Source of the DNA: Escherichia coli | Lineage (GTDB): Bacteria > Pseudomonadota > Gammaproteobacteria > Enterobacterales > Enterobacteriaceae | DNA length: 64,000 bases | Direction: 5' to 3' (one strand) | NCBI RefSeq assembly: GCF_013122565.1 | Contig: NZ_CP053258.1 | Part shown: one piece after another, positions 1 through 64,000 of the stretch | How positions within the stretch are numbered: position 1 is the first letter of the stretch | Layout: every line of letters begins with the position of its first letter | Notes under the pieces: model-generated | The model's input: only the letters and a program-made list of their open reading frames with translations | Told to the model about the DNA's origin: nothing | Databases searched by the model: none | Program-made: the position numbers and the translations under genes

Positions 1-12
1 CAACAGGTGATT

Positions 13-1394
<1,382 letters not shown>

Positions 1395-1532
1395 AACGTG
1401 AGGAAATACCTGGATTTTTCCTGGTTATTTTGCCGCAGGTCAGCGTATCGTGAACATCTTTTCCAGTGTTCAGTATGGTGCCTTGCACGGTAATTATGTC
1501 ACTGGTTATTAACCAATTTTCCTGGGGGATAA

Positions 1533-2672
1533 ATGAGCGCGGGAAGCCCAAAATTCACCGTTCGCCGCATTGCGGCATTGTCACTGGTTTCGCTATGGCT
1601 GGCAGGCTGTTCTGACACTTCAAATCCACCAGCACCGGTCAGCTCCGTTAATGGCAATGCGCCTGCAAATACCAATTCTGGTATGTTGATTACGCCGCCG
1701 CCGAAAATGGGGACGACGTCTACAGCGCAGCAACCGCAAATTCAGCCGGTGCAGCAGCCACAAATTCAGGCTACTCAACAACCGCAAATCCAGCCAGTGC
1801 AGCCAGTAGCTCAGCAGCCGGTACAGATGGAAAACGGACGCATCGTCTATAACCGTCAGTATGGGAACATTCCGAAAGGCAGTTATAGCGGCAGTACCTA
1901 TACCGTGAAAAAAGGCGACACGCTTTTCTATATCGCCTGGATAACTGGCAACGATTTCCGTGACCTTGCTCAGCGCAACAATATTCAGGCACCATACGCG
2001 CTGAACGTCGGTCAGACCTTACAGGTGGGTAATGCTTCCGGTACGCCAATCACTGGCGGAAATGCCATTACCCAGGCCGACGCAGCAGAGCAAGGAGTTG
2101 TGATCAAGCCTGCACAAAATTCCACCGTTGCTGTTGCGTCGCAACCGACAATTACGTATTCTGAGTCTTCGGGTGAACAGAGTGCTAACAAAATGTTGCC
2201 GAACAACAAGCCAACTGCGACCACGGTCACAGCGCCTGTAACGGTACCAACAGCAAGCACAACCGAGCCGACTGTCAGCAGTACATCAACCAGTACGCCT
2301 ATCTCCACCTGGCGCTGGCCGACTGAGGGCAAAGTGATCGAAACCTTTGGCGCTTCTGAGGGGGGCAACAAGGGGATTGATATCGCAGGCAGCAAAGGAC
2401 AGGCAATTATCGCGACCGCAGATGGCCGCGTTGTTTATGCCGGTAACGCGCTGCGCGGCTACGGTAATCTGATTATCATCAAACATAATGATGATTACCT
2501 GAGTGCCTACGCCCATAACGACACAATGCTGGTCCGGGAACAACAAGAAGTGAAGGCGGGGCAAAAAATAGCAACCATGGGTAGCACCGGAACCAGTTCA
2601 ACACGCTTGCATTTTGAAATTCGTTACAAGGGGAAATCCGTAAACCCGCTGCGTTATTTGCCGCAGCGATAA
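1533..2672 (+). CDS. nlpD: Murein hydrolase activator lipoprotein NlpD (lipobox, Q/P-rich repeat linker, LysM, M23 peptidase domain)
   Basis: 379-aa ORF; signal peptide with LAGCS lipobox; LysM-like and M23 segments; immediately upstream of rpoS. Confidence 0.93.
2134..2162 (+). promoter_or_regulatory. Candidate major rpoS promoter inside nlpD (-35 TTGCGT, 17-nt spacer, -10 TATTCT), giving a roughly 565-nt leader
   Basis: Hexamers read directly; predicted start about 566 nt upstream of the rpoS ATG, consistent with the long rpoS leader known to originate within nlpD. Confidence 0.55.
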
Positions 2673-2734
2673 ATCGGCGGAACCAGGCTTTTGCTTGAAT
2701 GTTCCGTCAAGGGATCACGGGTAGGAGCCACCTT

Positions 2735-3727
2735 ATGAGTCAGAATACGCTGAAAGTTCATGATTTAAATGAAGATGCGGAATTTGATGAGAACGGAGTT
2801 GAGGTTTTTGACGAAAAGGCCTTAGTAGAAGAGGAACCCAGTGATAACGATTTGGCCGAAGAGGAACTGTTATCGCAGGGAGCCACACAGCGTGTGTTGG
2901 ACGCGACTCAGCTTTACCTTGGTGAGATTGGTTATTCACCACTGTTAACGGCCGAAGAAGAAGTTTATTTTGCGCGTCGCGCACTGCGTGGAGATGTTGC
3001 CTCTCGCCGCCGGATGATCGAGAGTAACTTGCGTCTGGTGGTAAAAATTGCCCGCCGTTATGGCAATCGTGGTCTGGCGTTGCTGGACCTTATCGAAGAG
3101 GGCAACCTGGGGCTGATCCGCGCGGTAGAGAAGTTTGACCCGGAACGTGGTTTCCGCTTCTCAACATACGCAACCTGGTGGATTCGCCAGACGATCGAAC
3201 GGGCGATTATGAACCAAACCCGTACTATTCGTTTGCCGATTCACATCGTAAAGGAGCTGAACGTTTACCTGCGAACCGCACGCGAGTTGTCCCATAAACT
3301 GGACCACGAACCAAGTGCGGAAGAGATCGCAGAGCAACTGGATAAGCCAGTTGATGACGTCAGTCGTATGCTTCGTCTTAACGAGCGCATTACCTCGGTA
3401 GACACCCCGCTGGGTGGTGATTCCGAAAAAGCGTTGCTGGACATCCTGGCCGATGAAAAAGAGAACGGTCCGGAAGATACCACGCAAGATGACGATATGA
3501 AGCAGAGCATCGTCAAATGGCTGTTCGAGCTGAACGCCAAACAGCGTGAAGTACTGGCACGTCGATTCGGTTTGCTGGGGTACGAAGCGGCAACACTGGA
3601 AGATGTAGGTCGTGAAATTGGCCTCACCCGTGAACGTGTTCGCCAGATTCAGGTTGAAGGCCTGCGCCGTTTGCGCGAAATCCTGCAAACGCAGGGGCTG
3701 AATATCGAAGCGCTGTTCCGCGAATAA
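2735..3727 (+). CDS. rpoS: RNA polymerase sigma factor RpoS (sigma-S/sigma-38); 330 aa from the internal ATG (MSQNTLKV), codon 33 is GAG (Glu)
   Basis: ORF translation recognised as RpoS; ORF-track start at 2699 is an upstream in-frame ATG. Confidence 0.95.
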
Positions 3728-3745
3728 GTAAGCATCTGTCAGAAA

Positions 3746-3780
3746 GGCCAGTCTCAAGCGAGGCTGGCCTTTTTTCTTTT
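3746..3780 (+). terminator. Intrinsic terminator downstream of rpoS (GGCCAGTCTC..GAGGCTGGCC hairpin plus T-tract)
   Basis: Inverted repeat followed by TTTTTTCTTTT read in sequence. Confidence 0.7.
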
Positions 3781-3847
3781 GTTTGGGAAGCATGTGTTTT
3801 TGTCGCCTGGATAAGACACGTCAGCGTCCTACCCGGCAATCAGCATT

Positions 3848-4255
3848 CTATGTGTTCATCATCTTGCGCACCAACTGCATAAACAGCTCCTGCTCTTCTG
3901 CACTCAAACGCCCCAAAAATTCCTCATCCACGCTGTCACCAATGGGGATCGCCGCAGCAAGTACCTTTTCTCCTTCGGCAGTCAGCCAGACAAAGCGTCG
4001 CCGCTTGTCAGCGGCGTCATGTTCACGTCTGACTAAGCCACGATTTTCCATTCTTGCCAACATTTCTGCCAGCGTTGCTTTGGTGCTGACTGCTGCTTCT
4101 ATCAGTGCCACCTGTTCGATACCAGGCTTATCAGCAATGGCGCGCATCACCGCGTACTGTGGTTTGGTCAGGTCAGGTAACTCGTGCTGCCAGCGAGCCG
4201 TGTGCTGCTGAAAAAGCTGTCGTAACTGATGGAACGCTTTATTTCGTAACGCCAT
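3848..4255 (-). CDS. MarR/SlyA-family transcriptional regulator, divergent from the decarboxylase operon
   Basis: 135-aa ORF with winged-helix MarR-like core; position matches the slyA-like gene of the non-K-12 mutS-rpoS region. Confidence 0.8.
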   Translation of the reverse strand: MALRNKAFHQLRQLFQQHTARWQHELPDLTKPQYAVMRAIADKPGIEQVALIEAAVSTKATLAEMLARMENRGLVRREHDAADKRRRFVWLTAEGEKVLAAAIPIGDSVDEEFLGRLSAEEQELFMQLVRKMMNT

Positions 4256-4370
4256 GTAAACTCCGGGCTAATTCTCTGCCGCTATCATAGCGGTTTTTCA
4301 GTGACGAAGAAGATGTTGTTACTTTTCAGCGCTTGCCGCGATGAAAACAGAGGCGTATTTTAATAATAAC

Positions 4371-4384
4371 GTTCGTATACGAAC
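4371..4384. promoter_or_regulatory. Perfect 14-bp palindrome GTTCGTATACGAAC in the divergent promoter region, 18 bp upstream of the UbiX-like start; candidate MarR-type operator
   Basis: Palindrome read directly from sequence; position between divergent regulator and operon. Confidence 0.45.
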
Positions 4385-4401
4385 AATTTAGAGAGTAAGC
4401 A

Positions 4402-4995
4402 ATGAAACTGATCGTCGGGATGACAGGGGCCACCGGAGCGCCTCTTGGTGTGGCATTACTGCAAGCACTGCGGGAGATGCCGAATGTCGAGACTCATCTG
4501 GTGATGTCGAAGTGGGCGAAAACCACCATTGAACTGGAAACGCCTTACAGCGCCCGCGATGTTGCTGCCCTCGCTGACTTCAGCCATAACCCGGCGGATC
4601 AGGCGGCGACCATCTCCTCAGGTTCCTTTCGTACCGACGGCATGATCGTTATTCCGTGCAGTATGAAAACGCTCGCAGGTATCCGTGCCGGTTACGCCGA
4701 TGGCCTGGTAGGGCGCGCGGCGGACGTCGTGCTCAAAGAAGGCCGCAAACTGGTGCTGGTGCCGCGTGAAATGCCGCTTAGCACCATCCATCTCGAAAAT
4801 ATGCTCGCACTTTCACGCATGGGCGTGGCGATGGTGCCGCCGATGCCTGCCTTTTATAACCATCCCGAAACGGTAGATGACATTGTCCACCATGTGGTAG
4901 CCCGCGTGTTGGATCAATTTGGCCTCGAACATCCCCACGCCAGGCGCTGGCAAGGATTGCCGCAGGCCCTGAATTTTTCTCAGGAGAATGAATAA
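4402..4995 (+). CDS. UbiX/Pad1-family flavin prenyltransferase paralog (B subunit of a phenolic-acid decarboxylase system)
   Basis: 197-aa ORF with UbiX-like flavoprotein N-terminus (MKLIVGMTGATGA); stop overlaps start of the UbiD-like gene. Confidence 0.85.
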   Translation: MKLIVGMTGATGAPLGVALLQALREMPNVETHLVMSKWAKTTIELETPYSARDVAALADFSHNPADQAATISSGSFRTDGMIVIPCSMKTLAGIRAGYADGLVGRAADVVLKEGRKLVLVPREMPLSTIHLENMLALSRMGVAMVPPMPAFYNHPETVDDIVHHVVARVLDQFGLEHPHARRWQGLPQALNFSQENE

Positions 4996-6422
4996 TGGCA
5001 TTTGATGATTTACGCAGCTTTTTACTGGCGCTTGATGACCACGGCCAGTTACTGAAAATCAGCGAAGAGGTGAACGCGGAACCGGATCTGGCAGCAGCAG
5101 CTAACGCCACCGGGCGTATCGGCGATGGCGCGCCCGCGCTGTGGTTTGATAATATTCGCGGTTTTACCGATGCGCGCGTGGCGATGAATACCATCGGTTC
5201 CTGGCAGAACCACGCGATTTCCCTCGGCCTGCCGCCAAACACGCCGGTCAAAAAGCAGATTGATGAGTTTATCCGCCGCTGGGATAACTTCCCGATCGCC
5301 CCGGAGCGCCGCGCCAATCCAGCCTGGGCGCAGAACACCGTCGATGGCGACGAGATTAACCTGTTCGATATTCTGCCGCTGTTTCGTTTAAACGACGGTG
5401 ATGGCGGTTTCTATCTCGATAAAGCGTGCGTGGTTTCCCGCGACCCGCTCGATCCGGATAACTTCGGCAAGCAGAACGTCGGTATCTACCGCATGGAAGT
5501 GAAGGGCAAACGTAAGCTCGGCCTGCAACCGGTGCCGATGCACGATATCGCCCTGCATCTGCATAAAGCGGAAGAGCGCGGTGAAGATCTGCCGATTGCG
5601 ATCACCCTCGGTAACGATCCGATCATCACCCTGATGGGCGCCACCCCGCTGAAATACGATCAGTCTGAGTACGAAATGGCGGGCGCACTGCGCGAAAGCC
5701 CGTACCCGATCGCTACCGCGCCATTGACCGGTTTTGACGTGCCGTGGGGTTCTGAAGTGATCCTCGAAGGCGTTATCGAAAGCCGCAAACGTGAAATCGA
5801 AGGGCCATTCGGTGAGTTTACCGGCCACTACTCCGGCGGGCGTAACATGACCGTGGTGCGCATCGATAAAGTCTCTTACCGCACCAGGCCGATTTTCGAA
5901 TCGCTGTACCTCGGCATGCCGTGGACCGAAATCGACTACCTGATGGGGCCTGCCACCTGCGTGCCGCTTTACCAGCAACTGAAAGCCGAGTTCCCGGAAG
6001 TGCAGGCGGTAAACGCCATGTACACCCACGGCCTGCTGGCGATTATCTCCACCAAAAAACGCTACGGCGGCTTTGCCCGCGCGGTGGGGCTGCGAGCAAT
6101 GACAACGCCGCATGGTTTGGGCTACGTGAAGATGGTGATTATGGTCGATGAAGACGTTGATCCGTTCAACCTGCCACAGGTGATGTGGGCGCTCTCCTCG
6201 AAAGTGAACCCGGCGGGCGACCTGGTGCAGTTGCCGAATATGTCCGTGCTGGAACTCGACCCAGGTTCAAGCCCGGCGGGGATCACCGACAAGCTGATTA
6301 TCGACGCCACCACGCCTGTTGCCCCGGACAACCGTGGTCACTACAGCCAGCCGGTGGTGGATTTACCGGAAACCAAAGCCTGGGCTGAAAAACTGACCGC
6401 TATGCTGGCCGCACGTAAATAA
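4995..6422 (+). CDS. UbiD-family prFMN-dependent decarboxylase (C subunit)
   Basis: 475-aa ORF with UbiD-family similarity; translationally coupled to the upstream UbiX-like gene. Confidence 0.85.
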   Translation: MAFDDLRSFLLALDDHGQLLKISEEVNAEPDLAAAANATGRIGDGAPALWFDNIRGFTDARVAMNTIGSWQNHAISLGLPPNTPVKKQIDEFIRRWDNFPIAPERRANPAWAQNTVDGDEINLFDILPLFRLNDGDGGFYLDKACVVSRDPLDPDNFGKQNVGIYRMEVKGKRKLGLQPVPMHDIALHLHKAEERGEDLPIAITLGNDPIITLMGATPLKYDQSEYEMAGALRESPYPIATAPLTGFDVPWGSEVILEGVIESRKREIEGPFGEFTGHYSGGRNMTVVRIDKVSYRTRPIFESLYLGMPWTEIDYLMGPATCVPLYQQLKAEFPEVQAVNAMYTHGLLAIISTKKRYGGFARAVGLRAMTTPHGLGYVKMVIMVDEDVDPFNLPQVMWALSSKVNPAGDLVQLPNMSVLELDPGSSPAGITDKLIIDATTPVAPDNRGHYSQPVVDLPETKAWAEKLTAMLAARK

Positions 6423-6432
6423 GGAGAACAAG

Positions 6433-6669
6433 ATGATTTGTCCACGTTGTGCCGATGAACAGATTGAAGTGATGGCGAAATCGCCGGTGAAAGATGTCTG
6501 GACGGTCTACCAGTGCCAGCATTGCCTTTATACCTGGCGCGATACCGAACCGCTACGCCGCACCAGTCGCGAACATTACCCGGAAGCGTTTCGCATGACG
6601 CAGAAAGATATTGATGATGCGCCAATGGTGCCGAGCATCCCGCCGCTGCTGGCGGCAGATAAGCGTTAA
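6433..6669 (+). CDS. Small zinc-ribbon protein, D subunit of the decarboxylase cluster (CPRC...CQHC)
   Basis: 78-aa ORF, four Cys in two CxxC pairs, 10 nt downstream of the UbiD-like gene. Confidence 0.7.
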   Translation: MICPRCADEQIEVMAKSPVKDVWTVYQCQHCLYTWRDTEPLRRTSREHYPEAFRMTQKDIDDAPMVPSIPPLLAADKR

Positions 6670-6710
6670 TAAAAAAGTGCTGGGTAGAGGCTTTGCTTTA
6701 CCCGGCCACG

Positions 6711-7367
6711 TTATTTAATTTTATAAAACGATAACCGTCCACTCTCCGGCGAGCCGGTATCAATATAAACTTGATTGGCAAATGTCTGGATATTGGTAAA
6801 CATCATATGCCCGAAGATAAAACAGTCTGCACCGTTTATTTCTTTTAACTCTCCCTTGAATGATTTCTGCACGCGATCAACAGGCCAGAGTAATTCTCTT
6901 TCTGCTATTTCTTTACCAAACTGATATTCATCACCCGGATAATCCGCATGTGCGATGACATATTTTATTCTGTCGTTAGTGATTTCAATAATATGTGGAA
7001 GGTGATGAAATTTCAGCAACAGATCTATTGCCTCTTGTTGCTCTGAATCATTTAAATCGAAAAACCAGTCACCACCGCTGGCAAGCCACATGTTGCCATC
7101 GCCGGTCGCGAACGCATCCAGCGCCATTGCTTCGTGGTTGCCTTTAACGGAGATAAACCAGGGCTGGTTTAGCAGGCGCAGGACGCTAAGACTCTCCGGC
7201 CCACGATCAATATTATCGCCGACAGAAATAAGTAAGTCGGTTTCGGGGAAAAAAGAGAGTTGATGTAAACGGGATTGTAATAACTGATATTCACCATGAA
7301 TATCACCAACGACCCATATATGGCGATAGTGACGGGCATTGATTTTTTGATAGCGTGTAGATGGCAT
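6711..7367 (-). CDS. pphB: Serine/threonine protein phosphatase 2 (calcineurin-like metallophosphatase)
   Basis: 218-aa ORF with GDIHG and GNHE metallophosphatase motifs; adjacent to mutS. Confidence 0.9.
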   Translation of the reverse strand: MPSTRYQKINARHYRHIWVVGDIHGEYQLLQSRLHQLSFFPETDLLISVGDNIDRGPESLSVLRLLNQPWFISVKGNHEAMALDAFATGDGNMWLASGGDWFFDLNDSEQQEAIDLLLKFHHLPHIIEITNDRIKYVIAHADYPGDEYQFGKEIAERELLWPVDRVQKSFKGELKEINGADCFIFGHMMFTNIQTFANQVYIDTGSPESGRLSFYKIK

Positions 7368-7472
7368 GGTTTTACCCTGTAAAATAAGCTTTCCTATTAT
7401 ACAGGGTATTTTTATTTGATTCGTCAGTTGTCGTTAATATTCCCGATAGCAAAAGACTATCGGGAATTGTTA

Positions 7473-10034
7473 TTACACCAGACTCTTCAAGTGATAAATC
7501 CACTCCAGCGCCTGACGCGGGGTCAGTGAATCCGGGTCGAGATTTTCCAGCGCTTCCACCGCGGGCGAGGTTTCTTCCGGCACTGAAAGCAGCGACATCT
7601 GCGTACCATCAACCTGCGTAGCGGCGGCATTCGGCGAAATGCTCTCCAGCTCGCGCAGTTTCTGCCGCGCACGCTTGATCACCTCTTTCGGCACACCCGC
7701 CAGCGCAGCAACCGCCAGGCCGTAGCTTTTGCTCGCCGCGCCGTCCTGCACGCTGTGCATAAAGGCAATGGTATCGCCGTGCTCCAGTGCATCGAGATGC
7801 ACGTTGGCGACGCCTTCCATTTTCTCCGGTAACTGGGTCAGCTCGAAATAGTGGGTAGCAAACAACGTCAACGCTTTAATCTTATTCGCCAGATTTTCCG
7901 CGCACGCCCACGCCAGCGACAGACCATCGTAAGTGGACGTTCCACGCCCAATCTCATCCATCAGCACCAGACTGTACTCGGTGGCGTTATGTAAAATATT
8001 GGCGGTTTCGGTCATTTCCACCATAAAGGTTGAACGGCCGGAAGCCAGATCGTCCGCTGCCCCTACGCGGGTAAAGATGCGATCGATAGGTCCAATCTCG
8101 ACTTTTTGTGCCGGTACATAGCTGCCGATGTAGGCCATCAACGCAATCAGTGCGGTCTGGCGCATATAGGTACTTTTACCGCCCATATTCGGACCGGTAA
8201 TGATCAACATGCGACGCTGCGGCGACAGGTTCAGCGGGTTGGCGATAAACGGCTCATTCAGCACCTGTTCAACCACCGGATGGCGGCCTTCGGTGATGCG
8301 AATACCCGGTTTATCAATAAAGGTCGGGCAGGTGTAGTTCAGGGTATAGGCCCGCTCTGCCAGGTTAACCAGCACATCAAGTTCTGCCAGCGCGCTTGCG
8401 CTCTGTTGCAACGCTTCCAGATGCGGCAACAGCAGGTCGAACAGCTCTTCATAAAGCTGTTTTTCCAGTGCCAGTGCTTTGCCTTTTGAGGTGAGAACTT
8501 TATCTTCGTACTCTTTTAGCTCTGGAATAATGTAGCGTTCGGCGTTTTTCAGCGTCTGGCGGCGCATGTAGTTAATCGGAGCCAGGTGGCTTTGCCCACG
8601 GCTGATCTGAATGTAATAGCCATGCACCGCGTTAAAGCCAACTTTCAGCGTGTCCAGGCCGGTACGTTCACGCTCGCGGATTTCCAGACGCTCCAGATAA
8701 TCGGTCGCGCCGTCAGCCAGCGCGCGCCACTCATCCAGCTCTTCGTTATAGCCCGATGCGATAACACCACCGTCGCGTACCAGCACTGGCGGTGTGTCGA
8801 TGATTGCTCGCTCCAGCAGATCGCGCAGCTCGGCAAACTCGCCCATCTTCTCACGCAGCGCCTGTACCGGTGCACTATCGACGCCTTCCAGTTGCGCACG
8901 AAGTTCCGGCAGTTGCTGGAAAGCGTGACGCATACGGGCCAGATCGCGTGGGCGAGCGGTACGCAACGCCAGACGCGCCAGAATACGTTCCAGGTCGCCG
9001 ACCTGACGCAGTACCGGCTGCAGCTCGGCGGTGAAATCCTGCAATGCGCCAATAGTTTGCTGGCGCTCAAGCAACACGCGGGTATCGCGCACTGGCATAT
9101 GCAGCCAGCGCTTCAGCATACGGCTACCCATCGGCGTTACAGTGCAGTCGAGTACGGAAGCCAGCGTGTTTTCCGCACCACCCGCCAGATTCTGGGTGAT
9201 TTCCAGATTTCGACGCGTCGCGGCATCCATAATGATGCTGTCCTGCTCACGTTCCATGGTGATAGAACGAATATGCGGCAGGGTTGTGCGTTGGGTATCT
9301 TTCGCATACTGCAACAGACAACCGGCAGCACAAAGTCCGCGCGGCGCGTTCTCGACGCCGAAACCAATCAGATCACGAGTACCAAATTGCAGGTTCAACT
9401 GCTGGCGCGCGGTGTCGATTTCAAACTCCCACAGCGGGCGACGGCGCAGACCGCGACGACCTTCAATTAACGACATTTCAGCAAAATCTTCTGCATACAG
9501 CAGTTCCGCCGGATTAGTGCGTTGCAGTTCTGCCGCCATCGTTTCCCGGTCAGCCGGTTCGCTAAGGCGAAAACGACCGGAGCTGATATCCAGCGTCGCG
9601 TAGCCGAAACCTTTACTGTCCTGCCAGATAGCCGCCAACAGGTTGTCCTGACGCTCCTGCAACAGCGCTTCATCACTGATGGTGCCTGGCGTAACGATAC
9701 GCACAACTTTGCGCTCAACCGGACCTTTGCTGGTCGCCGGATCGCCAATTTGTTCGCAGATGGCAACGGACTCGCCCTGATTCACCAGTTTGGCGAGGTA
9801 GTTTTCCACCGCATGGTAGGGGATCCCCGCCATCGGGATCGGCTCGCCCGCTGAAGCGCCGCGTTTGGTCAGTGAAATATCCAGCAGTTGCGACGCGCGT
9901 TTTGCGTCGTCATAAAACAGTTCATAAAAATCACCCATCCGGTAAAACAGCAGGATCTCGGGATGCTGGGCTTTCAGCTTGAGATACTGCTGCATCATGG
10001 GCGTATGGGCGTCGAAATTTTCTATTGCACTCAT
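7473..10034 (-). CDS. mutS: DNA mismatch repair protein MutS
   Basis: 853-aa ORF with Walker [10 protein letters not shown] and MutS signature; recognised sequence. Confidence 0.97.
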
Positions 10035-10280
10035 GGGGTTATGTCCGGTTCCCTGATATTAAATGGGGTGTGATGGTTTTTATTTTCGTTGTAATCACAT
10101 AAGGCGCACATGATACCGGAGTTAATCATTTCAGGGGAAGAAGCGAACGGCGAGTTCTTGATGCTGGTTCCGGGAAAGATGCTGTTTTGCAGCTTTTGCG
10201 TGATGCTTATGAAGCAAGTACGCAAAATTGTATCGGTTGAATAAACCTCCTCCTTCAGAGCCATAGTCCCCTTTCAAATT

Positions 10281-10303
10281 AAGTTGTAGTATAAATACAC
10301 CTT
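10281..10303. promoter_or_regulatory. Putative NsrR-type operator (AAGTTGTAGTATAAATACACCTT) in the ygbA promoter
   Basis: About 17 of 23 positions match the NsrR 11-1-11 inverted-repeat consensus as I recall it; ygbA is a known NsrR target. Confidence 0.4.
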
Positions 10304-10320
10304 AAGAGTATGGAGGCAGT

Positions 10321-10674
10321 ATGTCCGGCAAGCGTATCTCTCGTGAAAAACTGACGATTAAAAAAATGATCGATCTTTATCAAGCGAAATGCCCGCAGGC
10401 GTCAGCGGAGCCGGAGCATTACGAGGCGTTGTTTGTTTACGCGCAAAAGCGGCTGGATAAATGTGTGTTCGGCGAACAGAAACCAGCCTGTAAGCAGTGT
10501 CCGGTGCACTGTTACCAGCCTGCAAAGCGTGAAGAGATGAAACAGATTATGCGTTGGGCCGGGCCGAGAATGCTGTGGCGTCATCCGATCTTAACCGTGC
10601 GTCATCTCATTGATGACAAGCGTCCGGTGCCAGAACTGCCGGAAAAATATCGTCCGAAAAAACCTCGTGAATAG
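10321..10674 (+). CDS. ygbA: Nitrous-oxide-stimulated promoter family protein YgbA
   Basis: 117-aa Cys-rich ORF between mutS and fhlA. Confidence 0.85.
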   Translation: MSGKRISREKLTIKKMIDLYQAKCPQASAEPEHYEALFVYAQKRLDKCVFGEQKPACKQCPVHCYQPAKREEMKQIMRWAGPRMLWRHPILTVRHLIDDKRPVPELPEKYRPKKPRE

Positions 10675-10710
10675 TATGCCGGACAGGCAGATCTGTCCGG
10701 CAATTTGCAG

Positions 10711-12789
10711 TTAAATCAATGCCGATTTATCAATTCCAAGCCGCTTCATCCGTGACAGCAGGGTCGTGCGTTTCAGCCCCAGACGTTGCGCAGCGCCTTT
10801 AGGCCCGGCAACCACGCCATTAGTTTCTTTCAGCACGCGCACAATCAACTGATATTCATCTTCGCCCTCCTGAGCGACAACCGTTGCGGCAGGCGGCGTT
10901 TCAGGTTCCGGTAAAGCAATATCTGGCAATGACAGCTGCAGCACGTTACCGCGTGTTAGCAATACCGCGCGCTCAATGACGTTTTCCAGTTCGCGTACGT
11001 TACCCGGCCACTCCATGTTGCTCAAGGTGCGCAGCGTCTCGGCAGGAATGCTGTCGATATTGCGCCCCAGACGACGGGCAATTTTGAAGGTAAAGGCTTT
11101 CGCCAGCAGAGGAATATCTTCCGGACGCTCGCGTAGTGGCGGCAGGTGAATCGGGAATACGTTCAGGCGGTAATAGAGATCGCTACGGAACTCACGGTCG
11201 GCGACCATTTTTTTCAGATCGCGGTTAGTCGCGGCGATTAGACGCACGTCCGTCTGAATGATTTTGTTGCTGCCGAGACGTTCAAACTCCTGTTCCTGTA
11301 ATACACGCAGCAACTTCGGCTGTAACTCCAGTGGCATATCGCCCACTTCGTCGAGGAACAGGGAGCTTTTATCCGCCAGTTCAAAACGACCAATGCGCTG
11401 GGCGCTGGCACCGGTAAAAGCTCCGCGTTCATGACCAAACAGATCGCTTTCCAGCAATCCGGCAGGCATTGCCGCGCAGTTCATTTTGACCATGCGGCGA
11501 GTATTACGTCCACTGAGATTATGGATAGCGCGGGCAATCAGCTCTTTACCCGTGCCAGTTTCACCGAGGATCAGCACGGTACTGTCACTTTGCGCCACCA
11601 TTTCAACTTGTTTAAGCACGCTGTACATGGCTTCGCTGCGGCCAATAATCTCGCCAAATTCACTATCAACATTGTTGAGCTGCTCGGTCAGGGCGAGGTT
11701 TTCATCAACCAGCCGTTCTTTCAGACGATGGATTTCCTGATAGGCGAGGGCGTTATCGACAGCGATTGCCACACGTTCGGCAATCTGGCGCAGTAAATTC
11801 AGATTGGTAGTGGTAAATACTTTCTCTTCGCATTGCGCCAGTTTCAGCACGCCCAGCATGGTGTCGCCAGACATCAGCGGTAACAGGCACAAGGTTTGAA
11901 TCTGGTTGCCCCAGGTGTCGAACAACATACGTTCATAGGGGGCTAAATCGTCCCGCTCGTGGAGATTGATCAGCAGCATCTCTTTACTTTTGAACACGCG
12001 TTCGGTGAGGGTTCCGGCTTCATCGACTTCACTCTGTTCGTGGGCGGGATGCTGTTTATCAAGATAGTGAGTGGAGTAGATGTTGAGTTTGTTTTTACGG
12101 TGGCTGCGTAAGACGATACTGATATCGTCAATATCGAAATAGTAATGGATTTCTTTGGCGACTTCGCTGACCAGTTCGTCCATATCCAGGCGGGAAAGCA
12201 CCGCGTTGGTGATGGCGACCAGGATGCGGAAGTTATCGCGTTCCCGGCATAACAACTCATAGTCAACATTGTTAACGACGCGACTCTGGATTTGTTCGGT
12301 GACGACAGAAACGATCTGCGTAAATGTTTGCAGACGATTGAACTCTTTTTCGCTCCAGGGGCGATCGTCATAACGAATAAATTCACAGCCACCAAAAATA
12401 TGCCCTTCTGCCGCCAGTGGCATCAGGCAATAGTGACCAAATTTTGGGTATAGCCCACCTGCGGCCAGCTGCGGCCAGGTTTCACAAAATTCTTCGTAAC
12501 TGCAATGCAGCGTATCAGGGCGCGACAAAATGCTGCGTACCGGACCGTGTGCCAGAACAGTTTCGTCTTCATATTTAATGGGGGTGTCTTTTTCACGCGA
12601 CGCGTAATAAGACGCACGTTGAGTCTGCGCTTGCCACAACACGATAGCCGCGTTGTCGGCGAGCGCAGAACGCTTTACCAGTTGCGAAAGAGCCTCACAC
12701 AGCGAGGCCAGATCGGGCTGCTGCAATAGTGTCCGAGTGATGTCGAACAACCCTTGCTGTCCGAGATCACTCATCGGTGTATATGACAT
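10711..12789 (-). CDS. fhlA: Formate hydrogenlyase transcriptional activator FhlA (sigma-54 enhancer-binding protein); start at MSYTPMSDLG
   Basis: GAF plus AAA+ sigma-54 activator domain ([14 protein letters not shown]) plus C-terminal HTH; ORF track begins 12 codons upstream. Confidence 0.93.
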   Translation of the reverse strand: MSYTPMSDLGQQGLFDITRTLLQQPDLASLCEALSQLVKRSALADNAAIVLWQAQTQRASYYASREKDTPIKYEDETVLAHGPVRSILSRPDTLHCSYEEFCETWPQLAAGGLYPKFGHYCLMPLAAEGHIFGGCEFIRYDDRPWSEKEFNRLQTFTQIVSVVTEQIQSRVVNNVDYELLCRERDNFRILVAITNAVLSRLDMDELVSEVAKEIHYYFDIDDISIVLRSHRKNKLNIYSTHYLDKQHPAHEQSEVDEAGTLTERVFKSKEMLLINLHERDDLAPYERMLFDTWGNQIQTLCLLPLMSGDTMLGVLKLAQCEEKVFTTTNLNLLRQIAERVAIAVDNALAYQEIHRLKERLVDENLALTEQLNNVDSEFGEIIGRSEAMYSVLKQVEMVAQSDSTVLILGETGTGKELIARAIHNLSGRNTRRMVKMNCAAMPAGLLESDLFGHERGAFTGASAQRIGRFELADKSSLFLDEVGDMPLELQPKLLRVLQEQEFERLGSNKIIQTDVRLIAATNRDLKKMVADREFRSDLYYRLNVFPIHLPPLRERPEDIPLLAKAFTFKIARRLGRNIDSIPAETLRTLSNMEWPGNVRELENVIERAVLLTRGNVLQLSLPDIALPEPETPPAATVVAQEGEDEYQLIVRVLKETNGVVAGPKGAAQRLGLKRTTLLSRMKRLGIDKSALI

Positions 12790-12862
12790 TTTGTTCTTCC
12801 AGGAAAGCACCGCAAAGCGGTGCAAAAGGTCATTGACTAACTATAGGAGATTTAGAATTTTA

Positions 12863-13873
12863 TTAGCATATACGCGGAAGCGGTTCGGCGTGTGGTAAAT
12901 CGAGGGTTCGTTTCACGCCATACAGACCGGCAAGACGAACACCTTTACGTTCCACCACTTCACCAATCAGCGCCGCGTCTTTCCCCAGTGGATGGGAATG
13001 TAACGCTGCCAAAACTTGCTCTGCCGCGTTGCGTTCAACGGCGATCACCAGTTTGCCTTCATTGGCAAAGTTAAGGGCGTCCAGTCCCAGTAGTTCGCAA
13101 ACGCCGCGCACAGCAGGTTTAACCGGCAGTGCCGCTTCTGAAAGTTCAATACCGCAACCGCAGGCTGCCGCGAACTCATGAACCACCGCGTTTACACCAC
13201 CACGGGTGGCATCACGCAGCGCTTTCACGCCGGGAATGTCACGCAGCGTCTGAATAAGCGGCGTCAGCACCGCGCAGTCGCTGACCAGTTCGCCATCCAG
13301 CCCCAGTTGCTCACGCAGGTTAAGGATAGTCGCCCCGTGGTCGCCGAGTGTACCGCTCACCAGCAACACATCGCCTGCACTTAACGTTTGTGCGCCCCAG
13401 TGAATATTCGCCGGAATTGCGCCCATGCCAGCGGTGTTGATAAACAGTTTATCTGCCGCGCCGCGCTGCACCACTTTAGTATCGCCAGTAACGATGGCAA
13501 TGCCTGCCGTGCGGGCGGTTTCTGCCATGCTGGTCACTACGGCTTTCAGTGTCTCCATCGGCAATCCTTCTTCGAGGATAAAGCCACAGGAGAGATAGCG
13601 CGGAATAGCGCCACTGACCGCAACGTCATTGGCGGTGCCGCAAATCGCCAGCTTGCCGATATTACCGCCAGGGAAGAACAGCGGGTCAATAACGTAACTG
13701 TCGGTGGAGAACGCCAGACGGTCGCCTTCCGCTACCAGTTGCGCCAGATCAAGACGTGCCTGATCTTCCTGCTCTGCCAGCCACGGGTTGGTAAAGGCTT
13801 CCATAAACAGGCTGTTGATTAATTGCTGCATCGCCTGGCCGCCGCTGCCGTGGGCGAGTTGGATATTATTCAC
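12863..13873 (-). CDS. hypE: Hydrogenase maturation protein HypE
   Basis: 336-aa ORF, PurM-like fold, C-terminal PRIC; hyp operon synteny. Confidence 0.93.
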   Translation of the reverse strand: MNNIQLAHGSGGQAMQQLINSLFMEAFTNPWLAEQEDQARLDLAQLVAEGDRLAFSTDSYVIDPLFFPGGNIGKLAICGTANDVAVSGAIPRYLSCGFILEEGLPMETLKAVVTSMAETARTAGIAIVTGDTKVVQRGAADKLFINTAGMGAIPANIHWGAQTLSAGDVLLVSGTLGDHGATILNLREQLGLDGELVSDCAVLTPLIQTLRDIPGVKALRDATRGGVNAVVHEFAAACGCGIELSEAALPVKPAVRGVCELLGLDALNFANEGKLVIAVERNAAEQVLAALHSHPLGKDAALIGEVVERKGVRLAGLYGVKRTLDLPHAEPLPRIC

Positions 13874-14991
13874 GCTTCACTCTCCTGCTGACGATACTGA
13901 TACCACGCGGCGCACGCTCCTTCGGAGGAAACCATCAGCGCACCAAACGCGGTTTGAGGATTACAGGTGTTACCAAACAGCGGGCATTGATGCGGCTTAC
14001 ATTTGCCCGTCAAGACTTCGCCACAACGCGCGCGCGGGTCATCGCAGACCTGCTGCGGTGCCGGGCGGAAATGTGCTTCGGCATCGAATCGTTGATAATC
14101 CGGCGTCAGGTGCACGCCAGAAGATTCAATCACGCCTAAGCCGCGCCATTCGCTGTCGCCGTTGACACAGAACACATCGGCAATCGCCTGTTGCGCCAGC
14201 AGGTTACCGGCATCCGGTACCACCCGACGATACTGATTCTCTACCTTGCTGTGGGCCGCTATTTTCTGCTCCACCAGCATCACCACGCCTTGCAGTAGAT
14301 CAAGGGGTTCGAAACCAGCGACCACCAGCGGACGATGAAAATCGCTGGCGATAAAATTATAGGCATCAGTGCCGATAACCATACTAACGTGGCCCGGCGC
14401 GAGGAACGCGTCGATACCGTTATCCGGCTGTTCCAGCAAACTGCGCAGCGTCGGGATAAGCGTAATATGCTGGCAGAAGAAGTAAAAATTCTGCACATCG
14501 CGGGCTTTCGCCTGTTGCAGGGTGATGGCGGTGGTCGGCATGGTGGTTTCAAAACCTAAGCCGAAGAACACCACTTTGCGGGTTGGATTCTCCTGCGCCA
14601 GTTTCAACGCATCCATCGGCGAGTAAACGATGCGCACATCGGCACCGCGTGCTTTTGCCTGCAACAGCGATCCCTGTTTCCCCGGCACGCGCATGGCGTC
14701 GCCAAAGGTACAGAAGATGACTTCCGGATGGCTGGCAATCTCCACGCAGGTGTCGATTCTGCCCATCGGCAGTACGCACACCGGGCAACCCGGACCGTGG
14801 ATAAACTCAACGTTTTCAGGCAGTAACTGGTCGAGGCCGAATTTAAAAATGGCGTGGGTATGACCGCCGCACACTTCCATAATCCGCAGAGGGCGTTCGG
14901 CGGTGTAAGAGAGATGTGAAGCACGTTCGCGCAGATGCTCAATTAACTGCATCACCTGTTCCGGCGCGCGATATTCATCAACAAAACGCAT
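13870..14991 (-). CDS. hypD: Hydrogenase maturation protein HypD
   Basis: 373-aa ORF with conserved Cys motifs (GPGCPVC); overlaps hypE. Confidence 0.93.
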   Translation of the reverse strand: MRFVDEYRAPEQVMQLIEHLRERASHLSYTAERPLRIMEVCGGHTHAIFKFGLDQLLPENVEFIHGPGCPVCVLPMGRIDTCVEIASHPEVIFCTFGDAMRVPGKQGSLLQAKARGADVRIVYSPMDALKLAQENPTRKVVFFGLGFETTMPTTAITLQQAKARDVQNFYFFCQHITLIPTLRSLLEQPDNGIDAFLAPGHVSMVIGTDAYNFIASDFHRPLVVAGFEPLDLLQGVVMLVEQKIAAHSKVENQYRRVVPDAGNLLAQQAIADVFCVNGDSEWRGLGVIESSGVHLTPDYQRFDAEAHFRPAPQQVCDDPRARCGEVLTGKCKPHQCPLFGNTCNPQTAFGALMVSSEGACAAWYQYRQQESEA

Positions 14992-15263
14992 TATTTTTCC
15001 TCGCCATACAACAGCGCGCCGACATCCGGCTCAACGTCAAACATGTTTTGTAAGGCGTCGAGAGTGTCGCGTGCTTCGGCTTCATTAATTACGCTCATGG
15101 CAAAGCCAACGTGAACCAGTACCCACTGGCCCACGCGCGGCTGACCGTTTTCATCGCAGCTGCCGACTAACGTTAAATCGACATCGCGCTGAATGCCGCA
15201 GACGTCGACTTTTGCCTGGTTGCCGTCAATGGTGCGGATCTGGCCGGGAACGCCTATGCACAT
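14991..15263 (-). CDS. hypC: Hydrogenase maturation chaperone HypC (90 aa, start MCIGVPG)
   Basis: N-terminal MC(I/L)G(V/I)P signature; start adjusted from the ORF track. Confidence 0.9.
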
Positions 15264-16126
15264 CGCTGTGTCTCCAGCCAGTTCAGCCACTGGTCCATCC
15301 CTTCGCCGCTGGTGGCGGAAATAAGGATGATTTCAATTTCTGGATTGACTTCGCGGGCGCAGGCGATGCACTTCTCAACGTCAAAGTTGAGATACGGCAA
15401 AAGGTCAACTTTGTTGAGCAGCATCAGCGAGGCGGCGGCAAACATATGCGGATATTTCAGCGGTTTGTCTTCACCTTCGGTAACGGAAAGCACCGCTACT
15501 TTGTGTTTTTCACCGAGATCGAAGCTGGCCGGGCATACGAGGTTGCCAACGTTTTCGATAAACAGAATACCGTTATCGTCCAGTGGCAGACGCGGTGCGG
15601 CGTCGGCAATCATCTGTGCGTCAAGATGGCAGCCTTTACCGGTGTTCACCTGAATCGCTGGTGTACCGGTAGCGCGAATGCGTGCGGCATCGTTCACGGT
15701 TTGCTGGTCGCCTTCAATAACTGCGCACGGAACGCTGTCTTTCAGGCGCATTAAGGTTTCCGTCAGCAGGGTGGTTTTACCGGAACCAGGGCTGGAAACC
15801 AGGTTGAGCACCAGTTGCTTGCGGGCAGCAAAGCGCGCGCGGTTGCGTTCAGCCAGACGGTTATTTTTGTCCAGCACGTCAATTTCGACTTCCAGCATCC
15901 GACGCTGGCTCATGCCCGGCGCGTGAGTGCCCGCTTCGCCATGACCGTAATGCAGGTCGCCTTCTTCAGTCTGGCTGGGGGTAAATTCAGGCGCTTTAAT
16001 ACCGGTGATTTTCATCTTCGGGCGTGCCGCCGGGGCAAATGGCGCGCTACGAAACGCGGAATGAGGGTTATGTTCATCACCCTCGATATACAGGTTGCCT
16101 TCACCGCAACCGCATGTTGTACACAT
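15254..16126 (-). CDS. hypB: Hydrogenase nickel-incorporation GTPase HypB
   Basis: 290-aa ORF with His-rich N-terminus and GTPase P-loop (GSGKTT). Confidence 0.93.
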
Positions 16127-16129
16127 CGC

Positions 16130-16480
16130 TCACTCCTGGTCTATTTCTATCCGCCGAATCTGTAAACCGTCGTCTGCCACAATCTGTAGCATGTCACCAT
16201 GACACTGTGGACAGCGGCGGACGCGCTGGGTCAGTAGCGTCACATACTGTTGGCATGTTTCACACCAGCATTCGGCCTCTTGTTCTTCGAGGTGCAGTTT
16301 ACAACCTTCCGCCACGCTGCCGCGGCAAACCAGATCAAAACAAAAGGCAAGAGAGCTGGTTTCGACACAAGAAAATGCGCCAATTTTGAGCCAGACCCCA
16401 GTTACGCGTTTTGCGCCGTGTTTTGCGGCCTGCTGTTCGATCAATTCCAGTGCCCGTTGGCAGAGGGTTATTTCGTGCAT
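16130..16480 (-). CDS. hypA: Hydrogenase nickel-insertion protein HypA (start MHEITLCQ)
   Basis: 116-aa ORF with zinc-finger CxxC pairs; first gene of the hyp operon. Confidence 0.9.
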   Translation of the reverse strand: MHEITLCQRALELIEQQAAKHGAKRVTGVWLKIGAFSCVETSSLAFCFDLVCRGSVAEGCKLHLEEQEAECWCETCQQYVTLLTQRVRRCPQCHGDMLQIVADDGLQIRRIEIDQE

Positions 16481-16511
16481 ATCGCCTCCCATTAACTATT
16501 GCCAGCTACAA

Positions 16512-16526
16512 GCAATAATTGTGCCA
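16512..16526 (-). promoter_or_regulatory. Sigma-54 promoter for the hyp operon (TGGCAC-N5-TTGC on the minus strand)
   Basis: Plus-strand GCAATAATTGTGCCA is the reverse complement of TGGCACAATTATTGC; FhlA-dependent context. Confidence 0.6.
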
Positions 16527-16639
16527 GTGTTGATTATCCCTGCGGTGAATAATGTCGATGATGTCGAAATGACACGTCGACACGGCGACGAAATTCATCT
16601 TTAGCTTAAAAATCTCTTTAATAACAATAAATTGAAAGT

Positions 16640-16654
16640 TGGCACAAAAAATGC
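16640..16654 (+). promoter_or_regulatory. Sigma-54 promoter for the hyc operon (TGGCACAAAAAATGC; GG-N10-GC)
   Basis: -24/-12 elements read in sequence about 40 bp upstream of hycA. Confidence 0.6.
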
Positions 16655-16691
16655 TTAAAGCAGGCATCTCTGTTAAACGGGTAACCTGACA

Positions 16692-17153
16692 ATGACTATT
16701 TGGGAAATAAGCGAGAAAGCCGATTACATCGCACAGCGGCATCGTCGCCTACAGGACCAGTGGCACATCTACTGCAATTCGCTGGTTCAGGGGATCACGT
16801 TATCGAAAGCGCGCCTGCATCACGCCATGAGCTGCGCGCCGGACAAAGAACTCTGTTTCGTCCTTTTTGAACATTTTCGTATTTACGTCACCCTGGCGGA
16901 TGGCTTTAACAGCCACACCATCGAGTATTACGTCGAAACAAAAGATGGCGAAGACAAACAGCGGATTGCGCAGGCGCAACTGAGCATTGACGGCATGATT
17001 GATGGCAAGGTCAACATCCGCGATCGCGAACAGGTTCTGGAACACTATCTCGAAAAAATCGCTGGCGTTTACGACAGCTTATACACCGCTATTGAAAACA
17101 ATGTGCCGGTGAATTTAAGCCAACTGGTAAAGGGACAAAGCCCGGCAGCATGA
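16692..17153 (+). CDS. hycA: Formate hydrogenlyase regulatory protein HycA
   Basis: 153-aa ORF; first gene of the hyc operon divergent from hypA. Confidence 0.9.
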   Translation: MTIWEISEKADYIAQRHRRLQDQWHIYCNSLVQGITLSKARLHHAMSCAPDKELCFVLFEHFRIYVTLADGFNSHTIEYYVETKDGEDKQRIAQAQLSIDGMIDGKVNIRDREQVLEHYLEKIAGVYDSLYTAIENNVPVNLSQLVKGQSPAA

Positions 17154-17277
17154 GCTGAGGCTTTGCCCGTTTTGCAGGCGTTACGCCTGTTTGGGGATGG
17201 GCGTGTCGATGAGTGTCGAAAATGACATTTCATCAGCATGTTTTCGTCAAAAATGACAATCACCTGAGGAATGCCTG

Positions 17278-17889
17278 GTGAATCGTTTTGTAATTGCTGA
17301 CTCCACGCTCTGTATCGGCTGCCACACTTGTGAGGCCGCCTGTTCAGAGACGCATCGCCAGCACGGCCTGCAATCAATGCCGCGCCTGAGAGTGATGCTA
17401 AATGAAAAAGAATCTGCGCCGCAGCTCTGTCACCACTGTGAAGATGCACCCTGCGCAGTGGTCTGCCCGGTTAACGCCATCACCCGCGTTGATGGGGCCG
17501 TGCAGTTGAATGAAAGTCTGTGCGTAAGCTGCAAACTGTGCGGCATCGCCTGCCCGTTTGGCGCAATCGAATTTTCCGGCAGCCGTCCGCTGGATATTCC
17601 GGCAAACGCCAATACCCCAAAAGCGCCACCGGCACCGCCTGCTCCGGCGCGTGTCAGCACATTGCTTGACTGGGTGCCAGGTATTCGCGCGATCGCCGTC
17701 AAATGTGACCTTTGTAGCTTTGATGAACAAGGTCCGGCCTGCGTGCGGATGTGCCCGACCAAAGCCCTGCATCTGGTGGATAACACCGATATCGCCCGCG
17801 TCAGCAAACGTAAGCGTGAGCTGACCTTTAACACGGACTTTGGCGATCTCACCTTGTTTCAGCAGGCTCAAAGTGGAGAGGCTAAATGA
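17278..17889 (+). CDS. hycB: Formate hydrogenlyase subunit 2, 4Fe-4S ferredoxin HycB
   Basis: 203-aa ORF with multiple CxxCxxCxxxCP motifs. Confidence 0.93.
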   Translation: MNRFVIADSTLCIGCHTCEAACSETHRQHGLQSMPRLRVMLNEKESAPQLCHHCEDAPCAVVCPVNAITRVDGAVQLNESLCVSCKLCGIACPFGAIEFSGSRPLDIPANANTPKAPPAPPAPARVSTLLDWVPGIRAIAVKCDLCSFDEQGPACVRMCPTKALHLVDNTDIARVSKRKRELTFNTDFGDLTLFQQAQSGEAK

Positions 17890-19712
17890 GCGCAATTTCC
17901 CTGATCAATAGCGGCGTGGCGTGGTTTGTCGCCGCCGCTGTTCTGGCATTTCTCTTTTCTTTTCAAAAAGCGCTAAGTGGCTGGATAGCCGGAATTGGCG
18001 GCGCGGTTGGTAGTCTGTATACGGCAGCCGCGGGCTTCATTGTACTGACTGGCGCGGTTGGCGTGAGCGGTGCGCTGTCGCTGGTAAGCTACGATGTGCA
18101 AATCTCTCCGCTTAACGCGATTTGGCTGATTACGCTCGGTCTGTGCGGTCTGTTTGTCAGCCTCTACAACATTGACTGGCATCGCCACGCGCAGGTGAAG
18201 TGCAACGGCTTGCAGATCAATATGTTGATGGCTGCCGCCGTCTGCGCAGTCATCGCCAGCAACCTCGGCATGTTCGTGGTAATGGCCGAAGTCATGGCCT
18301 TGTGCGCGGTGTTCCTCACCAACAACAGCAAAGAGGGCAAACTGTGGTTTGCGCTGGGGCGTCTTGGCACTCTGCTGCTGGCGATTGCTTGCTGGCTGCT
18401 GTGGCAGCGTTATGGCACGCTGGATCTGCGCCTGCTGGATATGCGTATGCAACAGCTGCCGCTCGGTTCCGATATCTGGCTGCTCGGTGTGATTGGCTTT
18501 GGCCTGCTGGCCGGGATTATTCCGCTGCACGGCTGGGTGCCGCAGGCACATGCTAACGCCTCTGCGCCAGCTGCCGCGTTGTTTTCTACGGTAGTCATGA
18601 AAATTGGCCTGCTGGGCATTTTAACCCTGTCGCTGCTGGGCGGTAATGCACCGCTGTGGTGGGGGATCGCGCTGCTGGTGCTCGGCATGATCACCGCGTT
18701 CGTCGGTGGTCTGTATGCGTTGATGGAACACAACATCCAGCGCCTGCTGGCTTACCACACCCTGGAAAATATCGGCATTATCCTGCTGGGGCTGGGCGCT
18801 GGCGTAACGGGTATCGCGCTCGAACAACCGGCGCTGATTGCTCTTGGCCTGGTCGGTGGTCTGTACCATCTGCTTAACCATAGCCTGTTCAAAAGCGTAC
18901 TTTTCCTCGGGGCGGGGAGCGTCTGGTTCCGTACCGGTCATCGCGATATCGAAAAACTCGGTGGTATTGGCAAGAAAATGCCGGTTATCTCCATCGCCAT
19001 GTTAGTCGGGCTGATGGCAATGGCTGCGCTGCCGCCGCTGAACGGGTTTGCCGGGGAATGGGTTATCTATCAATCCTTCTTCAAGCTGAGCAATAGTGGC
19101 GCGTTTGTTGCCCGTCTGCTGGGGCCGCTGCTCGCAGTGGGGCTGGCAATTACCGGTGCGCTGGCGGTGATGTGTATGGCGAAAGTCTATGGCGTCACGT
19201 TCCTCGGCGCGCCGCGTACCAAAGAAGCCGAAAACGCCACCTGTGCGCCGCTCCTGATGAGCGTAAGCGTAGTGGCACTGGCGATTTGCTGCGTAATTGG
19301 CGGTGTTGCTGCGCCGTGGCTGCTGCCGATGCTCTCTGCTGCTGTACCTCTGCCGCTGGAGCCTGCTAACACCACCGTTTCTCAACCAATGATCACGTTG
19401 CTGCTGATTGCCTGCCCGCTGCTGCCATTCATCATTATGGCGATTTGCAAAGGCGATCGTTTGCCGTCGCGTTCCCGCGGCGCGGCCTGGGTGTGCGGCT
19501 ACGACCATGAAAAATCAATGGTAATTACCGCCCACGGTTTTGCCATGCCGGTGAAACAGGCGTTTGCGCCGGTGCTGAAACTGCGCAAATGGCTGAATCC
19601 GGTGTCGCTGGTGCCGGGCTGGCAGTGCGAGGGGAGTGCGTTGCTGTTCCGCCGGATGGCGCTGGTTGAACTGGCGGTACTGGTGGTGATTATTGTTTCA
19701 CGAGGAGCCTGA
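17886..19712 (+). CDS. hycC: Formate hydrogenlyase membrane subunit 3 HycC (NuoL/M/N-like antiporter subunit)
   Basis: 608-aa polytopic membrane ORF; operon position. Confidence 0.93.
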   Translation: MSAISLINSGVAWFVAAAVLAFLFSFQKALSGWIAGIGGAVGSLYTAAAGFIVLTGAVGVSGALSLVSYDVQISPLNAIWLITLGLCGLFVSLYNIDWHRHAQVKCNGLQINMLMAAAVCAVIASNLGMFVVMAEVMALCAVFLTNNSKEGKLWFALGRLGTLLLAIACWLLWQRYGTLDLRLLDMRMQQLPLGSDIWLLGVIGFGLLAGIIPLHGWVPQAHANASAPAAALFSTVVMKIGLLGILTLSLLGGNAPLWWGIALLVLGMITAFVGGLYALMEHNIQRLLAYHTLENIGIILLGLGAGVTGIALEQPALIALGLVGGLYHLLNHSLFKSVLFLGAGSVWFRTGHRDIEKLGGIGKKMPVISIAMLVGLMAMAALPPLNGFAGEWVIYQSFFKLSNSGAFVARLLGPLLAVGLAITGALAVMCMAKVYGVTFLGAPRTKEAENATCAPLLMSVSVVALAICCVIGGVAAPWLLPMLSAAVPLPLEPANTTVSQPMITLLLIACPLLPFIIMAICKGDRLPSRSRGAAWVCGYDHEKSMVITAHGFAMPVKQAFAPVLKLRKWLNPVSLVPGWQCEGSALLFRRMALVELAVLVVIIVSRGA

Positions 19713-19714
19713 GA

Positions 19715-20638
19715 ATGAGTGTTTTATATCCGTTAATTCAGGCGCTGGTGTTATTTGCCGTTGCGCCGCTGCTCTCCGGTATAACCCGCGTGGCGCGCGC
19801 CCGCTTGCATAACCGTCGCGGGCCGGGCGTGTTGCAGGAGTATCGCGACATTATCAAACTGCTGGGGCGTCAGAGCGTTGGCCCGGATGCCTCCGGCTGG
19901 GTTTTCCGCCTGACGCCGTATGTGATGGTGGGCGTCATGCTGACTATCGCTACTGCGCTGCCGGTGGTGACCGTTGGTTCTCCGCTGCCGCAGCTGGGTG
20001 ATTTGATCACCTTACTGTATCTCTTTGCCATCGCGCGTTTCTTCTTTGCCATTTCCGGTCTGGATACCGGTAGCCCGTTTACCGCTATCGGCGCGAGCCG
20101 TGAAGCGATGCTTGGCGTGCTGGTCGAACCGATGTTGCTGCTTGGTCTGTGGGTCGCCGCACAGGTTGCCGGTTCCACCAACATCAGCAACATCACCGAC
20201 ACCGTTTATCACTGGCCGCTGAGCCAGAGCATCCCGCTGGTGCTGGCGCTTTGTGCCTGTGCGTTCGCCACTTTTATCGAAATGGGCAAACTGCCGTTCG
20301 ACCTGGCGGAAGCCGAGCAGGAGTTGCAGGAAGGTCCGCTCTCTGAGTATAGCGGCAGCGGCTTTGGCGTCATGAAATGGGGTATCAGCCTGAAACAGCT
20401 GGTGGTGCTGCAGATGTTCGTCGGGGTGTTTATTCCGTGGGGACAAATGGAAACTTTCACCGTCGGTGGGCTGCTGCTGGCGCTGGTGATTGCCATCGTC
20501 AAACTGGTGGTCGGCGTCCTGGTTATCGCGCTGTTCGAAAACAGCATGGCCCGTCTGCGTCTTGATATTACTCCGCGCATTACCTGGGCTGGGTTTGGCT
20601 TTGCATTTTTAGCGTTCGTCTCCTTGCTGGCGGCGTGA
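19715..20638 (+). CDS. hycD: Formate hydrogenlyase membrane subunit 4 HycD (NuoH-like)
   Basis: 307-aa membrane ORF. Confidence 0.93.
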   Translation: MSVLYPLIQALVLFAVAPLLSGITRVARARLHNRRGPGVLQEYRDIIKLLGRQSVGPDASGWVFRLTPYVMVGVMLTIATALPVVTVGSPLPQLGDLITLLYLFAIARFFFAISGLDTGSPFTAIGASREAMLGVLVEPMLLLGLWVAAQVAGSTNISNITDTVYHWPLSQSIPLVLALCACAFATFIEMGKLPFDLAEAEQELQEGPLSEYSGSGFGVMKWGISLKQLVVLQMFVGVFIPWGQMETFTVGGLLLALVIAIVKLVVGVLVIALFENSMARLRLDITPRITWAGFGFAFLAFVSLLAA

Positions 20639-20655
20639 TTAAAGAGAGTTTGAGC

Positions 20656-22365
20656 ATGTCTGAAGAAAAATTAGGTCAACATTATCTCGCCGCGCTGAAT
20701 GAGGCATTTCCGGGCGTCGTGCTGGACCACGCCTGGCAGACCAAAGATCAGCTGACCGTGACCGTAAAGGTGAACTATCTGCCGGAAGTGGTGGAGTTTC
20801 TCTACTACAAGCAGGGTGGCTGGCTGTCGGTGCTGTTTGGTAACGACGAACGCAAACTGAATGGTCATTACGCCGTTTATTACGTGCTGTCGATGGAGAA
20901 GGGCACCAAGTGTTGGGTAACGGTTCGCGTCGAAGTTGACGCCAACAAACCGGAATATCCTTCCGTGACGCCGCGCGTTCCGGCGGCGGTGTGGGGCGAG
21001 CGTGAAGTGCGCGATATGTACGGTTTGATTCCGGTTGGTCTACCGGATGAACGTCGTCTGGTGCTGCCGGATGACTGGCCGGATGAACTTTATCCGCTGC
21101 GCAAAGACAGCATGGATTATCGTCAGCGTCCGGCACCGACCACCGATGCTGAAACCTACGAGTTCATCAACGAACTGGGCGACAAGAAAAACAACGTCGT
21201 GCCGATTGGTCCGCTGCATGTCACTTCTGACGAACCGGGCCACTTCCGTCTGTTCGTCGATGGCGAAAACATTATCGACGCCGACTACCGCCTGTTCTAT
21301 GTCCATCGCGGCATGGAAAAACTGGCGGAAACCCGCATGGGTTATAACGAAGTGACCTTCCTCTCTGACCGTGTGTGCGGGATCTGCGGCTTTGCTCACA
21401 GCACCGCCTACACCACGTCGGTGGAAAACGCGATGGGTATTCAGGTGCCGGAACGTGCGCAGATGATCCGCGCCATTCTGCTGGAGGTGGAACGCCTGCA
21501 CTCGCATCTGCTCAACCTCGGCCTCGCCTGCCACTTTACCGGCTTTGACTCCGGCTTTATGCAGTTCTTCCGCGTGCGTGAAACCTCCATGAAAATGGCG
21601 GAGATCCTTACCGGTGCGCGTAAAACCTACGGCCTGAACCTGATCGGCGGGATTCGTCGCGATCTGCTGAAAGATGACATGATCCAGACCCGCCAGCTGG
21701 CGCAACAGATGCGTCGTGAAGTGCAGGAGCTGGTGGATGTGCTGCTGAGTACGCCGAACATGGAACAGCGCACTGTCGGCATTGGTCGTCTGGACCCGGA
21801 AATCGCTCGCGACTTCAGTAACGTTGGCCCGATGGTCCGCGCCAGCGGTCACGCCCGCGATACCCGCGCCGATCACCCATTTGTCGGCTATGGCCTGCTG
21901 CCAATGGAAGTCCACAGCGAGCAGGGCTGCGACGTTATTTCCCGTCTGAAAGTGCGTATCAACGAAGTCTATACCGCGCTGAACATGATCGACTACGGTC
22001 TGGACAACCTGCCGGGTGGCCCACTGATGGTGGAAGGCTTTACCTACATTCCGCACCGCTTTGCGCTGGGCTTTGCCGAAGCGCCGCGCGGTGATGATAT
22101 CCACTGGAGCATGACCGGCGACAACCAGAAGCTGTACCGCTGGCGCTGCCGTGCCGCGACCTACGCGAACTGGCCGACCCTGCGCTACATGCTGCGCGGC
22201 AATACCGTTTCCGATGCGCCGCTGATTATCGGTAGCCTGGACCCTTGCTACTCCTGTACCGACCGCATGACCGTGGTCGATGTGCGTAAGAAGAAGAGCA
22301 AAGTGGTGCCGTACAAAGAACTCGAGCGTTACAGCATTGAGCGTAAAAACTCGCCGCTGAAATAA
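20656..22365 (+). CDS. hycE: Hydrogenase 3 large subunit HycE (start MSEEKLGQ)
   Basis: NiFe large-subunit motifs (RVCGICGFAH N-terminal, DPCYSC C-terminal); start adjusted from the ORF track. Confidence 0.93.
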   Translation: MSEEKLGQHYLAALNEAFPGVVLDHAWQTKDQLTVTVKVNYLPEVVEFLYYKQGGWLSVLFGNDERKLNGHYAVYYVLSMEKGTKCWVTVRVEVDANKPEYPSVTPRVPAAVWGEREVRDMYGLIPVGLPDERRLVLPDDWPDELYPLRKDSMDYRQRPAPTTDAETYEFINELGDKKNNVVPIGPLHVTSDEPGHFRLFVDGENIIDADYRLFYVHRGMEKLAETRMGYNEVTFLSDRVCGICGFAHSTAYTTSVENAMGIQVPERAQMIRAILLEVERLHSHLLNLGLACHFTGFDSGFMQFFRVRETSMKMAEILTGARKTYGLNLIGGIRRDLLKDDMIQTRQLAQQMRREVQELVDVLLSTPNMEQRTVGIGRLDPEIARDFSNVGPMVRASGHARDTRADHPFVGYGLLPMEVHSEQGCDVISRLKVRINEVYTALNMIDYGLDNLPGGPLMVEGFTYIPHRFALGFAEAPRGDDIHWSMTGDNQKLYRWRCRAATYANWPTLRYMLRGNTVSDAPLIIGSLDPCYSCTDRMTVVDVRKKKSKVVPYKELERYSIERKNSPLK

Positions 22366-22374
22366 GGAATCGCC

Positions 22375-22917
22375 ATGTTTACCTTTATCAAAAAAGTCAT
22401 CAAAACCGGCACGGCGACCTCGTCTTATCCGCTGGAGCCGATTGCGGTTGATAAAAACTTCCGTGGTAAGCCAGAGCAGAACCCGCAGCAGTGCATCGGC
22501 TGCGCGGCCTGCGTCAATGCCTGCCCGTCAAACGCCTTAACGGTTGAAACTGACCTCACCACAGGAGAGCTTGCGTGGGAGTTTAATCTCGGGCGTTGCA
22601 TCTTCTGTGGACGCTGCGAAGAAGTTTGCCCGACGGCGGCGATCAAACTGTCGCAAGAGTACGAACTGGCGGTGTGGAAGAAAGAAGACTTCCTGCAACA
22701 GTCCCGCTTCGCGCTGTGTAACTGCCGCGTCTGCAATCGTCCTTTCGCCGTTCAGAAAGAGATCGACTACGCCATTGCGCTGCTTAAGCACAACGGCGAC
22801 AGCCGCGCGGAAAACCACCGCGAAAGCTTTGAGACTTGCCCGGAATGTAAGCGCCAGAAATGCCTGGTGCCGTCCGACCGTATTGAACTGACTCGCCATA
22901 TGAAAGAGGCCATCTGA
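22375..22917 (+). CDS. hycF: Formate hydrogenlyase subunit 6, iron-sulfur protein HycF
   Basis: 180-aa ORF with two 4Fe-4S motifs. Confidence 0.93.
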
Positions 22918-23684
22918 TGAGCAATTTATTAGGCCCCCGTGACGCCAACGGCATTCCGGTCCCGATGACGGTGGATGAATCCATCGCCAGCATGAAGGCG
23001 TCGTTACTGAAAAAAATCAAACGTTCTGCCTATGTTTACCGCGTGGACTGCGGCGGCTGCAACGGCTGCGAAATCGAAATTTTCGCCACTTTGTCGCCGC
23101 TGTTCGATGCAGAACGCTTCGGCATTAAAGTCGTTCCTTCACCGCGTCATGCGGATATTTTACTGTTTACCGGCGCGGTCACCCGTGCAATGCGATCCCC
23201 TGCGCTGCGTGCGTGGCAGTCCGCGCCGGACCCGAAAATCTGTATCTCCTACGGTGCCTGCGGTAACAGCGGCGGGATCTTCCACGATCTCTACTGCGTG
23301 TGGGGCGGTACGGATAAAATTGTCCCTGTGGATGTTTATATCCCTGGCTGCCCGCCAACGCCTGCCGCCACGCTGTACGGCTTTGCAATGGCGCTCGGCC
23401 TGCTGGAGCAGAAAATTCACGCCCGTGGGCCGGGTGAACTGGATGAACAACCGGCGGAGATCCTGCATGGCGATATGGTGCAGCCGCTGCGCGTGAAAGT
23501 GGATCGCGAAGCACGTCGCCTGGCGGGTTATCGTTACGGTCGTCAGATTGCCGATGACTTCCTGACACAGTTAGGGCAGGGCGAAGAACAGGTTGCACGC
23601 TGGCTGGAAGCGGAAAACGATCCGCGTCTGAACGAGATTGTCAGCCATCTGAATCATGTTGTTGAAGAGGCGCGTATCCGATGA
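22917..23684 (+). CDS. hycG: Hydrogenase 3 small subunit HycG (NuoB-like)
   Basis: 255-aa ORF with CGGCNGC and GCPP motifs. Confidence 0.93.
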
Positions 23685-24091
23685 GTGAAAAGGTGGTGTT
23701 CAGTCAACTGAGCCGTAAATTTATTGATGAGAACGATGCCACGCCCGCCGAGGCGCAGCAGGTGGTCTATTACAGCCTGGCGATTGGTCACCACCTTGGG
23801 GTTATCGATTGCCTGGAAGCGGCGCTCACCTGCCCATGGGATGACTATCTGGCATGGATTGCCACTCTGGAGGCGGGCAGCGAAGCCCGCCGCAAAATGG
23901 AAGGCGTACCGAAATATGGCGAGATCGTCATCGACATTAACCATGTGCCGATGCTGGCCAACGCATTCGATAAAGCCCGGGCAGCGCAAACTTCGCAGCA
24001 GCAGGAATGGAGTACAATGCTGTTAAGTATGCTGCATGATATTCATCAGGAAAACGCCATCTATTTGATGGTGAGGAGACTGCGTGACTGA
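23681..24091 (+). CDS. hycH: Formate hydrogenlyase maturation protein HycH
   Basis: 136-aa ORF; operon position. Confidence 0.9.
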
Positions 24092-24554
24092 CGTTTTACT
24101 CTGTGTTGGCAATAGCATGATGGGCGATGATGGCGCTGGCCCGCTGCTGGCGGAAAAGTGCGCCGCCGCGCCGAAAGGTAACTGGGTGGTGATTGACGGC
24201 GGTAGTGCACCGGAAAACGACATCGTCGCCATCCGTGAACTGCGCCCGACACGACTGCTGATTGTCGACGCCACGGATATGGGGCTAAACCCCGGCGAGA
24301 TCCGCATCATCGACCCGGATGATATCGCCGAGATGTTTATGATGACTACCCATAACATGCCGTTGAACTACCTTATCGATCAGTTGAAAGAAGATATTGG
24401 CGAAGTGATTTTCCTCGGCATCCAGCCGGATATCGTCGGCTTTTACTACCCGATGACTCAGCCGATTAAAGATGCGGTAGAAACCGTTTATCAACGACTG
24501 GAAGGCTGGGAAGGGAATGGCGGCTTCGCGCAGTTAGCGGTGGAAGAAGAGTAG
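24084..24554 (+). CDS. hycI: Hydrogenase 3 maturation endopeptidase HycI
   Basis: 156-aa ORF; last gene of the hyc operon. Confidence 0.92.
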   Translation: MTDVLLCVGNSMMGDDGAGPLLAEKCAAAPKGNWVVIDGGSAPENDIVAIRELRPTRLLIVDATDMGLNPGEIRIIDPDDIAEMFMMTTHNMPLNYLIDQLKEDIGEVIFLGIQPDIVGFYYPMTQPIKDAVETVYQRLEGWEGNGGFAQLAVEEE

Positions 24555-24624
24555 TTTTTCATTAAGGAATCAGGACAGGGATGTTCTTGATGGGGTGAAC
24601 CAGCTCTGATGCCAAATGCTAAAT

Positions 24625-24705
24625 TGCCCGATGCGCTGCGCTTATCGGGCCTTCCTGGTTCGTGCGACACGTAGGCCGGATAAGGCGTTCACGCCGCATC
24701 CGGCA
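24625..24705. repeat. REP/BIME palindromic elements between hycI and ascB
   Basis: REP-type palindromes TGCCCGATGCGCTGCGCTTATCGGGCC and GTAGGCCGGATAAGGCGTTCACGCCGCATCCGGCA read in sequence. Confidence 0.75.
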
Positions 24706-24712
24706 CTGTTAC

Positions 24713-27603
<2,891 letters not shown>

Positions 27604-27862
27604 CGGATTTTATCCTGTTATCAGTAGGGTAGATGTAGTTGTTATCAGTCGACGTGATGGAAAAATGCCGATGCTGAAACGGAATTAAGAAACCGGTTTC
27701 ACAAAATCATGAATAGTTGTCACTGAATAAGCAAGAGAGTTAATTGTTCATTTTTTATATTTGTGAAACCGGTCACCTGAATATTTTTCCCGCCGATTGC
27801 GCAAGGACAATCGGCAAACGGTGCAGTACACTGCGTTGATTGCGTGTAAAGGGATGAAAATG

Positions 27863-28873
27863 ATGACGACGATGCTGGAAGTGGCGAAGCGCGCCGGGGT
27901 TTCAAAAGCGACCGTTTCCCGCGTGCTTTCAGGTAATGGCTACGTCAGCCAGGAGACTAAAGATCGCGTGTTTCAGGCGGTAGAAGAGAGCGGTTACCGC
28001 CCAAATTTGCTGGCGCGCAATCTGTCGGCGAAGAGTACTCAGACGCTGGGGCTGGTAGTGACCAACACGCTTTACCACGGCATTTATTTTAGTGAATTAC
28101 TGTTTCATGCCGCGCGAATGGCGGAAGAGAAAGGGCGGCAGTTGCTATTGGCAGATGGTAAACACAGCGCCGAAGAAGAGCGCCAGGCGATTCAGTATCT
28201 GCTGGATTTGCGCTGCGACGCCATTATGATTTACCCGCGTTTTTTAAGCGTGGATGAGATCGATGACATCATTGACGCGCACAGTCAGCCGATAATGGTG
28301 CTTAATCGCCGCCTGCGCAAAAACAGCAGCCATAGCGTCTGGTGCGATCATAAACAGACCAGCTTTAATGCCGTGGCAGAGTTGATAAACGCCGGACATC
28401 AGGAGATTGCTTTCCTTACCGGCTCGATGGATTCCCCCACCAGCATTGAACGTCTTGCCGGGTATAAAGACGCGCTGGCGCAGCATGGTATTGCGCTCAA
28501 TGAAAAACTTATCGCTAACGGTAAATGGACGCCCGTCAGCGGGGCCGAAGGGGTAGAAATGTTGCTCGAACGTGGGGCTAAATTTAGCGCGTTAGTTGCC
28601 AGTAACGACGATATGGCGATAGGTGCGATGAAAGCGTTACACGAGCGCGGCGTAGCGGTGCCAGAGCAGGTGTCAGTTATCGGATTCGATGATATCGCAA
28701 TTGCCCCCTACACCGTTCCGGCGCTCTCCAGCGTAAAAATTCCGGTGACTGAGATGATTCAGGAAATTATTGGACGGCTGATTTTTATGCTCGATGGGGG
28801 CGCTTACACACCGCCGAAAACCTTCAGCGGAAAACTGATCCGCCGCGACTCACTCATTGCTCTTTCGCGATAA
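27863..28873 (+). CDS. ascG: LacI/GalR-family repressor AscG (start MTTMLEVAK)
   Basis: N-terminal HTH (LEVAKRAGVSKATVSRVLSG) and periplasmic-binding-like domain; divergent from ascFB. Confidence 0.9.
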   Translation: MTTMLEVAKRAGVSKATVSRVLSGNGYVSQETKDRVFQAVEESGYRPNLLARNLSAKSTQTLGLVVTNTLYHGIYFSELLFHAARMAEEKGRQLLLADGKHSAEEERQAIQYLLDLRCDAIMIYPRFLSVDEIDDIIDAHSQPIMVLNRRLRKNSSHSVWCDHKQTSFNAVAELINAGHQEIAFLTGSMDSPTSIERLAGYKDALAQHGIALNEKLIANGKWTPVSGAEGVEMLLERGAKFSALVASNDDMAIGAMKALHERGVAVPEQVSVIGFDDIAIAPYTVPALSSVKIPVTEMIQEIIGRLIFMLDGGAYTPPKTFSGKLIRRDSLIALSR

Positions 28874-28885
28874 ACATTGTCATCA

Positions 28886-28920
28886 CATGTCATCGTCACT
28901 AGTGTCGATGACATCTTTTT
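28886..28920 (+). terminator. Intrinsic terminator after ascG (ATGTCATCG..CGATGACAT hairpin plus T6)
   Basis: Inverted repeat followed by CTTTTTT read in sequence. Confidence 0.65.
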
Positions 28921-29021
28921 TCCTGCATTACAGAAATTAATTTCCTTAAATAACAGTGAATTAAAAACTGGCATGATTTGTGAATGTATCGGCGCATTAA
29001 CTGTCATTGCTGGAGAATTTG

Positions 29022-29549
29022 ATGAACCGTTTCATCATTGCTGACGCGAGTAAATGTATTGGTTGCCGTACCTGTGAAGTAGCGTGCGTGGTTTCTCATC
29101 AGGAAAATCAGGATTGTGCATCGCTGACCCCGGAAACTTTTTTACCGCGTATCCATGTCATTAAAGGTGTGAACATTTCCACGGCGACAGTTTGCCGTCA
29201 GTGTGAAGATGCACCGTGCGCTAACGTCTGCCCGAATGGTGCTATCAGCCGTGATAAAGGGTTTGTTCATGTGATGCAGGAACGTTGCATTGGTTGCAAA
29301 ACCTGCGTTGTGGCTTGCCCGTATGGCGCGATGGAAGTGGTGGTGCGTCCGGTGATTCGCAACAGCGGCGCGGGTCTGAATGTACGGGCTGACAAAGCCG
29401 AAGCCAATAAATGCGACCTGTGCAACCATCGTGAAGACGGCCCGGCGTGTATGGCGGCTTGCCCGACTCATGCGCTGATTTGTGTCGATCGTAATAAACT
29501 TGAACAACTGAGCGCAGAAAAACGCCGCCGTACGGCGCTGATGTTCTAA
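29022..29549 (+). CDS. hydN: Electron-transport ferredoxin-like protein HydN (start [10 protein letters not shown])
   Basis: Four 4Fe-4S Cys clusters; precedes hypF. Confidence 0.9.
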
Positions 29550-29701
29550 AAATCTTACAGAACTGTTCTGGCATCAAAGGAATTCCCGGAAATATTCGTA
29601 GAATACGGAGCGGGCGGTATCGCCGACCTGAGACTGCCGGATACGACGCTGTCGTGTCCGGCTGGGCGGGTTACGCAATTCATGATGGCGGGAATAACTC
29701 A

Positions 29702-31954
29702 ATGGCAAAAAACACATCTTGCGGTGTCCAACTGCGTATTCGTGGCAAAGTGCAGGGCGTCGGTTTTCGTCCGTTTGTCTGGCAGCTGGCACAGCAATTA
29801 AATCTTCACGGCGATGTCTGTAATGACGGCGATGGCGTAGAAGTCCGGCTGCTGGAAGACCCGGAAACGTTTCTTGTTCAATTGCATCAGCACTGCCCGC
29901 CGCTGGCGCGTATTGATAGCGTCGAGCGTGAGCCGTTTATCTGGTCACAACTGCCCACCGAGTTCACTATACGCCAGAGCACAGGCGGCACCATGAATAC
30001 GCAAATTGTTCCCGATGCCGCTACTTGTCCTGCCTGTCTTGCCGAAATGAATACCCCAGGCGAGCGGCGTTATCGTTATCCGTTTATCAACTGTACTCAC
30101 TGTGGCCCGCGTTTCACCATTATTCGCGCCATGCCTTACGACCGCCCGTTTACCGTAATGGCGGCGTTTCCGCTGTGTCCAGCCTGTGATAAAGAGTACC
30201 GCGACCCGCTCGATCGTCGCTTCCACGCCCAGCCGGTGGCCTGCCCGGAGTGTGGCCCGCATCTTGAATGGGTAAGTCATGGTGAATATGCGGAACAAGA
30301 GGCGGCATTACAGGCAGCTATCGCACAGTTAAAAATGGGCAACATTGTCGCCATCAAAGGGATTGGCGGATTTCATCTTGCCTGCGATGCTCGTAACAGT
30401 AACGCGGTGGCGACACTTCGGGCGCGCAAACATCGCCCGGCGAAACCGCTGGCGGTCATGTTGCCAGTGGCTGACGGTTTACCAGACGCTGTGCGCCAGT
30501 TGCTTACCACCCCCGCCGCGCCGATTGTGCTGGTGGATAAAAAATACGTACCTGAGCTTTGTGATGATATCGCCCCTGGCCTTAACGAAGTCGGGGTGAT
30601 GTTGCCTGCGAACCCGCTCCAGCATTTGCTGTTACAGGAACTGCAATGCCCGCTGGTGATGACCTCCGGCAACCTGAGCGGTAAACCTCCGGCTATCAGC
30701 AACGAACAGGCGCTGGCGGATTTGCAGGGCATTGCCGACGGATTCTTGATACATAACCGCGACATCGTGCAGCGGATGGATGATTCGGTGGTGCGCGAAA
30801 GCGGCGAAATGCTGCGCCGTTCGCGGGGGTATGTACCGGATGCGCTGGCTTTGCCTCCGGGCTTTAAAAATGTTCCGCCTGTGCTGTGTCTCGGCGCAGA
30901 TCTGAAAAATACCTTCTGCCTGGTGCGCGGTGAACAAGCGGTGCTGAGTCAGCATCTGGGCGATTTAAGTGACGATGGCATCCAGATGCAGTGGCGCGAA
31001 GCGTTACGCCTGATGCAAAACATCTACGATTTCACCCCGCAATACGTTGTGCATGACGTGCATCCGGGCTATGTCTCCAGCCAGTGGGCGCGCGAAATGA
31101 ATCTGCCGACGCAAACGGTGCTGCATCATCATGCCCACGCAGCGGCGTGTCTGGCAGAACATCACTGGCCGCTGGATGGCGGTGATGTCATTGCTTTGAC
31201 GCTCGACGGTATCGGTATGGGGGAGAATGGCGCTTTGTGGGGCGGCGAGTGCCTGCGGGTGAACTATCGCGAATGTGAGCACCTGGGCGGCTTGCCTGCA
31301 GTGGCGCTTCCGGGTGGCGATTTGGCGGCGAAGCAGCCGTGGCGAAACCTGCTGGCGCAGTGCCTGCGCTTTGTGCCGGAGTGGCAGAATTACCCTGAAA
31401 CGGCAAGTGTGCAACAGCAAAACTGGAGCGTGCTGGCGCGGGCCATTGAGCGTGGAATTAACGCGCCGCTGGCATCATCGTGTGGGCGGTTGTTCGATGC
31501 AGTGGCGGCGGCACTGGGCTGTGCGCCAGCCACGTTAAGTTATGAAGGTGAAGCGGCTTGTGCTCTGGAGGCGCTCGCAGCCTCATGCGACGGAGTGACG
31601 CATCCGGTGACGATGCCGCTGGTGGACAATCAACTGGATCTCGCCACTTTCTGGCAGCAGTGGCTGAACTGGCAGGCACCGGTTAATCAACGCGCGTGGG
31701 CGTTTCATGATGCGCTGGCGCAGGGTTTTGCCGCGTTGATGCGTGAGCAGGCCACGATGCACGGTATCACTACGCTGGTATTTAGCGGCGGGGTTATTCA
31801 TAACCGTTTGCTGCGTGCACGTCTGGCGCATTATCTCGCTGATTTCACATTGCTCTTCCCGCAGAGTTTACCGGCGGGTGATGGCGGTTTGTCTCTGGGG
31901 CAGGGGGTTATTGCTGCGGCGCGTTGGTTAGCGGGTGAAGTCCAGAACGGATAA
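29702..31954 (+). CDS. hypF: Carbamoyltransferase HypF (acylphosphatase, Zn-fingers, YrdC and Kae1-like domains); start [10 protein letters not shown]
   Basis: 750-aa ORF with acylphosphatase-like N-terminus and two CxxC Zn-finger pairs. Confidence 0.93.
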
Positions 31955-31969
31955 AGCGTGTTGCATTTG

Positions 31970-32052
31970 GACACCCTTGCCGGATGCGGCGTAAATGCCT
32001 TATCCGGCTTACATATGCGCTCCCCGTAGGTCGGATAAGACGCGCCAGCGTC
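31970..32052. repeat. REP/BIME elements between hypF and norW
   Basis: GCCGGATGCGGCGTAAATGCCTTATCCGGC and GTAGGTCGGATAAGACGCGCCAGCGTCGCATCCGAC palindromes. Confidence 0.75.
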
Positions 32053-32082
32053 GCATCCGACATTTTAGGCACAGTAGCCCAC

Positions 32083-33216
32083 CTACACCGTCAACGTTTT
32101 CAACAATCCAAATGCCTCTTTCATCCGATCCTCACTGACCACAAAGGCGCGAAGCTGGTCAGCATCGTCAACGCCGCGCGCCACCATTCCCTGGCGTTCG
32201 GTATTAATCTGCCAGCGTAAATCCTGACGCTGGGTTTCGCCTGCCAGATGCAGCGGTAATTCCGGCGTTTTGATTTTCACCAGCATCGCCGGTAGTTTCA
32301 GCGGCGTGTTATTGCCGAGAAGATTTTTTGCCAGCACCATCCCGCTAAGTTGAATCGGCTGCAGGAACGGCAATACCTGACTGTTAATTTCCGCGCAATC
32401 GCCCAGCGCGTAAATATCGGCATTACTGGTTTGCAGATAACTATCGACGCAAACGCCGCGATTAATCGTCAGCCCGGCGCGTCGTGCCAGGGCGGTTTCC
32501 GGGCGCAGTCCGGTGGCGGCAATTACCGCATCCACTTCGATACTACGCTGGCGGTCCAGCGTTGCCAGAATGCCAGAATCCGTTTTTTCCAGCCCCTGCA
32601 ACTGAGATTTCAACAGCAGATGAACGCCCATCTCCGTCAACCGATGCTGCAAGCGGCTGCTTACTTCCGGTGGCATTAACGACGCCAGAATACTGGTAGC
32701 GTTGTCGATTAGCGTAACCATTTTGCCTGCACGACAAAAATCCATCGCCAGTTCGCTACCAATCAAACCACCGCCAACAATCAACACGCGTCGGGCATCC
32801 CGCAGTTGCGTTTCACAGGCGCGATACTCTTGCTGACTATTTAACGTCAGCATTAACTCACGCCCAGGCACAGGCGGGACAAAGGCGCTGGCACCAGTTG
32901 CCAGCACTAACTTGTCGTATTGCCACTGATTATTCTGGCTTTTCACCACATGGGCTTCGGCATCGATATCCGTCACCCAGGTGTGCGGAAACAGGCGCAG
33001 ATTAAACTGCTCGGCAAATTCACCCGCCGTCTGGCGGGTAAGGTCGTCGGCACGTTGCCCCTTACTGATAACATGGCTGAGGTCAGGTTTGTTGTACTCA
33101 TCTATGCTGTCGGCGGCAATCAGGGTTAATGGAATAGTGGCGTCCTGTTTGCGAATATTTTTCACCAGTTGGCGGGCGGCGAAGCCCGAACCGATGATCA
33201 CAATGCCGTTACTCAT
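32083..33216 (-). CDS. norW: NADH:flavorubredoxin reductase NorW
   Basis: 377-aa FAD/NAD-binding ORF ([10 protein letters not shown]); overlaps norV stop. Confidence 0.93.
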
Positions 33217-34652
33217 TTTGCCTCCGATGCCAGTTCGTCAAAGACGTCTTTGCCGAGGGAGCATTCCGGGCAGAGGAAGTTATCCGGGACTTCACTCCAC
33301 GGCGTTCCTGGCGCAACGTCCTGCATTGGCTCGCCTTTTGCCGGATCGTAAATCCACTGGCAGACGCTGCACTGCATCCGTGGGCCGAGGTCAGCCGTCG
33401 TGGTGGCAGAGGTTTCTTCTTTAACTACCGTATTCACCGTGCTCTGCGGCAGAGGCGCGAGCGCCCACTGACGGGCGATTTCGCGACCGTGTTCACGGCA
33501 TAACTCCAGAGCGTCCTGGTCTGGTCGCCATTTCGCTTTCAGGCTAAGCGACATTTCGAAACCCGCATCCTGCAGGCGCGTGGAAAGACGATCCACCGCA
33601 CCGCCGCTCCAGCCGTGAGAGCCGAAAGCACTGGCGCGTTTGTTACGGAAGCGTAATCCGGTCATCTCCTCCACCAGCCCGGCGATTTTCGGCATCATCA
33701 CGTTATTCATCGTCGAAGTGCCGACCAGCACGCCTTTTGAGCGGAAGACATTGGTCAGGATTTCGTTTTTATCGCTTCGGGCGACGTTGAAAATTTTCAC
33801 CGCCACGCGTGGGTCGGTTTCCGCAATCCCTTGGGCGATAGCGTCAGCCATCATGCGGGTGTTATTCGACATGGTGTCGTAGAAAATGGTGATTCTGTCT
33901 TCCTGATAATCAGCCGCCCATTTCAGGTACAGCTCGACAATTTGCGTCGGGTTATCGCGCCAGACCACGCCGTGAGAGGTCGCTATCATATCGACTGGTA
34001 AGTTAAAGCCCAGGATCTCGGTAATTTTCGGCGTTACCAGGCGGCTGAACGGCGTAAGGATATTGGCGTAGTAACGCTGGCACTGCTCAAAAAGCTCCGT
34101 CTGATCCACTTCATCGTTGAACAGATGCTCGTCGCAGTAGTGCTGACCGAAAGCATCGTTACTGAACAGCACCGCGTCGCCTGTCAGGTAAGTCATCATG
34201 CTGTCCGGCCAGTGCAGCATTGGTGTTTCGACAAAAATGAGCTGTTTGCCGTTGCCGATATCCAGCGTGTCGCCAGTTTTCACCACATTAAAATTCCACT
34301 CCGGATGATGGTGATGACCATTTATCGAGTCGATAGCGTTGGCAGTACAGTAGATCGGCGTATCGGGAATTTGTGCCATCAGTTCGGTCAGCGCCCCGGC
34401 GTGGTCCTCTTCTGCATGGTTAATCACGATGTAATCGATATCCGCCAGATCGATTTCATTACGCAGGTTCTGCACAAATTCGCGGCTGAATTTATGGTCG
34501 ACGGTGTCGATCAGCACGTTTTTTTCTTCGCGGATGAGGTAGCTGTTGTAGCTGCTGCCGCGCAGCGTTTTATATTCCGTGCCGTGAAAATCACGCACTT
34601 CCCAGTCACGTTGACCCACCCAATGAATGTTATTTTTCACCACAATAGACAT
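33213..34652 (-). CDS. norV: Anaerobic nitric oxide reductase flavorubredoxin NorV
   Basis: 479-aa ORF with metallo-beta-lactamase-like, flavodoxin and C-terminal rubredoxin (CxxC...CPxC) regions. Confidence 0.93.
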
Positions 34653-34698
34653 AGCAACCTCAATTTATTCAGCGTGTTCTAAAAAGATATCTTGCTAA

Positions 34699-34714
34699 TT
34701 GCAGATTGCGTGCC
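34699..34714 (-). promoter_or_regulatory. Sigma-54 promoter of norVW (TGGCAC-N5-CTGCA on the minus strand)
   Basis: Plus-strand TGCAGATTGCGTGCCA is the reverse complement of TGGCACGCAATCTGCA; correct position upstream of norV. Confidence 0.65.
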
Positions 34715-34770
34715 ATTTTTTTATCTGATTGTTTTTACTCTATAAATAAAATTATGCTCATTAATGAGTA

Positions 34771-34826
34771 GTCAAAATGACTATCAATCAAATGGTCGAT
34801 ATGACAATATCTATAGTCAAATTGAC
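34771..34826. promoter_or_regulatory. Three NorR binding sites (GT-N7-AC): GTCAAAATGAC, GTCGATATGAC, GTCAAATTGAC
   Basis: Three 11-bp inverted repeats read directly at 34771-34781, 34795-34805, 34816-34826 in the norR-norV intergenic region. Confidence 0.8.
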
Positions 34827-34838
34827 AGTGAGGCAAAG

Positions 34839-36353
34839 ATGAGTTTTTCCGTTGATGTGCTGGCGAATATCGCCATCGAATTGCAGCGTGGGATTGGTCA
34901 TCAGGATCGTTTTCAGCGCCTGATCACCACGCTGCGTCAGGTGCTGGAGTGCGATGCGTCTGCGTTGCTACGTTACGACTCGCGGCAGTTTATTCCGCTT
35001 GCCATCGACGGGCTGGCGAAGGATGTACTCGGTAGACGCTTTGCGCTGGAAGGTCATCCACGGCTGGAAGCGATTGCCCGCGCGGGTGATGTGGTGCGCT
35101 TTCCCGCAGACAGCGAATTGCCCGATCCCTATGACGGTTTGATTCCAGGGCAGGAGAGTCTGAAGGTTCACGCCTGCGTTGGTCTGCCGCTGTTTGCCGG
35201 GCAAAACCTGATCGGCGCATTGACGCTCGACGGAATGCAGCCCGATCAGTTCGATGTTTTCAGCGACGAAGAGTTACGCCTGATTGCCGCGCTGGCGGCG
35301 GGAGCGTTAAGCAATGCGTTGCTGATTGAGCAACTGGAAAGCCAGAATATGCTGCCGGGCGATGCCACGCCGTTTGAAGCGGTGAAACAGACGCAGATGA
35401 TCGGTCTGTCGCCAGGTATGACGCAATTGAAAAAAGAGATTGAGATTGTGGCGGCGTCCGATCTCAACGTCCTGATCAGCGGTGAGACGGGAACCGGTAA
35501 GGAGCTGGTGGCGAAAGCGATTCATGAAGCCTCGCCACGGGCGGTGAATCCGCTGGTCTATCTCAACTGTGCTGCACTGCCGGAAAGTGTGGCGGAAAGT
35601 GAGTTGTTCGGGCATGTGAAAGGAGCGTTTACTGGCGCTATCAGTAATCGCAGCGGGAAGTTTGAAATGGCGGATAACGGCACGCTGTTTCTGGATGAGA
35701 TCGGCGAGTTGTCGTTGGCATTGCAGGCCAAGCTGCTGAGGGTGTTGCAGTATGGCGATATTCAGCGCGTTGGCGATGACCGTAGTTTGCGGGTCGATGT
35801 GCGCGTGCTGGCGGCGACTAACCGCGACTTACGCGAAGAGGTGCTGGCAGGGCGATTCCGCGCCGATTTGTTTCATCGCCTGAGCGTGTTCCCACTTTCG
35901 GTGCCGCCGCTGCGTGAGCGGGGCGATGATGTCATTCTGCTGGCGGGGTATTTCTGCGAGCAGTGTCGTTTGCGGCTGGGGCTCTCCCGCGTGGTATTAA
36001 GTGCCGGGGCGCGAAATTTACTGCAAAACTACAGTTTTCCGGGAAACGTGCGCGAACTGGAACATGCTATTCATCGGGCGGTAGTACTGTCGAGAGCCAC
36101 CCGCAGCGGCGATGAAGTGATTCTTGAGGCGCAACATTTTGCTTTTCCTGAGGTGACGTTGCCGCCGCCAGAAGTGGCGGCGGTGCCCGTTGTTAAGCAA
36201 AACCTGCGTGAAGCGACAGAAGCGTTCCAGCGTGAAACCATTCGCCAGGCACTGGCACAAAATCATCACAACTGGGCTGCCTGCGCGCGGATGCTGGAAA
36301 CTGACGTCGCCAACCTGCATCGGCTGGCGAAACGTCTGGGATTGAAGGATTAA
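34839..36353 (+). CDS. norR: NO-responsive sigma-54-dependent activator NorR (GAF-AAA+-HTH); start [10 protein letters not shown]
   Basis: GAF N-terminus, AAA+ core ([14 protein letters not shown]), C-terminal HTH; start adjusted to downstream ATG so the operators stay intergenic. Confidence 0.92.
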
Positions 36354-37315
36354 ATAATCCCGGCCTGATAGAAATCCTGCAGGTTAATTGCGCCGGTGAG
36401 TTTGCCGTTTTCATCCACCACCGGTGCGGCAGTGATTTTGCGCTTCATCAGGATCTCTTTGGCGTCGATGGCGCGACTTTGTGCCTGTAATGTGGTGCCG
36501 CCTGTCGTCATCGCTTCATTAACTGGCGTGGTGAGTGCGCCGCCGCCAACCAGCCAGCGACGTAAATCGCCGTCGGTAAAGACGCCTTGTACCTGTTGTT
36601 GAGCGTCACATACCGCCACCAGCCCCAGACCGGTGCGGCTGAGTTCCAGCATCGCGTCCATTACACTGGCATTTACCGCTACCTGTGGGATAGCGTCATC
36701 ACGACGCATCAGATGATGCACTTTATTCAGCAAGCGAGCGCCCAGTGCCCCAGCTGGGTGGGAGCGGGCAAAATCTTCTTCATTAAATCCGCGCGCCTGC
36801 ATGACTGCCATAGCTAGTGCGTCGCCCATCATCAGGGTATTGACGGTGCTGGAGGTCGGCGCAAGGTGCATCGGACAGGCTTCGCGTTCTACGGAGATAT
36901 CCAGCACCGCTTTCGCCGCCAGGCCCAGCGGTGACGTCGGTTTGCCGGTCATCGCCAGCAGCGCGATAGATTTATCTTCCAGACGCGGAATAATCAGATC
37001 CAGTTCCTTCGCGCCACCGGAGTAAGAGATAAACAGCATCACATCGCGGCTTTCGATCATCCCCAGATCGCCGTGCAGTGCTTCTGCCGGATGGACAAAA
37101 AAAGCCGGTGTGCCGGTACTGGCAAGTGTTGCGGCGATTTTCTTACCAATGTGGCCCGATTTGCCAATTCCCGAAACCACCACTTTGCCTTCGCAGTGCA
37201 GGATGATATTGGCGGCGCGAACAAAATCATCGCCCAGACGTTCCGGTAAACGGCTTGCTTCCTGCAACTCCAGCATTAACGTCTGACGTCCCGCGTTCAG
37301 TAGTGCTTCACTCAT
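36350..37315 (-). CDS. gutQ: D-arabinose 5-phosphate isomerase GutQ (SIS plus tandem CBS)
   Basis: 321-aa ORF; last gene of the srl/gut operon. Confidence 0.9.
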
Positions 37316-38081
37316 TGCTCTCTCCGGTTATGATCACATCGATCCCTTTCTCTTCCAGCGCCTGACGAAACGCCGGATCGATACCTGCGTCGGTAATCAG
37401 CTTATCGACGCTTTCAAGACTGCAAACTACGTTGGGGCTTTTACGGCCAAACTTTGATGAGTCCGCCATCAAAATCACTTCGCGCGCGGCATTGCACATT
37501 GCCTTACTGACGGTATAAACCTCGTTAAAGGTGGTTACGCCCGCATTGAGATCGATGCCGTCGGTGCCCATGAATAATTTGTCGAAGGTGAAATGCTCGA
37601 AGGCATTCTCTGCTAGTTGCCCGTGAAATGAGGCCGATTTTTTGCGAAATGTTCCACCTGGCATCAGGATAGTTTGTTCGTTATCCAATTCGGATAGCGC
37701 ATTGACGATATGCAGGCTGTTGGTCATCACCGTGATGTTATTAAAGCGCGAGAGCAGGGGAACCATCTGCAAAACGGTACTGCCAGCATCCAGAATGATC
37801 GAATCGCCATCATGGATAAAACTAACGGCAGCTTCTGCAATCAGCTCTTTCTTGTGGGTATTGATGAGTGTTTTATGATCGATAGGCGGATCGGATTCCT
37901 CTTTATTCAACACCACTCCGCCATAAGTACGAATGACGGTTCCGGCATGTTCCAGAATGACCAGATCTTTGCGAATGGTTGTGCCTGTGGTGTCAAAGTA
38001 TTGCGCCAATTCTTCAACCGAGCATTTACCCTGCTTTTGCAGATACTCCAGAATGGCGGCCTGACGCTGACGAGGTTTCAT
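37308..38081 (-). CDS. srlR: DeoR-family glucitol operon repressor SrlR
   Basis: 257-aa ORF with DeoR HTH N-terminus. Confidence 0.9.
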
Positions 38082-38147
38082 GGGCGTGATTACCTGATTT
38101 AGGTTTCAAAATGATAACTTCGCAAGCAAGTAACATTCACAACGAAA

Positions 38148-38507
38148 TTATCCACGTTTCAGTTTAAGCGCCAATGATAGAGCATTCTGTGATAGTGGAT
38201 CATGGGGAAAGATCACATCGGGCTGTAAATCACCTGCATGCATGCCGGTAATTGCGGGAATTTTTTGCGGTCGGGCGAAGATGGTCAGTCCTTTCATAAA
38301 CAAGGTGTCGACGATGCGCTGCTGATCGTCCAGCGCGATGGCGACCACGACCCGCGGTTTAAAGCGCCCGCTGGAACGGCCCACGCCAACCCGCCCTTGC
38401 TGGCATAGTGTGTCGAAGGCACGGTTAAAACGAGAAATTTGCCAGCCGCCTAAGGCCAGTTGCGCACACCAGGCGATAACGGCGACGGTGATGAGTGCGG
38501 ATACCAT
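38148..38507 (-). CDS. gutM: Glucitol operon activator GutM
   Basis: 119-aa ORF with N-terminal hydrophobic segment; position after srlD. Confidence 0.88.
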   Translation of the reverse strand: MVSALITVAVIAWCAQLALGGWQISRFNRAFDTLCQQGRVGVGRSSGRFKPRVVVAIALDDQQRIVDTLFMKGLTIFARPQKIPAITGMHAGDLQPDVIFPHDPLSQNALSLALKLKRG

Positions 38508-38538
38508 AACTTTTCCTTAATGTAGTGGCGGAAGTCCT

Positions 38539-38568
38539 GTAGGCCTGATAAGCGTAGCGCATCAGGCA
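38539..38568. repeat. REP element between srlD and gutM
   Basis: GTAGGCCTGATAAGCGTAGCGCATCAGGCA palindrome. Confidence 0.7.
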
Positions 38569-38612
38569 TTCTATTAGTCTTGCGGAGATCCTTAACGGAT
38601 CTCCGCTGTTAA

Positions 38613-39767
<1,155 letters not shown>

Positions 39768-39777
39768 GTTTCAGCCT

Positions 39778-41315
<1,538 letters not shown>

Positions 41316-41552
41316 TTATTGTTTTATTACCAAACGGCAACCTAATCTAATCAGATCGAAAGATTTAAAAGTGTTATTTTGATCGCAAAATGAAAGATAA
41401 ATATTTTAATTTGAAAGTTTGAATAAAAGGATAGCGAGGAGAATGAGTTGAGTTATGTAAAGTCCGTATCGGGCAGTGACTACCGCTTCCTTGTGCGGGG
41501 CGGGATGCTTTACCATACTTGCCCCTGGTTGAATCTGTTAAATGGACCCCTC

Positions 41553-42638
41553 ATGTTCAAGCGTCGTTATGTAACATTGCTTCCCCTTTTTGTGTTGCTT
41601 GCCGCCTGTAGCAGCAAGCCAAAACCTACTGAGACTGAAACGACCACCGGAACGCCGTCTGGCGGCTTCCTGCTTGAGCCGCAGCACAATGTGATGCAGA
41701 TGGGCGGTGACTTCGCCAATAACCCGAATGCTCAGCAGTTCATCGACAAAATGGTGAACAAACACGGTTTCGATCGTCAGCAGTTGCAGGAAATTCTCTC
41801 CCAGGCGAAACGTCTGGATTCGGTACTGCGGCTGATGGATAACCAGGCACCAACCACATCGGTGAAACCGCCATCAGGTCCGAACGGCGCATGGCTGCGT
41901 TATCGCAAAAAATTTATTACGCCGGACAACGTGCAGAACGGTGTGGTTTTCTGGAATCAGTATGAAGATGCGTTGAATCGCGCGTGGCAGGTGTATGGCG
42001 TACCGCCGGAAATTATCGTCGGGATTATCGGCGTTGAAACCCGCTGGGGGCGCGTGATGGGGAAAACTCGCATCCTCGATGCGCTGGCAACGCTGTCATT
42101 TAACTACCCACGCCGCGCGGAATATTTCTCTGGCGAGCTGGAAACCTTCCTGCTGATGGCGCGCGACGAGCAGGACGATCCGCTCAATCTGAAAGGTTCC
42201 TTTGCCGGGGCGATGGGCTACGGACAGTTTATGCCGTCGTCTTACAAACAATATGCGGTAGATTTCAGCGGCGACGGGCATATCAACCTGTGGGATCCGG
42301 TTGATGCGATCGGTAGCGTGGCGAATTATTTCAAAGCGCATGGCTGGGTGAAAGGCGATCAGGTCGCGGTAATGGCAAACGGTCAGGCTCCAGGCTTGCC
42401 AAATGGCTTCAAAACCAGGTACAGCATTTCGCAGCTTGCTGCGGCAGGTTTAACGCCACAGCAGCCGCTGGGCAACCATCAACAAGCCAGCCTGCTGCGT
42501 CTGGATGTTGGAACAGGTTACCAGTACTGGTACGGTCTGCCGAACTTCTACACCATTACCCGTTATAACCACAGCACCCATTACGCAATGGCGGTCTGGC
42601 AGTTAGGACAAGCCGTGGCGCTGGCGCGCGTGCAGTAA
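41553..42638 (+). CDS. mltB: Membrane-bound lytic murein transglycosylase B (start MFKRRYVTLLPLFVLLAAC lipoprotein signal)
   Basis: Lipobox LLAACSS after the internal ATG; ORF track begins 35 codons upstream. Confidence 0.92.
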   Translation: MFKRRYVTLLPLFVLLAACSSKPKPTETETTTGTPSGGFLLEPQHNVMQMGGDFANNPNAQQFIDKMVNKHGFDRQQLQEILSQAKRLDSVLRLMDNQAPTTSVKPPSGPNGAWLRYRKKFITPDNVQNGVVFWNQYEDALNRAWQVYGVPPEIIVGIIGVETRWGRVMGKTRILDALATLSFNYPRRAEYFSGELETFLLMARDEQDDPLNLKGSFAGAMGYGQFMPSSYKQYAVDFSGDGHINLWDPVDAIGSVANYFKAHGWVKGDQVAVMANGQAPGLPNGFKTRYSISQLAAAGLTPQQPLGNHQQASLLRLDVGTGYQYWYGLPNFYTITRYNHSTHYAMAVWQLGQAVALARVQ

Positions 42639-42676
42639 CTATTTGCAAGAGGGGGGTTAAACTTCCCTCTCCTTTC

Positions 42677-42916
42677 TTACTGTTTATTCGAATTACGTAA
42701 TTGCTTGATTTTTTTCGACAGCGATATCGCATATCCCAGGCAGACAACGCCTAATGCAGCCTGGCCGAAGTCGAAAGGTTCAAGATAGCCAGAAGATAAA
42801 ATTTTACATACCACTGCAACCAGGGCGCTGACGCCGCCAATGGTGACCCACATGCGCATTTGCGTAGTCTGTTTGAGCACGTTTTGTGGGGGGTTATCCT
42901 TTTTCTTTGTTGCCAT
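42677..42916 (-). CDS. Candidate small inner-membrane protein (79 aa, two predicted TM helices, basic termini), not on my recalled K-12 gene list
   Basis: ATG preceded by GGGAGA Shine-Dalgarno about 8 nt upstream; two hydrophobic segments; sits in a 459-bp gap between mltB and pncC. Confidence 0.45.
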   Translation of the reverse strand: MATKKKDNPPQNVLKQTTQMRMWVTIGGVSALVAVVCKILSSGYLEPFDFGQAALGVVCLGYAISLSKKIKQLRNSNKQ

Positions 42917-43097
42917 TGCTTTTCTCTCCCTGTGAATACATATCAATGTGAACGCGGCATGGTAGCCTTTTTTCTTTACCGGTTGGTCGTAACAGTCTTA
43001 TTTCGGAATGCGACTCGTAAAATGAATCGCTCGTCCCCATCTTCTGCGGGAAAGTGCTATCTTGTCCGGCATAAATTTTTGACTGACAGAGGTTGTG

Positions 43098-43595
43098 ATG
43101 ACTGACAGTGAACTGATGCAGTTAAGCGAACAGGTTGGGCAGGCGCTGAAAGCCCGTGGCGCAACCGTAACAACCGCTGAGTCTTGTACCGGCGGTTGGG
43201 TAGCGAAAGTGATTACCGATATTGCCGGTAGCTCCGCCTGGTTTGAACGCGGATTTGTCACCTACAGTAACGAAGCCAAAGCGCAGATGATCGGCGTACG
43301 CGAAGAGACGCTGGCGCAGCATGGCGCGGTGAGCGAACCTGTCGTGGTGGAAATGGCGATAGGTGCACTGAAAGCGGCTCGTGCTGATTATGCCGTGTCT
43401 ATTAGTGGTATCGCCGGGCCGGATGGCGGCAGTGAAGAGAAGCCTGTCGGCACCGTCTGGTTTGCTTTTGCCACTGCCCGCGGTGAAGGCATTACCCGGC
43501 GGGAATGCTTCAGCGGTGACCGTGATGCGGTGCGTCGTCAGGCTACTGCGTATGCATTGCAGACCTTGTGGCAACAATTTCTACAAAACACTTGA
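43098..43595 (+). CDS. pncC: NMN amidohydrolase PncC (CinA-like C-terminal domain)
   Basis: 165-aa ORF (MTDSELMQLSEQ); immediately upstream of recA. Confidence 0.92.
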   Translation: MTDSELMQLSEQVGQALKARGATVTTAESCTGGWVAKVITDIAGSSAWFERGFVTYSNEAKAQMIGVREETLAQHGAVSEPVVVEMAIGALKAARADYAVSISGIAGPDGGSEEKPVGTVWFAFATARGEGITRRECFSGDRDAVRRQATAYALQTLWQQFLQNT

Positions 43596-44736
<1,141 letters not shown>

Positions 44737-44804
44737 TCGTCTGGTTTGATACTCAAGGGTCGCATCTGCGGCCCTTTTGCTTTTTTAAGTTGTAAGGATA
44801 TGCC

Positions 44805-45305
44805 ATGACAGAATCAACATCCCGTCGCCCGGCATATGCTCGCCTGTTGGATCGTGCGGTACGCATTCTGGCGGTGCGCGATCACAGTGAGCAAGAATTG
44901 CGACGTAAACTCGCGGCACCGATTATGGGCAAAAATGGCCCGGAAGAGATTGATGCTACGGCAGAAGATTACGAACGCGTTATTGCCTGGTGCCATGAAC
45001 ATGGCTATCTCGATGACAGCCGATTTGTGGCGCGCTTTATCGCCAGCCGTAGCCGCAAAGGTTATGGACCTGCGCGTATTCGTCAGGAACTGAATCAGAA
45101 AGGTATTTCCCGCGAAGCGACAGAAAAAGCGATGAGTGAATGTGACATCGACTGGTGCGCACTGGCGCGCGATCAGGCGACGCGAAAATATGGCGAACCT
45201 TTGCCAACTGTCTTTTCAGAAAAAGTTAAGATCCAGCGTTTTCTGCTCTATCGTGGCTATCTGATGGAAGATATCCAGGATATTTGGCGAAATTTTGCCG
45301 ACTGA
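44805..45305 (+). CDS. recX: RecA regulator RecX
   Basis: 166-aa ORF downstream of recA. Confidence 0.93.
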
Positions 45306-45432
45306 ACGCATACGGTATTTTACTTCCCAGTCAAGAAAACTTATCTTATTCCCACTTTTCAGTTACCAGCCCGGCGGTTAAGACACGCTGGAGCTGGTGG
45401 CGATATTTCGTTAGCTTGATTTCAGGATAATT

Positions 45433-48063
45433 ATGAGCAAGAGCACCGCTGAGATCCGTCAGGCGTTTCTCGACTTTTTCCATAGTAAGGGACATCAGGT
45501 AGTTGCCAGCAGCTCCCTGGTACCCCATAACGACCCAACTTTGTTGTTTACCAACGCCGGGATGAACCAGTTCAAGGATGTGTTCCTTGGGCTCGACAAG
45601 CGTAATTATTCCCGCGCTACCACTTCCCAACGCTGCGTGCGTGCGGGTGGTAAACACAACGACCTGGAAAACGTCGGTTACACCGCGCGTCACCATACCT
45701 TCTTCGAAATGCTGGGCAACTTCAGCTTCGGCGACTATTTCAAACACGATGCCATTCAGTTTGCATGGGAACTGCTGACCAGCGAAAAATGGTTTGCCCT
45801 GCCGAAAGAGCGTCTGTGGGTTACCGTCTATGAAAGCGACGACGAAGCCTACGAAATCTGGGAAAAAGAAGTCGGGATCCCGCGCGAACGTATTATTCGC
45901 ATCGGCGATAACAAAGGTGCGCCATACGCATCTGACAACTTCTGGCAGATGGGTGACACTGGTCCGTGCGGCCCGTGCACCGAAATCTTCTACGATCACG
46001 GCGACCACATTTGGGGTGGCCCTCCGGGAAGTCCGGAAGAAGACGGCGACCGCTACATTGAGATCTGGAACATCGTCTTCATGCAGTTCAACCGCCAGGC
46101 CGATGGCACGATGGAACCGCTGCCGAAGCCGTCTGTAGATACCGGTATGGGTCTGGAGCGTATTGCTGCGGTGCTGCAACACGTTAACTCTAACTATGAC
46201 ATCGACCTGTTCCGCACGTTGATCCAGGCGGTAGCGAAAGTCACTGGCGCGACCGATCTGAGCAATAAATCGCTGCGCGTAATCGCTGACCACATTCGTT
46301 CTTGTGCGTTCCTGATCGCGGATGGCGTAATGCCGTCCAATGAAAACCGTGGTTATGTACTGCGTCGTATCATTCGTCGCGCAGTGCGTCACGGTAATAT
46401 GCTCGGCGCGAAAGAAACCTTCTTCTACAAACTGGTTGGTCCGCTGATCGACGTTATGGGCTCTGCGGGTGAAGACCTGAAACGCCAGCAGGCTCAGGTT
46501 GAGCAGGTGCTGAAGACTGAAGAAGAGCAGTTTGCCCGTACTCTGGAGCGCGGTCTGGCGCTGCTGGATGAAGAGCTGGCAAAACTTTCCGGCGACACGC
46601 TGGATGGTGAAACTGCTTTCCGTCTGTACGACACCTATGGCTTCCCGGTTGACCTGACGGCTGATGTTTGTCGTGAGCGCAACATCAAAGTTGACGAAGC
46701 TGGTTTTGAAGCAGCAATGGAAGAGCAGCGTCGTCGGGCGCGCGAAGCCAGCGGCTTTGGTGCCGATTACAACGCAATGATCCGTGTTGACAGTGCATCT
46801 GAATTTAAAGGCTATGACCATCTGGAACTGAACGGCAAAGTGACCGCGCTGTTTGTTGATGGTAAAGCGGTTGATGCTATCAATGCAGGCCAGGAAGCTG
46901 TGGTCGTGCTGGATCAAACGCCATTCTATGCGGAATCCGGCGGTCAGGTTGGCGATAAAGGCGAACTGAAAGGCGCTAACTTCTCCTTTGCGGTGGAAGA
47001 TACGCAGAAATACGGCCAGGCGATTGGTCACATCGGTAAACTTGCTGCGGGTTCTCTGAAAGTGGGCGACGCGGTGCAGGCTGATGTTGATGAGGCTCGT
47101 CGCGCCCGTATTCGTCTGAATCACTCCGCAACGCACCTGATGCACGCTGCGCTGCGCCAGGTTCTGGGTACTCATGTATCGCAGAAAGGTTCACTGGTTA
47201 ACGACAAAGTGCTGCGCTTCGACTTCTCACACAACGAAGCGATGAAACCAGAAGAGATTCGTGCGGTCGAAGACCTGGTGAACGCACAGATTCGTCGCAA
47301 TTTGCCGATCGAAACCAACATCATGGATCTCGAAGCGGCGAAAGCGAAAGGTGCGATGGCGCTGTTCGGCGAGAAGTATGATGAGCGCGTACGCGTGCTG
47401 AGCATGGGCGATTTCTCCACCGAGTTGTGTGGCGGTACTCACGCCAGCCGCACTGGTGATATTGGTCTGTTCCGCATCATCTCTGAATCGGGTACTGCTG
47501 CAGGCGTTCGTCGTATCGAAGCGGTAACCGGAGAAGGCGCTATCGCCACCGTTCATGCAGACAGCGATCGCTTAAGCGAAGTCGCACATCTGCTGAAAGG
47601 CGATAGCAATAATCTGGCTGATAAAGTGCGCTCAGTACTGGAACGTACGCGTCAGCTGGAAAAAGAGTTACAACAGCTTAAAGAACAAGCTGCCGCACAG
47701 GAGAGCGCAAATCTTTCCAGTAAGGCAATTGATGTTAATGGTGTTAAGCTGTTGGTTAGCGAGCTTAGCGGTGTTGAGCCGAAGATGTTGCGTACCATGG
47801 TTGACGATTTAAAAAATCAGCTGGGGTCGACAATTATCGTGCTGGCAACGGTAGCCGAAGGTAAGGTTTCTCTGATTGCAGGCGTATCTAAGGACGTCAC
47901 AGATCGTGTGAAAGCAGGGGAACTGATTGGTATGGTCGCTCAGCAGGTGGGCGGCAAGGGTGGTGGACGTCCTGACATGGCGCAAGCCGGTGGTACGGAT
48001 GCTGCGGCCTTACCTGCAGCGTTAGCCAGTGTGAAAGGCTGGGTCAGCGCGAAATTGCAATAA
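45433..48063 (+). CDS. alaS: Alanine--tRNA ligase AlaS
   Basis: 876-aa ORF; recognised class II aaRS sequence. Confidence 0.97.
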
Positions 48064-48297
48064 TATAAGCGTCAGGCAATGCCGTGGACTCGCTTCACGG
48101 CATTCGCATTAACGCTATCGACAACGATAAAGTCAGGTTGAAGTTGTGTATATCGGCTAAACTTAGGTTTAACAGAATGTAATGCCATGACTGCTTAGAT
48201 GTAATGTGTTTGTCATTGCTTACTTTTTGGCGTTATATGATGGATAATGCCGGGATACAGAGAGACCCGACTCTTTTAATCTTTCAAGGAGCAAAGA

Positions 48298-48483
48298 ATG
48301 CTGATTCTGACTCGTCGAGTTGGTGAGACCCTCATGATTGGGGATGAGGTCACCGTGACAGTTTTAGGGGTAAAGGGCAACCAGGTACGTATTGGCGTAA
48401 ATGCCCCGAAGGAAGTTTCTGTTCACCGTGAAGAGATCTACCAGCGTATCCAGGCTGAAAAATCCCAGCAGTCCAGTTACTAA
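48298..48483 (+). CDS. csrA: Carbon storage regulator CsrA
   Basis: 61-aa [51 protein letters not shown]. Confidence 0.98.
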
Positions 48484-48489
48484 TCTTTC

Positions 48490-48516
48490 CGCGTCTCATC
48501 TTTATCGGTGAGACGC
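48490..48516 (+). terminator. Hairpin downstream of csrA (CGCGTCTCA..TGAGACGC)
   Basis: Inverted repeat read in sequence; no strong T-tract. Confidence 0.5.
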
Positions 48517-48708
48517 ACCCTCAAAATTTCTCCTTCACTCCATTGTCTTTTCGCTTTACTCCCGTTCATTCAACTTAAGTCTCCATTTTTTTGCATTACT
48601 GCTATCTGCCAGACCTCCGTTTTTCTGTTGATAAAACACTCTTTTTGACGTTTTTACAGACTAATTGAGCGTGAAGTGTGCAAACGATAAAAGTGTGGGA
48701 AAAATTGT

Positions 48709-48736
48709 TTGACTTATAAGTCTCAGAAAGTAATAT
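48709..48736 (+). promoter_or_regulatory. Promoter of the serV-argVYZQ tRNA operon (-35 TTGACT, 16-nt spacer, -10 TAATAT, GC-rich discriminator)
   Basis: Consensus-like hexamers with A-rich upstream tract and GCGCCACGC discriminator typical of stringently controlled stable-RNA promoters. Confidence 0.7.
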
Positions 48737-48798
48737 GTGCGCCACGCAGCGACGATGAGCGATAAACAAGTTCTTCGAAGCACTCGTAAGAGGCGTGT

Positions 48799-48891
48799 GG
48801 TGAGGTGGCCGAGAGGCTGAAGGCGCTCCCCTGCTAAGGGAGTATGCGGTTAAAAGCTGCATCCGGGGTTCGAATCCCCGCCTCACCGCCA
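48799..48891 (+). tRNA. serV: tRNA-Ser (anticodon GCU), long variable arm, encoded CCA
   Basis: GGTGAGGTGGCCGAGAGG...CTGCTAA anticodon loop...GGTTCGAATCC T-arm...CACCGCCA. Confidence 0.95.
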
Positions 48892-48894
48892 TTT

Positions 48895-48971
48895 GCATCC
48901 GTAGCTCAGCTGGATAGAGTACTCGGCTACGAACCGAGCGGTCGGAGGTTCGAATCCTCCCGGATGCACCA
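48895..48971 (+). tRNA. argV: tRNA-Arg (anticodon ACG), copy 1
   Basis: GCATCCGTAGCTCAGCTGGATAGAGTACTCGGCTACGAACCGAGCGGTCGGAGGTTCGAATCCTCCCGGATGCACCA. Confidence 0.95.
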
Positions 48972-49105
48972 TATTCTACGTACTTTCAGCGATGAAGGTA
49001 TGGAAGAGGTGGCGGTAATAACCGCAGGCACCAGGGAGGATAACGTTGCTTTAGCAACGGCCCGAAGGGCGAGCCGCAAGGCGAGTAATCCTCCCGGATG
49101 CACCA
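48972..49105 (+). repeat. Spacer unit A (about 134 nt) ending in a pseudo-copy of the tRNA-Arg 3' end (AATCCTCCCGGATGCACCA); second copy at 49525-49657
   Basis: Two copies of roughly 85% identity by eye, both ending in the last 18-19 nt of tRNA-Arg; internal hairpins retained in both. Confidence 0.8.
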
Positions 49106-49169
49106 TCTCTTACTTGATACGGCTTTAGTAGCGGTATCAAAAAATCTGCAGTAAAGTAAGTTTCCCGAT

Positions 49170-49246
49170 GCATCCGTAGCTCAGCTGGATAGAGTACTCG
49201 GCTACGAACCGAGCGGTCGGAGGTTCGAATCCTCCCGGATGCACCA
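49170..49246 (+). tRNA. argY: tRNA-Arg (ACG), copy 2
   Basis: Identical 77-nt tRNA-Arg sequence. Confidence 0.95.
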
Positions 49247-49308
49247 TCTCTTACTTGATATGGCTTTAGTAGCGGTATCAATATCAGCAGTAAAATAAAT
49301 TTTCCGAT

Positions 49309-49385
49309 GCATCCGTAGCTCAGCTGGATAGAGTACTCGGCTACGAACCGAGCGGTCGGAGGTTCGAATCCTCCCGGATGCACCA
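49309..49385 (+). tRNA. argZ: tRNA-Arg (ACG), copy 3
   Basis: Identical 77-nt tRNA-Arg sequence. Confidence 0.95.
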
Positions 49386-49447
49386 TCTCTTAATTGATAT
49401 GGCTTTAGTAGCGGTATCAATATCAGCAGTAAAATAAATTTCCCGAT

Positions 49448-49524
49448 GCATCCGTAGCTCAGCTGGATAGAGTACTCGGCTACGAACCGAGCGGTCGGAG
49501 GTTCGAATCCTCCCGGATGCACCA
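49448..49524 (+). tRNA. argQ: tRNA-Arg (ACG), copy 4
   Basis: Identical 77-nt tRNA-Arg sequence. Confidence 0.95.
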
Positions 49525-49657
49525 TATTCTCCGAAATCTTCAGCAATGAAGGTATCGAAGAGGTAGCGGAATTAACCGCAGGCACCAGGGAGGATAACGT
49601 TGCGCCAGCAACGGTCCGAAGGGCGAACGCCAGTGAGTCATCCTCCCGGATGCACCA
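49525..49657 (+). repeat. Spacer unit A, second copy, downstream of the last tRNA-Arg
   Basis: See 48972-49105; ends in ATCCTCCCGGATGCACCA. Confidence 0.8.
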
Positions 49658-49804
49658 TCTTCTCCCAAAAATTTCCTTCAAAAATATCTCATTTCTAAAT
49701 AACTACTTTATCCATTTCCTGAATTTTCTTCTCCTTCTCCATCAGCGACAAAATCAAGCAATTACGCTAAAGTAGCGTCATATTTTTCGACTTGCGAGAA
49801 GACC

Positions 49805-50371
49805 ATGTACGAGCGTTATGCAGGTTTAATTTTTGATATGGATGGCACAATCCTGGATACGGAGCCTACGCACCGTAAAGCGTGGCGCGAAGTATTAGGG
49901 CACTACGGTCTTCAGTACGATGTTCAGGCAATGATTGCGCTTAATGGCTCGCCCACCTGGCGTATTGCTCAGGCGATTATTGAGCTGAATCAGGCCGATC
50001 TCGACCCGCATGCGTTAGCGCGTGAAAAAACAGAAGCAGTAAGAAGTATGCTGCTGGATAGTGTCGAGCCGCTTCCTCTTGTTGAAGTGGTGAAAAGTTG
50101 GCATGGTCGTCGCCCAATGGCTGTAGGAACGGGGAGTGAAAGCGCCATCGCTGAGGCATTGCTGGCGCATCTGGGATTACGCCGTTATTTTGACGCTGTC
50201 GTCGCTGCTGATCACGTCAAACACCATAAACCCGCGCCAGACACATTTTTGTTGTGCGCGCAGCGTATGGGCGTGCAACCGACACAGTGTGTGGTCTTTG
50301 AAGATGCCGATTTCGGTATTCAGGCGGCCCGTGCAGCAGGCATGGACGCTGTGGATGTTCGCTTGCTGTGA
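49805..50371 (+). CDS. yqaB: HAD-family sugar phosphatase YqaB
   Basis: 188-aa ORF with HAD motif I (FDMDGT). Confidence 0.9.
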   Translation: MYERYAGLIFDMDGTILDTEPTHRKAWREVLGHYGLQYDVQAMIALNGSPTWRIAQAIIELNQADLDPHALAREKTEAVRSMLLDSVEPLPLVEVVKSWHGRRPMAVGTGSESAIAEALLAHLGLRRYFDAVVAADHVKHHKPAPDTFLLCAQRMGVQPTQCVVFEDADFGIQAARAAGMDAVDVRLL

Positions 50372-50796
50372 GTGAAGCGTTATCGCTTTTCTCGTTGTTT
50401 GCCAGTAGTTTTCTCAGCGCTACACTATTACCCGGCAACTCCGAAGTCGTGCTGGTGGCAATGTTGCTTTCCGGGATCAGTCATCCCTGGGTTTTAGTTT
50501 TAACAGCAACAATGGGTAATAGCCTTGGAGGGTTAACTAACGTTATCCTTGGGCGTTTCTTTCCATTGCGTAAAACATCGCGCTGGCAAGAGAAAGCTAC
50601 CGGCTGGCTGAAACGCTATGGTGCAGTCACGCTATTATTAAGCTGGATGCCCGTGGTTGGCGATTTACTGTGTCTGTTAGCGGGATGGATGCGCATCTCC
50701 TGGGGACCGGTAATCTTTTTTTTGTGCCTTGGTAAAGCGTTACGCTATGTTGCAGTTGCAGCAGCTACCGTTCAGGGCATGATGTGGTGGCACTAA
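50368..50796 (+). CDS. yqaA: Inner-membrane protein YqaA (DedA/SNARE-associated family)
   Basis: 142-aa membrane ORF overlapping the yqaB stop. Confidence 0.88.
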   Translation: MSEALSLFSLFASSFLSATLLPGNSEVVLVAMLLSGISHPWVLVLTATMGNSLGGLTNVILGRFFPLRKTSRWQEKATGWLKRYGAVTLLLSWMPVVGDLLCLLAGWMRISWGPVIFFLCLGKALRYVAVAAATVQGMMWWH

Positions 50797-50841
50797 TTGT
50801 AGGCCTGCACATATGGTCACCATTACAGTTATGCTAATTAA

Positions 50842-52425
<1,584 letters not shown>

Positions 52426-52433
52426 CAGAAAAG

Positions 52434-52506
52434 AAAAAGGCCACTCGTGAGTGGCCAAAATTTCATCTCTGAATTCAGGGATGATGATAACAAATGCGCG
52501 TCTTTC
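52434..52506 (-). ncRNA. micA: MicA (SraD) Hfq-dependent sRNA, antisense in the gshA-luxS gap
   Basis: Minus-strand sequence GAAAGACGCGCATTTGTTATCATCATCCCTGAATTCAGAGATGAAATTTTGGCCACTCACGAGTGGCCTTTTT matches MicA as I recall it, including the terminator hairpin and U-tail. Confidence 0.9.
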
Positions 52507-52574
52507 ATATACTCAGACTCGCCTGGGAAGAAAGAGTTCAGAAAATTTTTAAAAAAATTACCGGAGGTGGCTAA

Positions 52575-53090
52575 ATGCCGTTGTTAGATAGCTTCACAGT
52601 CGATCATACCCGGATGGAAGCGCCTGCAGTTCGGGTGGCGAAAACAATGAACACCCCGCATGGCGACGCAATCACCGTGTTCGATCTGCGCTTCTGCGTG
52701 CCGAACAAAGAAGTGATGCCAGAAAGAGGGATCCATACCCTGGAGCACCTGTTTGCTGGTTTTATGCGTAACCATCTTAACGGTAATGGTGTAGAGATTA
52801 TCGATATCTCGCCAATGGGCTGCCGCACCGGTTTTTATATGAGTCTGATTGGTACGCCAGATGAGCAGCGTGTCGCTGATGCCTGGAAAGCGGCAATGGA
52901 AGACGTGCTGAAAGTGCAGGATCAGAATCAGATCCCGGAACTGAACGTCTACCAGTGTGGCACTTACCAGATGCACTCGTTGCAGGAAGCGCAGGATATT
53001 GCGCGTAGCATTCTGGAACGTGACGTGCGCATCAACAGCAACGAAGAACTGGCGCTGCCGAAAGAAAAGTTGCAGGAACTGCACATTTAG
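52575..53090 (+). CDS. luxS: S-ribosylhomocysteine lyase LuxS (AI-2 synthase)
   Basis: 171-aa ORF ([14 protein letters not shown]) with HTLEH metal motif. Confidence 0.96.
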
Positions 53091-53107
53091 TCAGTGGAAC
53101 AAAAGAA

Positions 53108-53140
53108 GCCGGGCAGGTGACACCACCGCCCGGTTTTTTT
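53108..53140. terminator. Bidirectional intrinsic terminator shared by luxS (+) and the HD-Pnk gene (-): GCCGGGC..GCCCGG plus T7
   Basis: Hairpin and T-tract read in sequence; the HD-Pnk stop codon overlaps the T-tract. Confidence 0.75.
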
Positions 53141-54251
53141 ACCTTTCAATCACCCGATACTCCACGCTATGTGCTTCATCAGGTTGAGGAACTTCCAGCC
53201 TTGAGGCCATCCGCAGCACGACCGCTTCAGGAACTGCATACTCGCGTCTGGCATTTTGCTGCTTCCATTGCGTCCATGGCACTTCCAGATAAACGATTTT
53301 TACTCGTGCGCCGTAAGCCGTAAACAGACTGATGAGCTGGCTACGCAGCTGGCGGGTAATGTTCGTTGCATTCCAGATGAACGGCTTTTTCTGGCGTAAA
53401 AAAACGCGTGCCTCTTCTTTTGCCTGTTGCACAATACGCCCGGTGGCGGTTTTGTCGTCCGGACTGGCATTGATTCGCCGCCGCATATCATCAAGGCTGA
53501 TAACGTCAATTCCCTGGCACTGTTCACTGATATAGCGATCTTTGCCCATACCCGGTAAGCCACACAGCAAAATAACCTCAAAAGGTTCAGCCCCCCAGGG
53601 AACAAAATCAGGAGAACTTTGCTCATGAGTCAGGTAGTGCCAGCGTGCGGAATCAGAAACGAACGGGCGCACTTTTCCCCAACACTGTTGCTCCTGGCAA
53701 AACAGCTCGAACAGATCGATGCGTTCCAGCATTGATTGCTGATCCGGGCTTTGGCGACCAAGCAGATCGGCACGAGCAAGCAAAGCGAGCAGACGCGTGT
53801 CGATGCGCATTGCAGCCGTGAGCAGCAAACGCTCCGGTTCCGGACGTTCCAGTAACCACAGCGGTAACCCATGCAGACGCACCAGCGCAACAATTTGCTC
53901 GCGTAGCACGAACGGCGTAGGGATATCGCGCCATAAAATTTGTCGGGCCGTCAATTCGCCCCGCCGAGCATGGCCAGGCGACTGAATACGTCCGTTTTCC
54001 TGCACGGTAGTGCTGCGCTTTTCAACATCATGCAATAACGCCGCCGCCCATAAAACTTCCTGCTGTTGAGCGGGGAGTTGCTGGAATTCTGGCAGAGTAA
54101 CGAGGGCGTTCAGCACCATTTCGGTATGCACGCCGACGTCGCCTTCACCATGATGCTCCGGGTCTTGTGGCGTGTGATGCATCTCCTCAACCCAACTGAA
54201 ACGCTGGAGTAGTGTCGACCAGCGTTTATCGTCGGTAAGCTGCCAAATCAT
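53139..54251 (-). CDS. Bifunctional RNA/DNA end-healing enzyme candidate: N-terminal HD-domain phosphoesterase fused to a C-terminal P-loop polynucleotide 5'-OH kinase (HD-Pnk type)
   Basis: 370-aa ORF; HD motifs ([18 protein letters not shown], later His/Asp); Walker A GLPGMGKD followed by an acidic DVISLDD segment; ATGA overlap with the upstream ligase gene; absent from the K-12 luxS-emrB junction as I recall it. Confidence 0.75.
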
Positions 54252-54955
54252 GACTGTTCTCCATAAGCGAACTCATGGGCCATCCGCGCCCGTTGCCAGT
54301 GTCGTTTCCAGTGCACGGTGGTTTTGACATGATTTTTGCGCACATACTTGAAGACGTTATGCGAAAAGTCAGCGACGGAAAACGCATCACGATTCCGGCT
54401 GACAATGCCTTCCAGCGTACAGGGTTGCCCGGTTTGTGTATCCCAGGGATCGAACGCGCCGCGCGCATTGGTCAGTGCCAGAAAATCACGTTGCCAGCTT
54501 TTTTCATCATTCCCCGGCTGCGGACCGGAGATTTCGGGAACGCAGGGGAAATCAAACAGAGCGGCGTAAAACTGCACCTCTTCCCAGCTCAGCCACATAT
54601 CCTGGCAGCGAACGGCAAACAGGTAAAAGTCCTGTTCCAGCGCGCGGTATTCAATGGAATGAACGGCGTAGAGATTTTCACCAAACAGTTCCAGATCGCC
54701 GAGATCGTTTTTCAGCAGTTGCCAACGCTGGCGAATTTTATAAGTCCATGCCGACTGCGTAGGCGCAGCATGGGAACGGGCAAACACGCCGTAGCGGTTA
54801 AGGCAGTTATTTTCGCCGTCGAGTTTTTCTGTGTGCACCAGTTGCGCAATGGCCTGTAAATCCTGCCAGTAATCGGCGTTAATGCGGTCATCGCTGGTGG
54901 TGCCAGGGGAGAAAGGATAATGCCAGGTTCTCCCGTATTTTCGTTGGGTATTCAT
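54248..54955 (-). CDS. ATP-dependent RNA ligase-like covalent nucleotidyltransferase (small Rnl-type)
   Basis: 235-aa ORF with motif I KLDG (Lys44), FGEN motif III-like, EGIV motif IV, FKYVRK motif V; stop overlaps the HD-Pnk start. Confidence 0.75.
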
Positions 54956-55176
54956 AATAATCCATTATTTTGTGTGTAATAAATGTACGCCCGCGAGGGT
55001 GCGAGTTATGGGGTTAAAAGAAAAATGTGAGTATCACCCGCGAAAGCGAGGGCGAAGGAAAAAGAGAATTAACAACCTGAGCGAATGCTCAGAACCGGTT
55101 AATGGTGAATGGAAGAGTTTGGGGCGGCGAAAAGATACACCGAATGAGTGGATAAAACAACCGTTTGCAGAATGAG

Positions 55177-55202
55177 CAAATAAAAAGGGAGCCGAAGCTC
55201 CC
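55177..55202 (-). terminator. Intrinsic terminator of emrB (GGGAGC-TTCG-GCTCCC hairpin plus T-rich tail on the minus strand)
   Basis: Hairpin 10 nt downstream of the emrB stop. Confidence 0.75.
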
Positions 55203-55212
55203 TTTGACAACC

Positions 55213-56751
55213 TTAGTGCGCACCGCCTCCGCCGCCACCTGCGCCAAAGGGCGGTTTAGCAAACCACACCAGCCCCAGCAGGACGAGGAATATCCCGGCT
55301 GACATCCAGAAGATCTCATTGGCGGAAATAATCAGCCCCTGGTTAGTGATCTGCTGGGCAATCCAGCCTGATGCCTGCTGTTGCGTCATCCCAAGCCCTT
55401 CCAGTTGACTATACATCGCCTGGGCATTCGGGTTGAACGGGTTTACCGACTCAGTCAACTGCGCATGGTGCATCGACTCGCGGTTGGTCCACATGGTAGT
55501 GGTTATCGATGTGCCGATAGACCCCGCCAGCGTTCGCGTAAAGTTGGAGAGGCTCGATGCCGCCGCCAGTCGTTCCGGTGGCAAACCAGACAGCGTAATG
55601 GTGGTCAGCGGCATAAAGAAGCAGGCCACCGCAAACCCCTGGATAAACTGCGGCCATGCCGACGCGCCAAAATCCATACCTGGTTCAAAGGTATAGGCAC
55701 GCCAGTAGAAGCAGACGGCATACATAATAAAGCTGAAGGTTACCAGCCGCCGCATATCCAGTTTATGCGCGAAGCGGCCGATAATTGGCGACAGGATCAC
55801 CGGAATAATCCCTACCGGCGCAGAGGCCAAACCTGCCCAGGTCGCCGTGTAACCGTAGACCTCCTGCAACAACTGCGGCAGCAGAACAATAGCGCCGAAG
55901 TAGAGCATATACGCGAGGCTGATACACAAGCAGCCGATGGTGAAGTTGCGCGACTTAAACAACGACAGATCGACTATCGGGTTATCGTCGGTCAGCTCCC
56001 AGACAATCAGGAAGCAGATAGCCACCACCGCCACCACGGTAAGGATGATAATTTCCTGTGATGAAAACCAGTCCAGCTCTTTACCGCGGTCGAGCATAAT
56101 CTGCAGGCTGCCGATACCAATAACCAGCAGTGCCAGCCCCACGGCATCAATTCGCCGCCGTTCGGTGCGGGTTTCACGTCCGCGCAGAGTTTGCAGTGTC
56201 ATCAACACCACCGCCACGCCAATCGGCACGTTGATGAAGAATATCCAGCCCCAGTGGTAATTATCGCTGATATATCCGCCGAGGATTGGGCCGCAAATTG
56301 GCGCGACAATCACCGTCATCGACCACAACGCCAGCGCGATTGAGCGTTTGGCTGGCGGGTAATTATTCAGCAATAGACTTTGCGAAAGCGGGATCAACGG
56401 CCCGGCGACAATCCCCTGAATCACGCGGAAGAAGATCAGCATATTCAGGCTGCTGGAGACACCACACGCCCACGACGCAATAGCAAAGGCGATGGTTGAC
56501 CAGAGGAACAGTTTCACTTCCCCGACGCGCTTTGCCAGCCAGCCGGTAAGCGGGATCGAGATGGCATTCGCCACCCCGAAAGAAGTGATTACCCACGTTC
56601 CCTGGCTGAGCGATGAGCCCAGATTCCCGGCGATAGTGGGGATCGCCACGTTAGCAATGGTGGAGTCCAGCACCTGCATGAATGTCGCCAGTGACAGCGC
56701 AATCGTCATAATGACCAGTTGCGCGCCTTCCAGCGGTTTTTGCTGTTGCAT
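55213..56751 (-). CDS. emrB: Multidrug efflux MFS transporter EmrB (start MQQQKPLEG)
   Basis: 512-aa 14-TM MFS ORF; 16-nt gap after emrA. Confidence 0.94.
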   Translation of the reverse strand: MQQQKPLEGAQLVIMTIALSLATFMQVLDSTIANVAIPTIAGNLGSSLSQGTWVITSFGVANAISIPLTGWLAKRVGEVKLFLWSTIAFAIASWACGVSSSLNMLIFFRVIQGIVAGPLIPLSQSLLLNNYPPAKRSIALALWSMTVIVAPICGPILGGYISDNYHWGWIFFINVPIGVAVVLMTLQTLRGRETRTERRRIDAVGLALLVIGIGSLQIMLDRGKELDWFSSQEIIILTVVAVVAICFLIVWELTDDNPIVDLSLFKSRNFTIGCLCISLAYMLYFGAIVLLPQLLQEVYGYTATWAGLASAPVGIIPVILSPIIGRFAHKLDMRRLVTFSFIMYAVCFYWRAYTFEPGMDFGASAWPQFIQGFAVACFFMPLTTITLSGLPPERLAAASSLSNFTRTLAGSIGTSITTTMWTNRESMHHAQLTESVNPFNPNAQAMYSQLEGLGMTQQQASGWIAQQITNQGLIISANEIFWMSAGIFLVLLGLVWFAKPPFGAGGGGGGAH

Positions 56752-56767
56752 CACACGCACCTCTGGA

Positions 56768-57940
56768 TTAGCCAGCGTTAGCTTTTACGATATCGTCGAT
56801 CAGTTTATTGACAGGTGCCAGGCTGATTTCACGCGCGGTGCTTACCGCTACCGGTGTGGAACGTACTTTATTTGCCAGTACCTGACCGTCACGGTTAGTG
56901 GTATTGACGCTCACCAGCGTGGACAAACCGATACGCAGCGGGTATTGCTCGAGCTGTTTCTGGTCCAGTTCAATACGAACAGGCAGACGCTGAACGACTT
57001 TGATCCAGTTACCGGTGGCATTTTGCGCCGGAAGCAGTGAGAACGCGCTACCCGTGCCCATATCCAGACCAACCACTTTACCGGTGTATTTCACATCATC
57101 GCCGTAAATATCGGTGGTGATGGTGACCGGCTGACCGATACGCATATTGGCAATCTGCGTCTCTTTAAAGTTGGCATCCACCCACATATTGGTGGCTGGA
57201 ACGACCGCCATCAGCGGCGTCGTTGGGCTAATTTGTGCCCCAGGCTGTACCGCGCGGCGGGAGACATAACCGGTCATCGGACTGACAATACGGGTACGCT
57301 CCAGCGCCAGCCAGGCGTTACGTACTTCGGTGGCAGCCTGTTGCACGGCAGGCTGATCTTCCAGTTTAGTCCCCAGAATCATCGCCTGATTGGCATTGTA
57401 TTGTTGAATAGCGACGTCCAGTTGTGCCTGGGCACTGGTGACGGCGTCGCGGGCGTGTTGCAGCTCTTCGCGACCAATCAGGTTGGCATTGCCCAGCGGC
57501 ACACGGCGGTTGTAGTCGCTTTGTGCTTTCGCGAGGGCGATTTTTTGCACCTCAATATTCGCCTGCAACTGTTTGCTGTTAATCATCAGCTGGTGGGTTT
57601 GGCGAACGCTGGAAGCCAGTGCAGTTTTGGCTTTTTCAAACGCCTGGCGAGCATCTGTCGGGTCGAGAGTGACCAGCACGTCGCCTTCTTTTACAAAATC
57701 GGTGTTATCGGCCCAGACTTTCGTCACGCTGCCAGACACCTGAGACATAATTTGAATCTGATTCCCTGCCACGTATGCGTCATCGGTTTCTTCGAAGTGA
57801 CGCAGTACCAAAAACCAATAAATCCCTATCGCTACGGCAATAATTATAAAGAGCAAGGTGAGAAGGAGGAGCAGACGCTTACGTTTGCCGCTCTTCTTTA
57901 CCGGTTGCTGCGGGGTTTGAGTCTCCGCATTTGCGCTCAT
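56768..57940 (-). CDS. emrA: Multidrug efflux periplasmic adaptor EmrA (start MSANAETQ)
   Basis: 390-aa ORF with single N-terminal TM and HlyD-like coiled coil. Confidence 0.94.
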   Translation of the reverse strand: MSANAETQTPQQPVKKSGKRKRLLLLLTLLFIIIAVAIGIYWFLVLRHFEETDDAYVAGNQIQIMSQVSGSVTKVWADNTDFVKEGDVLVTLDPTDARQAFEKAKTALASSVRQTHQLMINSKQLQANIEVQKIALAKAQSDYNRRVPLGNANLIGREELQHARDAVTSAQAQLDVAIQQYNANQAMILGTKLEDQPAVQQAATEVRNAWLALERTRIVSPMTGYVSRRAVQPGAQISPTTPLMAVVPATNMWVDANFKETQIANMRIGQPVTITTDIYGDDVKYTGKVVGLDMGTGSAFSLLPAQNATGNWIKVVQRLPVRIELDQKQLEQYPLRIGLSTLVSVNTTNRDGQVLANKVRSTPVAVSTAREISLAPVNKLIDDIVKANAG

Positions 57941-58066
57941 ATTGTTCTCCACGATCTTCTTAACTCATCGGCTGAGCCGACCTGCTTGCCAAAAAGGCCA
58001 GCATGTTGCGATGCTGGCCAGTCATTTTTTCTTTTATAAATCTGGATTTTTGAGCGAGATGACGCG

Positions 58067-58597
58067 TTAGCTCATCGCTTCGAGAACCACACCGTCTTGT
58101 TCCATCTGGTCGAGACGGGAGAGCAATTTGCGGGTGATTTGCTCGAGCTGATCTTTTTCTGTTGTACTGAGCGCGGACCAGAGTTGATGCAGGCAGTTAT
58201 GCTGCGGTGGTAAAACCTCGCGCAAAAACTCGTGACCTTTTTCCGTTAATTGCAGATGCAGGCAGCGGCGATCGTTATCGCTTTCACGACGTTCGATCCA
58301 ACCGCGTTTTTCCAGTTCATCGGCAATACGCGTCGCGTTGGTACGGGATGATCCAAGAGCACAACTCAATTCAGAAGGCTGAATACTGTGGTTTTCCTGA
58401 GACTCCAGCGTAATCAACGCCATAAACAACGTCTCGTTAATCCCCTGAGCCTTCAGCATTTTATTGCGGTTCTCCAGCAGCTTGCTTTGCATGTGCATGC
58501 AAAGACGAGTCAGAAGGATCTCCTGATAAGGAAAATCTTCGTGGCGGCTGGCGCGAAATTTTAGCATTTGTTCAATGGGCGTAAACGAACTATCCAT
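58067..58597 (-). CDS. emrR: MarR-family repressor EmrR (MprA)
   Basis: 176-aa MarR-type ORF upstream of emrAB. Confidence 0.94.
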
Positions 58598-58687
58598 TTG
58601 GGTATGACCTCATTAATTTCAGCCGATATAGTAACGACAGTGACAAATAAAGTAAATGTATTGTTTTAGAAAAATGATTCTTATGGG

Positions 58688-59023
58688 TTATATAATCGCC
58701 ATCACTTTCCAGGCGAGCCCGTAGGCCAGCGCACTAAGCAGTGTTGGGATGATAATGCTGCGTGTTTTATAGAAACTGGCACCCAGTACCGCGAAGCCGA
58801 CCAGCGTGGGCACGAAACGGCGTGTATCGTGCATCACTTCTGGTGCGGTAGAGACAACCAGCAGAGCGCATATCGAGGCGATGCCAATGGTGTCGAGCAA
58901 TATGCCTATCACGCCACGTTTGGTTGGGCGGGCATTACCCACACGCAGGCGCAGCGGCAAATAGCGGAAACAATAATTCGCCGTGCCAACCAGTAACCCA
59001 AGCAGCAAAACCTCATAGCTCAT
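58688..59023 (-). CDS. ygaH: L-valine exporter small subunit YgaH (AzlD-like)
   Basis: 111-aa membrane ORF overlapping ygaZ. Confidence 0.88.
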
Positions 59024-59750
59024 CGGGCGCTCCTTGCCAGAATGCCTGGATTAACGCAGTGAGGCAGCCACAGACAATGCCTGCCAGAATGGCGACGGGA
59101 ATAGAAAATAGCGTTACGCCTGCAAGGGCACCAACTAACGCTGCGGTAACGCAAAGAGATTGTTTGCGCTGGAAAGAGGCGAGCAGGAAACTCATAAAGA
59201 GTGCCGGAAGCATAAAACCTAATGCAGCTTCAACGGCGGGATAACCTTGCAGCAAGCCGCTGCCGGAGAATGCCCCTATTACCGTACCAAATACCCACGA
59301 TGACCATGAACTGAAGGCAATGCCGATCATCCAGTTCTCGCTCCAGCGGCGATTATTGCGTACCAGTTTTGCGGTTGCGGCGGCAAAAACCTCATCCGTC
59401 AGGCCAAACGCCCATAGGGCGGTTTTCGATTTTTGCAGACGCTGAATAATACGGCTACGCAGTGACGGGCCATACAAAACATGGCGAACATCCATTGCCA
59501 TGACGGTCAGTGCAGCAACCCACAAACTACTCCCGGCTGCCAGCATCGCGGTAATGACGAACTGGCTCGCGCCTGCATAAATGATGCAGGAGAAAAAAAC
59601 GCTTTCGAGAGGAGAGAATCCCAGACGGGTCGCATTCAGACCGAACGCAAAGGCCACCGGAATATAACTAATAACAATCGGTAAACTGTCTTTGCATCCT
59701 TCCATGAAGGTCGCCGAACCAGGAGCAGGCAGTGGAGTAGGGCTTTCCAT
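59013..59750 (-). CDS. ygaZ: L-valine exporter large subunit YgaZ (AzlC-like)
   Basis: 245-aa membrane ORF. Confidence 0.88.
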
Positions 59751-59873
59751 AGAGTGTACGCTTAACGATTGTTAATATTATAAATAGACTGAATGAATAT
59801 CTTAACCTTATCAGACTGATGGGCTTCTTAACACCCTTATAAGTGTAAAGCCACGAAAACGGTTGCTGATTGC

Positions 59874-61058
59874 TTAATTTGCGGCTTCCTGACGATGAAA
59901 ACCTCGCCACCAGACCAGTAAGTTAACCAGGGCAATCGTCGCGCCAGCCAGACAAACGCCAGCCCAACCGCCATGTTGCCAGGCTGAGGCTGAAATTAGC
60001 GATCCGGCGGCACCGCCAATAAAGTAGCTGGTCATGTAACCTGCGGTCAGGCGATTACGCGCATCAGGATGTATTCGATAAATTACCGTCTGGTTAGTGA
60101 TATGCACGCCCTGCACGGTGAGGTCCAGCACCAGGATGCCGATAATCAGCGCCAGTACGGAAGTGTGACCAAACCAGATTGCCAGCCATGAAAGTAACAG
60201 CAGAAGCAGACCGAAAGTTGTTGTGTGGTGCGATTTGCCCTTGTCGGCAAAACCGCCCGCCGGACGAGCGCCCAACGCTCCGGCAGCTCCCGCAAGTCCA
60301 AACAGACCAATTACACCATCGCTGTAGTTAAAAGGCGGTGCGGCAAGCAAAAAGGCCATTGAGGTCCAGAGAATGCTGAAGTTGGCAAAGGTCAGGCAGC
60401 CCAGCAACGCGCGGGTGCGCAGGATCTTATCGCTGATAAACATGCTGAAAACGGAACCAAGCAACTGTGGGTAGTTGAGGTGGGTTTCTGATTTCATTTG
60501 TGGCAGACCACGCCATAATGCCAGCGCCATCAGTGCCATTAACACCGAGGCAACCCAAAAGACGGTGCGCCAGCCGCCGAGGTTTGCCAGCAATCCGGCA
60601 ACGGTCCGTGCGAGTAAGATCCCCAGCAGCAGACCGCTCATAATGGTGCCAACCACTTTGCCGCGTTTGTCCGGTGAAGCCAGCGTCGCTGCCAGCGGAA
60701 CCAGAATTTGTGCCACGACTGAGAATAAACCGGTTAATGCCGTACCGAGGATCATCATCGCCAGCGACTGACTGCTGGCGGTAATCAACATGCCGCATGC
60801 CGCCAGTAAGGTCATCGAGACAATCAGGCGGCGGCGTTCAAACATATCACCGAGGGGAACAAGAAACAGCAGACCGGCGGCATAGCCCAACTGCGCGGCG
60901 GTAACAATAAAGCCTGCCGAACTGGCGGAAAGGGAAAAGTTACGCGCGATGGTGTCGAGCAATGGCTGGGCGTAATAGTTACTGGCTACCGCCAGACCGG
61001 TGGCGATAGACATCAGCACGATCAGCGCCGGGCTAAGCTCATGATTAGGTTTAGTCAT
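59874..61058 (-). CDS. ygaY: MFS transporter YgaY, apparently intact (394 aa)
   Basis: 12-TM-like MFS ORF without interruption; I recall the K-12 counterpart as a split pseudogene. Confidence 0.8.
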   Translation of the reverse strand: MTKPNHELSPALIVLMSIATGLAVASNYYAQPLLDTIARNFSLSASSAGFIVTAAQLGYAAGLLFLVPLGDMFERRRLIVSMTLLAACGMLITASSQSLAMMILGTALTGLFSVVAQILVPLAATLASPDKRGKVVGTIMSGLLLGILLARTVAGLLANLGGWRTVFWVASVLMALMALALWRGLPQMKSETHLNYPQLLGSVFSMFISDKILRTRALLGCLTFANFSILWTSMAFLLAAPPFNYSDGVIGLFGLAGAAGALGARPAGGFADKGKSHHTTTFGLLLLLLSWLAIWFGHTSVLALIIGILVLDLTVQGVHITNQTVIYRIHPDARNRLTAGYMTSYFIGGAAGSLISASAWQHGGWAGVCLAGATIALVNLLVWWRGFHRQEAAN

Positions 61059-61159
61059 TATTTTTGTTCATCAGGTGATGATTAAGCTGGAAATCAATAA
61101 TAGCGGATGTTGATGAATCTGGGATGAAAGATAGATTGTTGAAATGTGCGGTGTGGTTT

Positions 61160-61240
61160 GTAGGCATGATAAGACGCGCCAGCGTCGCATCAGGCATTGT
61201 GTACAGAGCGGCGGATGCGGCGAAAACGCCTTATCCGCCC
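61160..61240. repeat. REP/BIME elements between ygaY and proX
   Basis: GTAGGCATGATAAGACGCGCCAGCGTCGCATCAGGCA and GGCGGATGCGGCGAAAACGCCTTATCCGCCC palindromes. Confidence 0.75.
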
Positions 61241-61249
61241 GAATAAAAA

Positions 61250-62242
61250 TTACTTCTGCGCTGCCAGCGCCTCATTCACCCAGCCATCGAACTGCTGCTG
61301 GTGGGCTTTGATCCAGCCATCAACATGGCCCTGAATATCTCCTTCTGAGGCTTTGCCGTCATGCATAATGGCGTTCTGGGCGTTAATATCTGCCACTGGC
61401 AACTGCATAATGGCAAACAGTTTCGCTGCTGCCGGGTTTTTCTCGGCCCAGACTTTGTTGGCAACGATATGCATGGTGCTGACCGGGAAGCCGTAATTCG
61501 CGCCATTCGGCAGTTTGGTATCGGCATTTTTATCGCCCGGCAGTGCAGAGAACGGCACCTGCAACCAGACCACATCTTTCCCTGGCTTCAGCTCATTACT
61601 CACCCAGTACGGCGTCCAGGTGTAGTAAAACACCGGCTTACCCTCTTTGTAACGACTGATGGTGTCAGCCATCATCGCCGCGTAGTTCCCCTGATTATGC
61701 GTCACGGTATTGGTCAGTTCATACGCGGCAAGCTGGTGGTTGATCGCACCTTCGCAGCCCCAGCCTGGGTTACAGCCGGTTAAATCCGCTTTACCGTCGC
61801 CGTTGGTATCGAACAGTTTGGCGATCTTCGGATCTTTCAGTTGTGCGATGTTGGTGATTTTGTACTGGTCGGCGGTTTTCTTATCGATCAGGTAGCCCTG
61901 TGCCGCGCCGTTAACAAATACCCCTTCACGATAAAATTTCTTCTCGCCACCGGCAGCTTCGTACATGTTGTCATGCAGCGGCGTCCAGTTCACGGCGGTG
62001 AAGGTTGCATCGCCGGAAGCAAGCGAGGTGTAGCCAACGTTGTAATCCACTTCGCTGGGTTTGTTGACGGTATAACCTAATTTCTCCAGCGCACGACTGA
62101 CCAGCAGCGTCTGGAAGGTTTCTTCAGTGATGGTGCTCTGAACTGGATTAACAGTAATGCCTTTGCCCGGCAGATCGGCAGCAAAAGTTTGTGTAGAGAT
62201 AAGCGTGGCAAACGCTGTCGCAAAAAGTACGCTATGTCGCAT
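61250..62242 (-). CDS. proX: Glycine betaine/proline ABC transporter periplasmic binding protein ProX (start [12 protein letters not shown])
   Basis: 330-aa ORF with signal peptide; ORF track begins 16 codons upstream. Confidence 0.93.
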
Positions 62243-62298
62243 TGTTATTCCTTTTTTTGGCAGGGTGATATGCCCGGCGTCACCGGGCAAGTGCAGAG

Positions 62299-63363
62299 TT
62301 ACTTAATGAATGGGCGGGTCAGCAGACCGACAGGGCCAGTGGTGTACCAGCGACGGTTGCCGCGACTGCGTGAGTCGCGCCCAACGGCCTGCGTCAGGCG
62401 ATCGAGGATAATGGCGAGGATCACAATCCCGACGCCGCCAACGGTGGCAAGCCCCATATCCAGACGACCGATACCGCGAAGTACCATCTGACCCAGCCCG
62501 CCGACGGCAATCATCGAGGCAATGACCACCATAGAAAGGGCCAGCATCAGCGTCTGGTTAACGCCCGCCATAATGGTCGGCATCGCCAGCGGTAACTGAA
62601 CTTTGAACAGCATCTGACGCGGGCTGGCACCGAATGAGCGCGAGGCTTCAATCAGATCCGCGGGAACCTGGTTAATCCCCAGAATGGTCAGACGGATAAT
62701 CGGCGGCAGAGCAAAGATGATCGTCACCACCACGCCCGGCACGTTACCGATACCAAACAGCATGACGATTGGCACCAGATAAACAAACGCAGGCGTGGTC
62801 TGCATGGCATCAAGCAGTGGACGAATAATTTTCGCCGCTCGCGGACTTCTCGCCAGCCAGATCCCCAACGGCAAACCGATGACGATACAGAACAGCAGGG
62901 CGGTTAACACCAGCGCCAGAGTAACCATTGCCTGCGACCAGGCACCGATTGCGCCGATGGCAATCAGCGAAACCAGCGTCGCCACGCCCATTCCGACCCC
63001 GGAAATCTGCCAGGCGATGAGAGCGAAAACGATAATCGCCACCGGCGCGGGCATACCCAGCAGCAATTGCTGGAAACCGTTGAGGATATAATCAACCGGA
63101 ACGCGCACGCCCTGGAAGACGGGACGGAAATGGGTAACGACCCAGTCGATCCCTTCAGTGACCCAACTGTCGAGCGGGATCAGCGTTTTATGGAACGGAT
63201 CGAGAATATTAAAATGCTCGACGTTTGGCGCAGGCGTACTGGTCAGCCAGTCAGCACCACCGCCGTCAGTCGGTGCAGTCGCCGGTGTACCCCAGGCGTC
63301 TGCGGATTGTGCGGCACTGTCCGTCGCTGGCGTGGTATCCCACGGATTATTTTGATCAGCCAT
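62299..63363 (-). CDS. proW: Glycine betaine/proline ABC transporter permease ProW
   Basis: 354-aa membrane ORF; overlaps proV stop. Confidence 0.93.
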
Positions 63364-64000
63364 TATTTACCCCCTCACGATCTAAAGCGCGCAGCAGCAT
63401 TCCTTTCGAAATGATGCCGACATACTGTTGGTCCTCGTCGACCACGGGCACCGCACAGGGTGCCTGTCCGACATGAGAGAGCAACTCGCTAAGAGGCGTT
63501 TGTGCATCGACCGCTAACGGTGCATCAATCAGCGCCGCATCAAGACCTTGCTGCTGCGTTAACGCGGCTTTAAGCGAATCGATAGACACTGCGCCGACAA
63601 ACTTATTACCGCGTTCGATAACGTAGCCATATTCGCGATCTTCATCCTGCAATAATTTCAGTGCCGAACGTGGGCCGAAGCCAGGGGTTTTACGAATTAA
63701 GCCATTCGGTGTCCGGCGGGCAATATCTTTCGCACTGAACACCTGACTAATATCAACGCCACGGAAGAAGGTACGGACATAATCATTCGCCGGATTATTG
63801 AGAATTTCATCCGGTGTGCCGACCTGTACCACTTCACCATTTTGCATAATGGCAATTCGGTCGCCAATACGCATGGCTTCATCGAGATCGTGGGAAATAA
63901 AGACAATGGTGCGCTGATGTTTCGCCTGTAATTTTACCAGCTCATCCTGCATCTCGGTGCGAATTAATGGATCGAGCGCCGAGAAGGCTTCGTCCATTAA
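63356..64000 (-). CDS. proV: Glycine betaine/proline ABC transporter ATPase ProV, C-terminal part only (N-terminus lies beyond the window end)
   Basis: ORF open to the window edge; ABC signature region and C-terminal CBS domains. Confidence 0.9.

What the first reader, a model, noticed from the sequence alone, without database searches (positions are those of the whole stretch)
48895..49657. Modular repeat architecture in the arg tRNA cluster with pseudo-copies of the tRNA 3' end
The four identical tRNA-Arg genes are separated by 198, 62 and 62 nt. A roughly 134-nt unit A that ends in a near-exact copy of the last 18-19 nt of tRNA-Arg occurs after copy 1 and again after copy 4. A roughly 62-nt unit B precedes copies 2, 3 and 4. 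The two unit A copies differ mainly in hairpin loops while keeping the stems (GTTGC..GCAAC; GCGG..CCGC), suggesting a structured RNA or processing/termination element rather than neutral spacer. This parallels the known tyrT-distal repeats that also start with the tRNA 3' end. The unequal spacing suggests recombinational gain or loss of units.
Basis: seen in the sequence. Interest (0 to 1): 0.4.

Follow-up and report, generated by a model that had tools for sequence, protein, structure and literature searches.

The report
Known tRNA-linked repeats in arg cluster
The repeated 134-base units between and after the four arginine tRNA genes are real, but they belong to the "tRNA-linked repeats", a family known in E. 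coli since 1978 whose function is still unknown.

Summary
The window holds csrA, then tRNA-Ser and four identical tRNA-Arg(ACG) genes with spacers of 198, 62 and 62 nt, then yqaB. Unit A (48972-49105 and 49525-49657) ends in an exact 19- or 18-nt copy of the tRNA-Arg 3' end. Unit B (64/62/62 nt) precedes copies 2-4.

Unit A is not new. It is a tRNA-linked repeat (TLR; Egan & Landy 1978; Rudd 1999; Stenum et al. 2021, PMC8144298). K-12 has 22 TLRs at ten loci, and its arg copies are named raV, raZ and raQ. The resemblance to the tyrT-distal repeats is homology. Unit A matches Rfam RtT (RF00391) at 34.7 and 26.7 bits, below the cut-off of 45, so pipelines leave it unannotated.

In about 120 loci from other genomes the same core follows tRNA-Tyr, Arg, Lys, Pro, Glu and 5S rRNA genes. 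Each time it is followed by 18-19 nt of that gene's own 3' end.

Covariation supports an RNA fold. The 3' copy pairs with an upstream strand in a 13-bp helix with a free ACCA tail, enclosing three hairpins.

Unit A copy number ranges from 1 to 6 per genome across 5,156 E. coli genomes, and units are lost precisely between the 19-bp repeats.

Function is unproven. My best guess is a mimic of the tRNA 3' end that the tRNA-processing enzymes cut out of the precursor. Interest is low because this is a rediscovery.

The parts
48298..48483 (+). csrA (61 aa), the upstream neighbour. It fixes the locus as csrA / serV-argVYZQ / yqaB.
   Evidence: ORF. The same order is annotated in K-12 and in five other E. 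coli genomes.
48709..48736 (+). Promoter-like site (TTGACT, 16 nt, TAATAT), the probable promoter of the tRNA operon.
   Evidence: Consensus scan only. One site was found against 1.6 expected, so this is weak evidence on its own.
48799..48891 (+). tRNA-Ser(GCT), serV-type.
   Evidence: Rfam tRNA 56.8 bits.
48895..48971 (+). tRNA-Arg(ACG) copy 1 (argV-type).
   Evidence: 67.1 bits.
48972..49105 (+). TLR unit A1 (counterpart of K-12 raV), 134 nt.
   Evidence: Rfam RtT 34.7 bits, E = 1.3e-5. Identical to the K-12 unit in the same position. Fold z = -5.4.
48979..49002 (+). A1 5' hairpin (CGTACTTTCA / TGAAGGTATG).
   Evidence: MFE fold. Other genera have a different sequence that still forms a hairpin here, e.g. 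AACAGC-GAT-GCTGTT.
49012..49025 (+).
   Evidence: All 4 pairs show changes on both sides across genera (helix 1).
49028..49041 (+). A1 closing helix, 5' strand (GCACCAGGGAGGAT). It pairs with the tRNA 3'-end copy.
   Evidence: 13-bp helix in the MFE and consensus folds. 97% paired, with 4 pairs showing compensatory change (helix 2).
49044..49059 (+). A1 hairpin P1 (CGTTGC-TTTA-GCAACG), the invariant part of the family core.
   Evidence: never varies. Shared with the Tyr, Lys, Pro, Glu and 5S-linked units.
49060..49070 (+). A1 hairpin P2 (GCCC-GAA-GGGC), also part of the invariant core.
   Evidence: The core pattern occurs twice in the window against 0.07 expected.
49071..49086 (+). A1 variable hairpin P3 (GCC-GCAA-GGC) flanked by GA...GA.
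   Evidence: helix 5 covaries. Across all types there are 58 distinct P3 sequences. 98 of 124 units have at least 3 end-to-end pairs, against 5 of 124 shuffled. The flanking pair is C-G in 92 units, U-A in 28 and U-G in 3.
49087..49105 (+). A1 copy of the last 19 nt of tRNA-Arg (AATCCTCCCGGATGCACCA). Positions 49088-49101 are the 3' strand of the closing helix and ACCA is left unpaired.
49106..49169 (+). Unit B1 (64 nt), an ordinary inter-tRNA spacer or leader with a small hairpin.
   Evidence: Fold z = -2.1.
49170..49246 (+). tRNA-Arg(ACG) copy 2.
49247..49308 (+). Unit B2 (62 nt).
49309..49385 (+). tRNA-Arg(ACG) copy 3.
49386..49447 (+). Unit B3 (62 nt).
49448..49524 (+). tRNA-Arg(ACG) copy 4.
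49525..49657 (+). TLR unit A2 (terminal unit, counterpart of K-12 raQ), 133 nt. Closing helix 49582-49595 / 49640-49653, P1 49598-49613, 18-nt tRNA 3' copy 49640-49657.
   Evidence: Rfam RtT 26.7 bits, E = 1.3e-3. Fold z = -4.9. Helix coordinates. A terminal unit is present in all seven E. coli architectures inspected.
49658..49763 (+). C-rich, G-poor tail after the last TLR. It could be a Rho-loading region; this is inference only.
   Evidence: GC skew is -0.77 at 49650-49749. The Rho reading is an analogy, from memory, with Rho-dependent termination at tyrT.
49764..49788 (+). Weak intrinsic terminator-like hairpin (ACGCTA-AAG-TAGCGT) followed by CATATTTTTC, just before the yqaB ATG at 49807.
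   Evidence: 1 site found against 1.5 expected by chance.

Best explanation
Unit A is a tRNA-linked repeat (TLR). These are the arg-cluster members that EcoGene and K-12 workers call raV, raZ and raQ. It is a diverged relative of the tyrT-distal rtT repeats.

Shown here:
- The unit lies inside the serV-argVYZQ cluster, on the tRNA strand.
- It carries the family core: an invariant hairpin CGUUGC-N4-GCAACG, then GCCC-GAA-GGGC, then a variable hairpin framed by GA/GA.
- That 3' copy is paired with a complementary strand about 50 nt upstream (GCACCAGGGAGGAU / AUCCUCCCGGAUGC). This gives a long helix with a free ACCA tail that closes a four-way junction. The piece from 49028 to 49105 is 78 nt, about the size of a tRNA.
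- When the tRNA acceptor or T stem differs between genera, both the TLR copy and its pairing strand change with it.

Inferred:
- The unit is transcribed with the tRNAs.
- Its 3' end and the bases that follow it look the same as at a genuine tRNA-Arg 3' end. RNase E, and then the 3' exonucleases, should therefore cut behind it as they cut behind the tRNA. RNase P may also recognise the acceptor/T-arm-like helix.
- The TLR would then be released as a discrete by-product, and the next tRNA would start with the usual leader (unit B).

At the DNA level, the 19-bp direct repeats and the identical tRNA genes are substrates for unequal recombination. That explains the 198/62/62 layout here against 198/62/198 in K-12 and 64/62/63 elsewhere.

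The benefit to the cell, if there is one, is unknown. A plausible role for the terminal unit, which was present in all seven architectures inspected, is to provide a defined processing point that separates the last tRNA from a ragged operon 3' end.
For: Identity:
- Stenum et al. 2021 define TLRs by the 18-19 bp 3'-end identity and cite 22 copies at ten K-12 loci.
- Their strain table lists raQ/Z/V inside the argY/Z/Q deletion.
- The K-12 locus has the same units at the same places.
- Rfam RtT matches unit A at E = 1.3e-5 and 1.3e-3. The four tyrT units score 133-137 bits.

Family rule:
- In 129 core hits with an upstream tRNA, the tRNA's own last 17 nt recur exactly in 16/19 Arg(ACG), 39/46 Tyr, 30/40 Lys, 5/8 Pro and 2/3 Glu units. 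Ten further hits carry the 5S rRNA 3' end.
- The run of identity is 18 or 19 nt in all but three of 94 units.

Structure:
- Fold z-scores are -5.4 and -4.9.
- 96.9% of cells are paired and 10 pairs are compensatory; 0 of 500 shuffles reach this, and slid controls reach at most 51.5%.
- G-U pairs in the closing helix fit only the tRNA-sense strand.
- A unit's own 3' copy pairs with its upstream region better than any other type's copy in 16/18 Arg and 33/40 Tyr units.
- Hafnia, Yersinia and L095 tRNA variants are mirrored in their TLR copies.

Processing precedent:
- For the rrnB TLR (RrB), the 5' end maps to the RNase E site 3 nt after 5S and the 3' end maps 3 nt after the repeat.

Recombination:
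-.
Against: - No expression or end-mapping data for the arg units were available to me.
- Hairpins P1 and P2 never vary, so they give no covariation evidence. Their invariance could reflect a sequence-specific partner rather than a fold.
- A K-12 strain with all 22 TLRs deleted was constructed, so TLRs are not essential.
- Natural E. coli carry 0, 1 or 2 internal A units, so internal copies at least are dispensable.
- In other genera many TLRs sit behind an intrinsic terminator. This is an odd place for an RNA that has to be made in quantity.
- The closing helix is type-specific in only 19/36 Lys-linked units, and is not convincingly so for Pro or Glu.
- The sequences compared are related to one another, so the shuffle statistics overstate independence.
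Confidence: 0.8

Rival explanations
1. Trans-acting small RNA. Once excised, the arg TLR would bind a regulator or another RNA, as proposed for the rrn-linked TLRs RrA/B/F, which bind Hfq and CsrA in vitro. This is compatible with the processing model and adds a function to it.
For: RrA/B/F are TLRs that are transcribed, processed and pulled down with Hfq and CsrA. The core is strongly conserved across orders. The arg cluster lies directly downstream of csrA.
Against: The same paper reports that the 19 tRNA-operon TLRs all scored below 0.01 with a predictor of CsrA-binding sRNAs. Deleting rrA, rrB and rrF had only modest effects. Internal arg units come and go between strains. No target is known.
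Confidence: 0.12
2. Relic or miniature version of a site-specific integrative element. The two copies of the tRNA 3' end would be attL and attR, and unit A would be what remains of the element, or a non-autonomous element mobilised in trans.
For: An 18-19 nt direct repeat that starts in the T loop is the typical geometry of tRNA-targeting integrases (established knowledge). The same core is found beside at least six different stable-RNA genes, often in tandem arrays.
Against: There is no integrase and no credible ORF. No phage record carries the core. The only 'phage' hits are host chromosome pieces, including an unverified contig that is really the Salmonella tRNA-Pro(CGG) locus. The 'plasmid' hits are mis-filed chromosomes. 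Compensatory and G-U changes point to selection on a folded tRNA-sense strand. 5S rRNA is not a known integrase target.
Confidence: 0.06
3. Decayed tRNA-Arg gene copy, that is, neutral spacer left by tandem duplication. Only the 3' end would be kept similar, through gene conversion from the neighbouring genes.
For: The Yersinia nurmii Arg-linked unit holds an exact 23-nt copy of tRNA-Arg from the anticodon loop to the T loop. The tyrT units hold CTTCGAccAAGGTTCGA. In the E. coli lys operon the Rfam RtT model aligns its 5' half onto a real tRNA-Lys.
Against: The 5' part of unit A is not significantly similar to tRNA-Arg (z = 0.45 and -0.36). Neither ARAGORN nor the Rfam tRNA model calls it a tRNA. 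Independent decay cannot produce the same ~45-nt core behind Tyr, Lys, Pro, Glu, Arg and 5S genes. Covariation argues against neutrality.
Confidence: 0.05
4. Transcription terminator or attenuator of the tRNA operon.
For: The unit has GC-rich hairpins. A unit always sits at the operon end. The tyrT repeats are associated with Rho-dependent termination (from memory).
Against: No hairpin in unit A is followed by a T run. The only terminator-like site in the region is 49764-49778. The internal unit A1 is followed by three more tRNA genes that must be transcribed.
Confidence: 0.03

Closest known systems
tRNA-linked repeats (TLRs) of E. coli (Egan & Landy 1978; Rudd 1999; Stenum et al. 2021, PMC8144298), specifically raV / raZ / raQ of the serV-argVYZQ operon
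   Same: Same locus, same units and same hallmark: 18-19 nt identical to the 3' end of the upstream tRNA. A1 is identical to the first K-12 unit.
   Different: Only the copy arrangement differs. The window has two units (after copies 1 and 4), while K-12 has three (after copies 1, 3 and 4). Unit B is not part of the TLR.
rtT RNA / tyrT-distal 178-bp repeats (rttR; Rfam RtT RF00391)
   Same: Shared core AACGTTGC-loop-GCAACGGCCCGAAGGGCGAG-hairpin-GAGTAATCC followed by the tRNA 3' end. Same position downstream of tandem tRNA genes. An outer helix uses the 3' copy.
   Different: Unit A lacks the 5' half of the RtT model (the CUUCGAccAAGGUUCGA and GAGCG..CGAG hairpins) and has two unrelated 5' hairpins instead. 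It scores 27-35 bits against the cut-off of 45. Its 3' copy is of tRNA-Arg, not tRNA-Tyr. It has no tpr-like ORF.
RrA / RrB / RrF, the TLRs between terminators T1 and T2 of rrnA, rrnB and rrnD
   Same: Same core (GAACGTTGCGAAGCAACGGCCCGGAGGGTG in K-12 rrnB) followed by a copy of the 3' end of the upstream stable RNA.
   Different: These are linked to 5S rRNA, lie behind an intrinsic terminator, and carry GGA motifs that bind CsrA in vitro. The tRNA-linked members scored below 0.01 for CsrA binding. Rfam RtT does not detect the 5S-linked type at E < 0.01.
3' external transcribed spacer sRNA of glyW-cysT-leuZ (3'ETS-leuZ)
   Same: An RNA released from a tRNA precursor by RNase E processing (as summarised).
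   Different: It has no copy of the tRNA 3' end and no shared core. It acts by base-pairing with RyhB and RybB. There is no evidence of such pairing for unit A.

Membership tests
tRNA-linked repeats (TLR) | Lies in a tRNA or rRNA operon, immediately downstream of a stable-RNA gene and on the same strand. | tested here: met
   A1 starts 1 nt after tRNA-Arg copy 1 and A2 starts 1 nt after copy 4.
tRNA-linked repeats (TLR) | The last 18-19 nt are identical to the 3' end of the upstream tRNA or rRNA gene. | tested here: met
   19/19 nt in A1 and 18/19 nt in A2. The 18-mer occurs 6 times in the window against 0 expected.
tRNA-linked repeats (TLR) | Sequence homology with other TLRs (shared core). 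| tested here: met
   The core pattern is shared with Tyr-, Lys-, Pro-, Glu- and 5S-linked units.
tRNA-linked repeats (TLR) | Corresponds to catalogued K-12 members (raV / raZ / raQ). | tested here: met
   The K-12 locus has the same units. raQ/Z/V are listed within the argY/Z/Q deletion interval. Rudd 1999 itself could not be read.
tRNA-linked repeats (TLR) | Transcribed and processed from the operon precursor. | not testable with these tools
   This has been shown only for the rrn TLRs and for rtT in the literature.
Rfam RtT (RF00391) | Bit score at or above the curated gathering score of 45. | tested here: not met
   29.2 / 34.7 bits for A1 and 23.1 / 26.7 bits for A2. Arg(ACG)-linked units of Enterobacter score 36.7 and 37.8 bits.
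Rfam RtT (RF00391) | Match to the whole 130-position model, including its 5' hairpins. | tested here: not met
   Only model positions 46-130 align convincingly, with a 55-60 nt unaligned insertion on the 5' side.
Integrative-element attachment-site remnant | Direct repeat of the tRNA 3' end flanking the inserted DNA. | tested here: met
Integrative-element attachment-site remnant | An integrase or element genes, or the same DNA present in phages or plasmids. | tested here: not met
   No credible ORF. Phage and plasmid hits are all chromosomal DNA.
tRNA gene or pseudogene | Cloverleaf recognised by tRNA models, or significant similarity to tRNA-Arg beyond the 3' end. | tested here: not met
   No ARAGORN or Rfam tRNA call inside A. 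Alignment z = 0.45 and -0.36.
Intrinsic terminator | GC-rich hairpin followed by a T run. | tested here: not met
   No such site inside A or B. The only one lies at 49764-49778.

The most novel reading that the evidence does not exclude
TLRs, including the arg units, may be purpose-built mimics of the acceptor/T-arm half of their host tRNA. They would be tRNA-sized, four-way-junction RNAs with a free NCCA end. As competitor or decoy substrates for the tRNA 3'-end machinery (RNase E/P, RNase T/PH, poly(A) polymerase, CCA-adding enzyme), they would buffer maturation of very highly expressed tRNAs and 5S rRNA. The module would spread between stable-RNA genes by acquiring each new host's last 18-19 nt. 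Neither idea is stated in the one paper on the family that I could read. I could not read Rudd 1999.
Probability: 0.12. Interest if true: 0.55.

Novelty: already known. Interest (0 to 1): 0.15.

Why it matters
For this finding, little: the arg-cluster units are catalogued TLRs.

There are two practical points:
1. Current annotation pipelines miss them. PGAP shows nothing under the match in the thousands of genomes searched. The Rfam RtT cut-off excludes both the Arg(ACG)-linked and the 5S-linked subtypes.
2. Their copy number, and with it the number of tRNA-Arg(ACG) genes (2 to 4 in the seven loci inspected), varies between E. coli strains through recombination at the repeats. This matters for anyone who uses this locus for tRNA-dosage or TadA-editing work.

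More generally, the function of TLRs has been an open question since 1978. The structural picture assembled here is a paired 3' copy with a free NCCA tail, in which tRNA, copy and pairing strand all vary together. It gives a concrete model that can be tested.

Tried and rejected
- Pseudo-tRNA origin of unit A. A semi-global alignment of its 5' 70 nt to tRNA-Arg is no better than shuffles. I rejected this for the E. coli Arg type, although Yersinia and tyrT units do keep tRNA pieces.
- Phage or plasmid origin. blastn of unit A against 50,697 phage and 72,556 plasmid records returned only chromosomal DNA filed in the wrong collection. The one 'phage' contig is a low-coverage, unverified piece of the Salmonella tRNA-Pro(CGG) locus.
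- Coding potential (tpr-like). The ORFs in the region run through tRNA genes or are not kept between A1 and A2.
- Terminator. There is no hairpin plus T run in A or B.
- Literature. Bosl & Kersten 1991 (PMC329039) is not held. One search was swamped by Rett-syndrome 'RTT' papers. Searches on the arg gene names found no paper about the spacers. Rudd 1999 and Egan & Landy 1978 are not in the library.
- The antisense tRNA-Arg(TCG) call at 48915-48986 is a mirror artefact of copy 1. The Plastid-ycf2 hits are the antisense strands of the tRNA genes.
- I did not scan viral contigs or metagenome contigs. Prophage predictions include host flanks next to tRNA genes, so hits would have been ambiguous.
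Full report
**1. What is in the sequence**

The region lies between csrA (48298-48483) and yqaB (ATG at 49807; annotated under the match in related genomes). ARAGORN and Rfam find tRNA-Ser(GCT) at 48799-48891. They also find four identical 77-nt tRNA-Arg(ACG) genes at 48895-48971, 49170-49246, 49309-49385 and 49448-49524. The spacers are 198, 62 and 62 nt.

The 18-mer ATCCTCCCGGATGCACCA, the end of tRNA-Arg, occurs six times in the 64-kb window: four times in the genes and twice outside them, at 49088-49105 and 49640-49657. No occurrences are expected by chance.

Unit A1 is 48972-49105 and unit A2 is 49525-49657. They are 114/135 identical. Unit B is 64, 62 and 62 nt and precedes copies 2-4.

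One qualification applies.

**2. What it is**

A scan against Rfam matches both A units to RtT (RF00391), the repeat of the tyrT operon. The scores are 34.7 bits (E = 1.3e-5) and 26.7 bits (E = 1.3e-3). Both are below the curated cut-off of 45, and only the 3' two-thirds of the model align. The four K-12 tyrT units score 133-137 bits.

Reading the tyrT locus shows the same design. It has tRNA-Tyr, then a unit ending in the last 19 nt of tRNA-Tyr, then a short spacer, the next tRNA-Tyr and three more units.

The shared core is AACGTTGC-loop-GCAACGGCCCGAAGGGCGAG-hairpin-GAGTAATCC.

**3. The family rule**

I scanned one genome per species (GTDB) for GCAACGRYCCGAAGGGYGA. About a dozen are chance hits in coding DNA of unrelated phyla. 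The rest lie downstream of tRNA-Tyr, Arg(ACG), Arg(CCG), Lys, Pro(TGG and CGG) and Glu genes, or downstream of 5S rRNA.

The upstream tRNA's own last 17 nt recur exactly after the core in these fractions:

| Upstream gene | Units with exact 17-nt copy |
|---|---|
| tRNA-Arg(ACG) | 16/19 |
| tRNA-Tyr | 39/46 |
| tRNA-Lys | 30/40 |
| tRNA-Pro | 5/8 |
| tRNA-Glu | 2/3 |

Ten further hits carry AACTGCCAGGCAT, the 3' end of 5S rRNA. The run of identity is 18 or 19 nt in all but three of 94 units.

The hosts are mostly Enterobacterales, with Gilliamella (Orbales) and the Oceanospirillales genera Marinobacterium and Amphritea. In the last two the copy has partly decayed.

In K-12 rrnB the same core and an 18-nt copy of the 5S 3' end sit between terminators T1 and T2.

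**4. It is already known**

Stenum et al. 2021 (PMC8144298) describe exactly this family as "tRNA-linked repeats (TLRs)". According to that paper:
- The family was first seen by Egan & Landy in 1978 and catalogued by Rudd in 1999.
- K-12 has 22 copies at ten loci.
[quoted passage not shown] - The stringent-response role once claimed for rtT RNA was retracted.

Their strain table lists delta(argY/Z/Q, raQ/Z/V). The arg units therefore have names: raV, raZ and raQ. The K-12 locus carries the same units as the window, with A1 identical.

The finding is a correct rediscovery.

It is absent from current annotation. PGAP shows no feature under the match in any listed genome. Rfam's cut-off admits Pro-, Lys-, Glu- and Arg(CCG)-linked units at 52-95 bits. 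It excludes the Arg(ACG)-linked units at 27-38 bits, and it does not detect the 5S-linked type at E < 0.01.

**5. Structure**

As RNA on the tRNA strand, A1 folds at -60.3 kcal/mol (z = -5.4) and A2 at -52.1 kcal/mol (z = -4.9). The consensus fold of 18 Arg-linked units from E. coli, Enterobacter, Kosakonia, Phytobacter, Brenneria, Hafnia and others has these elements:
- two 5' hairpins;
- a 13-bp helix pairing GCACCAGGGAGGAU with the 3' copy AUCCUCCCGGAUGC;
- an unpaired ACCA tail;
- inside that helix, three hairpins: P1 (CGUUGC/GCAACG), P2 (GCCC/GGGC) and a variable P3.

On this alignment 96.9% of cells are paired, against 92.0 +/- 0.6% in shuffles and at most 51.5% with slid partners. Ten pairs show compensatory change, against 3.5 +/- 1.0 in shuffles, and 0 of 500 shuffles reach that number.

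The GCGG/CCGC stem covaries at all four pairs. P1 and P2 never vary. G-U pairs in the long helix fit only the tRNA-sense strand.

Across all TLR types:
- The pair flanking the tandem GA around P3 is C-G in 92 units, U-A in 28, U-G in 3, U-U in 1, and never C-A.
- P3 has 58 different sequences. 98 of 124 units keep at least 3 terminal pairs, against 5 of 124 after shuffling.

This agrees with the published covariation analysis of Rfam RtT, which found a helix framing a tandem GA (Rivas 2021, PMC8250186).

Where the tRNA-Arg acceptor or T stem differs (Hafnia, Yersinia, L095), the TLR copy carries the same change and its pairing strand compensates. A unit's own 3' copy pairs with its upstream region better than any other type's copy in 16/18 Arg, 33/40 Tyr and 19/36 Lys units.

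The piece from 49028 to 49105 is 78 nt. That is the size of a tRNA, with four helices and an ACCA end. It is not recognised as a tRNA by ARAGORN or by Rfam.

**6. Dynamics**

Seven E. coli loci show different spacings between the tRNA-Arg genes:

| Source | Spacers between tRNA-Arg genes (nt) |
|---|---|
| Window | 198 / 62 / 62 |
| TUM14771 | 198 / 63 / 63 |
| K-12 | 198 / 62 / 198 |
| UTME-7 | 64 / 62 / 198 |
| 4/1-1 | 64 / 62 / 63 |
| RM19259 | 64 / 62 / 102 |
| IPCEC48 | 64 (only two tRNA-Arg genes) |

Further points:
- Where A1 is missing, the first spacer is exactly the 64-nt B1. The 134-nt unit has been lost or gained precisely between the two 19-bp repeats.
- The 102-nt spacer is a truncated unit fused to B.
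- The terminal unit and the ~280-nt tail are present in all seven loci.
- The non-tRNA part of A1 is found in 5,156 of 5,426 complete E. coli genomes, at 10,557 places. There are 1 to 6 places per genome, with a median of 2.

**7. How it probably works**

Shown: position, strand, fold and the joint variation of tRNA, copy and pairing strand.

Inferred: the unit is co-transcribed. It ends like a tRNA and is followed by the same bases as a tRNA. RNase E and the 3' exonucleases should therefore cut behind it as they do behind tRNA-Arg, and RNase P may use the acceptor/T-like helix. The precedent is RrB, whose ends map 3 nt after the 5S 3' end and 3 nt after the repeat.

After A2 comes a C-rich, G-poor tract (GC skew -0.77) and then a weak terminator-like hairpin at 49764-49778. 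The terminal unit may therefore separate the last tRNA from a heterogeneous operon end. This step is speculation.

Against any strong function:
- All 22 TLRs could be deleted together in K-12.
- Internal units vary between natural strains.
- In other genera many TLRs lie behind an intrinsic terminator.

**8. Rivals**

- An integrative-element relic fits the direct repeats. It is contradicted by the lack of any integrase, ORF or phage counterpart and by the RNA-type covariation.
- A decayed tRNA copy fits the Yersinia and tyrT units, which keep tRNA sequence up to the T loop. The E. coli unit has no significant similarity to tRNA-Arg outside the 3' copy, and decay cannot explain a common core.
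- A terminator is excluded by the lack of a T run and by the tRNA genes that follow A1.
- A trans-acting sRNA role cannot be excluded, but there is no evidence for it. It is disfavoured for CsrA binding.

**9. Verdict**

However, it is an already known family member (raV / raQ-type TLRs). Interest is low. What remains open is the 45-year-old question of what TLRs are for.

Noticed in passing
L128 (E. coli K-12 NC_000913.3 4171500-4172300), locus positions 258-470: The classic rrnB T1-T2 terminator region, used in many cloning vectors (the vector use is from memory), contains a TLR. The core GAACGTTGCGAAGCAACGGCCCGGAGGGTG is followed by an 18-nt copy of the 5S rRNA 3' end. This is the published RrB sRNA. 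Rfam RtT does not detect the 5S-linked type (no hit at E < 0.01 in L007).
   Followed up: partly
L015, L022, L038, L120, L081 (Klebsiella, Gilliamella, Pseudescherichia, an unnamed Glu-linked locus, Yersinia): In many genera the TLR unit begins with a strong intrinsic terminator placed directly after the tRNA. The conserved RNA-like element therefore lies behind a terminator, as it does in rrnB. This is hard to reconcile with a need for abundant expression.
   Followed up: no
L081 (Yersinia nurmii) 120-281 on the minus strand; L002 (K-12 tyrT locus): The Yersinia Arg-linked unit holds an exact 23-nt copy of tRNA-Arg (GAACCGAGCGGTCGGAAGTTCGA, from the anticodon loop to the T loop) just before the core. 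The tyrT units hold CTTCGAccAAGGTTCGA. Canonical TLRs thus look like the 3' half of the tRNA interrupted in the T loop by an insert of about 65 nt. The E. coli Arg type has lost this part.
   Followed up: partly
window 49650-49788: A C-rich, G-poor tract (GC skew -0.77) is followed by a weak terminator-like hairpin (49764-49778 plus a T run) immediately upstream of yqaB. It may be a Rho-dependent terminator followed by an intrinsic one for the tRNA operon.
   Followed up: partly
L123 (E. coli RM19259) spacer 3, locus 860-961: A 102-nt spacer consists of the first ~40 nt of a TLR fused to unit B. This is a truncated unit that has lost the core and the 3' copy.
   Followed up: yes
L129 (OR850888.1, 'Salmonella phage S.Kent 1-2-1', UNVERIFIED_ORG) 1268-1515: This 'phage' contig carries tRNA-Pro(CGG), a terminator and a Pro-linked TLR. 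It is almost certainly host chromosomal DNA (the proK-type locus) in a low-coverage assembly, not phage DNA.
   Followed up: yes
window 48915-48986 (- strand): ARAGORN calls an antisense tRNA-Arg(TCG) overlapping tRNA-Arg copy 1. Rfam also gives sub-threshold 'Plastid-ycf2' hits on the antisense strand of all four tRNA genes. Both are mirror-image artefacts.
   Followed up: yes
window 48298-48483 and the TLRs at 48972-49657: csrA lies directly upstream of a TLR-bearing tRNA operon, and the rrn-linked TLRs bind CsrA in vitro. This is probably coincidence, since the published predictor scored tRNA-linked TLRs below 0.01. I did not examine it further.
   Followed up: no
L040 (E. coli lys-val tRNA operon) 2266-2655, minus strand: The short Lys-linked TLRs (99 nt) pass the Rfam RtT cut-off at 55-61 bits only because the model's 5' half aligns onto the preceding real tRNA-Lys. 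Rfam coordinates for these units therefore overlap the tRNA gene.
   Followed up: no

Follow-up and report, generated by a model that had tools for sequence, protein, structure and literature searches.

The 149 bp that separate gshA from luxS in Escherichia coli hold a small RNA gene, micA, that runs against gshA and ends almost at its stop codon. This arrangement raises the question whether one palindrome terminates both transcripts, micA on the minus strand and gshA on the plus strand, as had been proposed in a sequence-only reading of this DNA. Most of the locus is already known: literature from 2001 to 2010 describes MicA, the control of micA by sigma-E, its location in the gshA–luxS spacer and the way it overlaps the luxS leader in antisense. 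As the sequence found here is the reference sequence, it has little weight as a discovery, but MicA had been correctly recognized from the raw sequence alone. Below, the identity of the locus is established, its elements are described and the termination of gshA is weighed. The window refers to the whole 64-kb stretch of DNA that was analyzed, and all positions are window positions.

Identity of the micA Locus

Three genes define the locus:

50869–52425, plus strand: gshA coding sequence (glutamate-cysteine ligase), 518 aa, TTG start, TGA stop at 52423–52425 (ORF list, RefSeq, K-12 b2688)
52431–52506, minus strand: micA gene, +1 at the G at 52506 (Rfam, K-12 identity, Term-seq)
52563–53090, plus strand: luxS Shine–Dalgarno sequence GGAGG (52563–52567) and coding sequence (52575–53090), 171 aa (ORF list, RefSeq)

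The spacer between the two plus-strand ORFs spans 52426–52574 and carries a full-length MicA gene on its minus strand. At 52435–52506 on the minus strand, the Rfam model RF00078 (MicA), whose gathering score is 41, scores 83.9 bits (E = 1e-12). The model is covered from end to end (positions 1–75 of 75), and this is the best Rfam match in the whole window. The match is not due to chance; the MicA fold has a z-score of -3.06. Moreover, the segment 52380–52620, comprising micA and both flanks, is 100% identical to K-12 MG1655, with no difference over approximately 240 nt. The curated MG1655 record places micA (b4442) at 2814802–2814874, between luxS and gshA, and because of the identity b4442 maps to 52434–52506 in the window. 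A complete MicA on the minus strand, antisense between gshA and luxS, had been claimed from the sequence, and this is confirmed by the full-length RF00078 match and the identity to K-12; direct alignment to annotated MicA, run on K-12 micA, gave no mismatch. Sequence identity, structure, motifs, complementarity to ompA and synteny all point to MicA, there is no contrary evidence, and every defining feature of MicA open to in silico testing is present. The region is almost certainly the canonical micA locus of E. coli.

It is extremely unlikely that what resembles MicA in this strain is a copy that has decayed or lost its function. Nothing was found in favor of decay, and it is ruled out by the identity to the functional K-12 gene, which includes promoter and terminator. 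The covariance model matches over its full length, and, among 5426 complete genomes of E. coli, 5423 keep the spacer with ≥95% identity (megablast), with flanks annotated as gshA and luxS. PGAP merely leaves micA unannotated: in the PGAP-annotated RefSeq genomes of E. coli the spacer has no feature at all, and micA appears only in the curated K-12 record.

Anatomy of MicA and Its Promoter

The sRNA and its control region are made up of the following elements:

52542–52560, minus strand: AT-rich element upstream of the micA -35 box, inside the luxS 5′ UTR, ending 2 nt before the luxS Shine–Dalgarno sequence
52513–52539, minus strand: sigma-E-type promoter of micA, -35 GAACTC (52539–52534), 16-nt spacer, -10 TCTGA (52517–52513)
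52483–52499, minus strand: single-stranded seed, MicA nt 8–24, pairing with ompA mRNA from -21 to -6, the ribosome-binding region
52463–52484, minus strand: stem-loop 1, nt 23–44 (MFE fold, Rfam consensus structure)
52457–52462, minus strand: AU-rich linker AAUUUU, nt 45–50, between both stem-loops (sequence)
52439–52456, both strands: palindrome GGCCACT-CGTG-AGTGGCC, 7-bp stem, 4-nt loop, -11.0 kcal/mol on either strand
52429–52438, minus strand: terminator U-tail TTTTTCTTTT, in RNA UUUUUCUUUU, nt 69 onward (terminator scan, tail score)

The promoter is predicted from a -35 box resembling GGAACTT, a spacer of about 16 nt and a -10 box resembling TCTGA or TCAAA at the mapped +1, all of which are found here; the -10 box ends 6 nt ahead of the start of micA. 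The micA promoter has been published as strictly sigma-E dependent (Udekwu and Wagner, 2007, PMC1851643), and the AT-rich element is noted in the legend of Fig. 3 of the same paper.

Two stem-loops and a U-tailed rho-independent terminator, the architecture of an Hfq-dependent sRNA, are present in the fold and in the terminator scan. The linker between the stem-loops is presumably the contact for Hfq. The palindrome is the terminator hairpin of MicA (nt 51–68, GGCCACU-CACG-AGUGGCC), in which 52439–52445 pair with 52450–52456, and it is also contained in the sense RNAs of gshA and of luxS P1. The 3′ end of micA lies at 52434 according to the K-12 annotation (73 nt) and at 52431 according to Term-seq (76 nt); the latter end, K-12 position 2814877, is the same in three conditions (Adams et al., 2021, PMC7815308).

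The seed was compared with the leader of K-12 ompA. With RNAduplex, nt 7–25 within MicA nt 1–26 pair with ompA -22 to -5 at -23.1 kcal/mol, a value reached by 0 of 1000 shuffles, and the computed site agrees with the published ompA target site (reviewed in PMC4618604). When RNAduplex was given the entire ompA leader and all of MicA, the duplex was unrealistically long and 14 of 300 shuffles did equally well; therefore the seed-only test was used instead.

From these elements, the known course of MicA action can be laid onto the locus. When the envelope is stressed, or once cells are in stationary phase, RNA polymerase with sigma-E would start at 52506 on the minus strand and yield a 73–76-nt Hfq-dependent sRNA. 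Nucleotides 8–24 would pair with the ribosome-binding region of ompA, blocking translation and promoting decay; other published targets of MicA are envelope mRNAs and phoP. Transcription would stop at the hairpin 52439–52456 and its U-tail, leaving the 3′ end 5–8 nt from the gshA stop. Expression of an RNA of approximately 72 nt, Hfq binding and repression of OmpA are taken from literature on the identical K-12 sequence and may be expected to apply here.

Conservation across Enterobacterales

Homologs were searched for in GTDB species genomes with an exact 24-nt stretch from the MicA 5′ region, which gave at least 120 loci; since the homologs were chosen by this match, their 5′ invariance exists by construction. 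The genera among the matches listed are Escherichia, Salmonella, Citrobacter, Enterobacter, Pantoea, Erwinia, Serratia, Yersinia, Rahnella, Hafnia and Edwardsiella. The order gshA (plus), micA (minus), luxS (plus) is found in every sufficiently long locus of these at least 120 Enterobacterales loci. Both distances are kept as well. Among the matches listed, 112 loci have both neighbors: the gap between the gshA stop and the hairpin is 8–15 nt in 104 of them, with a mode of 13 that is also the value in the window, and the gap between the micA +1 and the luxS ATG is mostly 67–79 nt (68 in the window). The promoter boxes GAAC/AAAC and GTCTGA are kept in 112 species among the matches listed.

Over the 70 distinct homologs among the matches listed, 95.4% of the cells in the MicA stems are paired, against 30–54% in slid controls; stem-loop 1 taken separately reaches 92%, and the terminator stem is invariant in these 70 except for one compensatory change, A-U to U-A, at the seventh pair. 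Because most pairs are invariant, covariation gives the stems modest, thin support.

Overlapping Transcription Units of micA and luxS

The published luxS start sites can be carried over to the window, as its DNA is the same as that studied by Udekwu (2010, PMC2956633). Two of them matter here:

52228–52243, plus strand: -10 region (TCTATGATT) and TSS of the putative sigma-S-dependent promoter luxS P1, inside the 3′ end of gshA (published, mapped onto the window)
52492–52506, plus strand: proximal 5′ end of luxS mRNA (R3, TSS of De Lay and Gottesman), overlapping the MicA 5′ end by 14–15 nt

The published P1 start is a G at -332 from the luxS AUG (Udekwu, 2010, PMC2956633), and position -332 in the window is the G at 52243. 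The coordinates of the proximal end (approximately 52492/3) were derived from the overlap stated in the same paper. Transcripts from P1 read through micA and the hairpin, and long luxS transcripts are converted to a short form in a manner dependent on MicA and RNase III, with no detected effect on LuxS protein (Udekwu, 2010, PMC2956633). A review summarizes the same picture of micA and luxS (PMC4618604).

The estimate that the MicA 5′ end lies about 70 bp from the luxS start holds, as 68 bases separate the +1 at 52506 from the ATG at 52575. The claim that the control regions of both genes overlap can be put more strongly than it was, and is already published (Udekwu, 2010, PMC2956633): the micA promoter region 52513–52560 sits in the luxS 5′ UTR, with the ATG on one side and the published 5′ ends of luxS on the other. 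The description of MicA as divergent from luxS is incomplete where the transcripts are concerned. Because luxS transcripts start within micA or upstream of it, the transcription units are face-to-face and overlapping rather than merely divergent. With micA filling the 149-bp spacer, the sRNA would be cis-antisense to the luxS leaders and to any gshA 3′ UTR.

A weak promoter-like site on the plus strand at 52484–52513, from a sigma-70 consensus scan, was rejected; one such site was found against 1.1 expected from shuffles, and none of the published 5′ ends of luxS coincides with it.

One Palindrome and Two Convergent Genes

The sequence-only reading let the terminator hairpin begin 8 nt after the gshA stop. 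This distance is correct for the annotated 3′ end of micA, from which the gshA stop is separated by the 8-nt spacer CAGAAAAG (52426–52433), but the stem itself starts after 13 nt. The two genes nevertheless come very close: the Term-seq 3′ end of MicA is just 5 nt from the gshA stop, and the MicA U-tail comes within 3 nt of the stop codon.

That one palindrome terminates both genes stands for micA. For gshA, the tail score and the terminator scan speak against it, and it is upheld only for one 3′ end mapped in M63 medium. In the direction of micA, the tail TTTTTCTTTT has a d'Aubenton-Carafa-type score of 4.98, at the 99.99th percentile of all 15-mers in the window. In the direction of gshA, the tail AAAATTTCAT (AAAATTTCATCTCTG) scores 0.37, at the 47th percentile and thus about the median; what is read there behind the hairpin on the plus strand is the linker 52457–52462, a poor tail. 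A scan of the locus with the terminator consensus called the minus strand only, and no plus-strand terminator. The same holds for the 112 species among the matches listed, in which the scores range from 4.28 to 5.28 in the micA direction and from 0.01 to 0.75 in the gshA direction. The asymmetry of the U-tail is present in 112 of these 112 species, with 7 of 8 T in the MicA tail in all of them. As the plus-strand tail is the complement of the AU-rich linker and stem-loop 1 of MicA, it is constrained by MicA function.

A GC-rich hairpin common to two convergent units is thus present, with its 7-bp stem and -11.0 kcal/mol on both strands, and a U-rich tract 3′ of the hairpin is present on the minus strand only. 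The hairpin is a canonical intrinsic terminator for micA only, and the sequence speaks against an intrinsic terminator that works in two directions. We infer that the palindrome is not a true two-way intrinsic terminator. A sense-direction hairpin that lacks a U-tract could act as a pause site, as an exonuclease stop or as a weak terminator of gshA.

3′ Ends of gshA-Strand Transcripts

Term-seq data from K-12 (Adams et al., 2021, PMC7815308, supplementary file 1), whose sequence is identical here, place three 3′ ends on the gshA strand:

52461 (K-12 2814847), plus strand: 3′ end in M63 at OD 0.4, ...GUGGCCAAAAU, 5 nt past the stem, 178k reads
52447 (K-12 2814861), plus strand: 3′ end in LB at OD 0.4, within the tetraloop, 35k reads
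52394 (K-12 2814914), plus strand: 3′ end in LB at OD 2.0, in the gshA ORF, 31 nt before the end of the stop codon, 306k reads

MicA has a 3′ end just past the hairpin in all three conditions; the gshA strand has one in M63, not in LB (PMC7815308). It is the M63 sample that favors a genuine bidirectional terminator of micA and gshA, acting intrinsically or by head-on collision of RNA polymerases. The M63 ends at 52461 and 52431 overlap by 31 nt and are centered on the hairpin, which is the geometry described for bidirectional terminators, and the gshA-strand end is abundant, with 178k reads vs. 123k for MicA (PMC7815308); termination in M63 may be efficient. Besides, the two convergent genes share one hairpin of -11 kcal/mol at 13 nt from the gshA stop, in a spacing that is conserved, and a polycistronic gshA-luxS message has never been reported (Udekwu, 2010, PMC2956633). 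Moreover, terminators of the collision type, as reported by Ju et al., are described as unlike intrinsic ones (bioRxiv 10.1101/2022.10.23.513370). We nevertheless consider two-way termination unlikely. The gshA direction lacks a U-tract here and in all 112 species among the matches listed, the terminator scan calls the minus strand alone, and the LB ends on the gshA strand are not behind the hairpin: one is in its loop (52447) and one in the ORF (52394). Transcripts from luxS P1 at 52243 pass the hairpin into luxS, and trimming by a 3′-to-5′ exonuclease would leave an end 5 nt past the hairpin just as readily.

The latter point leads to another explanation, namely that the gshA-strand 3′ ends near micA are mainly processing products rather than termination sites. 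The gshA 3′ UTR or the luxS P1 leaders would pair with MicA or with MicA read-through RNA, followed by cutting by RNase III or by exonuclease trimming up to the duplex or the hairpin. We hold this explanation tentatively, at somewhat less than even chances. It agrees with the published processing of long luxS transcripts that depends on MicA and RNase III (PMC2956633) and with 3′ ends that move with the growth condition, from 52461 to 52447 and 52394. The end at 52447 lies in the loop and can therefore not be a product of hairpin-driven termination. Furthermore, a region of Rho termination is listed at K-12 2815245, i.e., 52063 in the window, on the strand that is sense for micA (Adams et al., 2021, PMC7815308, supplementary file 2), which implies that read-through or other antisense transcription enters gshA. 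Against processing speaks the stability of the MicA terminator hairpin, which would need to be opened for a full duplex. Processing and two-way termination are not fully exclusive. For the sense RNA, the palindrome appears to be at most a leaky or condition-dependent determinant of the 3′ end, a conclusion that is less secure than the identity of the locus.

A bolder possibility, which we regard as quite improbable, is that the MicA palindrome is a condition-dependent switch for the sense-strand RNA. As long as micA is inactive, the 3′ end of gshA mRNA would be defined or protected by the hairpin (52461, M63). Under heavy sigma-E-driven transcription of micA, the sense 3′ end would be moved upstream into the gshA ORF (52394, LB stationary phase), either by converging polymerases or by pairing with MicA or read-through antisense RNA, so that gshA mRNA would be truncated and the sigma-S-dependent luxS P1 leader attenuated. 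If true, envelope stress would be coupled to the synthesis of glutathione and AI-2 via transcription and RNA 3′-end formation. As to converging polymerases, an RNA polymerase stalled at 52394 head-on against one at 52431 was tried and rejected: their separation of 36–37 nt is a poor fit to the cryo-EM classes of head-on collided E. coli RNA polymerases, in which 26–31 bp lie between the active sites and the RNA is backtracked. Because of this distance, collision as the origin of the 52394 end is kept as a speculation of low probability.

Two details of the maps deserve mention by themselves. The end at 52394 in LB stationary phase falls at C|G with six times the MicA signal of that sample (K-12 Term-seq); it lies 151 nt downstream of the sigma-S-dependent luxS P1 start at 52243, and no terminator-like structure precedes it. 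The end may belong to a stable short RNA of stationary phase or to a luxS leader that has been attenuated. The Rho-termination region at 52063 (minus strand) is approximately 370 nt past the MicA terminator and antisense to gshA.

Altogether, the idea of one palindrome as two terminators is not supported by the sequence, in which the one-sided U-tract is conserved across Enterobacterales, and it is supported by the published 3′-end maps in a condition-dependent manner only.

Other Features of the Window

Downstream of luxS, the interval up to emrB, just a 63-bp spacer in K-12, holds two overlapping minus-strand genes at 53139–54955. The first encodes a protein of 370 aa whose C-terminal part matches the kinase-like domain AAA_33 (Pfam, E = 6.7e-31), the second a 235-aa RNA_ligase protein (PF09414, E = 3.6e-28), and together they look like a kinase/ligase pair of the RNA-repair type. 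The cassette is found in 999 of the 5426 complete E. coli genomes, with a best identity of 98.1%, which is below that of the flanking core genes. A PADLOC search of both genes gave no match to a defense system. Directly downstream of the emrB stop, at 55175–55205 (minus strand), lies a hairpin, GGGAGC-TTCG-GCTCCC, followed by TTTTTATTT, which looks like the emrB terminator in this strain. It stands in place of the hairpin common to luxS and emrB in K-12 (AAAAAAGCCAGTTCAAATGAACTGGCTT), where the end of the luxS transcript has been mapped by Term-seq (Adams et al., 2021, PMC7815308).

Two other features concern RNA genes. At 61163–61240 (minus strand), Rfam finds naRNA4 (RF02564, nucleoid-associated ncRNA 4 or CssrE) with 73.5 bits vs. 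a gathering score of 59.5. Upstream of yqaB-yqaA-gshA, five tRNA genes lie at 48799–49521 (plus strand), annotated in a related RefSeq genome as one tRNA-Ser followed by four tRNA-Arg; the last four matches all score 67.1 bits.

Comparison with Known Systems

The closest known system is MicA (SraD) of E. coli K-12 itself (b4442). Its sequence, length, two stem-loops, sigma-E promoter and U-tailed terminator are identical here, as are the ompA-complementary seed and the location between gshA and luxS, and the locus itself shows no difference. Only farther downstream does the strain depart from K-12, by the two additional genes between luxS and emrB.

The cis-antisense arrangement of micA and luxS described in E. 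coli (Udekwu, 2010, PMC2956633) involves the same DNA, with P1 at -332 and a MicA overlap of 14–15 nt; it is also known from Salmonella (Kint et al., 2010, as cited in PMC4618604). By analogy, the locus analyzed here may have the same potential for processing by RNase III and for transcriptional interference.

The bidirectional terminators of Ju et al. (2019), with ynaJ-uspE as a model in the follow-up preprint (bioRxiv 10.1101/2022.10.23.513370), likewise consist of a single GC-rich hairpin between convergent units. The two transcripts overlap at their 3′ ends over the hairpin, as they do here in M63. The preprint names neither micA nor gshA. Unlike in those terminators, one partner at the gshA–luxS locus is an sRNA of 76 nt whose own terminator is canonical in every respect, while the gshA direction has no U-tract, luxS P1 transcripts read through the hairpin and the gshA-strand 3′ ends shift with the growth condition.

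What the first reader, a model, noticed from the sequence alone, without database searches (positions are those of the whole stretch)
53139..54955. Two-gene RNA repair (healing plus sealing) cassette inserted between luxS and emrB
Two translationally coupled minus-strand genes (ATGA overlap at 54248-54251) sit between the convergent core genes luxS and emrB, which are directly adjacent in K-12 as I recall. The upstream gene has the motifs of an ATP-dependent RNA ligase; the downstream gene fuses an HD phosphoesterase to a P-loop 5'-OH polynucleotide kinase. Kinase plus 2',3'-phosphoesterase plus ligase is the complete enzymatic set needed to repair RNA cut by ribotoxins that leave 2',3'-cyclic-phosphate and 5'-OH ends (tRNA anticodon nucleases, colicin E5/D-type toxins, phage-triggered nucleases). 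The cassette is bounded by the intrinsic terminators of luxS and emrB, with no integrase, IS or direct repeats visible, so the mode of acquisition is unclear. It may act as immunity or counter-defence in RNA-targeting conflicts, or as stress-related tRNA/rRNA repair.
Basis: partly seen in the sequence, partly recalled or inferred. Interest (0 to 1): 0.9.

Follow-up and report, generated by a model that had tools for sequence, protein, structure and literature searches.

The report
Ligase plus HD-kinase nucleic-acid repair operon
Between luxS and emrB this E. coli carries an intact copy of a described but poorly understood two-gene bacterial module, a nucleic-acid ligase followed by an enzyme that prepares broken ends for joining; it is an old resident of this site that K-12 and about four fifths of sequenced E. 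coli have lost, not a recent insertion.

Summary
Two intact, overlapping minus-strand genes fill the luxS-emrB gap.

- **Upstream gene (235 aa):** a stand-alone ATP-dependent RNA-ligase nucleotidyltransferase domain (Pfam PF09414). All catalytic motifs are present.
- **Downstream gene (370 aa):** an N-terminal HD phosphoesterase fused to a C-terminal P-loop polynucleotide kinase.
- **Known family:** gene order, ORF overlap and domain architecture match the LIG/HD-Pnk cluster described for Runella slithyformis in 2017-18. The kind is therefore known. The E. coli copy appears unstudied and is annotated only generically.
- **Not an insertion:** the "insertion" reading is not supported. The same pair sits at the same emrB-luxS junction in E. 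albertii, Citrobacter, Klebsiella, Kosakonia, Phytobacter and others. Its synonymous divergence equals that of the flanking genes and its GC content is native. K-12 and 82% of 5,426 complete E. coli genomes lack it.
- **RNA-repair role:** this is plausible but inferred. In 80 of 80 species examined the ligase lies directly upstream of HD-Pnk. In 17 of them RtcB, and in 11 of those also PrfH (the ribosome rescue and rRNA repair pair), lies directly upstream on the same strand. A 462-kb phage also carries the pair.
- **Caveats:** the Runella ligase self-adenylylated but sealed none of the substrates tested. The title of the Deinococcus HD-Pnk study points to DNA-damage resistance.

The parts
54248..54955 (-). 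LIG: 235-aa stand-alone ATP-dependent RNA-ligase-type nucleotidyltransferase. Motif I is K44-L-D-G-E-N, motif III FGENLYA, motif IV EGIVSR, motif [11 protein letters not shown]. The N-terminal peptide [19 protein letters not shown] is very conserved.
   Evidence: Pfam PF09414 E=4.8e-28, residues 38-205. PHROG RNA-ligase families match at E=1e-31. The motifs are invariant in 20 homologues from two phyla. An AF2 model (pLDDT 76.7) matches NgrRnl, Trl1-LIG, T4 Rnl2, archaeal Rnl3 and REL1 better than DNA ligases. dN/dS is 0.03-0.16.
53637..54251 (-). HD-Pnk, N-terminal HD phosphoesterase domain (about residues 1-205). The predicted role is 2',3'-cyclic-phosphate, 3'-phosphate and 2'-phosphate end healing.
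53139..53594 (-). HD-Pnk, C-terminal P-loop 5'-OH polynucleotide kinase domain (about residues 220-370). The Walker A motif is GLPGMGKD.
54248..54251 (-). ATGA start/stop overlap that couples LIG and HD-Pnk translationally.
   Evidence: Read directly from the sequence. The same -4 overlap, or a gap or overlap of a few bases, is found in 80 of 80 species loci.
54956..55212 (-). 257-bp leader or promoter region. It holds the emrB terminator (55205-55184) and a candidate sigma-70 promoter TTGTTT-17 nt-TATCTT (about 55160-55132, found by eye and below the scan threshold). It also holds an invariant hairpin CTGAGC-loop-GCTCAG (55093-55076) and a conserved AATAATGGATTAT ribosome-binding region.
   Evidence: Sequence blocks are conserved across Escherichia, Citrobacter, Klebsiella, Kosakonia, Phytobacter and others, with a variable loop and a fixed stem. 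RNAalifold shows almost no covariation. There is no Rfam match. The function of this region is not established.
53109..53140 (.). Bidirectional terminator-like hairpin shared by luxS (+) and HD-Pnk (-). Its T-run overlaps the HD-Pnk stop codon.
   Evidence: Read directly from the sequence. A minus-strand terminator-like site at 53127-53112 is reported.

Best explanation
The two genes are the E. coli orthologues of the bacterial LIG/HD-Pnk end-healing and end-sealing operon.

Mechanism, inferred from the families:
- The HD domain of HD-Pnk hydrolyses 2',3'-cyclic-phosphate, 3'-phosphate or 2'-phosphate ends to 3'-OH.
- Its P-loop domain phosphorylates 5'-OH ends.
- The co-translated ligase reacts with ATP at Lys44 to form ligase-AMP, transfers AMP to the 5'-phosphate, and joins the healed ends.

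The most likely substrates are RNAs of the translation apparatus (tRNA or rRNA) cut by transesterifying ribotoxins such as colicins, contact-dependent toxins or phage-triggered nucleases. This would be an ATP-dependent route parallel or complementary to RtcB.

The module is a vertically inherited, dispensable accessory of Enterobacteriaceae at the emrB-luxS junction. It has been lost in K-12 and most E. coli and is decaying in some carriers.

What is shown: gene structure, domains, catalytic residues, purifying selection, distribution and gene neighbourhoods. What is inferred: all enzymatic activities, RNA as the substrate, and the biological trigger.
For: - **Domains and motifs:**
- **Folds:** the ligase model is closest to RNA ligases (NgrRnl, Trl1-LIG, Rnl2, Rnl3, REL1), ahead of DNA ligases. 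The kinase domain is closest to RNA- and DNA-end kinases of repair systems (CthPnkp, T4 Pnk, Pnkp1, Mucorales tRNA kinase) and to tRNA kinases (PSTK).
- **Match to the described cluster:** the architecture and the overlapping upstream ligase ORF are as described for the Runella cluster, whose HD-Pnk is a characterised 2',3'-phosphoesterase and 5'-OH kinase (PMC6097658).
- **Obligate pairing:** the ligase lies directly upstream in 80 of 80 species from Enterobacterales and Bacteroidota.
- **Link to RNA repair genes:** in 17 of the 80 loci RtcB lies directly upstream on the same strand within 200 bp (so probably in the same operon), and in 11 of these with PrfH between them. This occurs in both Serratia and Bacteroidota. 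The Serratia proteins pass the curated NCBIfam cut-offs for PrfH-linked RtcB and for PrfH. RtcB2-PrfH rescues and repairs colicin-E3-cleaved ribosomes (PMC9304027).
- **Phage copy:** the pair also occurs adjacent in a 462-kb uncultured phage, as expected for a repair module used in RNA-targeting conflicts.
- **Selection:** both genes are under purifying selection (omega 0.03-0.22).
- **Vertical history:** same junction in other genera, dS equal to the flanks, native GC.
Against: - No biochemical or genetic data exist for the E. coli proteins.
- The prototype ligase formed ligase-AMP but sealed none of the 3'-OH/5'-PO4 DNA or RNA substrates tried (PMC6097658). Sealing by this ligase family is therefore unproven.
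- The prototype HD-Pnk is described as a DNA/RNA end-healing enzyme. The Deinococcus orthologue is reported, by title only, to aid survival of ionizing radiation and mitomycin C. Both point towards DNA repair.
- The ligase has no appended substrate-binding domain.
- 63 of the 80 loci have no RtcB directly upstream in the same-strand chain (4 of these have an RtcB-like ORF elsewhere in the locus); the E. coli pair stands alone.
- There is no PADLOC hit.
- 82% of E. coli genomes lack the pair. ATCC 25922 carries a frameshifted ligase, so any benefit is conditional.
- I could not retrieve the Runella protein sequences for a direct comparison.
Confidence: 0.6

Rival explanations
1. The module repairs DNA, or RNA-containing DNA, rather than RNA. 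HD-Pnk would heal 3'-phosphate and 5'-OH DNA breaks caused by oxidative or radiation damage or by nuclease toxins. The ligase would seal nicks, perhaps those with a ribonucleotide at the 3'-OH end.
For: The prototype is described as a DNA/RNA end-healing enzyme (title cited). The title of the Deinococcus HD-Pnk paper reports a contribution to resistance to ionizing radiation and mitomycin C. The closest ligase fold, NgrRnl, belongs to the nick-sealing class. Mammalian PNKP, a DNA repair enzyme, is among the kinase matches.
Against: RNA ligases outrank DNA ligases in the fold search. The recurrent same-strand partners are RtcB and PrfH, which act on RNA and ribosomes. No DNA repair gene recurs next to the pair in the 80 loci. 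uvrA, dnaB and ssb appear only as conserved synteny within Xenorhabdus.
Confidence: 0.2
2. The ligase-like protein is not a strand-joining enzyme. It would use lysyl-AMP chemistry for another purpose, for example adenylylating or capping a 5'-phosphate end made by HD-Pnk, or marking damaged RNA for decay or signalling.
For: The Runella ligase formed the covalent AMP intermediate but joined no standard substrate. The protein is a bare 235-aa nucleotidyltransferase domain with no OB or C-terminal domain. Its most conserved segment, residues 6-24, has no confident predicted structure.
Against: All nucleotidyltransferase motifs needed for the three ligation steps, including motifs IV and V, are invariant. 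The strict coupling to an enzyme that produces exactly the 3'-OH and 5'-PO4 ends a classic ligase needs is most simply explained by sealing. The negative result may reflect a missing partner or the wrong substrate.
Confidence: 0.12
3. One reading: a horizontally acquired immunity or counter-defence cassette recently inserted between luxS and emrB in this lineage.
For: The pair is absent from K-12 and from 82% of E. coli genomes. Enterobacterales and Bacteroidota proteins are 54-66% identical, which implies ancient inter-phylum transfer of the module. Relatives exist in huge phages.
Against: The same junction is occupied in E. albertii, Citrobacter, Klebsiella spallanzanii, Kosakonia, Phytobacter, Enterobacter sp. 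and Superficieibacter. dS to E. albertii equals that of the flanks. GC and GC3 are native. There are no mobility genes or repeats. No copy lies on any E. coli plasmid.
Confidence: 0.05

Closest known systems
Runella slithyformis LIG/HD-Pnk cluster (Munir & Shuman 2017, as summarised in PMC6097658) and Deinococcus radiodurans HD-Pnk
   Same: HD phosphoesterase fused to a P-loop 5'-OH kinase in one polypeptide of about 370 aa. A putative ATP-dependent ligase ORF lies immediately upstream and overlaps it. Genera of Runella's own family (Dyadobacter, Emticicia) carry proteins 54-55% identical to the window's HD-Pnk, with the same gene order.
   Different: E. coli has no adjacent Tpt1 or methyltransferase-HIT genes, and these were not recurrent neighbours in the 80 loci examined. 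The locus is chromosomal and polymorphic within the species. The E. coli proteins have not been tested, and a direct alignment to the Runella sequences could not be made.
Bacteriophage T4 Pnkp + Rnl1 tRNA repair
   Different: The phosphoesterase is an HD domain, not the DxDxT acyl-phosphatase. The ligase is a bare nucleotidyltransferase domain, not Rnl1 with its tRNA-specific C-terminal domain. The module is host-encoded.
Bacterial Pnkp/Hen1 (Pnkp1-Rnl-Hen1) RNA repair system
   Different: There is no Hen1 methyltransferase. The phosphatase here is an HD domain rather than a calcineurin-type domain. The ligase is a separate small protein rather than a Pnkp domain or Rnl4-type subunit.
RtcB/RtcA and RtcB2-PrfH ribosome rescue and repair
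   Same: Repair of 2',3'-cyclic-phosphate and 5'-OH RNA breaks. RtcB lies directly upstream of LIG/HD-Pnk on the same strand in 17 of 80 loci, and PrfH lies between them in 11 of these.
   Different: RtcB joins the ends directly using GTP, without healing. In E. coli the LIG/HD-Pnk pair is not linked to either rtcB locus.
Fungal and plant tRNA ligase Trl1
   Same: Ligase, kinase and cyclic phosphodiesterase act together. The Trl1 LIG and KIN domains are structural matches.
   Different: Trl1 is one trifunctional polypeptide with a 2H-type phosphodiesterase and a strict requirement for a 2'-phosphate. Whether the bacterial ligase has any 2'-phosphate requirement is unknown.

Membership tests
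LIG/HD-Pnk end-healing/sealing operon (Runella prototype) | N-terminal HD-superfamily phosphoesterase domain with intact metal-binding His/Asp residues | tested here: met
   HD, HDIG and Cca-HD profile matches are weak. However, H34, H42, H74-D75, H94, H127 and D162 are invariant in 16 homologues, and the helical model is confident.
LIG/HD-Pnk end-healing/sealing operon (Runella prototype) | C-terminal P-loop polynucleotide 5'-OH kinase domain in the same polypeptide | tested here: met
   AAA_33 E=1.2e-30. The best structural matches are polynucleotide kinases. The P-loop GLPGMGKD is invariant.
LIG/HD-Pnk end-healing/sealing operon (Runella prototype) | Putative ATP-dependent ligase ORF immediately upstream, with its 3' end overlapping the HD-Pnk start | tested here: met
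   ATGA overlap at 54248-54251. The arrangement is as described in PMC6097658 and is found in 80 of 80 species loci.
LIG/HD-Pnk end-healing/sealing operon (Runella prototype) | Sequence orthology to the experimentally characterised Runella and Deinococcus proteins | tested here: inconclusive
   The Runella sequence could not be retrieved. Indirect support: the window protein is 54-55% identical to the proteins of Dyadobacter and Emticicia; Dyadobacter was confirmed to belong to Runella's family Spirosomataceae, while the placement of Emticicia there is from my own knowledge.
LIG/HD-Pnk end-healing/sealing operon (Runella prototype) | 5'-OH kinase and transition-metal-dependent 2',3'-phosphoesterase activities | not testable with these tools
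   Requires biochemistry.
ATP-dependent RNA ligases (covalent nucleotidyltransferase superfamily, Pfam PF09414) | Motif I lysine (KxDGxN) and motifs III, IV and V | tested here: met
   K44LDGEN, FGENLYA, EGIVSR and [10 protein letters not shown] are invariant in 20 sequences. PF09414 E=4.8e-28.
ATP-dependent RNA ligases (covalent nucleotidyltransferase superfamily, Pfam PF09414) | Nucleotidyltransferase fold closest to RNA ligases | tested here: met
   Foldseek top hits are NgrRnl (E=3e-7), Trl1-LIG, T4 Rnl2, Rnl3 and REL1. DNA ligases score at E>1e-3. TM-scores are only about 0.5 and the model pLDDT is 76.7.
Named RNA ligase families Rnl1, Rnl2, Rnl3 and Rnl5 | Family-specific appended domain (Rnl1 or Rnl2 C-terminal domain, Rnl3 PUA/dimerisation domain, Rnl5 N-terminal OB domain) | tested here: not met
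   The protein is 235 aa. The Pfam ligase domain spans residues 38-205 and there is no further domain. No PDB chain is a sequence relative; the hemocyanin and Tako8 hits are summed-repeat artefacts.
T4-type Pnkp or bacterial Pnkp/Hen1 systems | DxDxT or calcineurin-type phosphatase; Hen1 methyltransferase partner | tested here: not met
   The phosphoesterase is an HD domain. No methyltransferase gene lies in the locus.
Horizontally inserted genomic islet | Mobility genes, target-site repeats, atypical composition, or divergence unlike the flanks | tested here: not met
   None of these is present. GC is 52.8-53.9% against 53.4% for the window. dS matches the flanks. The junction is occupied in other genera.
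Catalogued anti-phage defence systems (PADLOC 2023) | Match to a defence-system protein model | tested here: not met
   The only hit is a Cas3-HD match at E=0.047.

The most novel reading that the evidence does not exclude
LIG/HD-Pnk is a second, ATP-dependent arm of the ribosome and tRNA damage response that works alongside RtcB2-PrfH. It would repair ribotoxin-cut rRNA or tRNA whose ends RtcB cannot use (for example 2'-phosphate, 3'-OH or already phosphorylated 5' ends). That could explain why the isolated ligase is inactive on naked model substrates. Its presence or absence, and its decay, among E. coli lineages (present in ST131, S88 and O145:H28; absent in K-12 and O157) would then contribute to strain differences in sensitivity to colicins, CDI toxins or abortive-infection nucleases.
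Probability: 0.25. Interest if true: 0.7.

Novelty: new member of a known kind. Interest (0 to 1): 0.4.

Why it matters
The LIG/HD-Pnk module is widespread. A scan with two strict exact-peptide patterns found it in 391 of about 100,000 species genomes, which is a lower bound. Its biological substrate is unknown, and its ligase has never been shown to ligate anything.

An intact copy in E. coli offers a tractable system with natural controls:
- K-12, which lacks the pair;
- ATCC 25922, which has a frameshifted ligase;
- ST131 and S88, which carry intact-looking copies.

The recurrent gene-neighbourhood link to RtcB-PrfH gives a concrete hypothesis to test: repair of the translation apparatus after ribotoxin attack. 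For genome annotation, "ATP-binding protein" and "RNA ligase family protein" could be replaced by HD-Pnk and its partner ligase. The names "2'-5' RNA ligase" and "poly(A) polymerase" seen in some records are wrong.

Tried and rejected
- **Sequence searches of the PDB with the ligase** (single sequence and profile) returned only hemocyanin, a designed beta-propeller and picornavirus VP2. These come from many tiny repeat hits summed together or from borderline E-values, and I rejected them.
- **The Asp in the P-loop (GMGKD).** I suspected it marked a dead kinase. It is invariant across the family, including a phage copy, so it is a family feature.
- **The Runella prototype sequence.** I queried with the Dyadobacter orthologue, but no Runella protein was named among the top 120 hits. 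The three key papers (PMC5237116, PMC6088165, PMC5062991) are not held.
- **A Tpt1 neighbour, as in Runella.** I listed the neighbouring ORFs in four Cytophagales loci but did not annotate them, so Tpt1 cannot be excluded there. No neighbour family other than RtcB and PrfH recurred next to the pair across unrelated taxa in the 80 loci.
- **A structured RNA in the 257-bp leader.** Rfam finds nothing. RNAalifold finds conserved hairpins but essentially no covariation. The hairpin motif occurs only in the emrB context. It is left as an unexplained conserved element.
- **The sigma-70 scan** found no promoter upstream of the ligase. The candidate I give was found by eye in conserved blocks and is weak.
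- **The K-12 63-bp spacer** shares no flanking remnant with the cassette allele (only 5 + 1 bp next to the two stop codons match), so how the loss happened is unresolved.
Full report
**What is in the sequence**

Two minus-strand ORFs fill the gap between luxS (52575-53090, +) and emrB (56760-55213, -). One is 235 aa (54955-54248) and the other 370 aa (54251-53139). They overlap by ATGA at 54248-54251, and a GGAG lies 7 nt upstream of the second ATG. A hairpin with a T7 run (about 53109-53140) follows luxS and overlaps the stop codon of the 370-aa ORF. The emrB terminator lies at 55205-55184. No IS element, integrase, tRNA or direct repeat is present.

**What the proteins are**

*The 235-aa protein.* It matches Pfam RNA_ligase PF09414 over residues 38-205 (E=4.8e-28) and phage RNA-ligase PHROGs. 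Across 20 homologues from Enterobacterales and Bacteroidota (60-87% identical), four motifs are invariant: motif I K44-LDGEN, motif III FGENLYA, motif IV EGIVSR and motif [11 protein letters not shown]. So is an N-terminal peptide, [19 protein letters not shown].

An AlphaFold model (pLDDT 76.7, with the N-terminal 24 residues unconfident) is closest to these RNA ligases:
- Naegleria NgrRnl;
- fungal Trl1-LIG;
- T4 Rnl2;
- archaeal Rnl3;
- trypanosome REL1.

DNA ligases score worse. No solved structure is a sequence relative; the PDB hits are artefacts. The protein is a bare nucleotidyltransferase domain. It lacks the appended domains that define Rnl1, Rnl2, Rnl3 and Rnl5.

*The 370-aa protein, kinase half.* It has a strong P-loop kinase domain (AAA_33, residues 226-355, E=1.2e-30). 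By profile and by structure this domain is closest to the following:
- PSTK;
- Pnkp1 of the Pnkp1/Rnl/Hen1 repair complex;
- mammalian PNKP;
- the Mucorales tRNA-splicing kinase.

*The 370-aa protein, HD half.* The N-terminal half gives only weak HD, HDIG and CCA-enzyme-HD profile matches. It nevertheless carries an invariant set of His/Asp residues: H34, H42, H74-D75, H94, H127 and D162. Its model is confident (pLDDT 92). The unusual Walker A motif, GLPGMGKD, is invariant across the family and is not a sign of decay.

**It is a member of a described family**

A paper from the Shuman laboratory describes a Runella slithyformis repair cluster. [quoted passage not shown] That is exactly the anatomy found here.

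A scan of one genome per species, using two strict peptide patterns, found 391 genomes with an HD-Pnk relative. In all of the best 80, the ligase ORF lies directly upstream on the same strand, typically with the same 4-nt overlap. These 80 include:
- Enterobacterales: Escherichia, Serratia, Providencia, Xenorhabdus, Proteus and Budvicia;
- Bacteroidota: Bacteroides, Chryseolinea, Mucilaginibacter, Chitinophaga, and Dyadobacter and Emticicia. Dyadobacter was confirmed to belong to Runella's family; I place Emticicia there from memory.

I could not retrieve the Runella sequences themselves. The primary HD-Pnk papers are not in the library. Orthology to the characterised enzyme is therefore strongly implied but not directly shown.

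**It is not an insertion**

K-12 does lack the genes. Its luxS-emrB spacer is 63 bp and shares only 5 + 1 bp at the stop codons with the window's 2,122-bp spacer. Only 998 of 5,426 complete E. coli genomes carry the cassette, always on the chromosome.

Four observations show that presence is the old state:
- The identical emrB-[LIG-HD-Pnk]-luxS arrangement is present in E. albertii, Citrobacter amalonaticus, Klebsiella spallanzanii, Kosakonia, Phytobacter, an Enterobacter sp., Superficieibacter and an uncultured Enterobacteriaceae genome.
- Synonymous divergence between the window and E. albertii is 0.47 for LIG and 0.25 for HD-Pnk. The four flanking genes give 0.28-0.39.
- GC and GC3 are typical of the window.
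- Even the 257-bp upstream leader is conserved across genera.

K-12 and most E. coli therefore show loss or allelic replacement. Carriers include S88, EC958 (ST131), O145:H28 strains, LY180 and ATCC 25922.

Some copies are damaged. The ATCC 25922 ligase is annotated as frameshifted. One strain appears to have an IS3-family transposase interrupting the cassette (ligase listed twice in the annotation). A third allele of the junction carries IS200C instead. Both genes are otherwise under purifying selection, with omega 0.03-0.16 for LIG and 0.12-0.22 for HD-Pnk.

**What it most likely does**

The enzymology of the families predicts a heal-and-seal pathway. The HD domain removes 2',3'-cyclic, 3'- or 2'-phosphates. 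The P-loop domain phosphorylates 5'-OH ends. The ligase, through Lys44-AMP, joins the resulting 3'-OH and 5'-PO4 ends.

The evidence gathered here that favours RNA of the translation apparatus as the substrate is contextual:
- In 17 of the 80 loci an RtcB gene lies directly upstream on the same strand within 200 bp, so probably in the same operon. In 11 of these a PrfH gene lies between RtcB and LIG. This occurs independently in Serratia and in Bacteroides, Dysgonomonas and other Bacteroidota.
- The Serratia proteins pass the curated NCBIfam thresholds for PrfH-linked RtcB (584 bits against a cut-off of 272) and for PrfH (311 bits against 167).
- RtcB2-PrfH rescues and repairs ribosomes whose 16S rRNA has been cut by colicin E3-type toxins (PMC9304027). 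That paper does not mention LIG or HD-Pnk neighbours.
- A 462-kb uncultured phage encodes an HNH-fused ligase followed 3 nt later by an HD-Pnk with GLPGSGKD. A 360-kb viral contig has both genes 1.1 kb apart. Several jumbo phages carry the ligase alone. This recalls the T4 Pnkp/Rnl1 counter-defence logic.

**Why confidence in the function is limited**

- The prototype is called a DNA/RNA end-healing enzyme. The title of the Deinococcus HD-Pnk study reports a role in surviving ionizing radiation and mitomycin C. A DNA-repair role is therefore a live rival.
- In E. coli the pair stands alone. It has no PADLOC match. It is dispensable in most strains.
- I put about 0.9 on the identification as a LIG/HD-Pnk module and about 0.6 on the full RNA heal-and-seal reading.

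**Novelty and interest**

The kind is known, and RefSeq already annotates the genes generically as "RNA ligase family protein" and "ATP-binding protein". This is a new, apparently unstudied member in a model organism.

Three points I did not find in the accessible literature:
- the ancestral and polymorphic status of the pair at the emrB-luxS junction;
- the recurrent RtcB-PrfH-LIG-HD-Pnk gene arrangement;
- the phage-borne pair.

The 2016 survey of RNA repair systems by Burroughs and Aravind could not be read and may cover the neighbourhoods. Interest is moderate. The finding is not surprising to a specialist, but it makes the open question of what this ligase joins directly testable in E. 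coli.

Noticed in passing
window 54956-55212 (minus strand); also L004, L005, L014-L021: The 257-bp leader upstream of the ligase is conserved across at least seven Enterobacteriaceae genera. It contains an invariant 6-7 bp hairpin, CTGAGC-loop-GCTCAG (55093-55076), whose loop varies in sequence and length. It also contains the conserved blocks GGTTGTTTTATC, GTGTATCTTT, CTTCCATTCAC, TCGCAC..CGCGGGCG and AATAATGGATTAT. A weak sigma-70-like pair, TTGTTT-17-TATCTT, lies at about 55160-55132. There is no Rfam match and almost no covariation, and the hairpin occurs only in the emrB context. Its function (promoter or operator, attenuator, or second emrB terminator) is unknown.
   Followed up: partly
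L007-L009, L022-L026 (Serratia); L046, L048, L056, L068, L072, L084 (Bacteroidota): Four genes, rtcB, prfH, LIG and HD-Pnk, lie consecutively on the same strand in two phyla, so they probably form one operon. Further loci have rtcB, LIG and HD-Pnk without prfH. The Bacteroidota RtcB proteins are longer (465-523 aa) and fall below the NCBIfam cut-offs for the PrfH-linked type. The 2022 RtcB2-PrfH paper does not mention these neighbours.
   Followed up: partly
L094 (E. coli ATCC 25922, NZ_CP009072.1 2087983-2088680); H39 (strain C325): The ligase gene is annotated as a frameshifted pseudogene in ATCC 25922, and probably in four further records (among them Seattle 1946, by name the same strain) that show the same match about 10 bp shorter. 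ATCC 25922 is the strain used to show RtcB2-PrfH protection from colicin E3. In strain C325 an IS3-family transposase is annotated within the match and the ligase is listed twice, so the element probably interrupts the ligase. The module is decaying in some lineages.
   Followed up: partly
L001 (K-12) 817-879; L003 (strain EC556): There are three alleles of the luxS-emrB junction in E. coli: the 2.1-kb cassette allele, the K-12 63-bp allele with its own unrelated hairpin terminator, and an allele carrying IS200C. The 63-bp allele is not a simple deletion derivative of the cassette allele.
   Followed up: partly
window 53139-54955 compared with L014, L015, L002: Divergence is uneven within the cassette. 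Against E. coli SCPM-O-B-8794, the ligase has dS 0.28 (40 differences) but HD-Pnk only 0.08 (29 differences). No complete E. coli genome is more than 98.1% identical to the window's cassette, although 528 genomes are at least 99% identical over whatever part of the luxS-to-emrB query they share, for most of them only the luxS and emrB ends. This suggests old alleles reshuffled by recombination.
   Followed up: no
L095 5584-7787 (uncultured phage LR756500.1, 462 kb): A phage copy of the pair in which the ligase carries an N-terminal HNH-like extension (CxxC...HH motifs). HD-Pnk starts 3 nt after the ligase stop.
   Followed up: partly
ligase residues 1-24 (window 54955-54884): The most conserved stretch of the ligase, [19 protein letters not shown], which is invariant across two phyla, is predicted with pLDDT below 50. 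It may fold only on binding substrate, ATP or HD-Pnk.
   Followed up: no
L062 6398-7135, L084, L093: A basic protein of about 245 aa with no NCBIfam match lies directly upstream of RtcB or LIG in three Bacteroidota loci.
   Followed up: partly
window 52435-52506 (-); 61163-61240 (-); 48799-49521 (+): MicA sRNA lies between gshA and luxS (83.9 bits). There is a naRNA4 (CssrE) match near proV. A cluster of five tRNA genes lies downstream of the csrA region. All are ordinary features of this chromosomal region.
   Followed up: no
names: Public records name HD-Pnk homologues 'poly(A) polymerase', 'putative nucleotidyltransferase with HDIG domain' or 'AAA family ATPase'. They name the ligase '2'-5' RNA ligase'. 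These names are misleading given the domains found here.
   Followed up: no

Follow-up and report, generated by a model that had tools for sequence, protein, structure and literature searches.

A ligase-like gene and its HD-Pnk partner at the luxS-emrB site

We analysed a window of 64,000 nucleotides from Escherichia coli (contig NZ_CP053258.1 of assembly GCF_013122565.1). An alignment with E. coli O104:H4, in which the site is empty, shows the 58-nt spacer between luxS and emrB replaced in this window by a two-gene cassette at 53095..55211. Both genes lie on the minus strand. The first, which we call LIG, runs from ATG to stop at 54248..54955 and encodes a 235-aa stand-alone RNA-ligase-type adenylyltransferase homologous to DR_B0100/LigB/DdrP. 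The second, HD-Pnk (53139..54251), encodes a 370-aa homolog of DR_B0098 with an N-terminal HD phosphoesterase and a C-terminal P-loop polynucleotide kinase. The original prediction had placed a 235-aa ORF at exactly the LIG coordinates without naming a strand; translation confirms the position and recovers all the peptides quoted for it.

The Pfam model PF09414 (RNA_ligase, the Rnl2/Rnl5-like clade) matches residues 38-205 of LIG over model positions 2-171 of 171 (E=4.8e-28), relatives number 1,280 among 50%-identity representatives and dN/dS ranges from 0.03 to 0.11. LIG is therefore a real and strongly conserved gene, far beyond chance. Identity between Enterobacterales and Bacteroidota is 62-68 %, with all catalytic residues invariant. 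The RefSeq label at the same coordinates of a 98%-identical E. coli genome is 'RNA ligase family protein', and no NCBIfam model matches LIG. Long antisense ORFs within LIG (for example 54275-54859, plus strand) were rejected, as in related loci they are only shadows of the conserved gene.

HD-Pnk is matched in Pfam by AAA_33 at residues 226-355 (E=1e-30) and weakly by HD, and in NCBIfam by the kinase segment of bacter_Pnkp and by HDIG. Its BLASTP alignment to DR_B0098 has 30 % identity (E=2e-32). The HD ligands (H34, H74-D75, H94, H127 and D162) and the P-loop residues G234, G236 and K237 are invariant, and dN/dS is 0.03-0.13.

The LIG stop and the HD-Pnk start overlap by 4 nt in the sequence ATGA (54248..54251, minus strand), indicating translational coupling. 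A genome scan with the closer LIG alignment found 80 loci in Enterobacterales, Bacteroidota and one Neisseriaceae MAG. An HD-Pnk homolog lies directly downstream of LIG on the same strand in every one of them (80/80); the two ORFs overlap in 61 of 79 loci and are at most 30 nt apart in 76 of 79. The HD-Pnk partner named in the original prediction thus accompanies LIG well beyond this window, and in different phyla the two genes occur as an obligate pair with coupled translation. An AF2 prediction of LIG joined to HD-Pnk by a linker, built on 19 genome-paired sequences, gave a pTM of 0.65 with confidence lost at the LIG termini, and yielded no complex of good confidence.

No natural fusion of LIG to HD-Pnk among the long relatives was convincing: P0167 looks chimeric or frameshifted, and P0165 has only a kinase-like segment in common. 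The ligase domain of the 26 long relatives is fused to P-loop polynucleotide-kinase-type domains in 13 and to 2H/PTP 'Swiss Army Knife' phosphoesterase domains in 7. 2H domains act on RNA-specific cyclic-phosphate ends.

The cassette occupies the luxS-emrB site in 998 of 5,426 complete E. coli genomes, with the LIG ORF intact in 998, and is absent from 82 %. Carriers include ST131, Nissle 1917 and O145 STEC, while in K-12 MG1655 emrB and luxS are adjacent with no cassette between them. Genetically tractable and medically relevant E. coli lineages are thus available as natural carriers, and K-12 as a clean null background.

The luxS and HD-Pnk genes are convergent, and a GC-rich hairpin flanked by T/A runs (53108..53134) lies between them; this partial terminator-like match is, from its sequence, likely to be a bidirectional terminator. 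On the other side of the cassette, the 228 nt upstream of LIG (54956..55183, minus strand) are conserved across genera. They contain a candidate sigma-70 promoter, with TTGTTT at 55160-55155 and TATCTT at 55137-55132 separated by 17 nt, and a conserved hairpin at 55092-55077 that displays compensatory changes, both on the minus strand. We found no LexA box, sigma-54 consensus or Rfam family in the region upstream of LIG.

PADLOC defence-system models match neither LIG nor HD-Pnk, and the neighbourhood of the E. coli cassette contains no toxin or nuclease gene that would suggest a damaging agent. Tpt1, MTase-HIT and PARG were not found near the 80 close loci, where lineage-specific neighbours are housekeeping genes (dnaB, alr, tyrB, aroK). 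The only recurrent functional neighbour of LIG/HD-Pnk is a gene for an RtcB-family RNA ligase, nearby in 14 of the 80 loci. The order in Serratia is rtcB2-prfH-LIG-HD-Pnk, with a 57-nt gap. RtcB2-PrfH repairs 16S rRNA cut by colicin E3 (PMC9304027, PMC9223846), and this neighbour therefore points to concrete candidate substrates.

Catalytic motifs, fold and family of LIG

Conservation was evaluated in an alignment of 67 diverse LIG homologs with identity down to 27 %, in which K44, D46, G47, E93, Y103, E182, G183 and K203 are invariant. All motifs are given on the minus strand. Motif I, EKLDGEN (54809..54829), comprises D46, G47 and the predicted AMP-attachment lysine K44 (54824-54826); in a profile alignment K44 pairs with NgrRnl K170 and D46 with D172. 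Motif III, FGENLY (54668..54685), carries E93, which aligns with NgrRnl E227. Motif IV, EGIVSR (54395..54412), carries G183 and E182, the latter aligned with NgrRnl E312, and its V185 and R187 are at least 90 % conserved. Both the motif III-like element and the EGhh motif IV had been proposed before, and their key residues prove invariant, as does Lys44. Two further elements are putatively assigned by position, namely a motif Ia-like GVFARSH (54770..54790) and a motif IIIa-like FYLFAVR (54608..54628), whose residues R60 and F113 are each at least 90 % conserved.

Motif V is a variant, K203-Y-V-R206 (54338..54349). Instead of the classical K-x-K it reads K-x-V-R, with valine replacing the second lysine and arginine one position later; V205 and R206 are at least 90 % conserved. 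The motif V lysines of the original prediction fare unevenly: K203 is invariant, whereas K207 and K211 are conserved only in close relatives. The set of motifs I, III, IIIa, IV and V is complete and in canonical order. LIG is a covalent-nucleotidyltransferase protein of the RNA-ligase type, and this class is not in doubt.

The single-chain AF2 model of LIG has high confidence and confirms the nucleotidyltransferase fold that had been expected. RNA-ligase adenylyltransferase domains account for all of its best structural matches; DNA ligases score 3-5 Z units lower and capping enzymes also fall behind. The Rnl2 structural targets have 316-319 residues, and LIG aligns with their N-domain only. 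PDB sequence searches with LIG or a close-homolog profile returned hemocyanins, the designed WD-repeat protein Tako8 and picornavirus VP2, which we rejected as spurious repeat-protein artefacts. True ligases in the PDB are reached only with a diverse LIG profile (Trl1 adenylyltransferase domain at E=2e-4, NgrRnl at E=9e-4).

LIG has about 37 residues ahead of the Pfam domain, its motif I begins at residue 43 and its C-terminus lies about 30 residues past motif V. It consists of the adenylyltransferase domain only, with no OB or C-terminal module, and the earlier view that accessory domains are lacking is borne out. A family-specific N-terminal signature, K6-R24 (54884..54940, minus strand), lies outside the Pfam model and is confident in the single-chain AF2 model, with K6, Y7, R9, H12, S16, D22 and D23 conserved in at least 90 % of the 67 homologs. 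The basic C-terminal tail H209-S235 (54251..54331, minus strand) contains the conserved H209 and W216 and has low or variable AF2 confidence; the pI of segment 206-235 is 11.0 compared to 4.9 in the core. Together with the variant motif V, the signature and the tail are obvious targets for mutagenesis.

BLASTP aligns residues 6-216 of LIG with D. radiodurans DR_B0100 at 35 % identity (E=1e-26), and tblastn with LIG also matches the D. radiodurans megaplasmid MP1. By sequence LIG is not new and belongs to the DR_B0100/LigB-DdrP family of HD-Pnk-associated stand-alone ligases. The novelty implied by the original prediction was overstated: the family has been on record since 2007 and its link to HD-Pnk since 2017-2018, and the E. 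coli gene was already annotated by homology.

Biochemical work on DR_B0100 and on a probable second family member is published. DR_B0100 forms a covalent AMP adduct that K40A abolishes, and neither by itself nor mixed with DR_B0098 and DR_B0099 did it join any of the DNA or RNA substrates tested (PMC1997131). The LIG of Runella slithyformis, encoded upstream of HD-Pnk, makes the enzyme-AMP intermediate and sealed none of the 3'-OH/5'-PO4 substrates tried (PMC6097658). Cytophagales relatives are 62-65 % identical to E. coli LIG, and Runella LIG is probably its ortholog. As K44 aligns with DR_B0100 K40, the proposal of Lys44 as the adenylylation site gains experimental support from the homologs, by analogy with which LIG is predicted to form lysyl-AMP there. 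For a sealing role the homologs are unfavourable, since both were negative and the sole positive report is of DNA ligation that required PprA.

Possible roles of the cassette

We propose, with a probability of about 60 %, that LIG is the nucleotidyl-transfer or sealing component of a self-contained two-gene ATP-dependent nucleic-acid heal-and-seal cassette acting most probably on broken RNA. As in its homologs, K44 would attack ATP to give LIG-(lysyl)-AMP. By analogy with homologous HD-Pnk enzymes, the HD domain of the co-translated HD-Pnk would convert a 2',3'-cyclic-phosphate or 3'-phosphate to 3'-OH, and its P-loop kinase would convert a 5'-OH to 5'-phosphate. Since LIG is a catalytic domain only and has none of the accessory modules of other RNA ligases, substrate recognition would presumably come from HD-Pnk, from another factor or from the architecture of a specific damaged RNA, for instance a tRNA or rRNA that a ribotoxin has cut. 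Recognition supplied from elsewhere would explain why the purified homologs stall after step 1.

The coupling to end healing is suggested by the presence of HD-Pnk in all 80 loci, the frequent ORF overlap, the parallel in Deinococcus and the kinase, 2H and PTP fusions. The preference for RNA over DNA is based on the RNA-ligase folds being nearest, on RtcB in the neighbourhood, on Tpt1 in Runella and on the 2H fusions. Of the idea of a working 'minimal ligase' that depends on HD-Pnk, the ligase-type domain, its conserved motifs and the operon with HD-Pnk are supported; the sealing activity and the dependence on HD-Pnk are presumptive, as DR_B0100 and Runella LIG sealed none of the standard substrates tried.

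It is conceivable, though we offer this only tentatively, that the cassette is a second, ATP-dependent route for the repair of ribotoxin damage that complements RtcB, in which LIG would seal only in a specific context or with non-standard ends. One such context could be a loop of rRNA or tRNA that has been cleaved and is kept in place by the ribosome or HD-Pnk. Sealing restricted in this way, or non-standard end chemistry, would account for almost twenty years of negative ligation in vitro. If this route exists, ST131, Nissle 1917 and O145 should be resistant to colicin- or contact-dependent RNase toxins. More generally, should the RNA-repair reading be true, pathogenic and probiotic E. coli would have in the cassette an accessory determinant of toxin tolerance.

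Alternatively, LIG may not be a conventional 3'-OH/5'-PO4 sealer at all, its lysyl-AMP serving another chemistry, which we regard as rather unlikely. The end product could be a 5'-adenylylated or 'capped' end, the acceptor could be something other than a nucleic acid, or LIG could join 3'-OH,2'-PO4 ends as in Trl1, a reaction that would provide bacterial Tpt1/KptA with a substrate. Two homologs that finish step 1 and fail on every standard substrate would fit such a chemistry, as would the K-x-V-R form of motif V, although the residues for steps 2 and 3 of characterised ligases are all conserved in LIG. The diverse LIG profile also reaches Trl1 slightly better than NgrRnl. Furthermore, the accessory genes of other clusters all target modified ends (in Runella Tpt1 and MTase-HIT, in Deinococcus a PARG that strips ADP-ribose from 5'-phosphate ends), but the E. 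coli cassette has no Tpt1, HIT or PARG gene. K-12 has kptA and is without the cassette, which likewise speaks against this reading. In addition, the Runella HD domain reportedly removes not only 3'- and cyclic phosphates but also 2'-phosphates (attributed to Munir & Shuman in 2017), an activity that would destroy the 2'-PO4 on which the Trl1-like option depends. A pathway linked to a 2'-phosphotransferase has nevertheless been raised by the authors of the Runella study (PMC6097658).

Another explanation, which we hold to be improbable, is that LIG and HD-Pnk heal and seal DNA breaks with 3'-phosphate/5'-OH ends, a role that has been suggested for LigB of D. radiodurans. The Pfam match and the nearest folds point to RNA ligases ahead of DNA ligases, the modules that recur beside the ligase or fused to it belong to RNA repair (RtcB, PrfH, Tpt1, 2H), and the E. 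coli upstream region has no LexA box. Blasius et al. obtained no DNA ligation under many conditions, operon partners included (PMC1997131), and the phenotype of the DR_B0100 mutant is disputed (PMC6300522). In favour of DNA, Kota 2010, as summarised in PMC6300522, saw DNA ligation by DR_B0100 when DR_B0098 and PprA were present; PprA, which was required, is not known from E. coli. The 2017 paper on HD-Pnk has 'DNA/RNA end-healing enzyme' in its title as cited in PMC6097658, and the nearest structural relatives, Rnl5, seal duplex nicks, with DraRnl having a radiation phenotype (PMC5397189).

The DR_B0100-DR_B0098 operon is radiation-induced, and DR_B0098 is needed against ionising radiation and mitomycin C, to which the HD-Pnk mutant is sensitive (PMC6300522). 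These Deinococcus observations favour DNA and speak against an RNA role.

The idea of LIG as a remnant in an accessory island, in decay or without catalytic activity, to which the absence from 82 % of genomes and the homologs without detectable ligase activity might point, is effectively refuted by selection on both genes, by the conservation between Enterobacterales and Bacteroidota, by the ORF intact in 998 genomes and by homologs competent for adenylylation.

Comparison with known repair systems

The closest known counterpart of the cassette is the D. radiodurans operon. LIG and DR_B0100 are both adenylyltransferase domains only (235 and 210 aa), share the N-terminal signature KYxxxxHxPxSPGxxxDD and have equivalent motif I lysines (K44 and K40), and the ligase gene comes first in both operons. 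The D. radiodurans operon differs in having a PARG/TIGR02452 gene between ligase and HD-Pnk, whereas E. coli has two genes with overlapping ORFs. The D. radiodurans genes are on a megaplasmid, radiation-induced and near DraRnl, while the E. coli cassette is chromosomal, and the kinase P-loop is canonical GKS in Deinococcus compared to GKD in the E. coli clade. The Runella cluster additionally has Tpt1 and an MTase-HIT gene, 152 nt away (PMC6097658), and neither is near the E. coli cassette.

The adenylyltransferase domains of Rnl5 (NgrRnl, DraRnl) and T4 Rnl2 have only 14-20 % identity to LIG, which differs from them in its N-terminal signature, basic C-terminal tail and K-x-V-R motif V. Rnl5 has an N-terminal OB-like domain, placing motif I of NgrRnl at residue 170 of 340, and the Rnl2 family (T4 Rnl2, REL1) has a C-terminal helical domain for nick recognition and step 2; LIG has neither. 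The stalling of the LIG homologs is paralleled by the Rnl2 N-domain alone, which is said, from work by Ho et al. in 2004, to carry out steps 1 and 3 and not step 2.

T4 Pnkp with Rnl1, bacterial Pnkp/Hen1, Trl1 and the eukaryotic 'Swiss Army Knife' (SAK) proteins follow the same pathway logic as LIG/HD-Pnk, combining kinase, phosphoesterase and ATP-dependent ligase. Their healing phosphoesterase is of the DxD acid phosphatase, calcineurin or 2H type, compared to an HD domain here. LIG is a separate minimal polypeptide, and the cassette lacks both a Hen1 methyltransferase and a C-terminal domain specific for tRNA. The fungal and plant Trl1-type enzymes, of the Rnl1 clade, need a 2'-PO4 at the 3'-OH end and have covalently linked kinase and CPDase domains.

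RtcB/RtcB2-PrfH resembles LIG/HD-Pnk in being an accessory and patchy repair module in Enterobacterales. RtcB has an unrelated fold and chemistry: it depends on GTP and ligates a 3'-P or 2',3'>P end to a 5'-OH directly. The LIG/HD-Pnk route would be an alternative to it that is ATP-dependent and requires remodelling of the ends.

The ligase ORF, its fold and its residues

The RNA-ligase-type ORF (LIG, 54248-54955 on the minus strand) runs from ATG to stop over the 235 aa of the original prediction; all peptides quoted in that prediction were found and the motif coordinates were confirmed by translation. The RefSeq annotation of a 98%-identical E. coli chromosome has identical CDS boundaries and names the product "RNA ligase family protein". 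LIG is no chance reading frame because it matches Pfam RNA_ligase (PF09414; LIG residues 38-205, model positions 2-171 of 171, E=4.8e-28), has many relatives and shows low pairwise dN/dS (0.03-0.11 against Escherichia, Klebsiella, Kosakonia, Phytobacter, Superficieibacter and Enterobacillus alleles). A word-indexed search returned 2,157 relatives; HMMER, run exhaustively on representatives at 50% identity, returned 1,280, of which 744 fall below 1e-10. A 194-aa antisense ORF inside LIG (54275-54859, plus strand) is seen again in 25 related loci, and we rejected such antisense ORFs as genes, each apparently a by-product of the strong conservation of the sense frame.

The predicted nucleotidyltransferase or RNA-ligase class is supported by the Pfam match, the fold and residue conservation. 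The AlphaFold2 model of LIG, built from a 67-sequence alignment, is of very high confidence, with a mean pLDDT of 94.6 and a pTM of 0.91. Foldseek matches of this model in the PDB are nearly all ligases, with the RNA ligases NgrRnl, T4 Rnl2, archaeal Rnl3, Trl1 and REL1 on top, at modest TM-scores of about 0.5 and 14-20% identity. The superposition covers about 175 of the 235 residues at 2.8-2.9 A, and the predicted fold is thus borne out.

Across an alignment of 67 LIG homologs (A2, lowest identity 27%), K44, D46, G47, E93, Y103, E182, G183 and K203 are invariant, while R60, F113, V185, R187, V205 and R206 are conserved in at least 90% (an independent check was also made). Both the predicted AMP-attachment lysine (Lys44) and the Glu of EGIV (E182) are therefore conserved as anticipated. 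The expectation of conserved motif V lysines stands only in part: K203 is invariant but is the only one, the motif reading K203-x-V205-R206 and not K-x-K. Used as a profile, A2 picked up the ligase domain of Candida glabrata Trl1 at E=2e-4 and NgrRnl at E=9e-4. The profile alignment pairs K44, D46, E93 and E182 with NgrRnl K170, D172, E227 and E312, which are mutation-studied residues according to the titles of deposited mutant structures.

OB, Rnl2-type C-terminal and Rnl5-type N-terminal domains are all absent, in line with the predicted lack of accessory domains, and LIG is a bare nucleotidyltransferase domain. Outside the Pfam model lie an N-terminal signature that matches the catalytic motifs in conservation (K6-Y7-x-R9-x-x-H12-x-P-x-S16-P-G-x-x-x-D22-D23) and, at the C-terminus, a basic tail in which H209 and W216 are conserved (pI 11.0 for residues 206-235 versus 4.9 for the core).

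The HD-Pnk partner and related loci

The downstream partner, HD-Pnk (53139-54251, minus strand, 370 aa), combines an HD domain at its N-terminus with a P-loop kinase at its C-terminus, and its start overlaps the LIG stop (ATGA). Pfam assigns AAA_33 (E=1e-30) with a weak HD match, and NCBIfam the kinase part of bacterial Pnkp plus HDIG. Across 81 homologs, neither the HD metal ligands nor the glycines and lysine of the P-loop vary; the kinase half is basic (pI 9.2), whereas the LIG core is acidic. The Walker A motif at residues 231-238 (53538-53561) is G-L-P-G-M-G-K-D. In 78 of the 81 homologs the P-loop lysine is followed by Asp in place of the usual Ser/Thr, and canonical GKS occurs in the Deinococcus protein only. 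GKD is an unusual P-loop variant, and the kinase clade presumably includes active enzymes.

Scanning one genome per species gave 330 species with a close LIG relative, and we examined the best 80 of these loci (Enterobacterales, Bacteroidota and one Neisseriaceae MAG). An HD-Pnk homolog lies directly downstream of LIG on the same strand in all 80, with the two ORFs overlapping in 61 of 79 and at most 30 nt apart in 76 of 79. Between phyla LIG is the better conserved (62-68% identity versus 50-58% for HD-Pnk). No other neighbour is universal, and lineage-specific neighbours are housekeeping genes. An RtcB-family RNA ligase, encoded near LIG in 14 of the 80 loci, is the sole functional neighbour that recurs in different phyla. 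The Serratia order is rtcB2 (TIGR03073), prfH (TIGR03072), LIG and HD-Pnk, the gap from prfH to LIG being 57 nt; the four genes overlap or are closely spaced in L014-L019 (e.g. L014:5218-8816). RtcB2-PrfH rescues and re-ligates colicin-E3-damaged ribosomes (PMC9304027, PMC9223846), and the Serratia arrangement links the LIG/HD-Pnk cassette to this module. Several Bacteroidota loci (e.g. L059:1916-8818) carry RtcB, a 703-aa AAA+/FtsH-like protein and a 392-aa unknown upstream of LIG. A Dysgonomonas sp. locus has a 276-aa ORF without NCBIfam match between LIG and HD-Pnk (L075:7669-8499), a position like that of the PARG gene in the Deinococcus operon.

In distant relatives the ligase domain sits within long, mostly eukaryotic proteins. 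Among 26 examined, it is fused to P-loop kinase domains in 13 and to Pfam "Swiss Army Knife" 2H and PTP phosphoesterase domains in 7, and AFDB matches agree with these architectures. The 650-aa P0177 reads ligase, P-loop kinase, ligase, two copies of the LIG-type domain in one polypeptide; several apparently eukaryotic proteins of 1,000-2,400 aa have one or two ligase copies beside PTP-SAK and 2H-SAK domains. Given the kinase, 2H, PTP and ligase-kinase-ligase fusions, the LIG-type domain has been wired to end-healing activities repeatedly in the course of evolution.

The cassette in E. coli

The two-gene cassette (53095-55211) stands in place of the 58 nt that separate the convergent luxS and emrB genes in cassette-free genomes such as K-12 MG1655. 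It is carried by 998 of 5,426 complete E. coli genomes, always on the chromosome and in one copy in all but one carrier. The gene pair invariably bears the annotations "RNA ligase family protein" and either "ATP-binding protein" or "AAA family ATPase". Among the carriers are ST131, SE15, Nissle 1917, PMV-1 and O145 RM9872, the last 99.7% identical to the window. The emrB-LIG-HD-Pnk-luxS position is common to Klebsiella spallanzanii, Kosakonia, Phytobacter, Superficieibacter and one Enterobacter species; because it is kept across genera, this suggests an old resident with repeated loss and not a recent insertion. Relative to another E. coli allele (L003), dS is 0.28 in LIG and 0.08 in the adjacent HD-Pnk, and the nucleotide identity of LIG alleles within E. 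coli spans 90% to 99.7%. The excess of dS in LIG and this wide range suggest a mosaic or recombination history inside the cassette. The luxS-emrB spacer is a recurrent insertion point, since an IS200C transposase occupies it in some cassette-free genomes. MicA sRNA (52435-52506, minus strand; Rfam RF00078, 83.9 bits) has its K-12 position between gshA and luxS, an ordinary placement that confirms the chromosomal context.

The 228 nt from the emrB terminator to the LIG start (54956-55183, minus strand) are conserved in Escherichia, Klebsiella, Kosakonia, Phytobacter and Superficieibacter, with conserved blocks GGTTGTTTTATC, GTGTATCTTT and CTTCCATTCAC. They contain a candidate sigma-70 promoter, TTGTTT-N17-TATCTT (55160-55132, minus strand), and a further conserved block, the hairpin CTGAGC-loop-GCTCAG (55092-55077), in which one genus preserves the pairing by compensatory changes. 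Searches of this region for an Rfam match, a LexA box and a sigma-54 site were negative; it could combine a promoter/operator with a structured leader or attenuator.

Substrate, mechanism and the Deinococcus family

We favour RNA rather than DNA as the LIG substrate because the nearest folds are RNA ligases, 2H domains are among the fusion partners, the recurrent neighbours are RtcB, PrfH and Tpt1, and a LexA box is absent upstream of LIG in E. coli. The motif I lysine would be adenylylated, as shown in homologs. HD-Pnk would phosphorylate 5'-OH ends as homologous enzymes do (PMC6097658, PMC1997131), and would share the 2',3'-phosphoesterase activity of homologous HD-Pnk from 2017 work as described in PMC6097658. 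LIG would then pass AMP to the 5'-phosphate and form the phosphodiester. In the work of Ho et al. 2004 on T4 Rnl2, the source of PDB 1s68, the isolated adenylyltransferase domain reportedly carries out steps 1 and 3 and not step 2. Stalling after step 1 is therefore to be expected of a ligase that consists of this domain only, unless a partner or special substrate supplies the missing contacts. The obvious candidate for this role is HD-Pnk, which is obligate and translationally coupled. A minimal ligase that depends on its HD-Pnk partner, as originally suggested, is plausible as a hypothesis, but existing biochemistry on homologs partly argues against it.

A tblastn search of plasmids with LIG matched the D. 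radiodurans megaplasmid MP1. The genes annotated at that locus encode a 210-aa RNA ligase family protein, a protein of the TIGR02452/PARG type and a 413-aa AAA ATPase, and DraRnl is a few kb distant; this is the DR_B0100-DR_B0099-DR_B0098 operon (PMC6300522). LIG is 35% identical to DR_B0100 (E=1e-26) and HD-Pnk 30% identical to DR_B0098 (E=2e-32). DR_B0098 has been characterised as DraHD-Pnk and is required for radiation resistance, and the DR_B0100 mutant phenotype is disputed (PMC6300522). A later study, as cited in that review, obtained DNA ligation by DR_B0100 only with DR_B0098 and PprA added. In view of the Deinococcus radiation data, DNA is a less likely candidate substrate beside RNA.

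DR_B0100 forms a covalent AMP adduct with ATP, which is lost in K40A (Blasius et al. 2007, PMC1997131), and K40 aligns with LIG K44. Neither DNA nor RNA substrates were ligated by DR_B0100, whether on its own or in the presence of DR_B0098 and DR_B0099 (PMC1997131). A non-canonical chemistry is also a candidate for the family, in view of the repeated negative sealing assays on homologs, the variant motif V of LIG and the end-modifying accessory genes Tpt1, HIT and PARG in other clusters.

In Runella slithyformis, whose cluster Shuman's laboratory described independently, the ligase ORF overlaps the HD-Pnk start, with Tpt1 and MTase-HIT genes close by (PMC6097658). Our literature search found no paper on the E. 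coli LIG gene, and none of its UniProt/AFDB relatives bears a name beyond "RNA ligase domain-containing" protein. As a tractable system, the E. coli cassette gives a way into the family and suggests concrete hypotheses on its substrate, LIG being a new, uncharacterised member of a family already in the literature and not a new kind of system.

Follow-up and report, generated by a model that had tools for sequence, protein, structure and literature searches.

The stretch of Escherichia coli DNA analysed here (64 000 nt, referred to as the window) carries a ligase/HD-Pnk RNA-repair gene pair between luxS and emrB. The genes are arranged in the order gshA, MicA, luxS (plus), then the HD-Pnk gene, the ligase gene, a gap and emrB (minus). 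The gap, at positions 54956–55212, comprises 257 non-coding nucleotides between emrB and the repair pair. The small RNA MicA occupies its usual place between gshA and luxS (52435–52506, minus strand; Rfam RF00078, 83.9 bits). The coordinates of the features discussed below are collected in table 1.

The RNA-repair island

The product of the first gene is named 'RNA ligase family protein' in RefSeq. Its ATG lies at 54955–54953 on the minus strand, and its stop shares a 4-nt overlap with the HD-Pnk ORF. The HD-Pnk protein matches AAA_33 (E 6.7e-31), with the AAA_33/Pnkp kinase at residues 226–355, and it also matches structures of the C. thermocellum Pnkp kinase domain; residues 16–105 give weak matches to the HD regions of HDIG and CCA enzymes. 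On the basis of these domains and of the ORF overlap, the two predicted enzymes constitute a Runella-type HD-Pnk/ligase cassette. Such pairs form a widespread RNA-repair cassette that is defined biochemically (PMC6097658), and roughly one in five complete E. coli genomes has it.

The spacer between luxS and emrB in strain K-12 is only 63 bp long, contains a different terminator and lacks the cassette; the segment 53096–55211 (2.1 kb), inside which the entire gap lies, thus constitutes an island. Of 5426 complete E. coli genomes, 999 (approx. 18%) have it, always on the chromosome, and it is 95–99% identical within the species. Its carriers include IHE3034 (neonatal meningitis), ABU 83972, EPEC E2348/69, ST131 and O145:H28 strains. 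In RefSeq, the near-identical E. coli loci have the same gene limits and zero features annotated inside the gap. A search of plasmids and phages recovered no copy of the island, the two 'plasmid' matches being 4-Mb Proteus records, and neither flanking repeats nor mobility genes were seen at 53096–55211. On the luxS side, the island is closed by a predicted bidirectional terminator, a hairpin with U tracts on each side (table 1).

In E. coli strain C325 (NZ_CP124819.1, 4647253–4650687), the island match is split into two pieces. Annotated there are a transposase of the IS3 family and two features named 'RNA ligase family protein', and the ligase gene appears to be disrupted by an IS3 insertion.

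Table 1. Genes and sequence elements of the luxS–emrB region, in window coordinates.
Feature	Position	Strand	Characteristics
luxS	52575–53090	plus	
luxS/cassette hairpin	53109–53133	both	U tracts each side; dG −18.9 kcal/mol, z −3.3
HD-Pnk-type end-healing gene	53139–54251	minus	370 aa; N-terminal HD region, C-terminal P-loop kinase
Ligase gene, first of cassette	54248–54955	minus	235 aa; PF09414 RNA_ligase, E 3.6e-28
Ribosome-binding/start block AATAATGGATTATTATGAAT	54969–54950	minus	GGA Shine-Dalgarno-like core 6 nt before ATG
Distal leader/spacer (approx. 100 nt)	54970–55060	minus	42–66% identity to relatives; near third-codon-position level
U-rich tail UUGUUAAUUCUCUUU	55075–55061	minus	Directly 3′ of stem-loop; GUUGUU conserved
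Leader stem-loop UCUGAGC-AUUC-GCUCAGG	55093–55076	minus	7 bp; terminator-like in scan
Perfect palindrome AACCGGTT	55100–55093	minus	CCGGT invariant; directly upstream of stem-loop
Conserved box CTTCCATTCAC	55115–55105	minus	Identical in 9/12 aligned sequences
GC-rich block CGCCGCCCC	55129–55121	minus	CCGCCCC nearly invariant; spans predicted transcription start
Predicted −10 hexamer TATCTT	55137–55132	minus	TAT..T invariant; TATTAT or TATTCT in more distant relatives
Predicted −35 hexamer TTGTTT	55160–55155	minus	TTG invariant; TTGCAA in Superficieibacter and Enterobacter sp.
emrB intrinsic terminator (predicted)	55175–55205	minus	9-bp stem AAAGGGAGC/GCUCCCUUU, UUCG loop (55205–55184), then UUUUUAUUU (55183–55175)
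emrB	55213–56760	minus	Stop codon at 55213–55215

Conserved architecture of the gap

A scan of one genome per species yielded 80 loci encoding the ligase, with the HD-Pnk gene immediately downstream in all of them. At least 100 nt of non-coding sequence precede the ligase gene in 73 of the 80; in the other seven the distance is only 35–84 nt, directly behind rtcB, with prfH between the two in at least five cases. Full-length alignment of the upstream region with the window was obtained for eleven Enterobacteriaceae loci. The aligned loci come from Escherichia, Klebsiella spallanzanii, Kosakonia, three Phytobacter, a metagenome-assembled genome, Enterobacter sp. and two Superficieibacter. The covariation figures for the gap refer to this alignment of 12 Enterobacteriaceae sequences.

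The alignment divides the gap into five parts: the emrB terminator, the promoter, a 5′ module, a spacer and a ribosome-binding block. The 97 nt from the promoter through the U tail are 75–82% identical to Klebsiella, Kosakonia and Phytobacter, and in the same comparison the identity is 80% for the ligase coding sequence and 55–61% for the ligase third codon positions. This pattern indicates that the promoter-proximal 97 nt are under selection and are more than chance spacer. Two GC-rich local hairpins can be drawn in the distal leader, at 55054–55035 (dG −10.5 kcal/mol) and 55003–54988 (−6.6 kcal/mol); the former is retained in only 68% of alignment cells.

The initial annotation placed an untranslated gap between the ligase start and the emrB terminator hairpin (55205–55184), with correct coordinates. 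It also described the gap as having no minus-strand ORF, which is not literally the case, although the ORF that exists does not code. Mechanical translation gives a 58-codon TTG ORF at 55210–55034 (minus) and a 67-codon GTG ORF at 54972–55175 (plus), both of which traverse the terminator, the promoter and the hairpin. In relatives, both frames are broken by indels of 1 nt and 13–19 nt, so neither is coding. Coding potential was likewise rejected for the TTG/GTG mini-ORFs of the leader, whose ends fall in different frames in different species.

The emrB terminator has a dG of −14.8 kcal/mol (z −3.9) and a U tract of the form U5AU3. Its helix is paired in 96% of cells, with compensatory changes at three pairs across the 12 Enterobacteriaceae sequences. 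A GC-rich stem-loop followed by a U tract is what characterizes an intrinsic terminator, and we class the element as one by prediction. Being strong, it would stop emrAB transcription at 55205–55175 and insulate the cassette from emrRAB.

No clear sigma-70 promoter had been recognized by eye in the initial annotation, and a sigma-70 consensus scan of the gap with a threshold of 9/12 found none either. A conserved candidate with 7/12 consensus matches nevertheless lies behind the terminator; the standard scan missed it because of this low number of consensus bases. In a position-weight scan, this −35/−10 pair is top-ranked in 11 of the 12 sequences and falls in the same alignment column, and the spacer between the hexamers is 17 nt in every aligned sequence. 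In Superficieibacter, the match rises to 9/12 (TTGCAA-17-TATTAT). The separation is within the 16–18 bp of sigma-70 promoters, and the pair therefore qualifies, by its sequence, as a candidate promoter.

Transcription usually starts 6–9 nt downstream of the −10 hexamer. The GC-rich block follows the −10 hexamer at this usual distance, which leads us to predict a start at about G55125 (±3) and a leader of approximately 170 nt. A weak sigma-70-type promoter about 20 nt beyond the terminator would thus start the transcript near G55125. The expectation of the initial annotation that the gap holds the cassette promoter and regulatory signals fits the conserved −35/−10 pair, the leader and the ribosome-binding block found behind the terminator, the promoter and start remaining predictions. 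A literature search on island-carrying strains found no transcript 5′-end, Term-seq or expression data.

The first 65 nt or so of the predicted transcript would form the conserved module, composed of the CUUCCAUUCAC box, AACCGGUU, the 7-bp stem-loop and the U-rich tail. The conserved box has the variants TTTCCGTTCA in Superficieibacter and TTTCCCACTCA in Enterobacter sp. The leader stem-loop is paired in 98.8% of cells, shows compensatory changes at three of its seven pairs and is predicted independently by RNAalifold. Together with an outer AUUAAC/GUUAAU helix, it has a dG of −12.7 kcal/mol (z −4.25 relative to shuffled sequences). The loop varies from 4 to 6 nt between the aligned sequences, which argues for an RNA element rather than a DNA site of fixed spacing.

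The first 8 nt of the tail include five U in the window, four in Klebsiella and six in Phytobacter, Enterobacter sp. and Superficieibacter. With its interrupted U tail (UUGUUAAU), the stem-loop may terminate transcription weakly or not at all. A stem-loop with a U tail between a predicted promoter and the first gene has the layout of an attenuator. RNAalifold and single-sequence folds gave no conserved alternative antiterminator helix; with no alternative pairing identified, any attenuation would proceed without a visible switch. No leader peptide or conserved small ORF was found in the leader, since reading frames differ between species, and no ligand-binding fold was identified in it. The module is most likely a leaky intrinsic terminator (attenuator) or an element of RNA stability or processing, either of which would limit the transcript entering the genes.

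Three further pairings were considered and rejected. UCCAUU (55113–55108), within the conserved box, is complementary to AAUGGA of the ribosome-binding block, so that the ribosome-binding site could be sequestered. The pairing is kept in 91.7% of cells, but with zero double changes, and its duplex energy is no better than that of shuffles (z +0.9); sequestration remains only a weak idea. A long-range CCGC:GCGG helix proposed by RNAalifold has four pairs and weak support. Mimicry of, or pairing with, 16S/23S rRNA was considered for CAAACUCUUCCAUU (55121–55108, minus), which is complementary to 16S nt 2–15 at 13 of 14 bases. This complementarity was matched by 14 of 200 shuffles (p approx. 0.07), and the complementary part varies in relatives.

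The almost invariant ribosome-binding block carries AATAAT/ATTATT inverted arms, with the consensus AATAATGGATTAT(T/C)ATGAAT. It is 86–95% identical in seven of eight relatives, including both Superficieibacter (90%), and 62% identical in Enterobacter sp.; it is locally unstructured (dG −1 kcal/mol). An out-of-frame ATG at 54965–54963 (minus), 10 nt upstream of the ligase start, lies inside the block AATAATGGATTAT; it is ACG in Phytobacter massiliensis and hence probably not a start codon. After the poorly constrained spacer of about 100 nt, this open A/U-rich block would start translation of the ligase, to which HD-Pnk translation would be coupled through the 4-nt overlap.

Control of the cassette and alternative readings

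We interpret the gap as the cassette's own control region, with a dedicated promoter insulated from emrB and a leader of approximately 170 nt in which the stem-loop would serve attenuation or transcript stability; we assign this reading a probability of about 0.6. Sequence comparison shows the conservation pattern, the covariation of the two hairpins, the structure of the island and the lack of sites for known regulators; that the promoter is active, where transcription starts, attenuation and any inducer are what we infer here. The control region is ordinary in kind, but this particular one has not been described before. Its practical value is that it provides exact sites to mutate: the predicted promoter, start, stem-loop and ribosome-binding block turn the question of induction into a few point-mutant and reporter experiments.

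It is unlikely that the cassette lacks a dedicated promoter and owes all its expression to read-through from emrRAB, the operon controlled by EmrR, the conserved sequences being terminator flanks or RNA-processing signals. The cassette is indeed co-oriented with emrB and lies 257 nt behind it, an emrB-sized ORF upstream and luxS downstream are found in most of the aligned Enterobacteriaceae (e.g. Klebsiella spallanzanii), and the candidate promoter is weak. Against this, compensatory changes preserve a strong emrB terminator, and the −35/−10 pair keeps an exact spacing and invariant key bases and comes nearer to the consensus in other genera. In addition, many distant loci have upstream genes that are unrelated or divergent, and yet the long leader is kept.

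The module could instead be a separate gene for a trans-acting small RNA of about 55–65 nt (from approx. 55125 to approx. 55065), with the cassette mRNA as a read-through product, which we regard as quite unlikely. Such a gene would account for the far better conservation of the module relative to the remaining leader, and for the covarying hairpin and U-rich tail at its end, which are terminator-like in the scan. The module is, however, found only with the cassette, both being absent together from K-12-type genomes, and no second copy of it was found in E. coli genomes. The position-weight scan of the 12 sequences detected no other conserved promoter between the leader hairpin and the ligase gene. 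Nor does the module match an Rfam small-RNA family: in the Rfam 15 search only MicA passes, outside the gap, and the best scores inside the gap are 17–19 bits (E > 3).

Two of the conserved elements are perfect or near-perfect palindromes present in nearly all aligned sequences, AACCGGTT at about +26 to +33 and AATAAT-GG-ATTATT at the start codon, the latter being unable to form an RNA hairpin because its loop would have only 2 nt. They might accordingly be read as DNA operators for a transcription factor, an explanation that we consider improbable: no regulator gene is annotated as travelling with the island, no known factor's consensus matches above chance, and the neighbouring stem-loop, with a loop of variable length and compensatory changes in its stem, points to RNA. 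That the gap is mostly non-functional spacer left by insertion of the island, its conservation reflecting recent common descent, agrees with the near-neutral rate of its distal half and with the 95–99% identity of everything within E. coli, but is highly improbable given that the proximal module and the ribosome-binding block exceed third-codon-position identity across five or more genera and that two hairpins show compensatory substitutions.

For the dedicated control region, searches of the gap for known regulator sites gave no indication of its inducer. Consensus searches for sigma-54, sigma-32, sigma-E, Fur, CRP and LexA returned nothing better than shuffled sequence; the routes of induction suggested in the initial annotation (SOS, stress, phage infection) thus have no recognizable signature in the gap. 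The best full-box match to the LexA box (CTGT-N8-ACAG) has nine mismatches. CTGAGCATTCGCTCAG was examined as a LexA box and rejected, only its CTG/CAG ends matching and the match being no better than that of 204 of 300 shuffles. Nor does the CTG-N10-CAG of the stem-loop represent a LexA site: between species the spacing varies, and the sequence covaries as RNA.

Relation to other leaders and known systems

The genomic context of distant relatives offers another indication. In five Serratia loci (L014, L015, L016, L017 and L019) and in Bacteroides L080, the pair is located 35–84 nt behind rtcB-prfH, forming a four-gene rtcB-prfH-ligase-HD-Pnk cluster (2218–5816 in L014, from Serratia sp. H1w, and 1824–5804 in L080). 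PrfH in these clusters is a 205-aa RF-1-domain protein. In Bacteroides L074, the pair lies 65 nt directly behind rtcB. RtcB2-PrfH rescues and repairs ribosomes damaged by colicin E3 (PMC9223846, PMC9304027). By gene order, this adjacency links the cassette to the RtcB2-PrfH ribosome-repair system and, given the role of that system, it makes damage to the translation machinery (e.g. by colicin E3-type toxins) the first condition to test.

The rtcB2 leaders of Serratia, K-12 (ykfJ), Kosakonia and Pragia start, by eye, like the leader of the window: a −10 box is followed by a GC-rich block and by a TTCCA(T/C)TCAC-like box. In K-12, a 24-nt segment of the rtcB2 leader resembles the window leader, a resemblance matched by 1 of 500 shuffles. 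In nhmmer searches, the window leader gave nothing significant against the rtcB2-prfH leaders (best E 0.37, at one Serratia site) and no match in a 3.5-kb target set. With no significant similarity in these profile searches, ancestry or regulation shared with the rtcB2-prfH leaders is only a lead. The two kinds of leader also differ, the rtcB2 leaders having a strong Shine-Dalgarno sequence and a conserved small ORF of 14–16 codons, both of which the window leader lacks.

Every rtcB2-prfH leader examined contains an AAGGAGG Shine-Dalgarno sequence followed by this 14–16-codon small ORF, which has a conserved core (e.g. MTNPLSMTLCRPFQD, MTQHALISLCRPFQD, MNYQALFTLCGSYPQA, MQQLEISTLCRRIQG and MMTITMTLFRPARS). 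The ORF is located at 940–987 in L084 (K-12, NC_000913.3, approx. 253239–253286), at approximately 1751–1798 in L087, 1746–1793 in L086, 1756–1800 in L085 and 2098–2148 in L014. It is unannotated in the K-12 record and unmentioned in PMC9223846 and PMC9304027.

A different element is found further away. Of 61 distant loci (L020–L082), 49 carry the motif [A/T]TGTAAT or ATGTGA between 60 and 250 nt ahead of the ligase gene (e.g. at about 3910 in L035, 3913 in L040 and 3914 in L081), compared with 5% of control windows. The motif can be read as a start codon with a stop codon immediately behind it, AUG-UAA-U, with the variants UUG-UAA and AUG-UGA, and is not in Rfam. In Bacteroidota, it is complementary to the region of the true start codon. 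In Chitinophaga, Mucilaginibacter and Pedobacter, GCCAUGU pairs with ACAUGGC at the start codon (RNAalifold), with a compensatory change in Pedobacter; in Chryseolinea-type loci, Prevotella and Dysgonomonas, the partner of the motif is the stretch immediately before the start codon (duplex z −2.4 to −4.3). Neither the window nor any other Enterobacteriaceae leader contains the ATGTAAT-type motif, and profile searches did not link the two types of leader.

More generally, profile searches detected no relation of the Enterobacteriaceae leader to those of Bacteroidota or to other distant leaders, including Xenorhabdus and Providencia, and no homologue of the window leader was detectable outside Enterobacteriaceae. 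Homology does connect the Xenorhabdus leaders with those of Providencia (E 1e-9 to 1e-5). By eye, the Xenorhabdus, Providencia and Chitinophaga leaders also seem to contain a hairpin followed by a U run.

The Pedo-repair RNA (Rfam RF01715) is a conserved motif near repair-type genes in Pedobacter. In the table of PMC2864571, it figures only as a Pedobacter candidate. Identity of the leader with this motif was rejected, since the window, the Pedobacter locus L081 and 16 further loci all lack an Rfam match to it. Rfam searches that covered the gap, 17 related loci and the Pedobacter leader yielded MicA and no other family.

Taken together, the position of the pair behind rtcB-prfH in Serratia and in one of two Bacteroides loci, the small ORF of the rtcB2-prfH leaders and the start-stop-like motif of distant loci, with its pairing to the true start codon in Bacteroidota, are the basis of a broader but doubtful idea, namely that ligase/HD-Pnk leaders are cis-acting sensors of damage to the translation machinery, the Escherichia leader being a lineage-specific version that would tie expression of the cassette to the state of the ribosome and is possibly co-regulated with rtcB2-prfH. 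A ribosome lingering on the start-stop element would free a downstream start site or alter termination; the equivalent role in the window would fall to the CUUCCAUUCAC box together with the stem-loop. Inside the window, what speaks for such a sensor is a set of weak similarities.

Among known systems, rtcBA is likewise a bacterial operon of RNA end healing and sealing in which induction is the key question. The rtcBA operon has a sigma-54 promoter, activated by RtcR. Compared with it, the Escherichia gap has no sigma-54 −24/−12 element, the best match to TGGCAC-N5-TTGCW having four mismatches and being equalled by all shuffles, and no gene for an RtcR-like enhancer-binding activator is annotated next to the island.

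The closest parallel in gene content is the cluster of Runella slithyformis, in which a spacer of 152 nt precedes the ligase ORF and the latter overlaps the HD-Pnk ORF (Munir & Shuman 2017, as cited through PMC6097658). As presented in PMC6097658, it has the same gene pair and layout as the Escherichia island; it adds Tpt1 and a methyltransferase-HIT gene, whereas the island consists of the pair alone.

With regard to the leader itself, the nearest analogues of the proposed control region are enterobacterial attenuators and short RNAs derived from 5′ UTRs. The window leader differs from those attenuators in that no leader peptide, antiterminator helix, Rfam riboswitch or known protein-binding motif was found in it. 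It resembles both groups in carrying a promoter-proximal GC stem with a U-rich tail, maintained by compensatory changes, within a long 5′ UTR.

Follow-up and report, generated by a model that had tools for sequence, protein, structure and literature searches.

Does the stretch of Escherichia coli DNA analysed here, a window of 64,000 nucleotides from contig NZ_CP053258.1 (assembly GCF_013122565.1), carry an intact ygaY gene where the laboratory strain K-12 carries a broken one, and, if so, which of the two states is the ancestral one? In the literature, ygaY is known as a K-12 pseudogene that serves as a control deletion and as a neutral chromosomal integration site. A sequence-only reading of the window had proposed that a continuous 394-aa MFS transporter ORF lies at the position of the disrupted K-12 ygaX/ygaY, and that this strain retains the ancestral functional transporter. 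The ORF listing agrees exactly with the coordinates and length given there and adds the strand, which that reading had left out: the 394-codon frame, with an ATG start, runs on the minus strand at 59874..61058, where the end coordinate takes in the stop codon. In random sequence, the probability of 394 uninterrupted sense codons is (61/64)^394, or about 6e-9, so the ORF is not a product of chance. The gene and its neighbors are as follows.

59874..61058, minus strand: ygaY coding sequence, an intact MFS transporter of 394 codons plus stop (Pfam MFS_1, E = 1e-40)
61250..62242, minus strand: proX, the upstream neighbor and last gene of proVWX, 993 nt, also directly upstream in K-12 and in PapRG-06-5
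62299-63363, minus strand: proW
63356 onwards, minus strand: proV
59013..59750, minus strand: ygaZ, the downstream neighbor, an AzlC-family L-valine exporter subunit
58688-59023, minus strand: ygaH, beyond ygaZ
58067-58597, minus strand: emrR
56768-57952, minus strand: emrA, with emrB on the same side

All these neighbors share the strand of ygaY, and the order proVWX-ygaY-ygaZH-emrRAB is the E. coli arrangement, including the position of ygaY in K-12. The location between proX and ygaZ, together with near-identity to the K-12 reading frames, places the gene in the ygaY orthologue group. An annotation as 'MFS transporter' already exists at the same position in other E. coli; the exact window protein occurs in 23,559 blocks of a public collection, with a constant gene context in the loci that we read. 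Within the neighboring YgaZ, residue 7 is Leu in the window and Gln in K-12 (MESPTPQPAPG).

The disruption that the sequence-only reading had assumed for K-12 is real. In the K-12 MG1655 assembly, the RefSeq/PGAP annotation labels the gene 'MFS transporter, frameshifted' and gives it 1178 nt versus 1185 in the intact form; in NC_000913.3, ygaY (b2681) is a pseudogene at 2808316-2809493, with a sequence identical to that of the MG1655 assembly. With the gene and its spacers as query, the megablast match correspondingly spans 1492 bases in K-12 versus 1499. Pairwise alignment with the K-12 locus traced this difference to one lesion, a single 7-bp deletion in K-12, which separates it from the frame in the window; the K-12 frame is broken, and an uninterrupted K-12 ORF, which would have spoken against the earlier proposal, is absent. 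The deletion falls on the following element.

60790..60803, minus strand: perfect 7-bp tandem repeat GCGGCAT/GCGGCAT, gene nucleotides 256-269, codons 86-90 (Ala-Ala-Cys-Gly-Met)

Across this site the window reads CTG GCGGCAT GCGGCAT GTTG, and K-12 keeps one GCGGCAT. The K-12-type pseudogene, defined by the 7-bp loss and a frameshift at codon 89, is therefore not what the window contains: both repeat units are present, in one frame. In place of the gene, K-12 has an ORF of 88 aa (ygaX), corresponding exactly to residues 1-88, and one of 305 aa (ygaY), corresponding to residues 90-394; the ygaX stop and the ygaY start overlap in ATGTTGA, and Gly89 alone is missing. The break lies inside a helix of the structural model that spans residues 75-94. 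By our own reading, in which the DSSP helices were assigned to TM1-12, this helix would be TM3, and the lesion would cut within helix 3. Given the tandem repeat structure, replication slippage would be the most likely cause of the loss of one repeat unit in K-12.

The distribution of the two states across the species separates them sharply. Of 5426 complete E. coli genomes searched by megablast with the gene and its spacers, 5413 contain the ygaY region over its full length. We then compared a 67-nt probe spanning the K-12 junction, and a reciprocal 74-nt probe from the window, with 5401 complete E. coli genomes. The K-12 junction was matched at 100% in 353 of them, and the other 5048 keep the intact length (74 nt, with a 7-base gap relative to the probe); the reciprocal probe gave the complementary picture. 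Every carrier that we inspected (68 of 68) is K-12 or another laboratory strain, and carriers of the deletion include MG1655, C600, J53, DH5alpha, DH1, NCM3722, RR1, and HMS174. Since this holds for all inspected carriers, the deletion is best regarded as a marker of the K-12 lineage rather than a recurrent natural polymorphism. K-12 assemblies with an uninterrupted ORF and outgroups with the 7-bp-shorter state were both looked for, and neither was found. Five natural-isolate loci carry a ygaY allele without any nucleotide difference from K-12 besides the 7 bp, and at one of them (L015) the 7-nt gap is the sole difference from K-12 in the whole proX-to-ygaZ interval of 3.2 kb. With natural alleles that are separated from K-12 by no more than these 7 bp, the K-12 lesion is very young in evolutionary terms. 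The window does retain the gene, as had been proposed, but no special retention is involved, as essentially every non-K-12 E. coli is intact. The call of an intact ygaY was correct, and already known, with the intact state as the norm and K-12 as the exception.

Outgroups bear on the direction of the change. Orthologues of 391-394 aa are present in E. fergusonii (97-98% identity), E. marmotae (98%), E. albertii (95-96%), Citrobacter (93%), and Salmonella (93%), as well as in Shigella flexneri and S. sonnei (99%). A perfect tandem duplication, taken in isolation, can be read as an insertion as readily as a deletion, and one could accordingly suppose that the intact form is derived, the short form of K-12 being ancestral and a 7-bp duplication having fused two genes. 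This would require that the short form, present in only 353 of 5401 genomes with the inspected carriers all K-12 or laboratory strains, preceded a full-length in-frame protein that is found in all outgroup genera. It would also have to accommodate an imperfect repeat of the same length, with Gly88, in most E. coli alleles, and a family alignment that is continuous across the repeat-bearing helix. We give a derived intact form virtually no chance, and on the sequences compared, the outgroups and the population counts already refute it. Deletion from an ancestral intact gene is the reading that we follow below.

The coding sequence itself has been strongly constrained. K-12 ygaY (b2680 plus b2681, P76628) shares its locus and synteny with the window, and once the 7 bp are restored its protein is 100% identical to that of the window; the differences amount to one GCGGCAT fewer, the split ORFs, the pseudogene call, and 33 nucleotide differences, all of them synonymous. 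The one 'nonsynonymous' change that the Nei-Gojobori method returned for this comparison is an artefact of path averaging at a Leu codon (CTT versus TTG) and was discarded. Over 17 alleles, the mean dN/dS by the same method is ~0.02. Together, the outgroup orthologues, the genome counts, and dN/dS show the intact state to be ancestral and kept by purifying selection.

Comparison of alleles around the repeat further clarified the background in which the deletion occurred. Only alleles that encode Cys88 (TGC) have two identical repeat units; alleles with Gly88 read GCrGCAG/GCGGCAT, and this imperfect form is found in most E. coli alleles as well as in E. fergusonii, E. albertii, and Citrobacter. 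The 74-nt stretch of the window is 100% identical in 682 genomes. To judge from these alleles, the window carries the undeleted, slippage-prone Cys88 configuration from which the K-12 lesion arose. Among intact genomes, at most 8 of the 74 bases vary around the repeat, and differences there among the fetched alleles are synonymous except for Cys88/Gly88. Compensating frameshifts were considered as a source of this local diversity and ruled out, all fetched alleles being 1185 nt long with one stop.

Whether the intact gene is also in use is a separate matter, and its flanking sequences were examined with this in view. The relevant elements are listed below.

61059..61249, minus strand: proX-ygaY spacer, 191 nt; AT-rich (36% GC) over the 100 nt nearest ygaY
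~61159-61240, minus strand: REP-like multi-copy element in the proX-proximal part, just downstream of proX; median of 9 places per genome for the 1.5-kb query
59777..59805, minus strand: TTAAGA-17-TATAAT, a candidate ygaZH promoter with 10 of 12 consensus matches; regional count not above shuffled expectation

In the promoter scan, no consensus sigma-70 promoter was found upstream of ygaY, and the regional counts were not above the shuffled expectation; the 100 nt before the ygaY ATG contain no obvious Shine-Dalgarno sequence. As promoter and terminator counts did not exceed those of shuffled sequence, the scan is uninformative on expression. In K-12, ygaY transcripts are low, and the locus is reported to take part in an H-NS bridge with the downstream regulatory element of proVWX, with insulation by StpA; the same study calls ygaY cryptic (Rashid et al. 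2023). Such observations would suit a gene whose ORF is intact while it is silenced, for instance by H-NS/StpA, or left untranslated, so that the K-12 deletion would amount to neutral decay. The AT-rich 100 nt upstream without a recognizable consensus promoter or Shine-Dalgarno sequence, the H-NS/StpA association with low, insulated transcription at K-12 ygaY, and the fact that K-12 has lost the gene with no reported phenotype all fit this account; from the last of these it follows that ygaY is dispensable in the laboratory. It is countered by a dN/dS of ~0.02, by the absence of any non-synonymous change among the 33 differences that separate the window from restored K-12, by full length in 5413 of 5426 genomes, and by an amino-acid identity that is still 93% in Salmonella and Citrobacter. 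Conservation of this kind is incompatible with a long-term lack of function, and we consider a silent or untranslated gene improbable. The strong purifying selection argues instead for use of ygaY under some condition. Hence, of the phrase 'ancestral functional' in the sequence-only reading, the first word stands on the 5048 intact genomes among 5401 and on the 391-394-aa orthologues, whereas the second is less direct: from the low dN/dS, the retention of family residues, and a confident, complete MFS model, we infer that intact YgaY is functional. Literature on ygaY and its orthologues yielded nothing on expression of, or transport by, the intact gene, and treated only the K-12 pseudogene as a neutral locus.

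Several further features of the spacers were recorded. Some genomes have ~100 bp extra in the proX-ygaY spacer, seen as two-piece hits of ~1599 bp (e.g. H12, H17, and H19). For the REP-like element, one hit (H40) matched positions 55-91 of the query only. The candidate ygaZH promoter sits in the 123-nt AT-rich spacer between ygaY and ygaZ and hints that ygaZH may be transcribed from a promoter of its own, independently of ygaY. An evolved K-12 line acquired a point mutation in this same ygaY-ygaZ spacer (PMC4786092).

At the level of the protein, membership in the major facilitator superfamily is clear. The Pfam MFS_1 profile (PF07690) scores 140.3 bits (cut-off 33.4, E = 9.7e-41) over residues 17-273 and a second stretch. 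In TCDB, YgaY (P76628) has the number 2.A.1.36.3 and belongs to the acriflavin-sensitivity (YnfM) family (PMC5417439). By BLASTP, the YgaY and K-12 YnfM (b1596) sequences match over their full length at 26% identity across 409 columns (E = 6e-21); this full-length similarity and the TCDB listing together place it in 2.A.1.36. YnfM, the founder of that family, shares with YgaY the 12-TM MFS fold and a similar set of weak NCBIfam matches. However, it is a distant paralogue rather than an orthologue, and YgaY has a signature of its own, consisting of NYYxQPLL in TM1 together with R151, D312, Q316, and N322.

To define what is conserved, we used 1152 relatives recovered at E <= 1e-30 among 1.84 billion cluster representatives, and aligned 100 full-length members of 33-56% identity with the window protein (101 sequences). 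The window protein retains all residues that are invariant or near-invariant among the 100 homologues. Conserved across the family are the TM1 signature Y28/Q31/P32/L33, R151 (in 100 of 101), D312, Q316, N322, and R336. The TM2-TM3 loop contains motif A as P68-L-G70-D71-M-F-E-R75-R76-R77, with E in place of the motif's second G, and its conservation among the 101 members is 100% for P68, 91% for G70, 98% for D71, and 82% for R75. Its counterpart in the TM8-TM9 loop reads D272-K-G-K, in which D272 is conserved. The antiporter motif C of TM5 (G-x3-G-P-x2-G-G) gave no regular-expression match, and the protein is devoid of any GP dipeptide. Likewise, scores against all NCBIfam DHA1 models are far below the cut-offs: 52 versus 200.9 for TIGR00710, 64 versus 401 for PRK03545, and 39 versus 479 for PRK11652. 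YgaY thus departs from DHA1 (TCDB 2.A.1.2) both in lacking motif C and in its scores against the Bcr/CflA, SotB, EmrD, and Cmx models. The best partial NCBIfam match, confined to the N-terminal half, is to the aromatic acid/H+ symporter TIGR00895 (E = 5e-22), and when the protein alone is compared with PDB sequences, the glucose symporter GlcP comes first. With the family profile as query against PDB sequences, SotB (E = 1e-17) and EmrD are among the best matches.

The AlphaFold2 model, computed with the family alignment as input, is all-helical (pLDDT 95.7, pTM 0.93). Foldseek identified SotB, MdfA, and NorA as the closest PDB folds, with TM-scores of 0.80-0.87 over ~385 residues at 15-18% identity; the model and these matches together describe a 12-TM MFS fold of two six-helix bundles. 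The DHA1 antiporters SotB (6kkk), MdfA (4zow), NorA (8tte), and EmrD (2gfp), which are the closest in fold or in profile sequence, share motif A with YgaY; in contrast, they stand at only 15-18% identity and possess a motif C that is absent from YgaY.

On this basis, YgaY would operate as a rocker-switch (alternating-access) transporter driven by the proton gradient, and most likely exports a small, possibly or even probably anionic, metabolite. The prediction of export draws on the analogy with YnfM and with the DHA1 structural neighbors SotB, MdfA, and NorA. YnfM exports glutarate and other dicarboxylates; in E. coli BL21(DE3) it is reported to be the glutarate exporter, and its reported sensitivity to CCCP indicates proton coupling (PMC12622518). 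With an identity of only 26%, the YnfM substrate cannot be transferred to YgaY. The membrane-embedded residues R151, D312, Q316, N322, and R336 are the probable sites of substrate binding and proton coupling. Motif C being absent, the export direction gains no support from that signature, and the same absence is consistent with the opposite polarity, in which YgaY would be an importer of the solute:H+ symporter type. The resemblance of its N-terminal half to the TIGR00895 aromatic acid/H+ symporters, and GlcP as the best single-protein match in the PDB, point the same way. Yet the matches that cover the full length, whether by sequence, profile, or fold, are to the exporters SotB, EmrD, MdfA, NorA, Bcr/CflA, and Cmx; YnfM, the only characterized member of the TCDB family mentioned in the cited papers, is an exporter; and the adjoining ygaZH and emrAB provide a context of exporters. 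We therefore regard import as unlikely, though as the most serious of the alternatives considered here, and favor export.

Taken as a whole, the joint reading of an intact, ancestral 12-helix MFS ygaY, of a recent slippage loss in K-12 only, and of a predicted pmf-driven exporter of a small metabolite is one that we hold with very high confidence. To what was known, the analysis adds small details: the loss of a tandem-repeat unit, the clean split in helix 3, and the very young age of the lesion. Further possibilities may be sketched. The K-12 gene may be less than a complete null, in that translational coupling at ATGTTGA might allow an MFS transporter to be made in two pieces, lacking only Gly89; alternatively, the perfect Cys88 repeat might act as a hotspot at which slippage now and then inactivates ygaY in natural populations. 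YgaY could also export a metabolite tied to osmoprotectant uptake (proVWX) and valine export (ygaZH). We consider these ideas, a two-piece transporter or natural off-switch and a neighbor-linked metabolite, highly speculative and very improbable. The observation itself is an ordinary one, as thousands of other E. coli genomes already have the intact gene annotated automatically as 'MFS transporter'. Its practical meaning is that work in K-12, the standard laboratory strain, gives no access to a transporter that is strongly conserved in Escherichia, Citrobacter, and Salmonella.

Elsewhere in the window, positions 53096-55211, between emrB and luxS, hold an accessory cassette of 2.1 kb that is absent from K-12-like loci. 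It contains two genes.

54248-54955, minus strand: RNA ligase family protein (PF09414)
53139-54251, minus strand: 370-aa protein; AAA_33 kinase-like domain at residues 226-355, N-terminal region HD-like by eye

Of 5426 complete E. coli genomes, 999 carry this cassette, which from its domain content looks like an RNA-repair-type gene pair. A tRNA cluster at 48799-49524 consists of Ser(gct) followed by four Arg(acg), the last three of which are 139 bp apart; BLAST against other loci indicates that the copy number or register of the tRNA units varies between E. coli strains.

The window is also somewhat removed from the genomes available for comparison. Its closest complete RefSeq E. coli genomes reach 97.7% over 20 kb and 98.8% over the ygaY region; an alignment in one place to at least 80% of positions 40000-59750 is found in just 75 genomes. 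Among the differences private to the window, 20 of 29 fall at third codon positions and a few are intergenic; ygaH (336 nt) holds 8 of the 29, some of them at codon positions 1 and 2. An artificial or recoded origin of the window was considered and rejected, as the private differences extend to intergenic sequence and to the first and second codon positions, in proportions that are natural. The window appears to come from a natural lineage, E. coli-like but poorly represented among these genomes.
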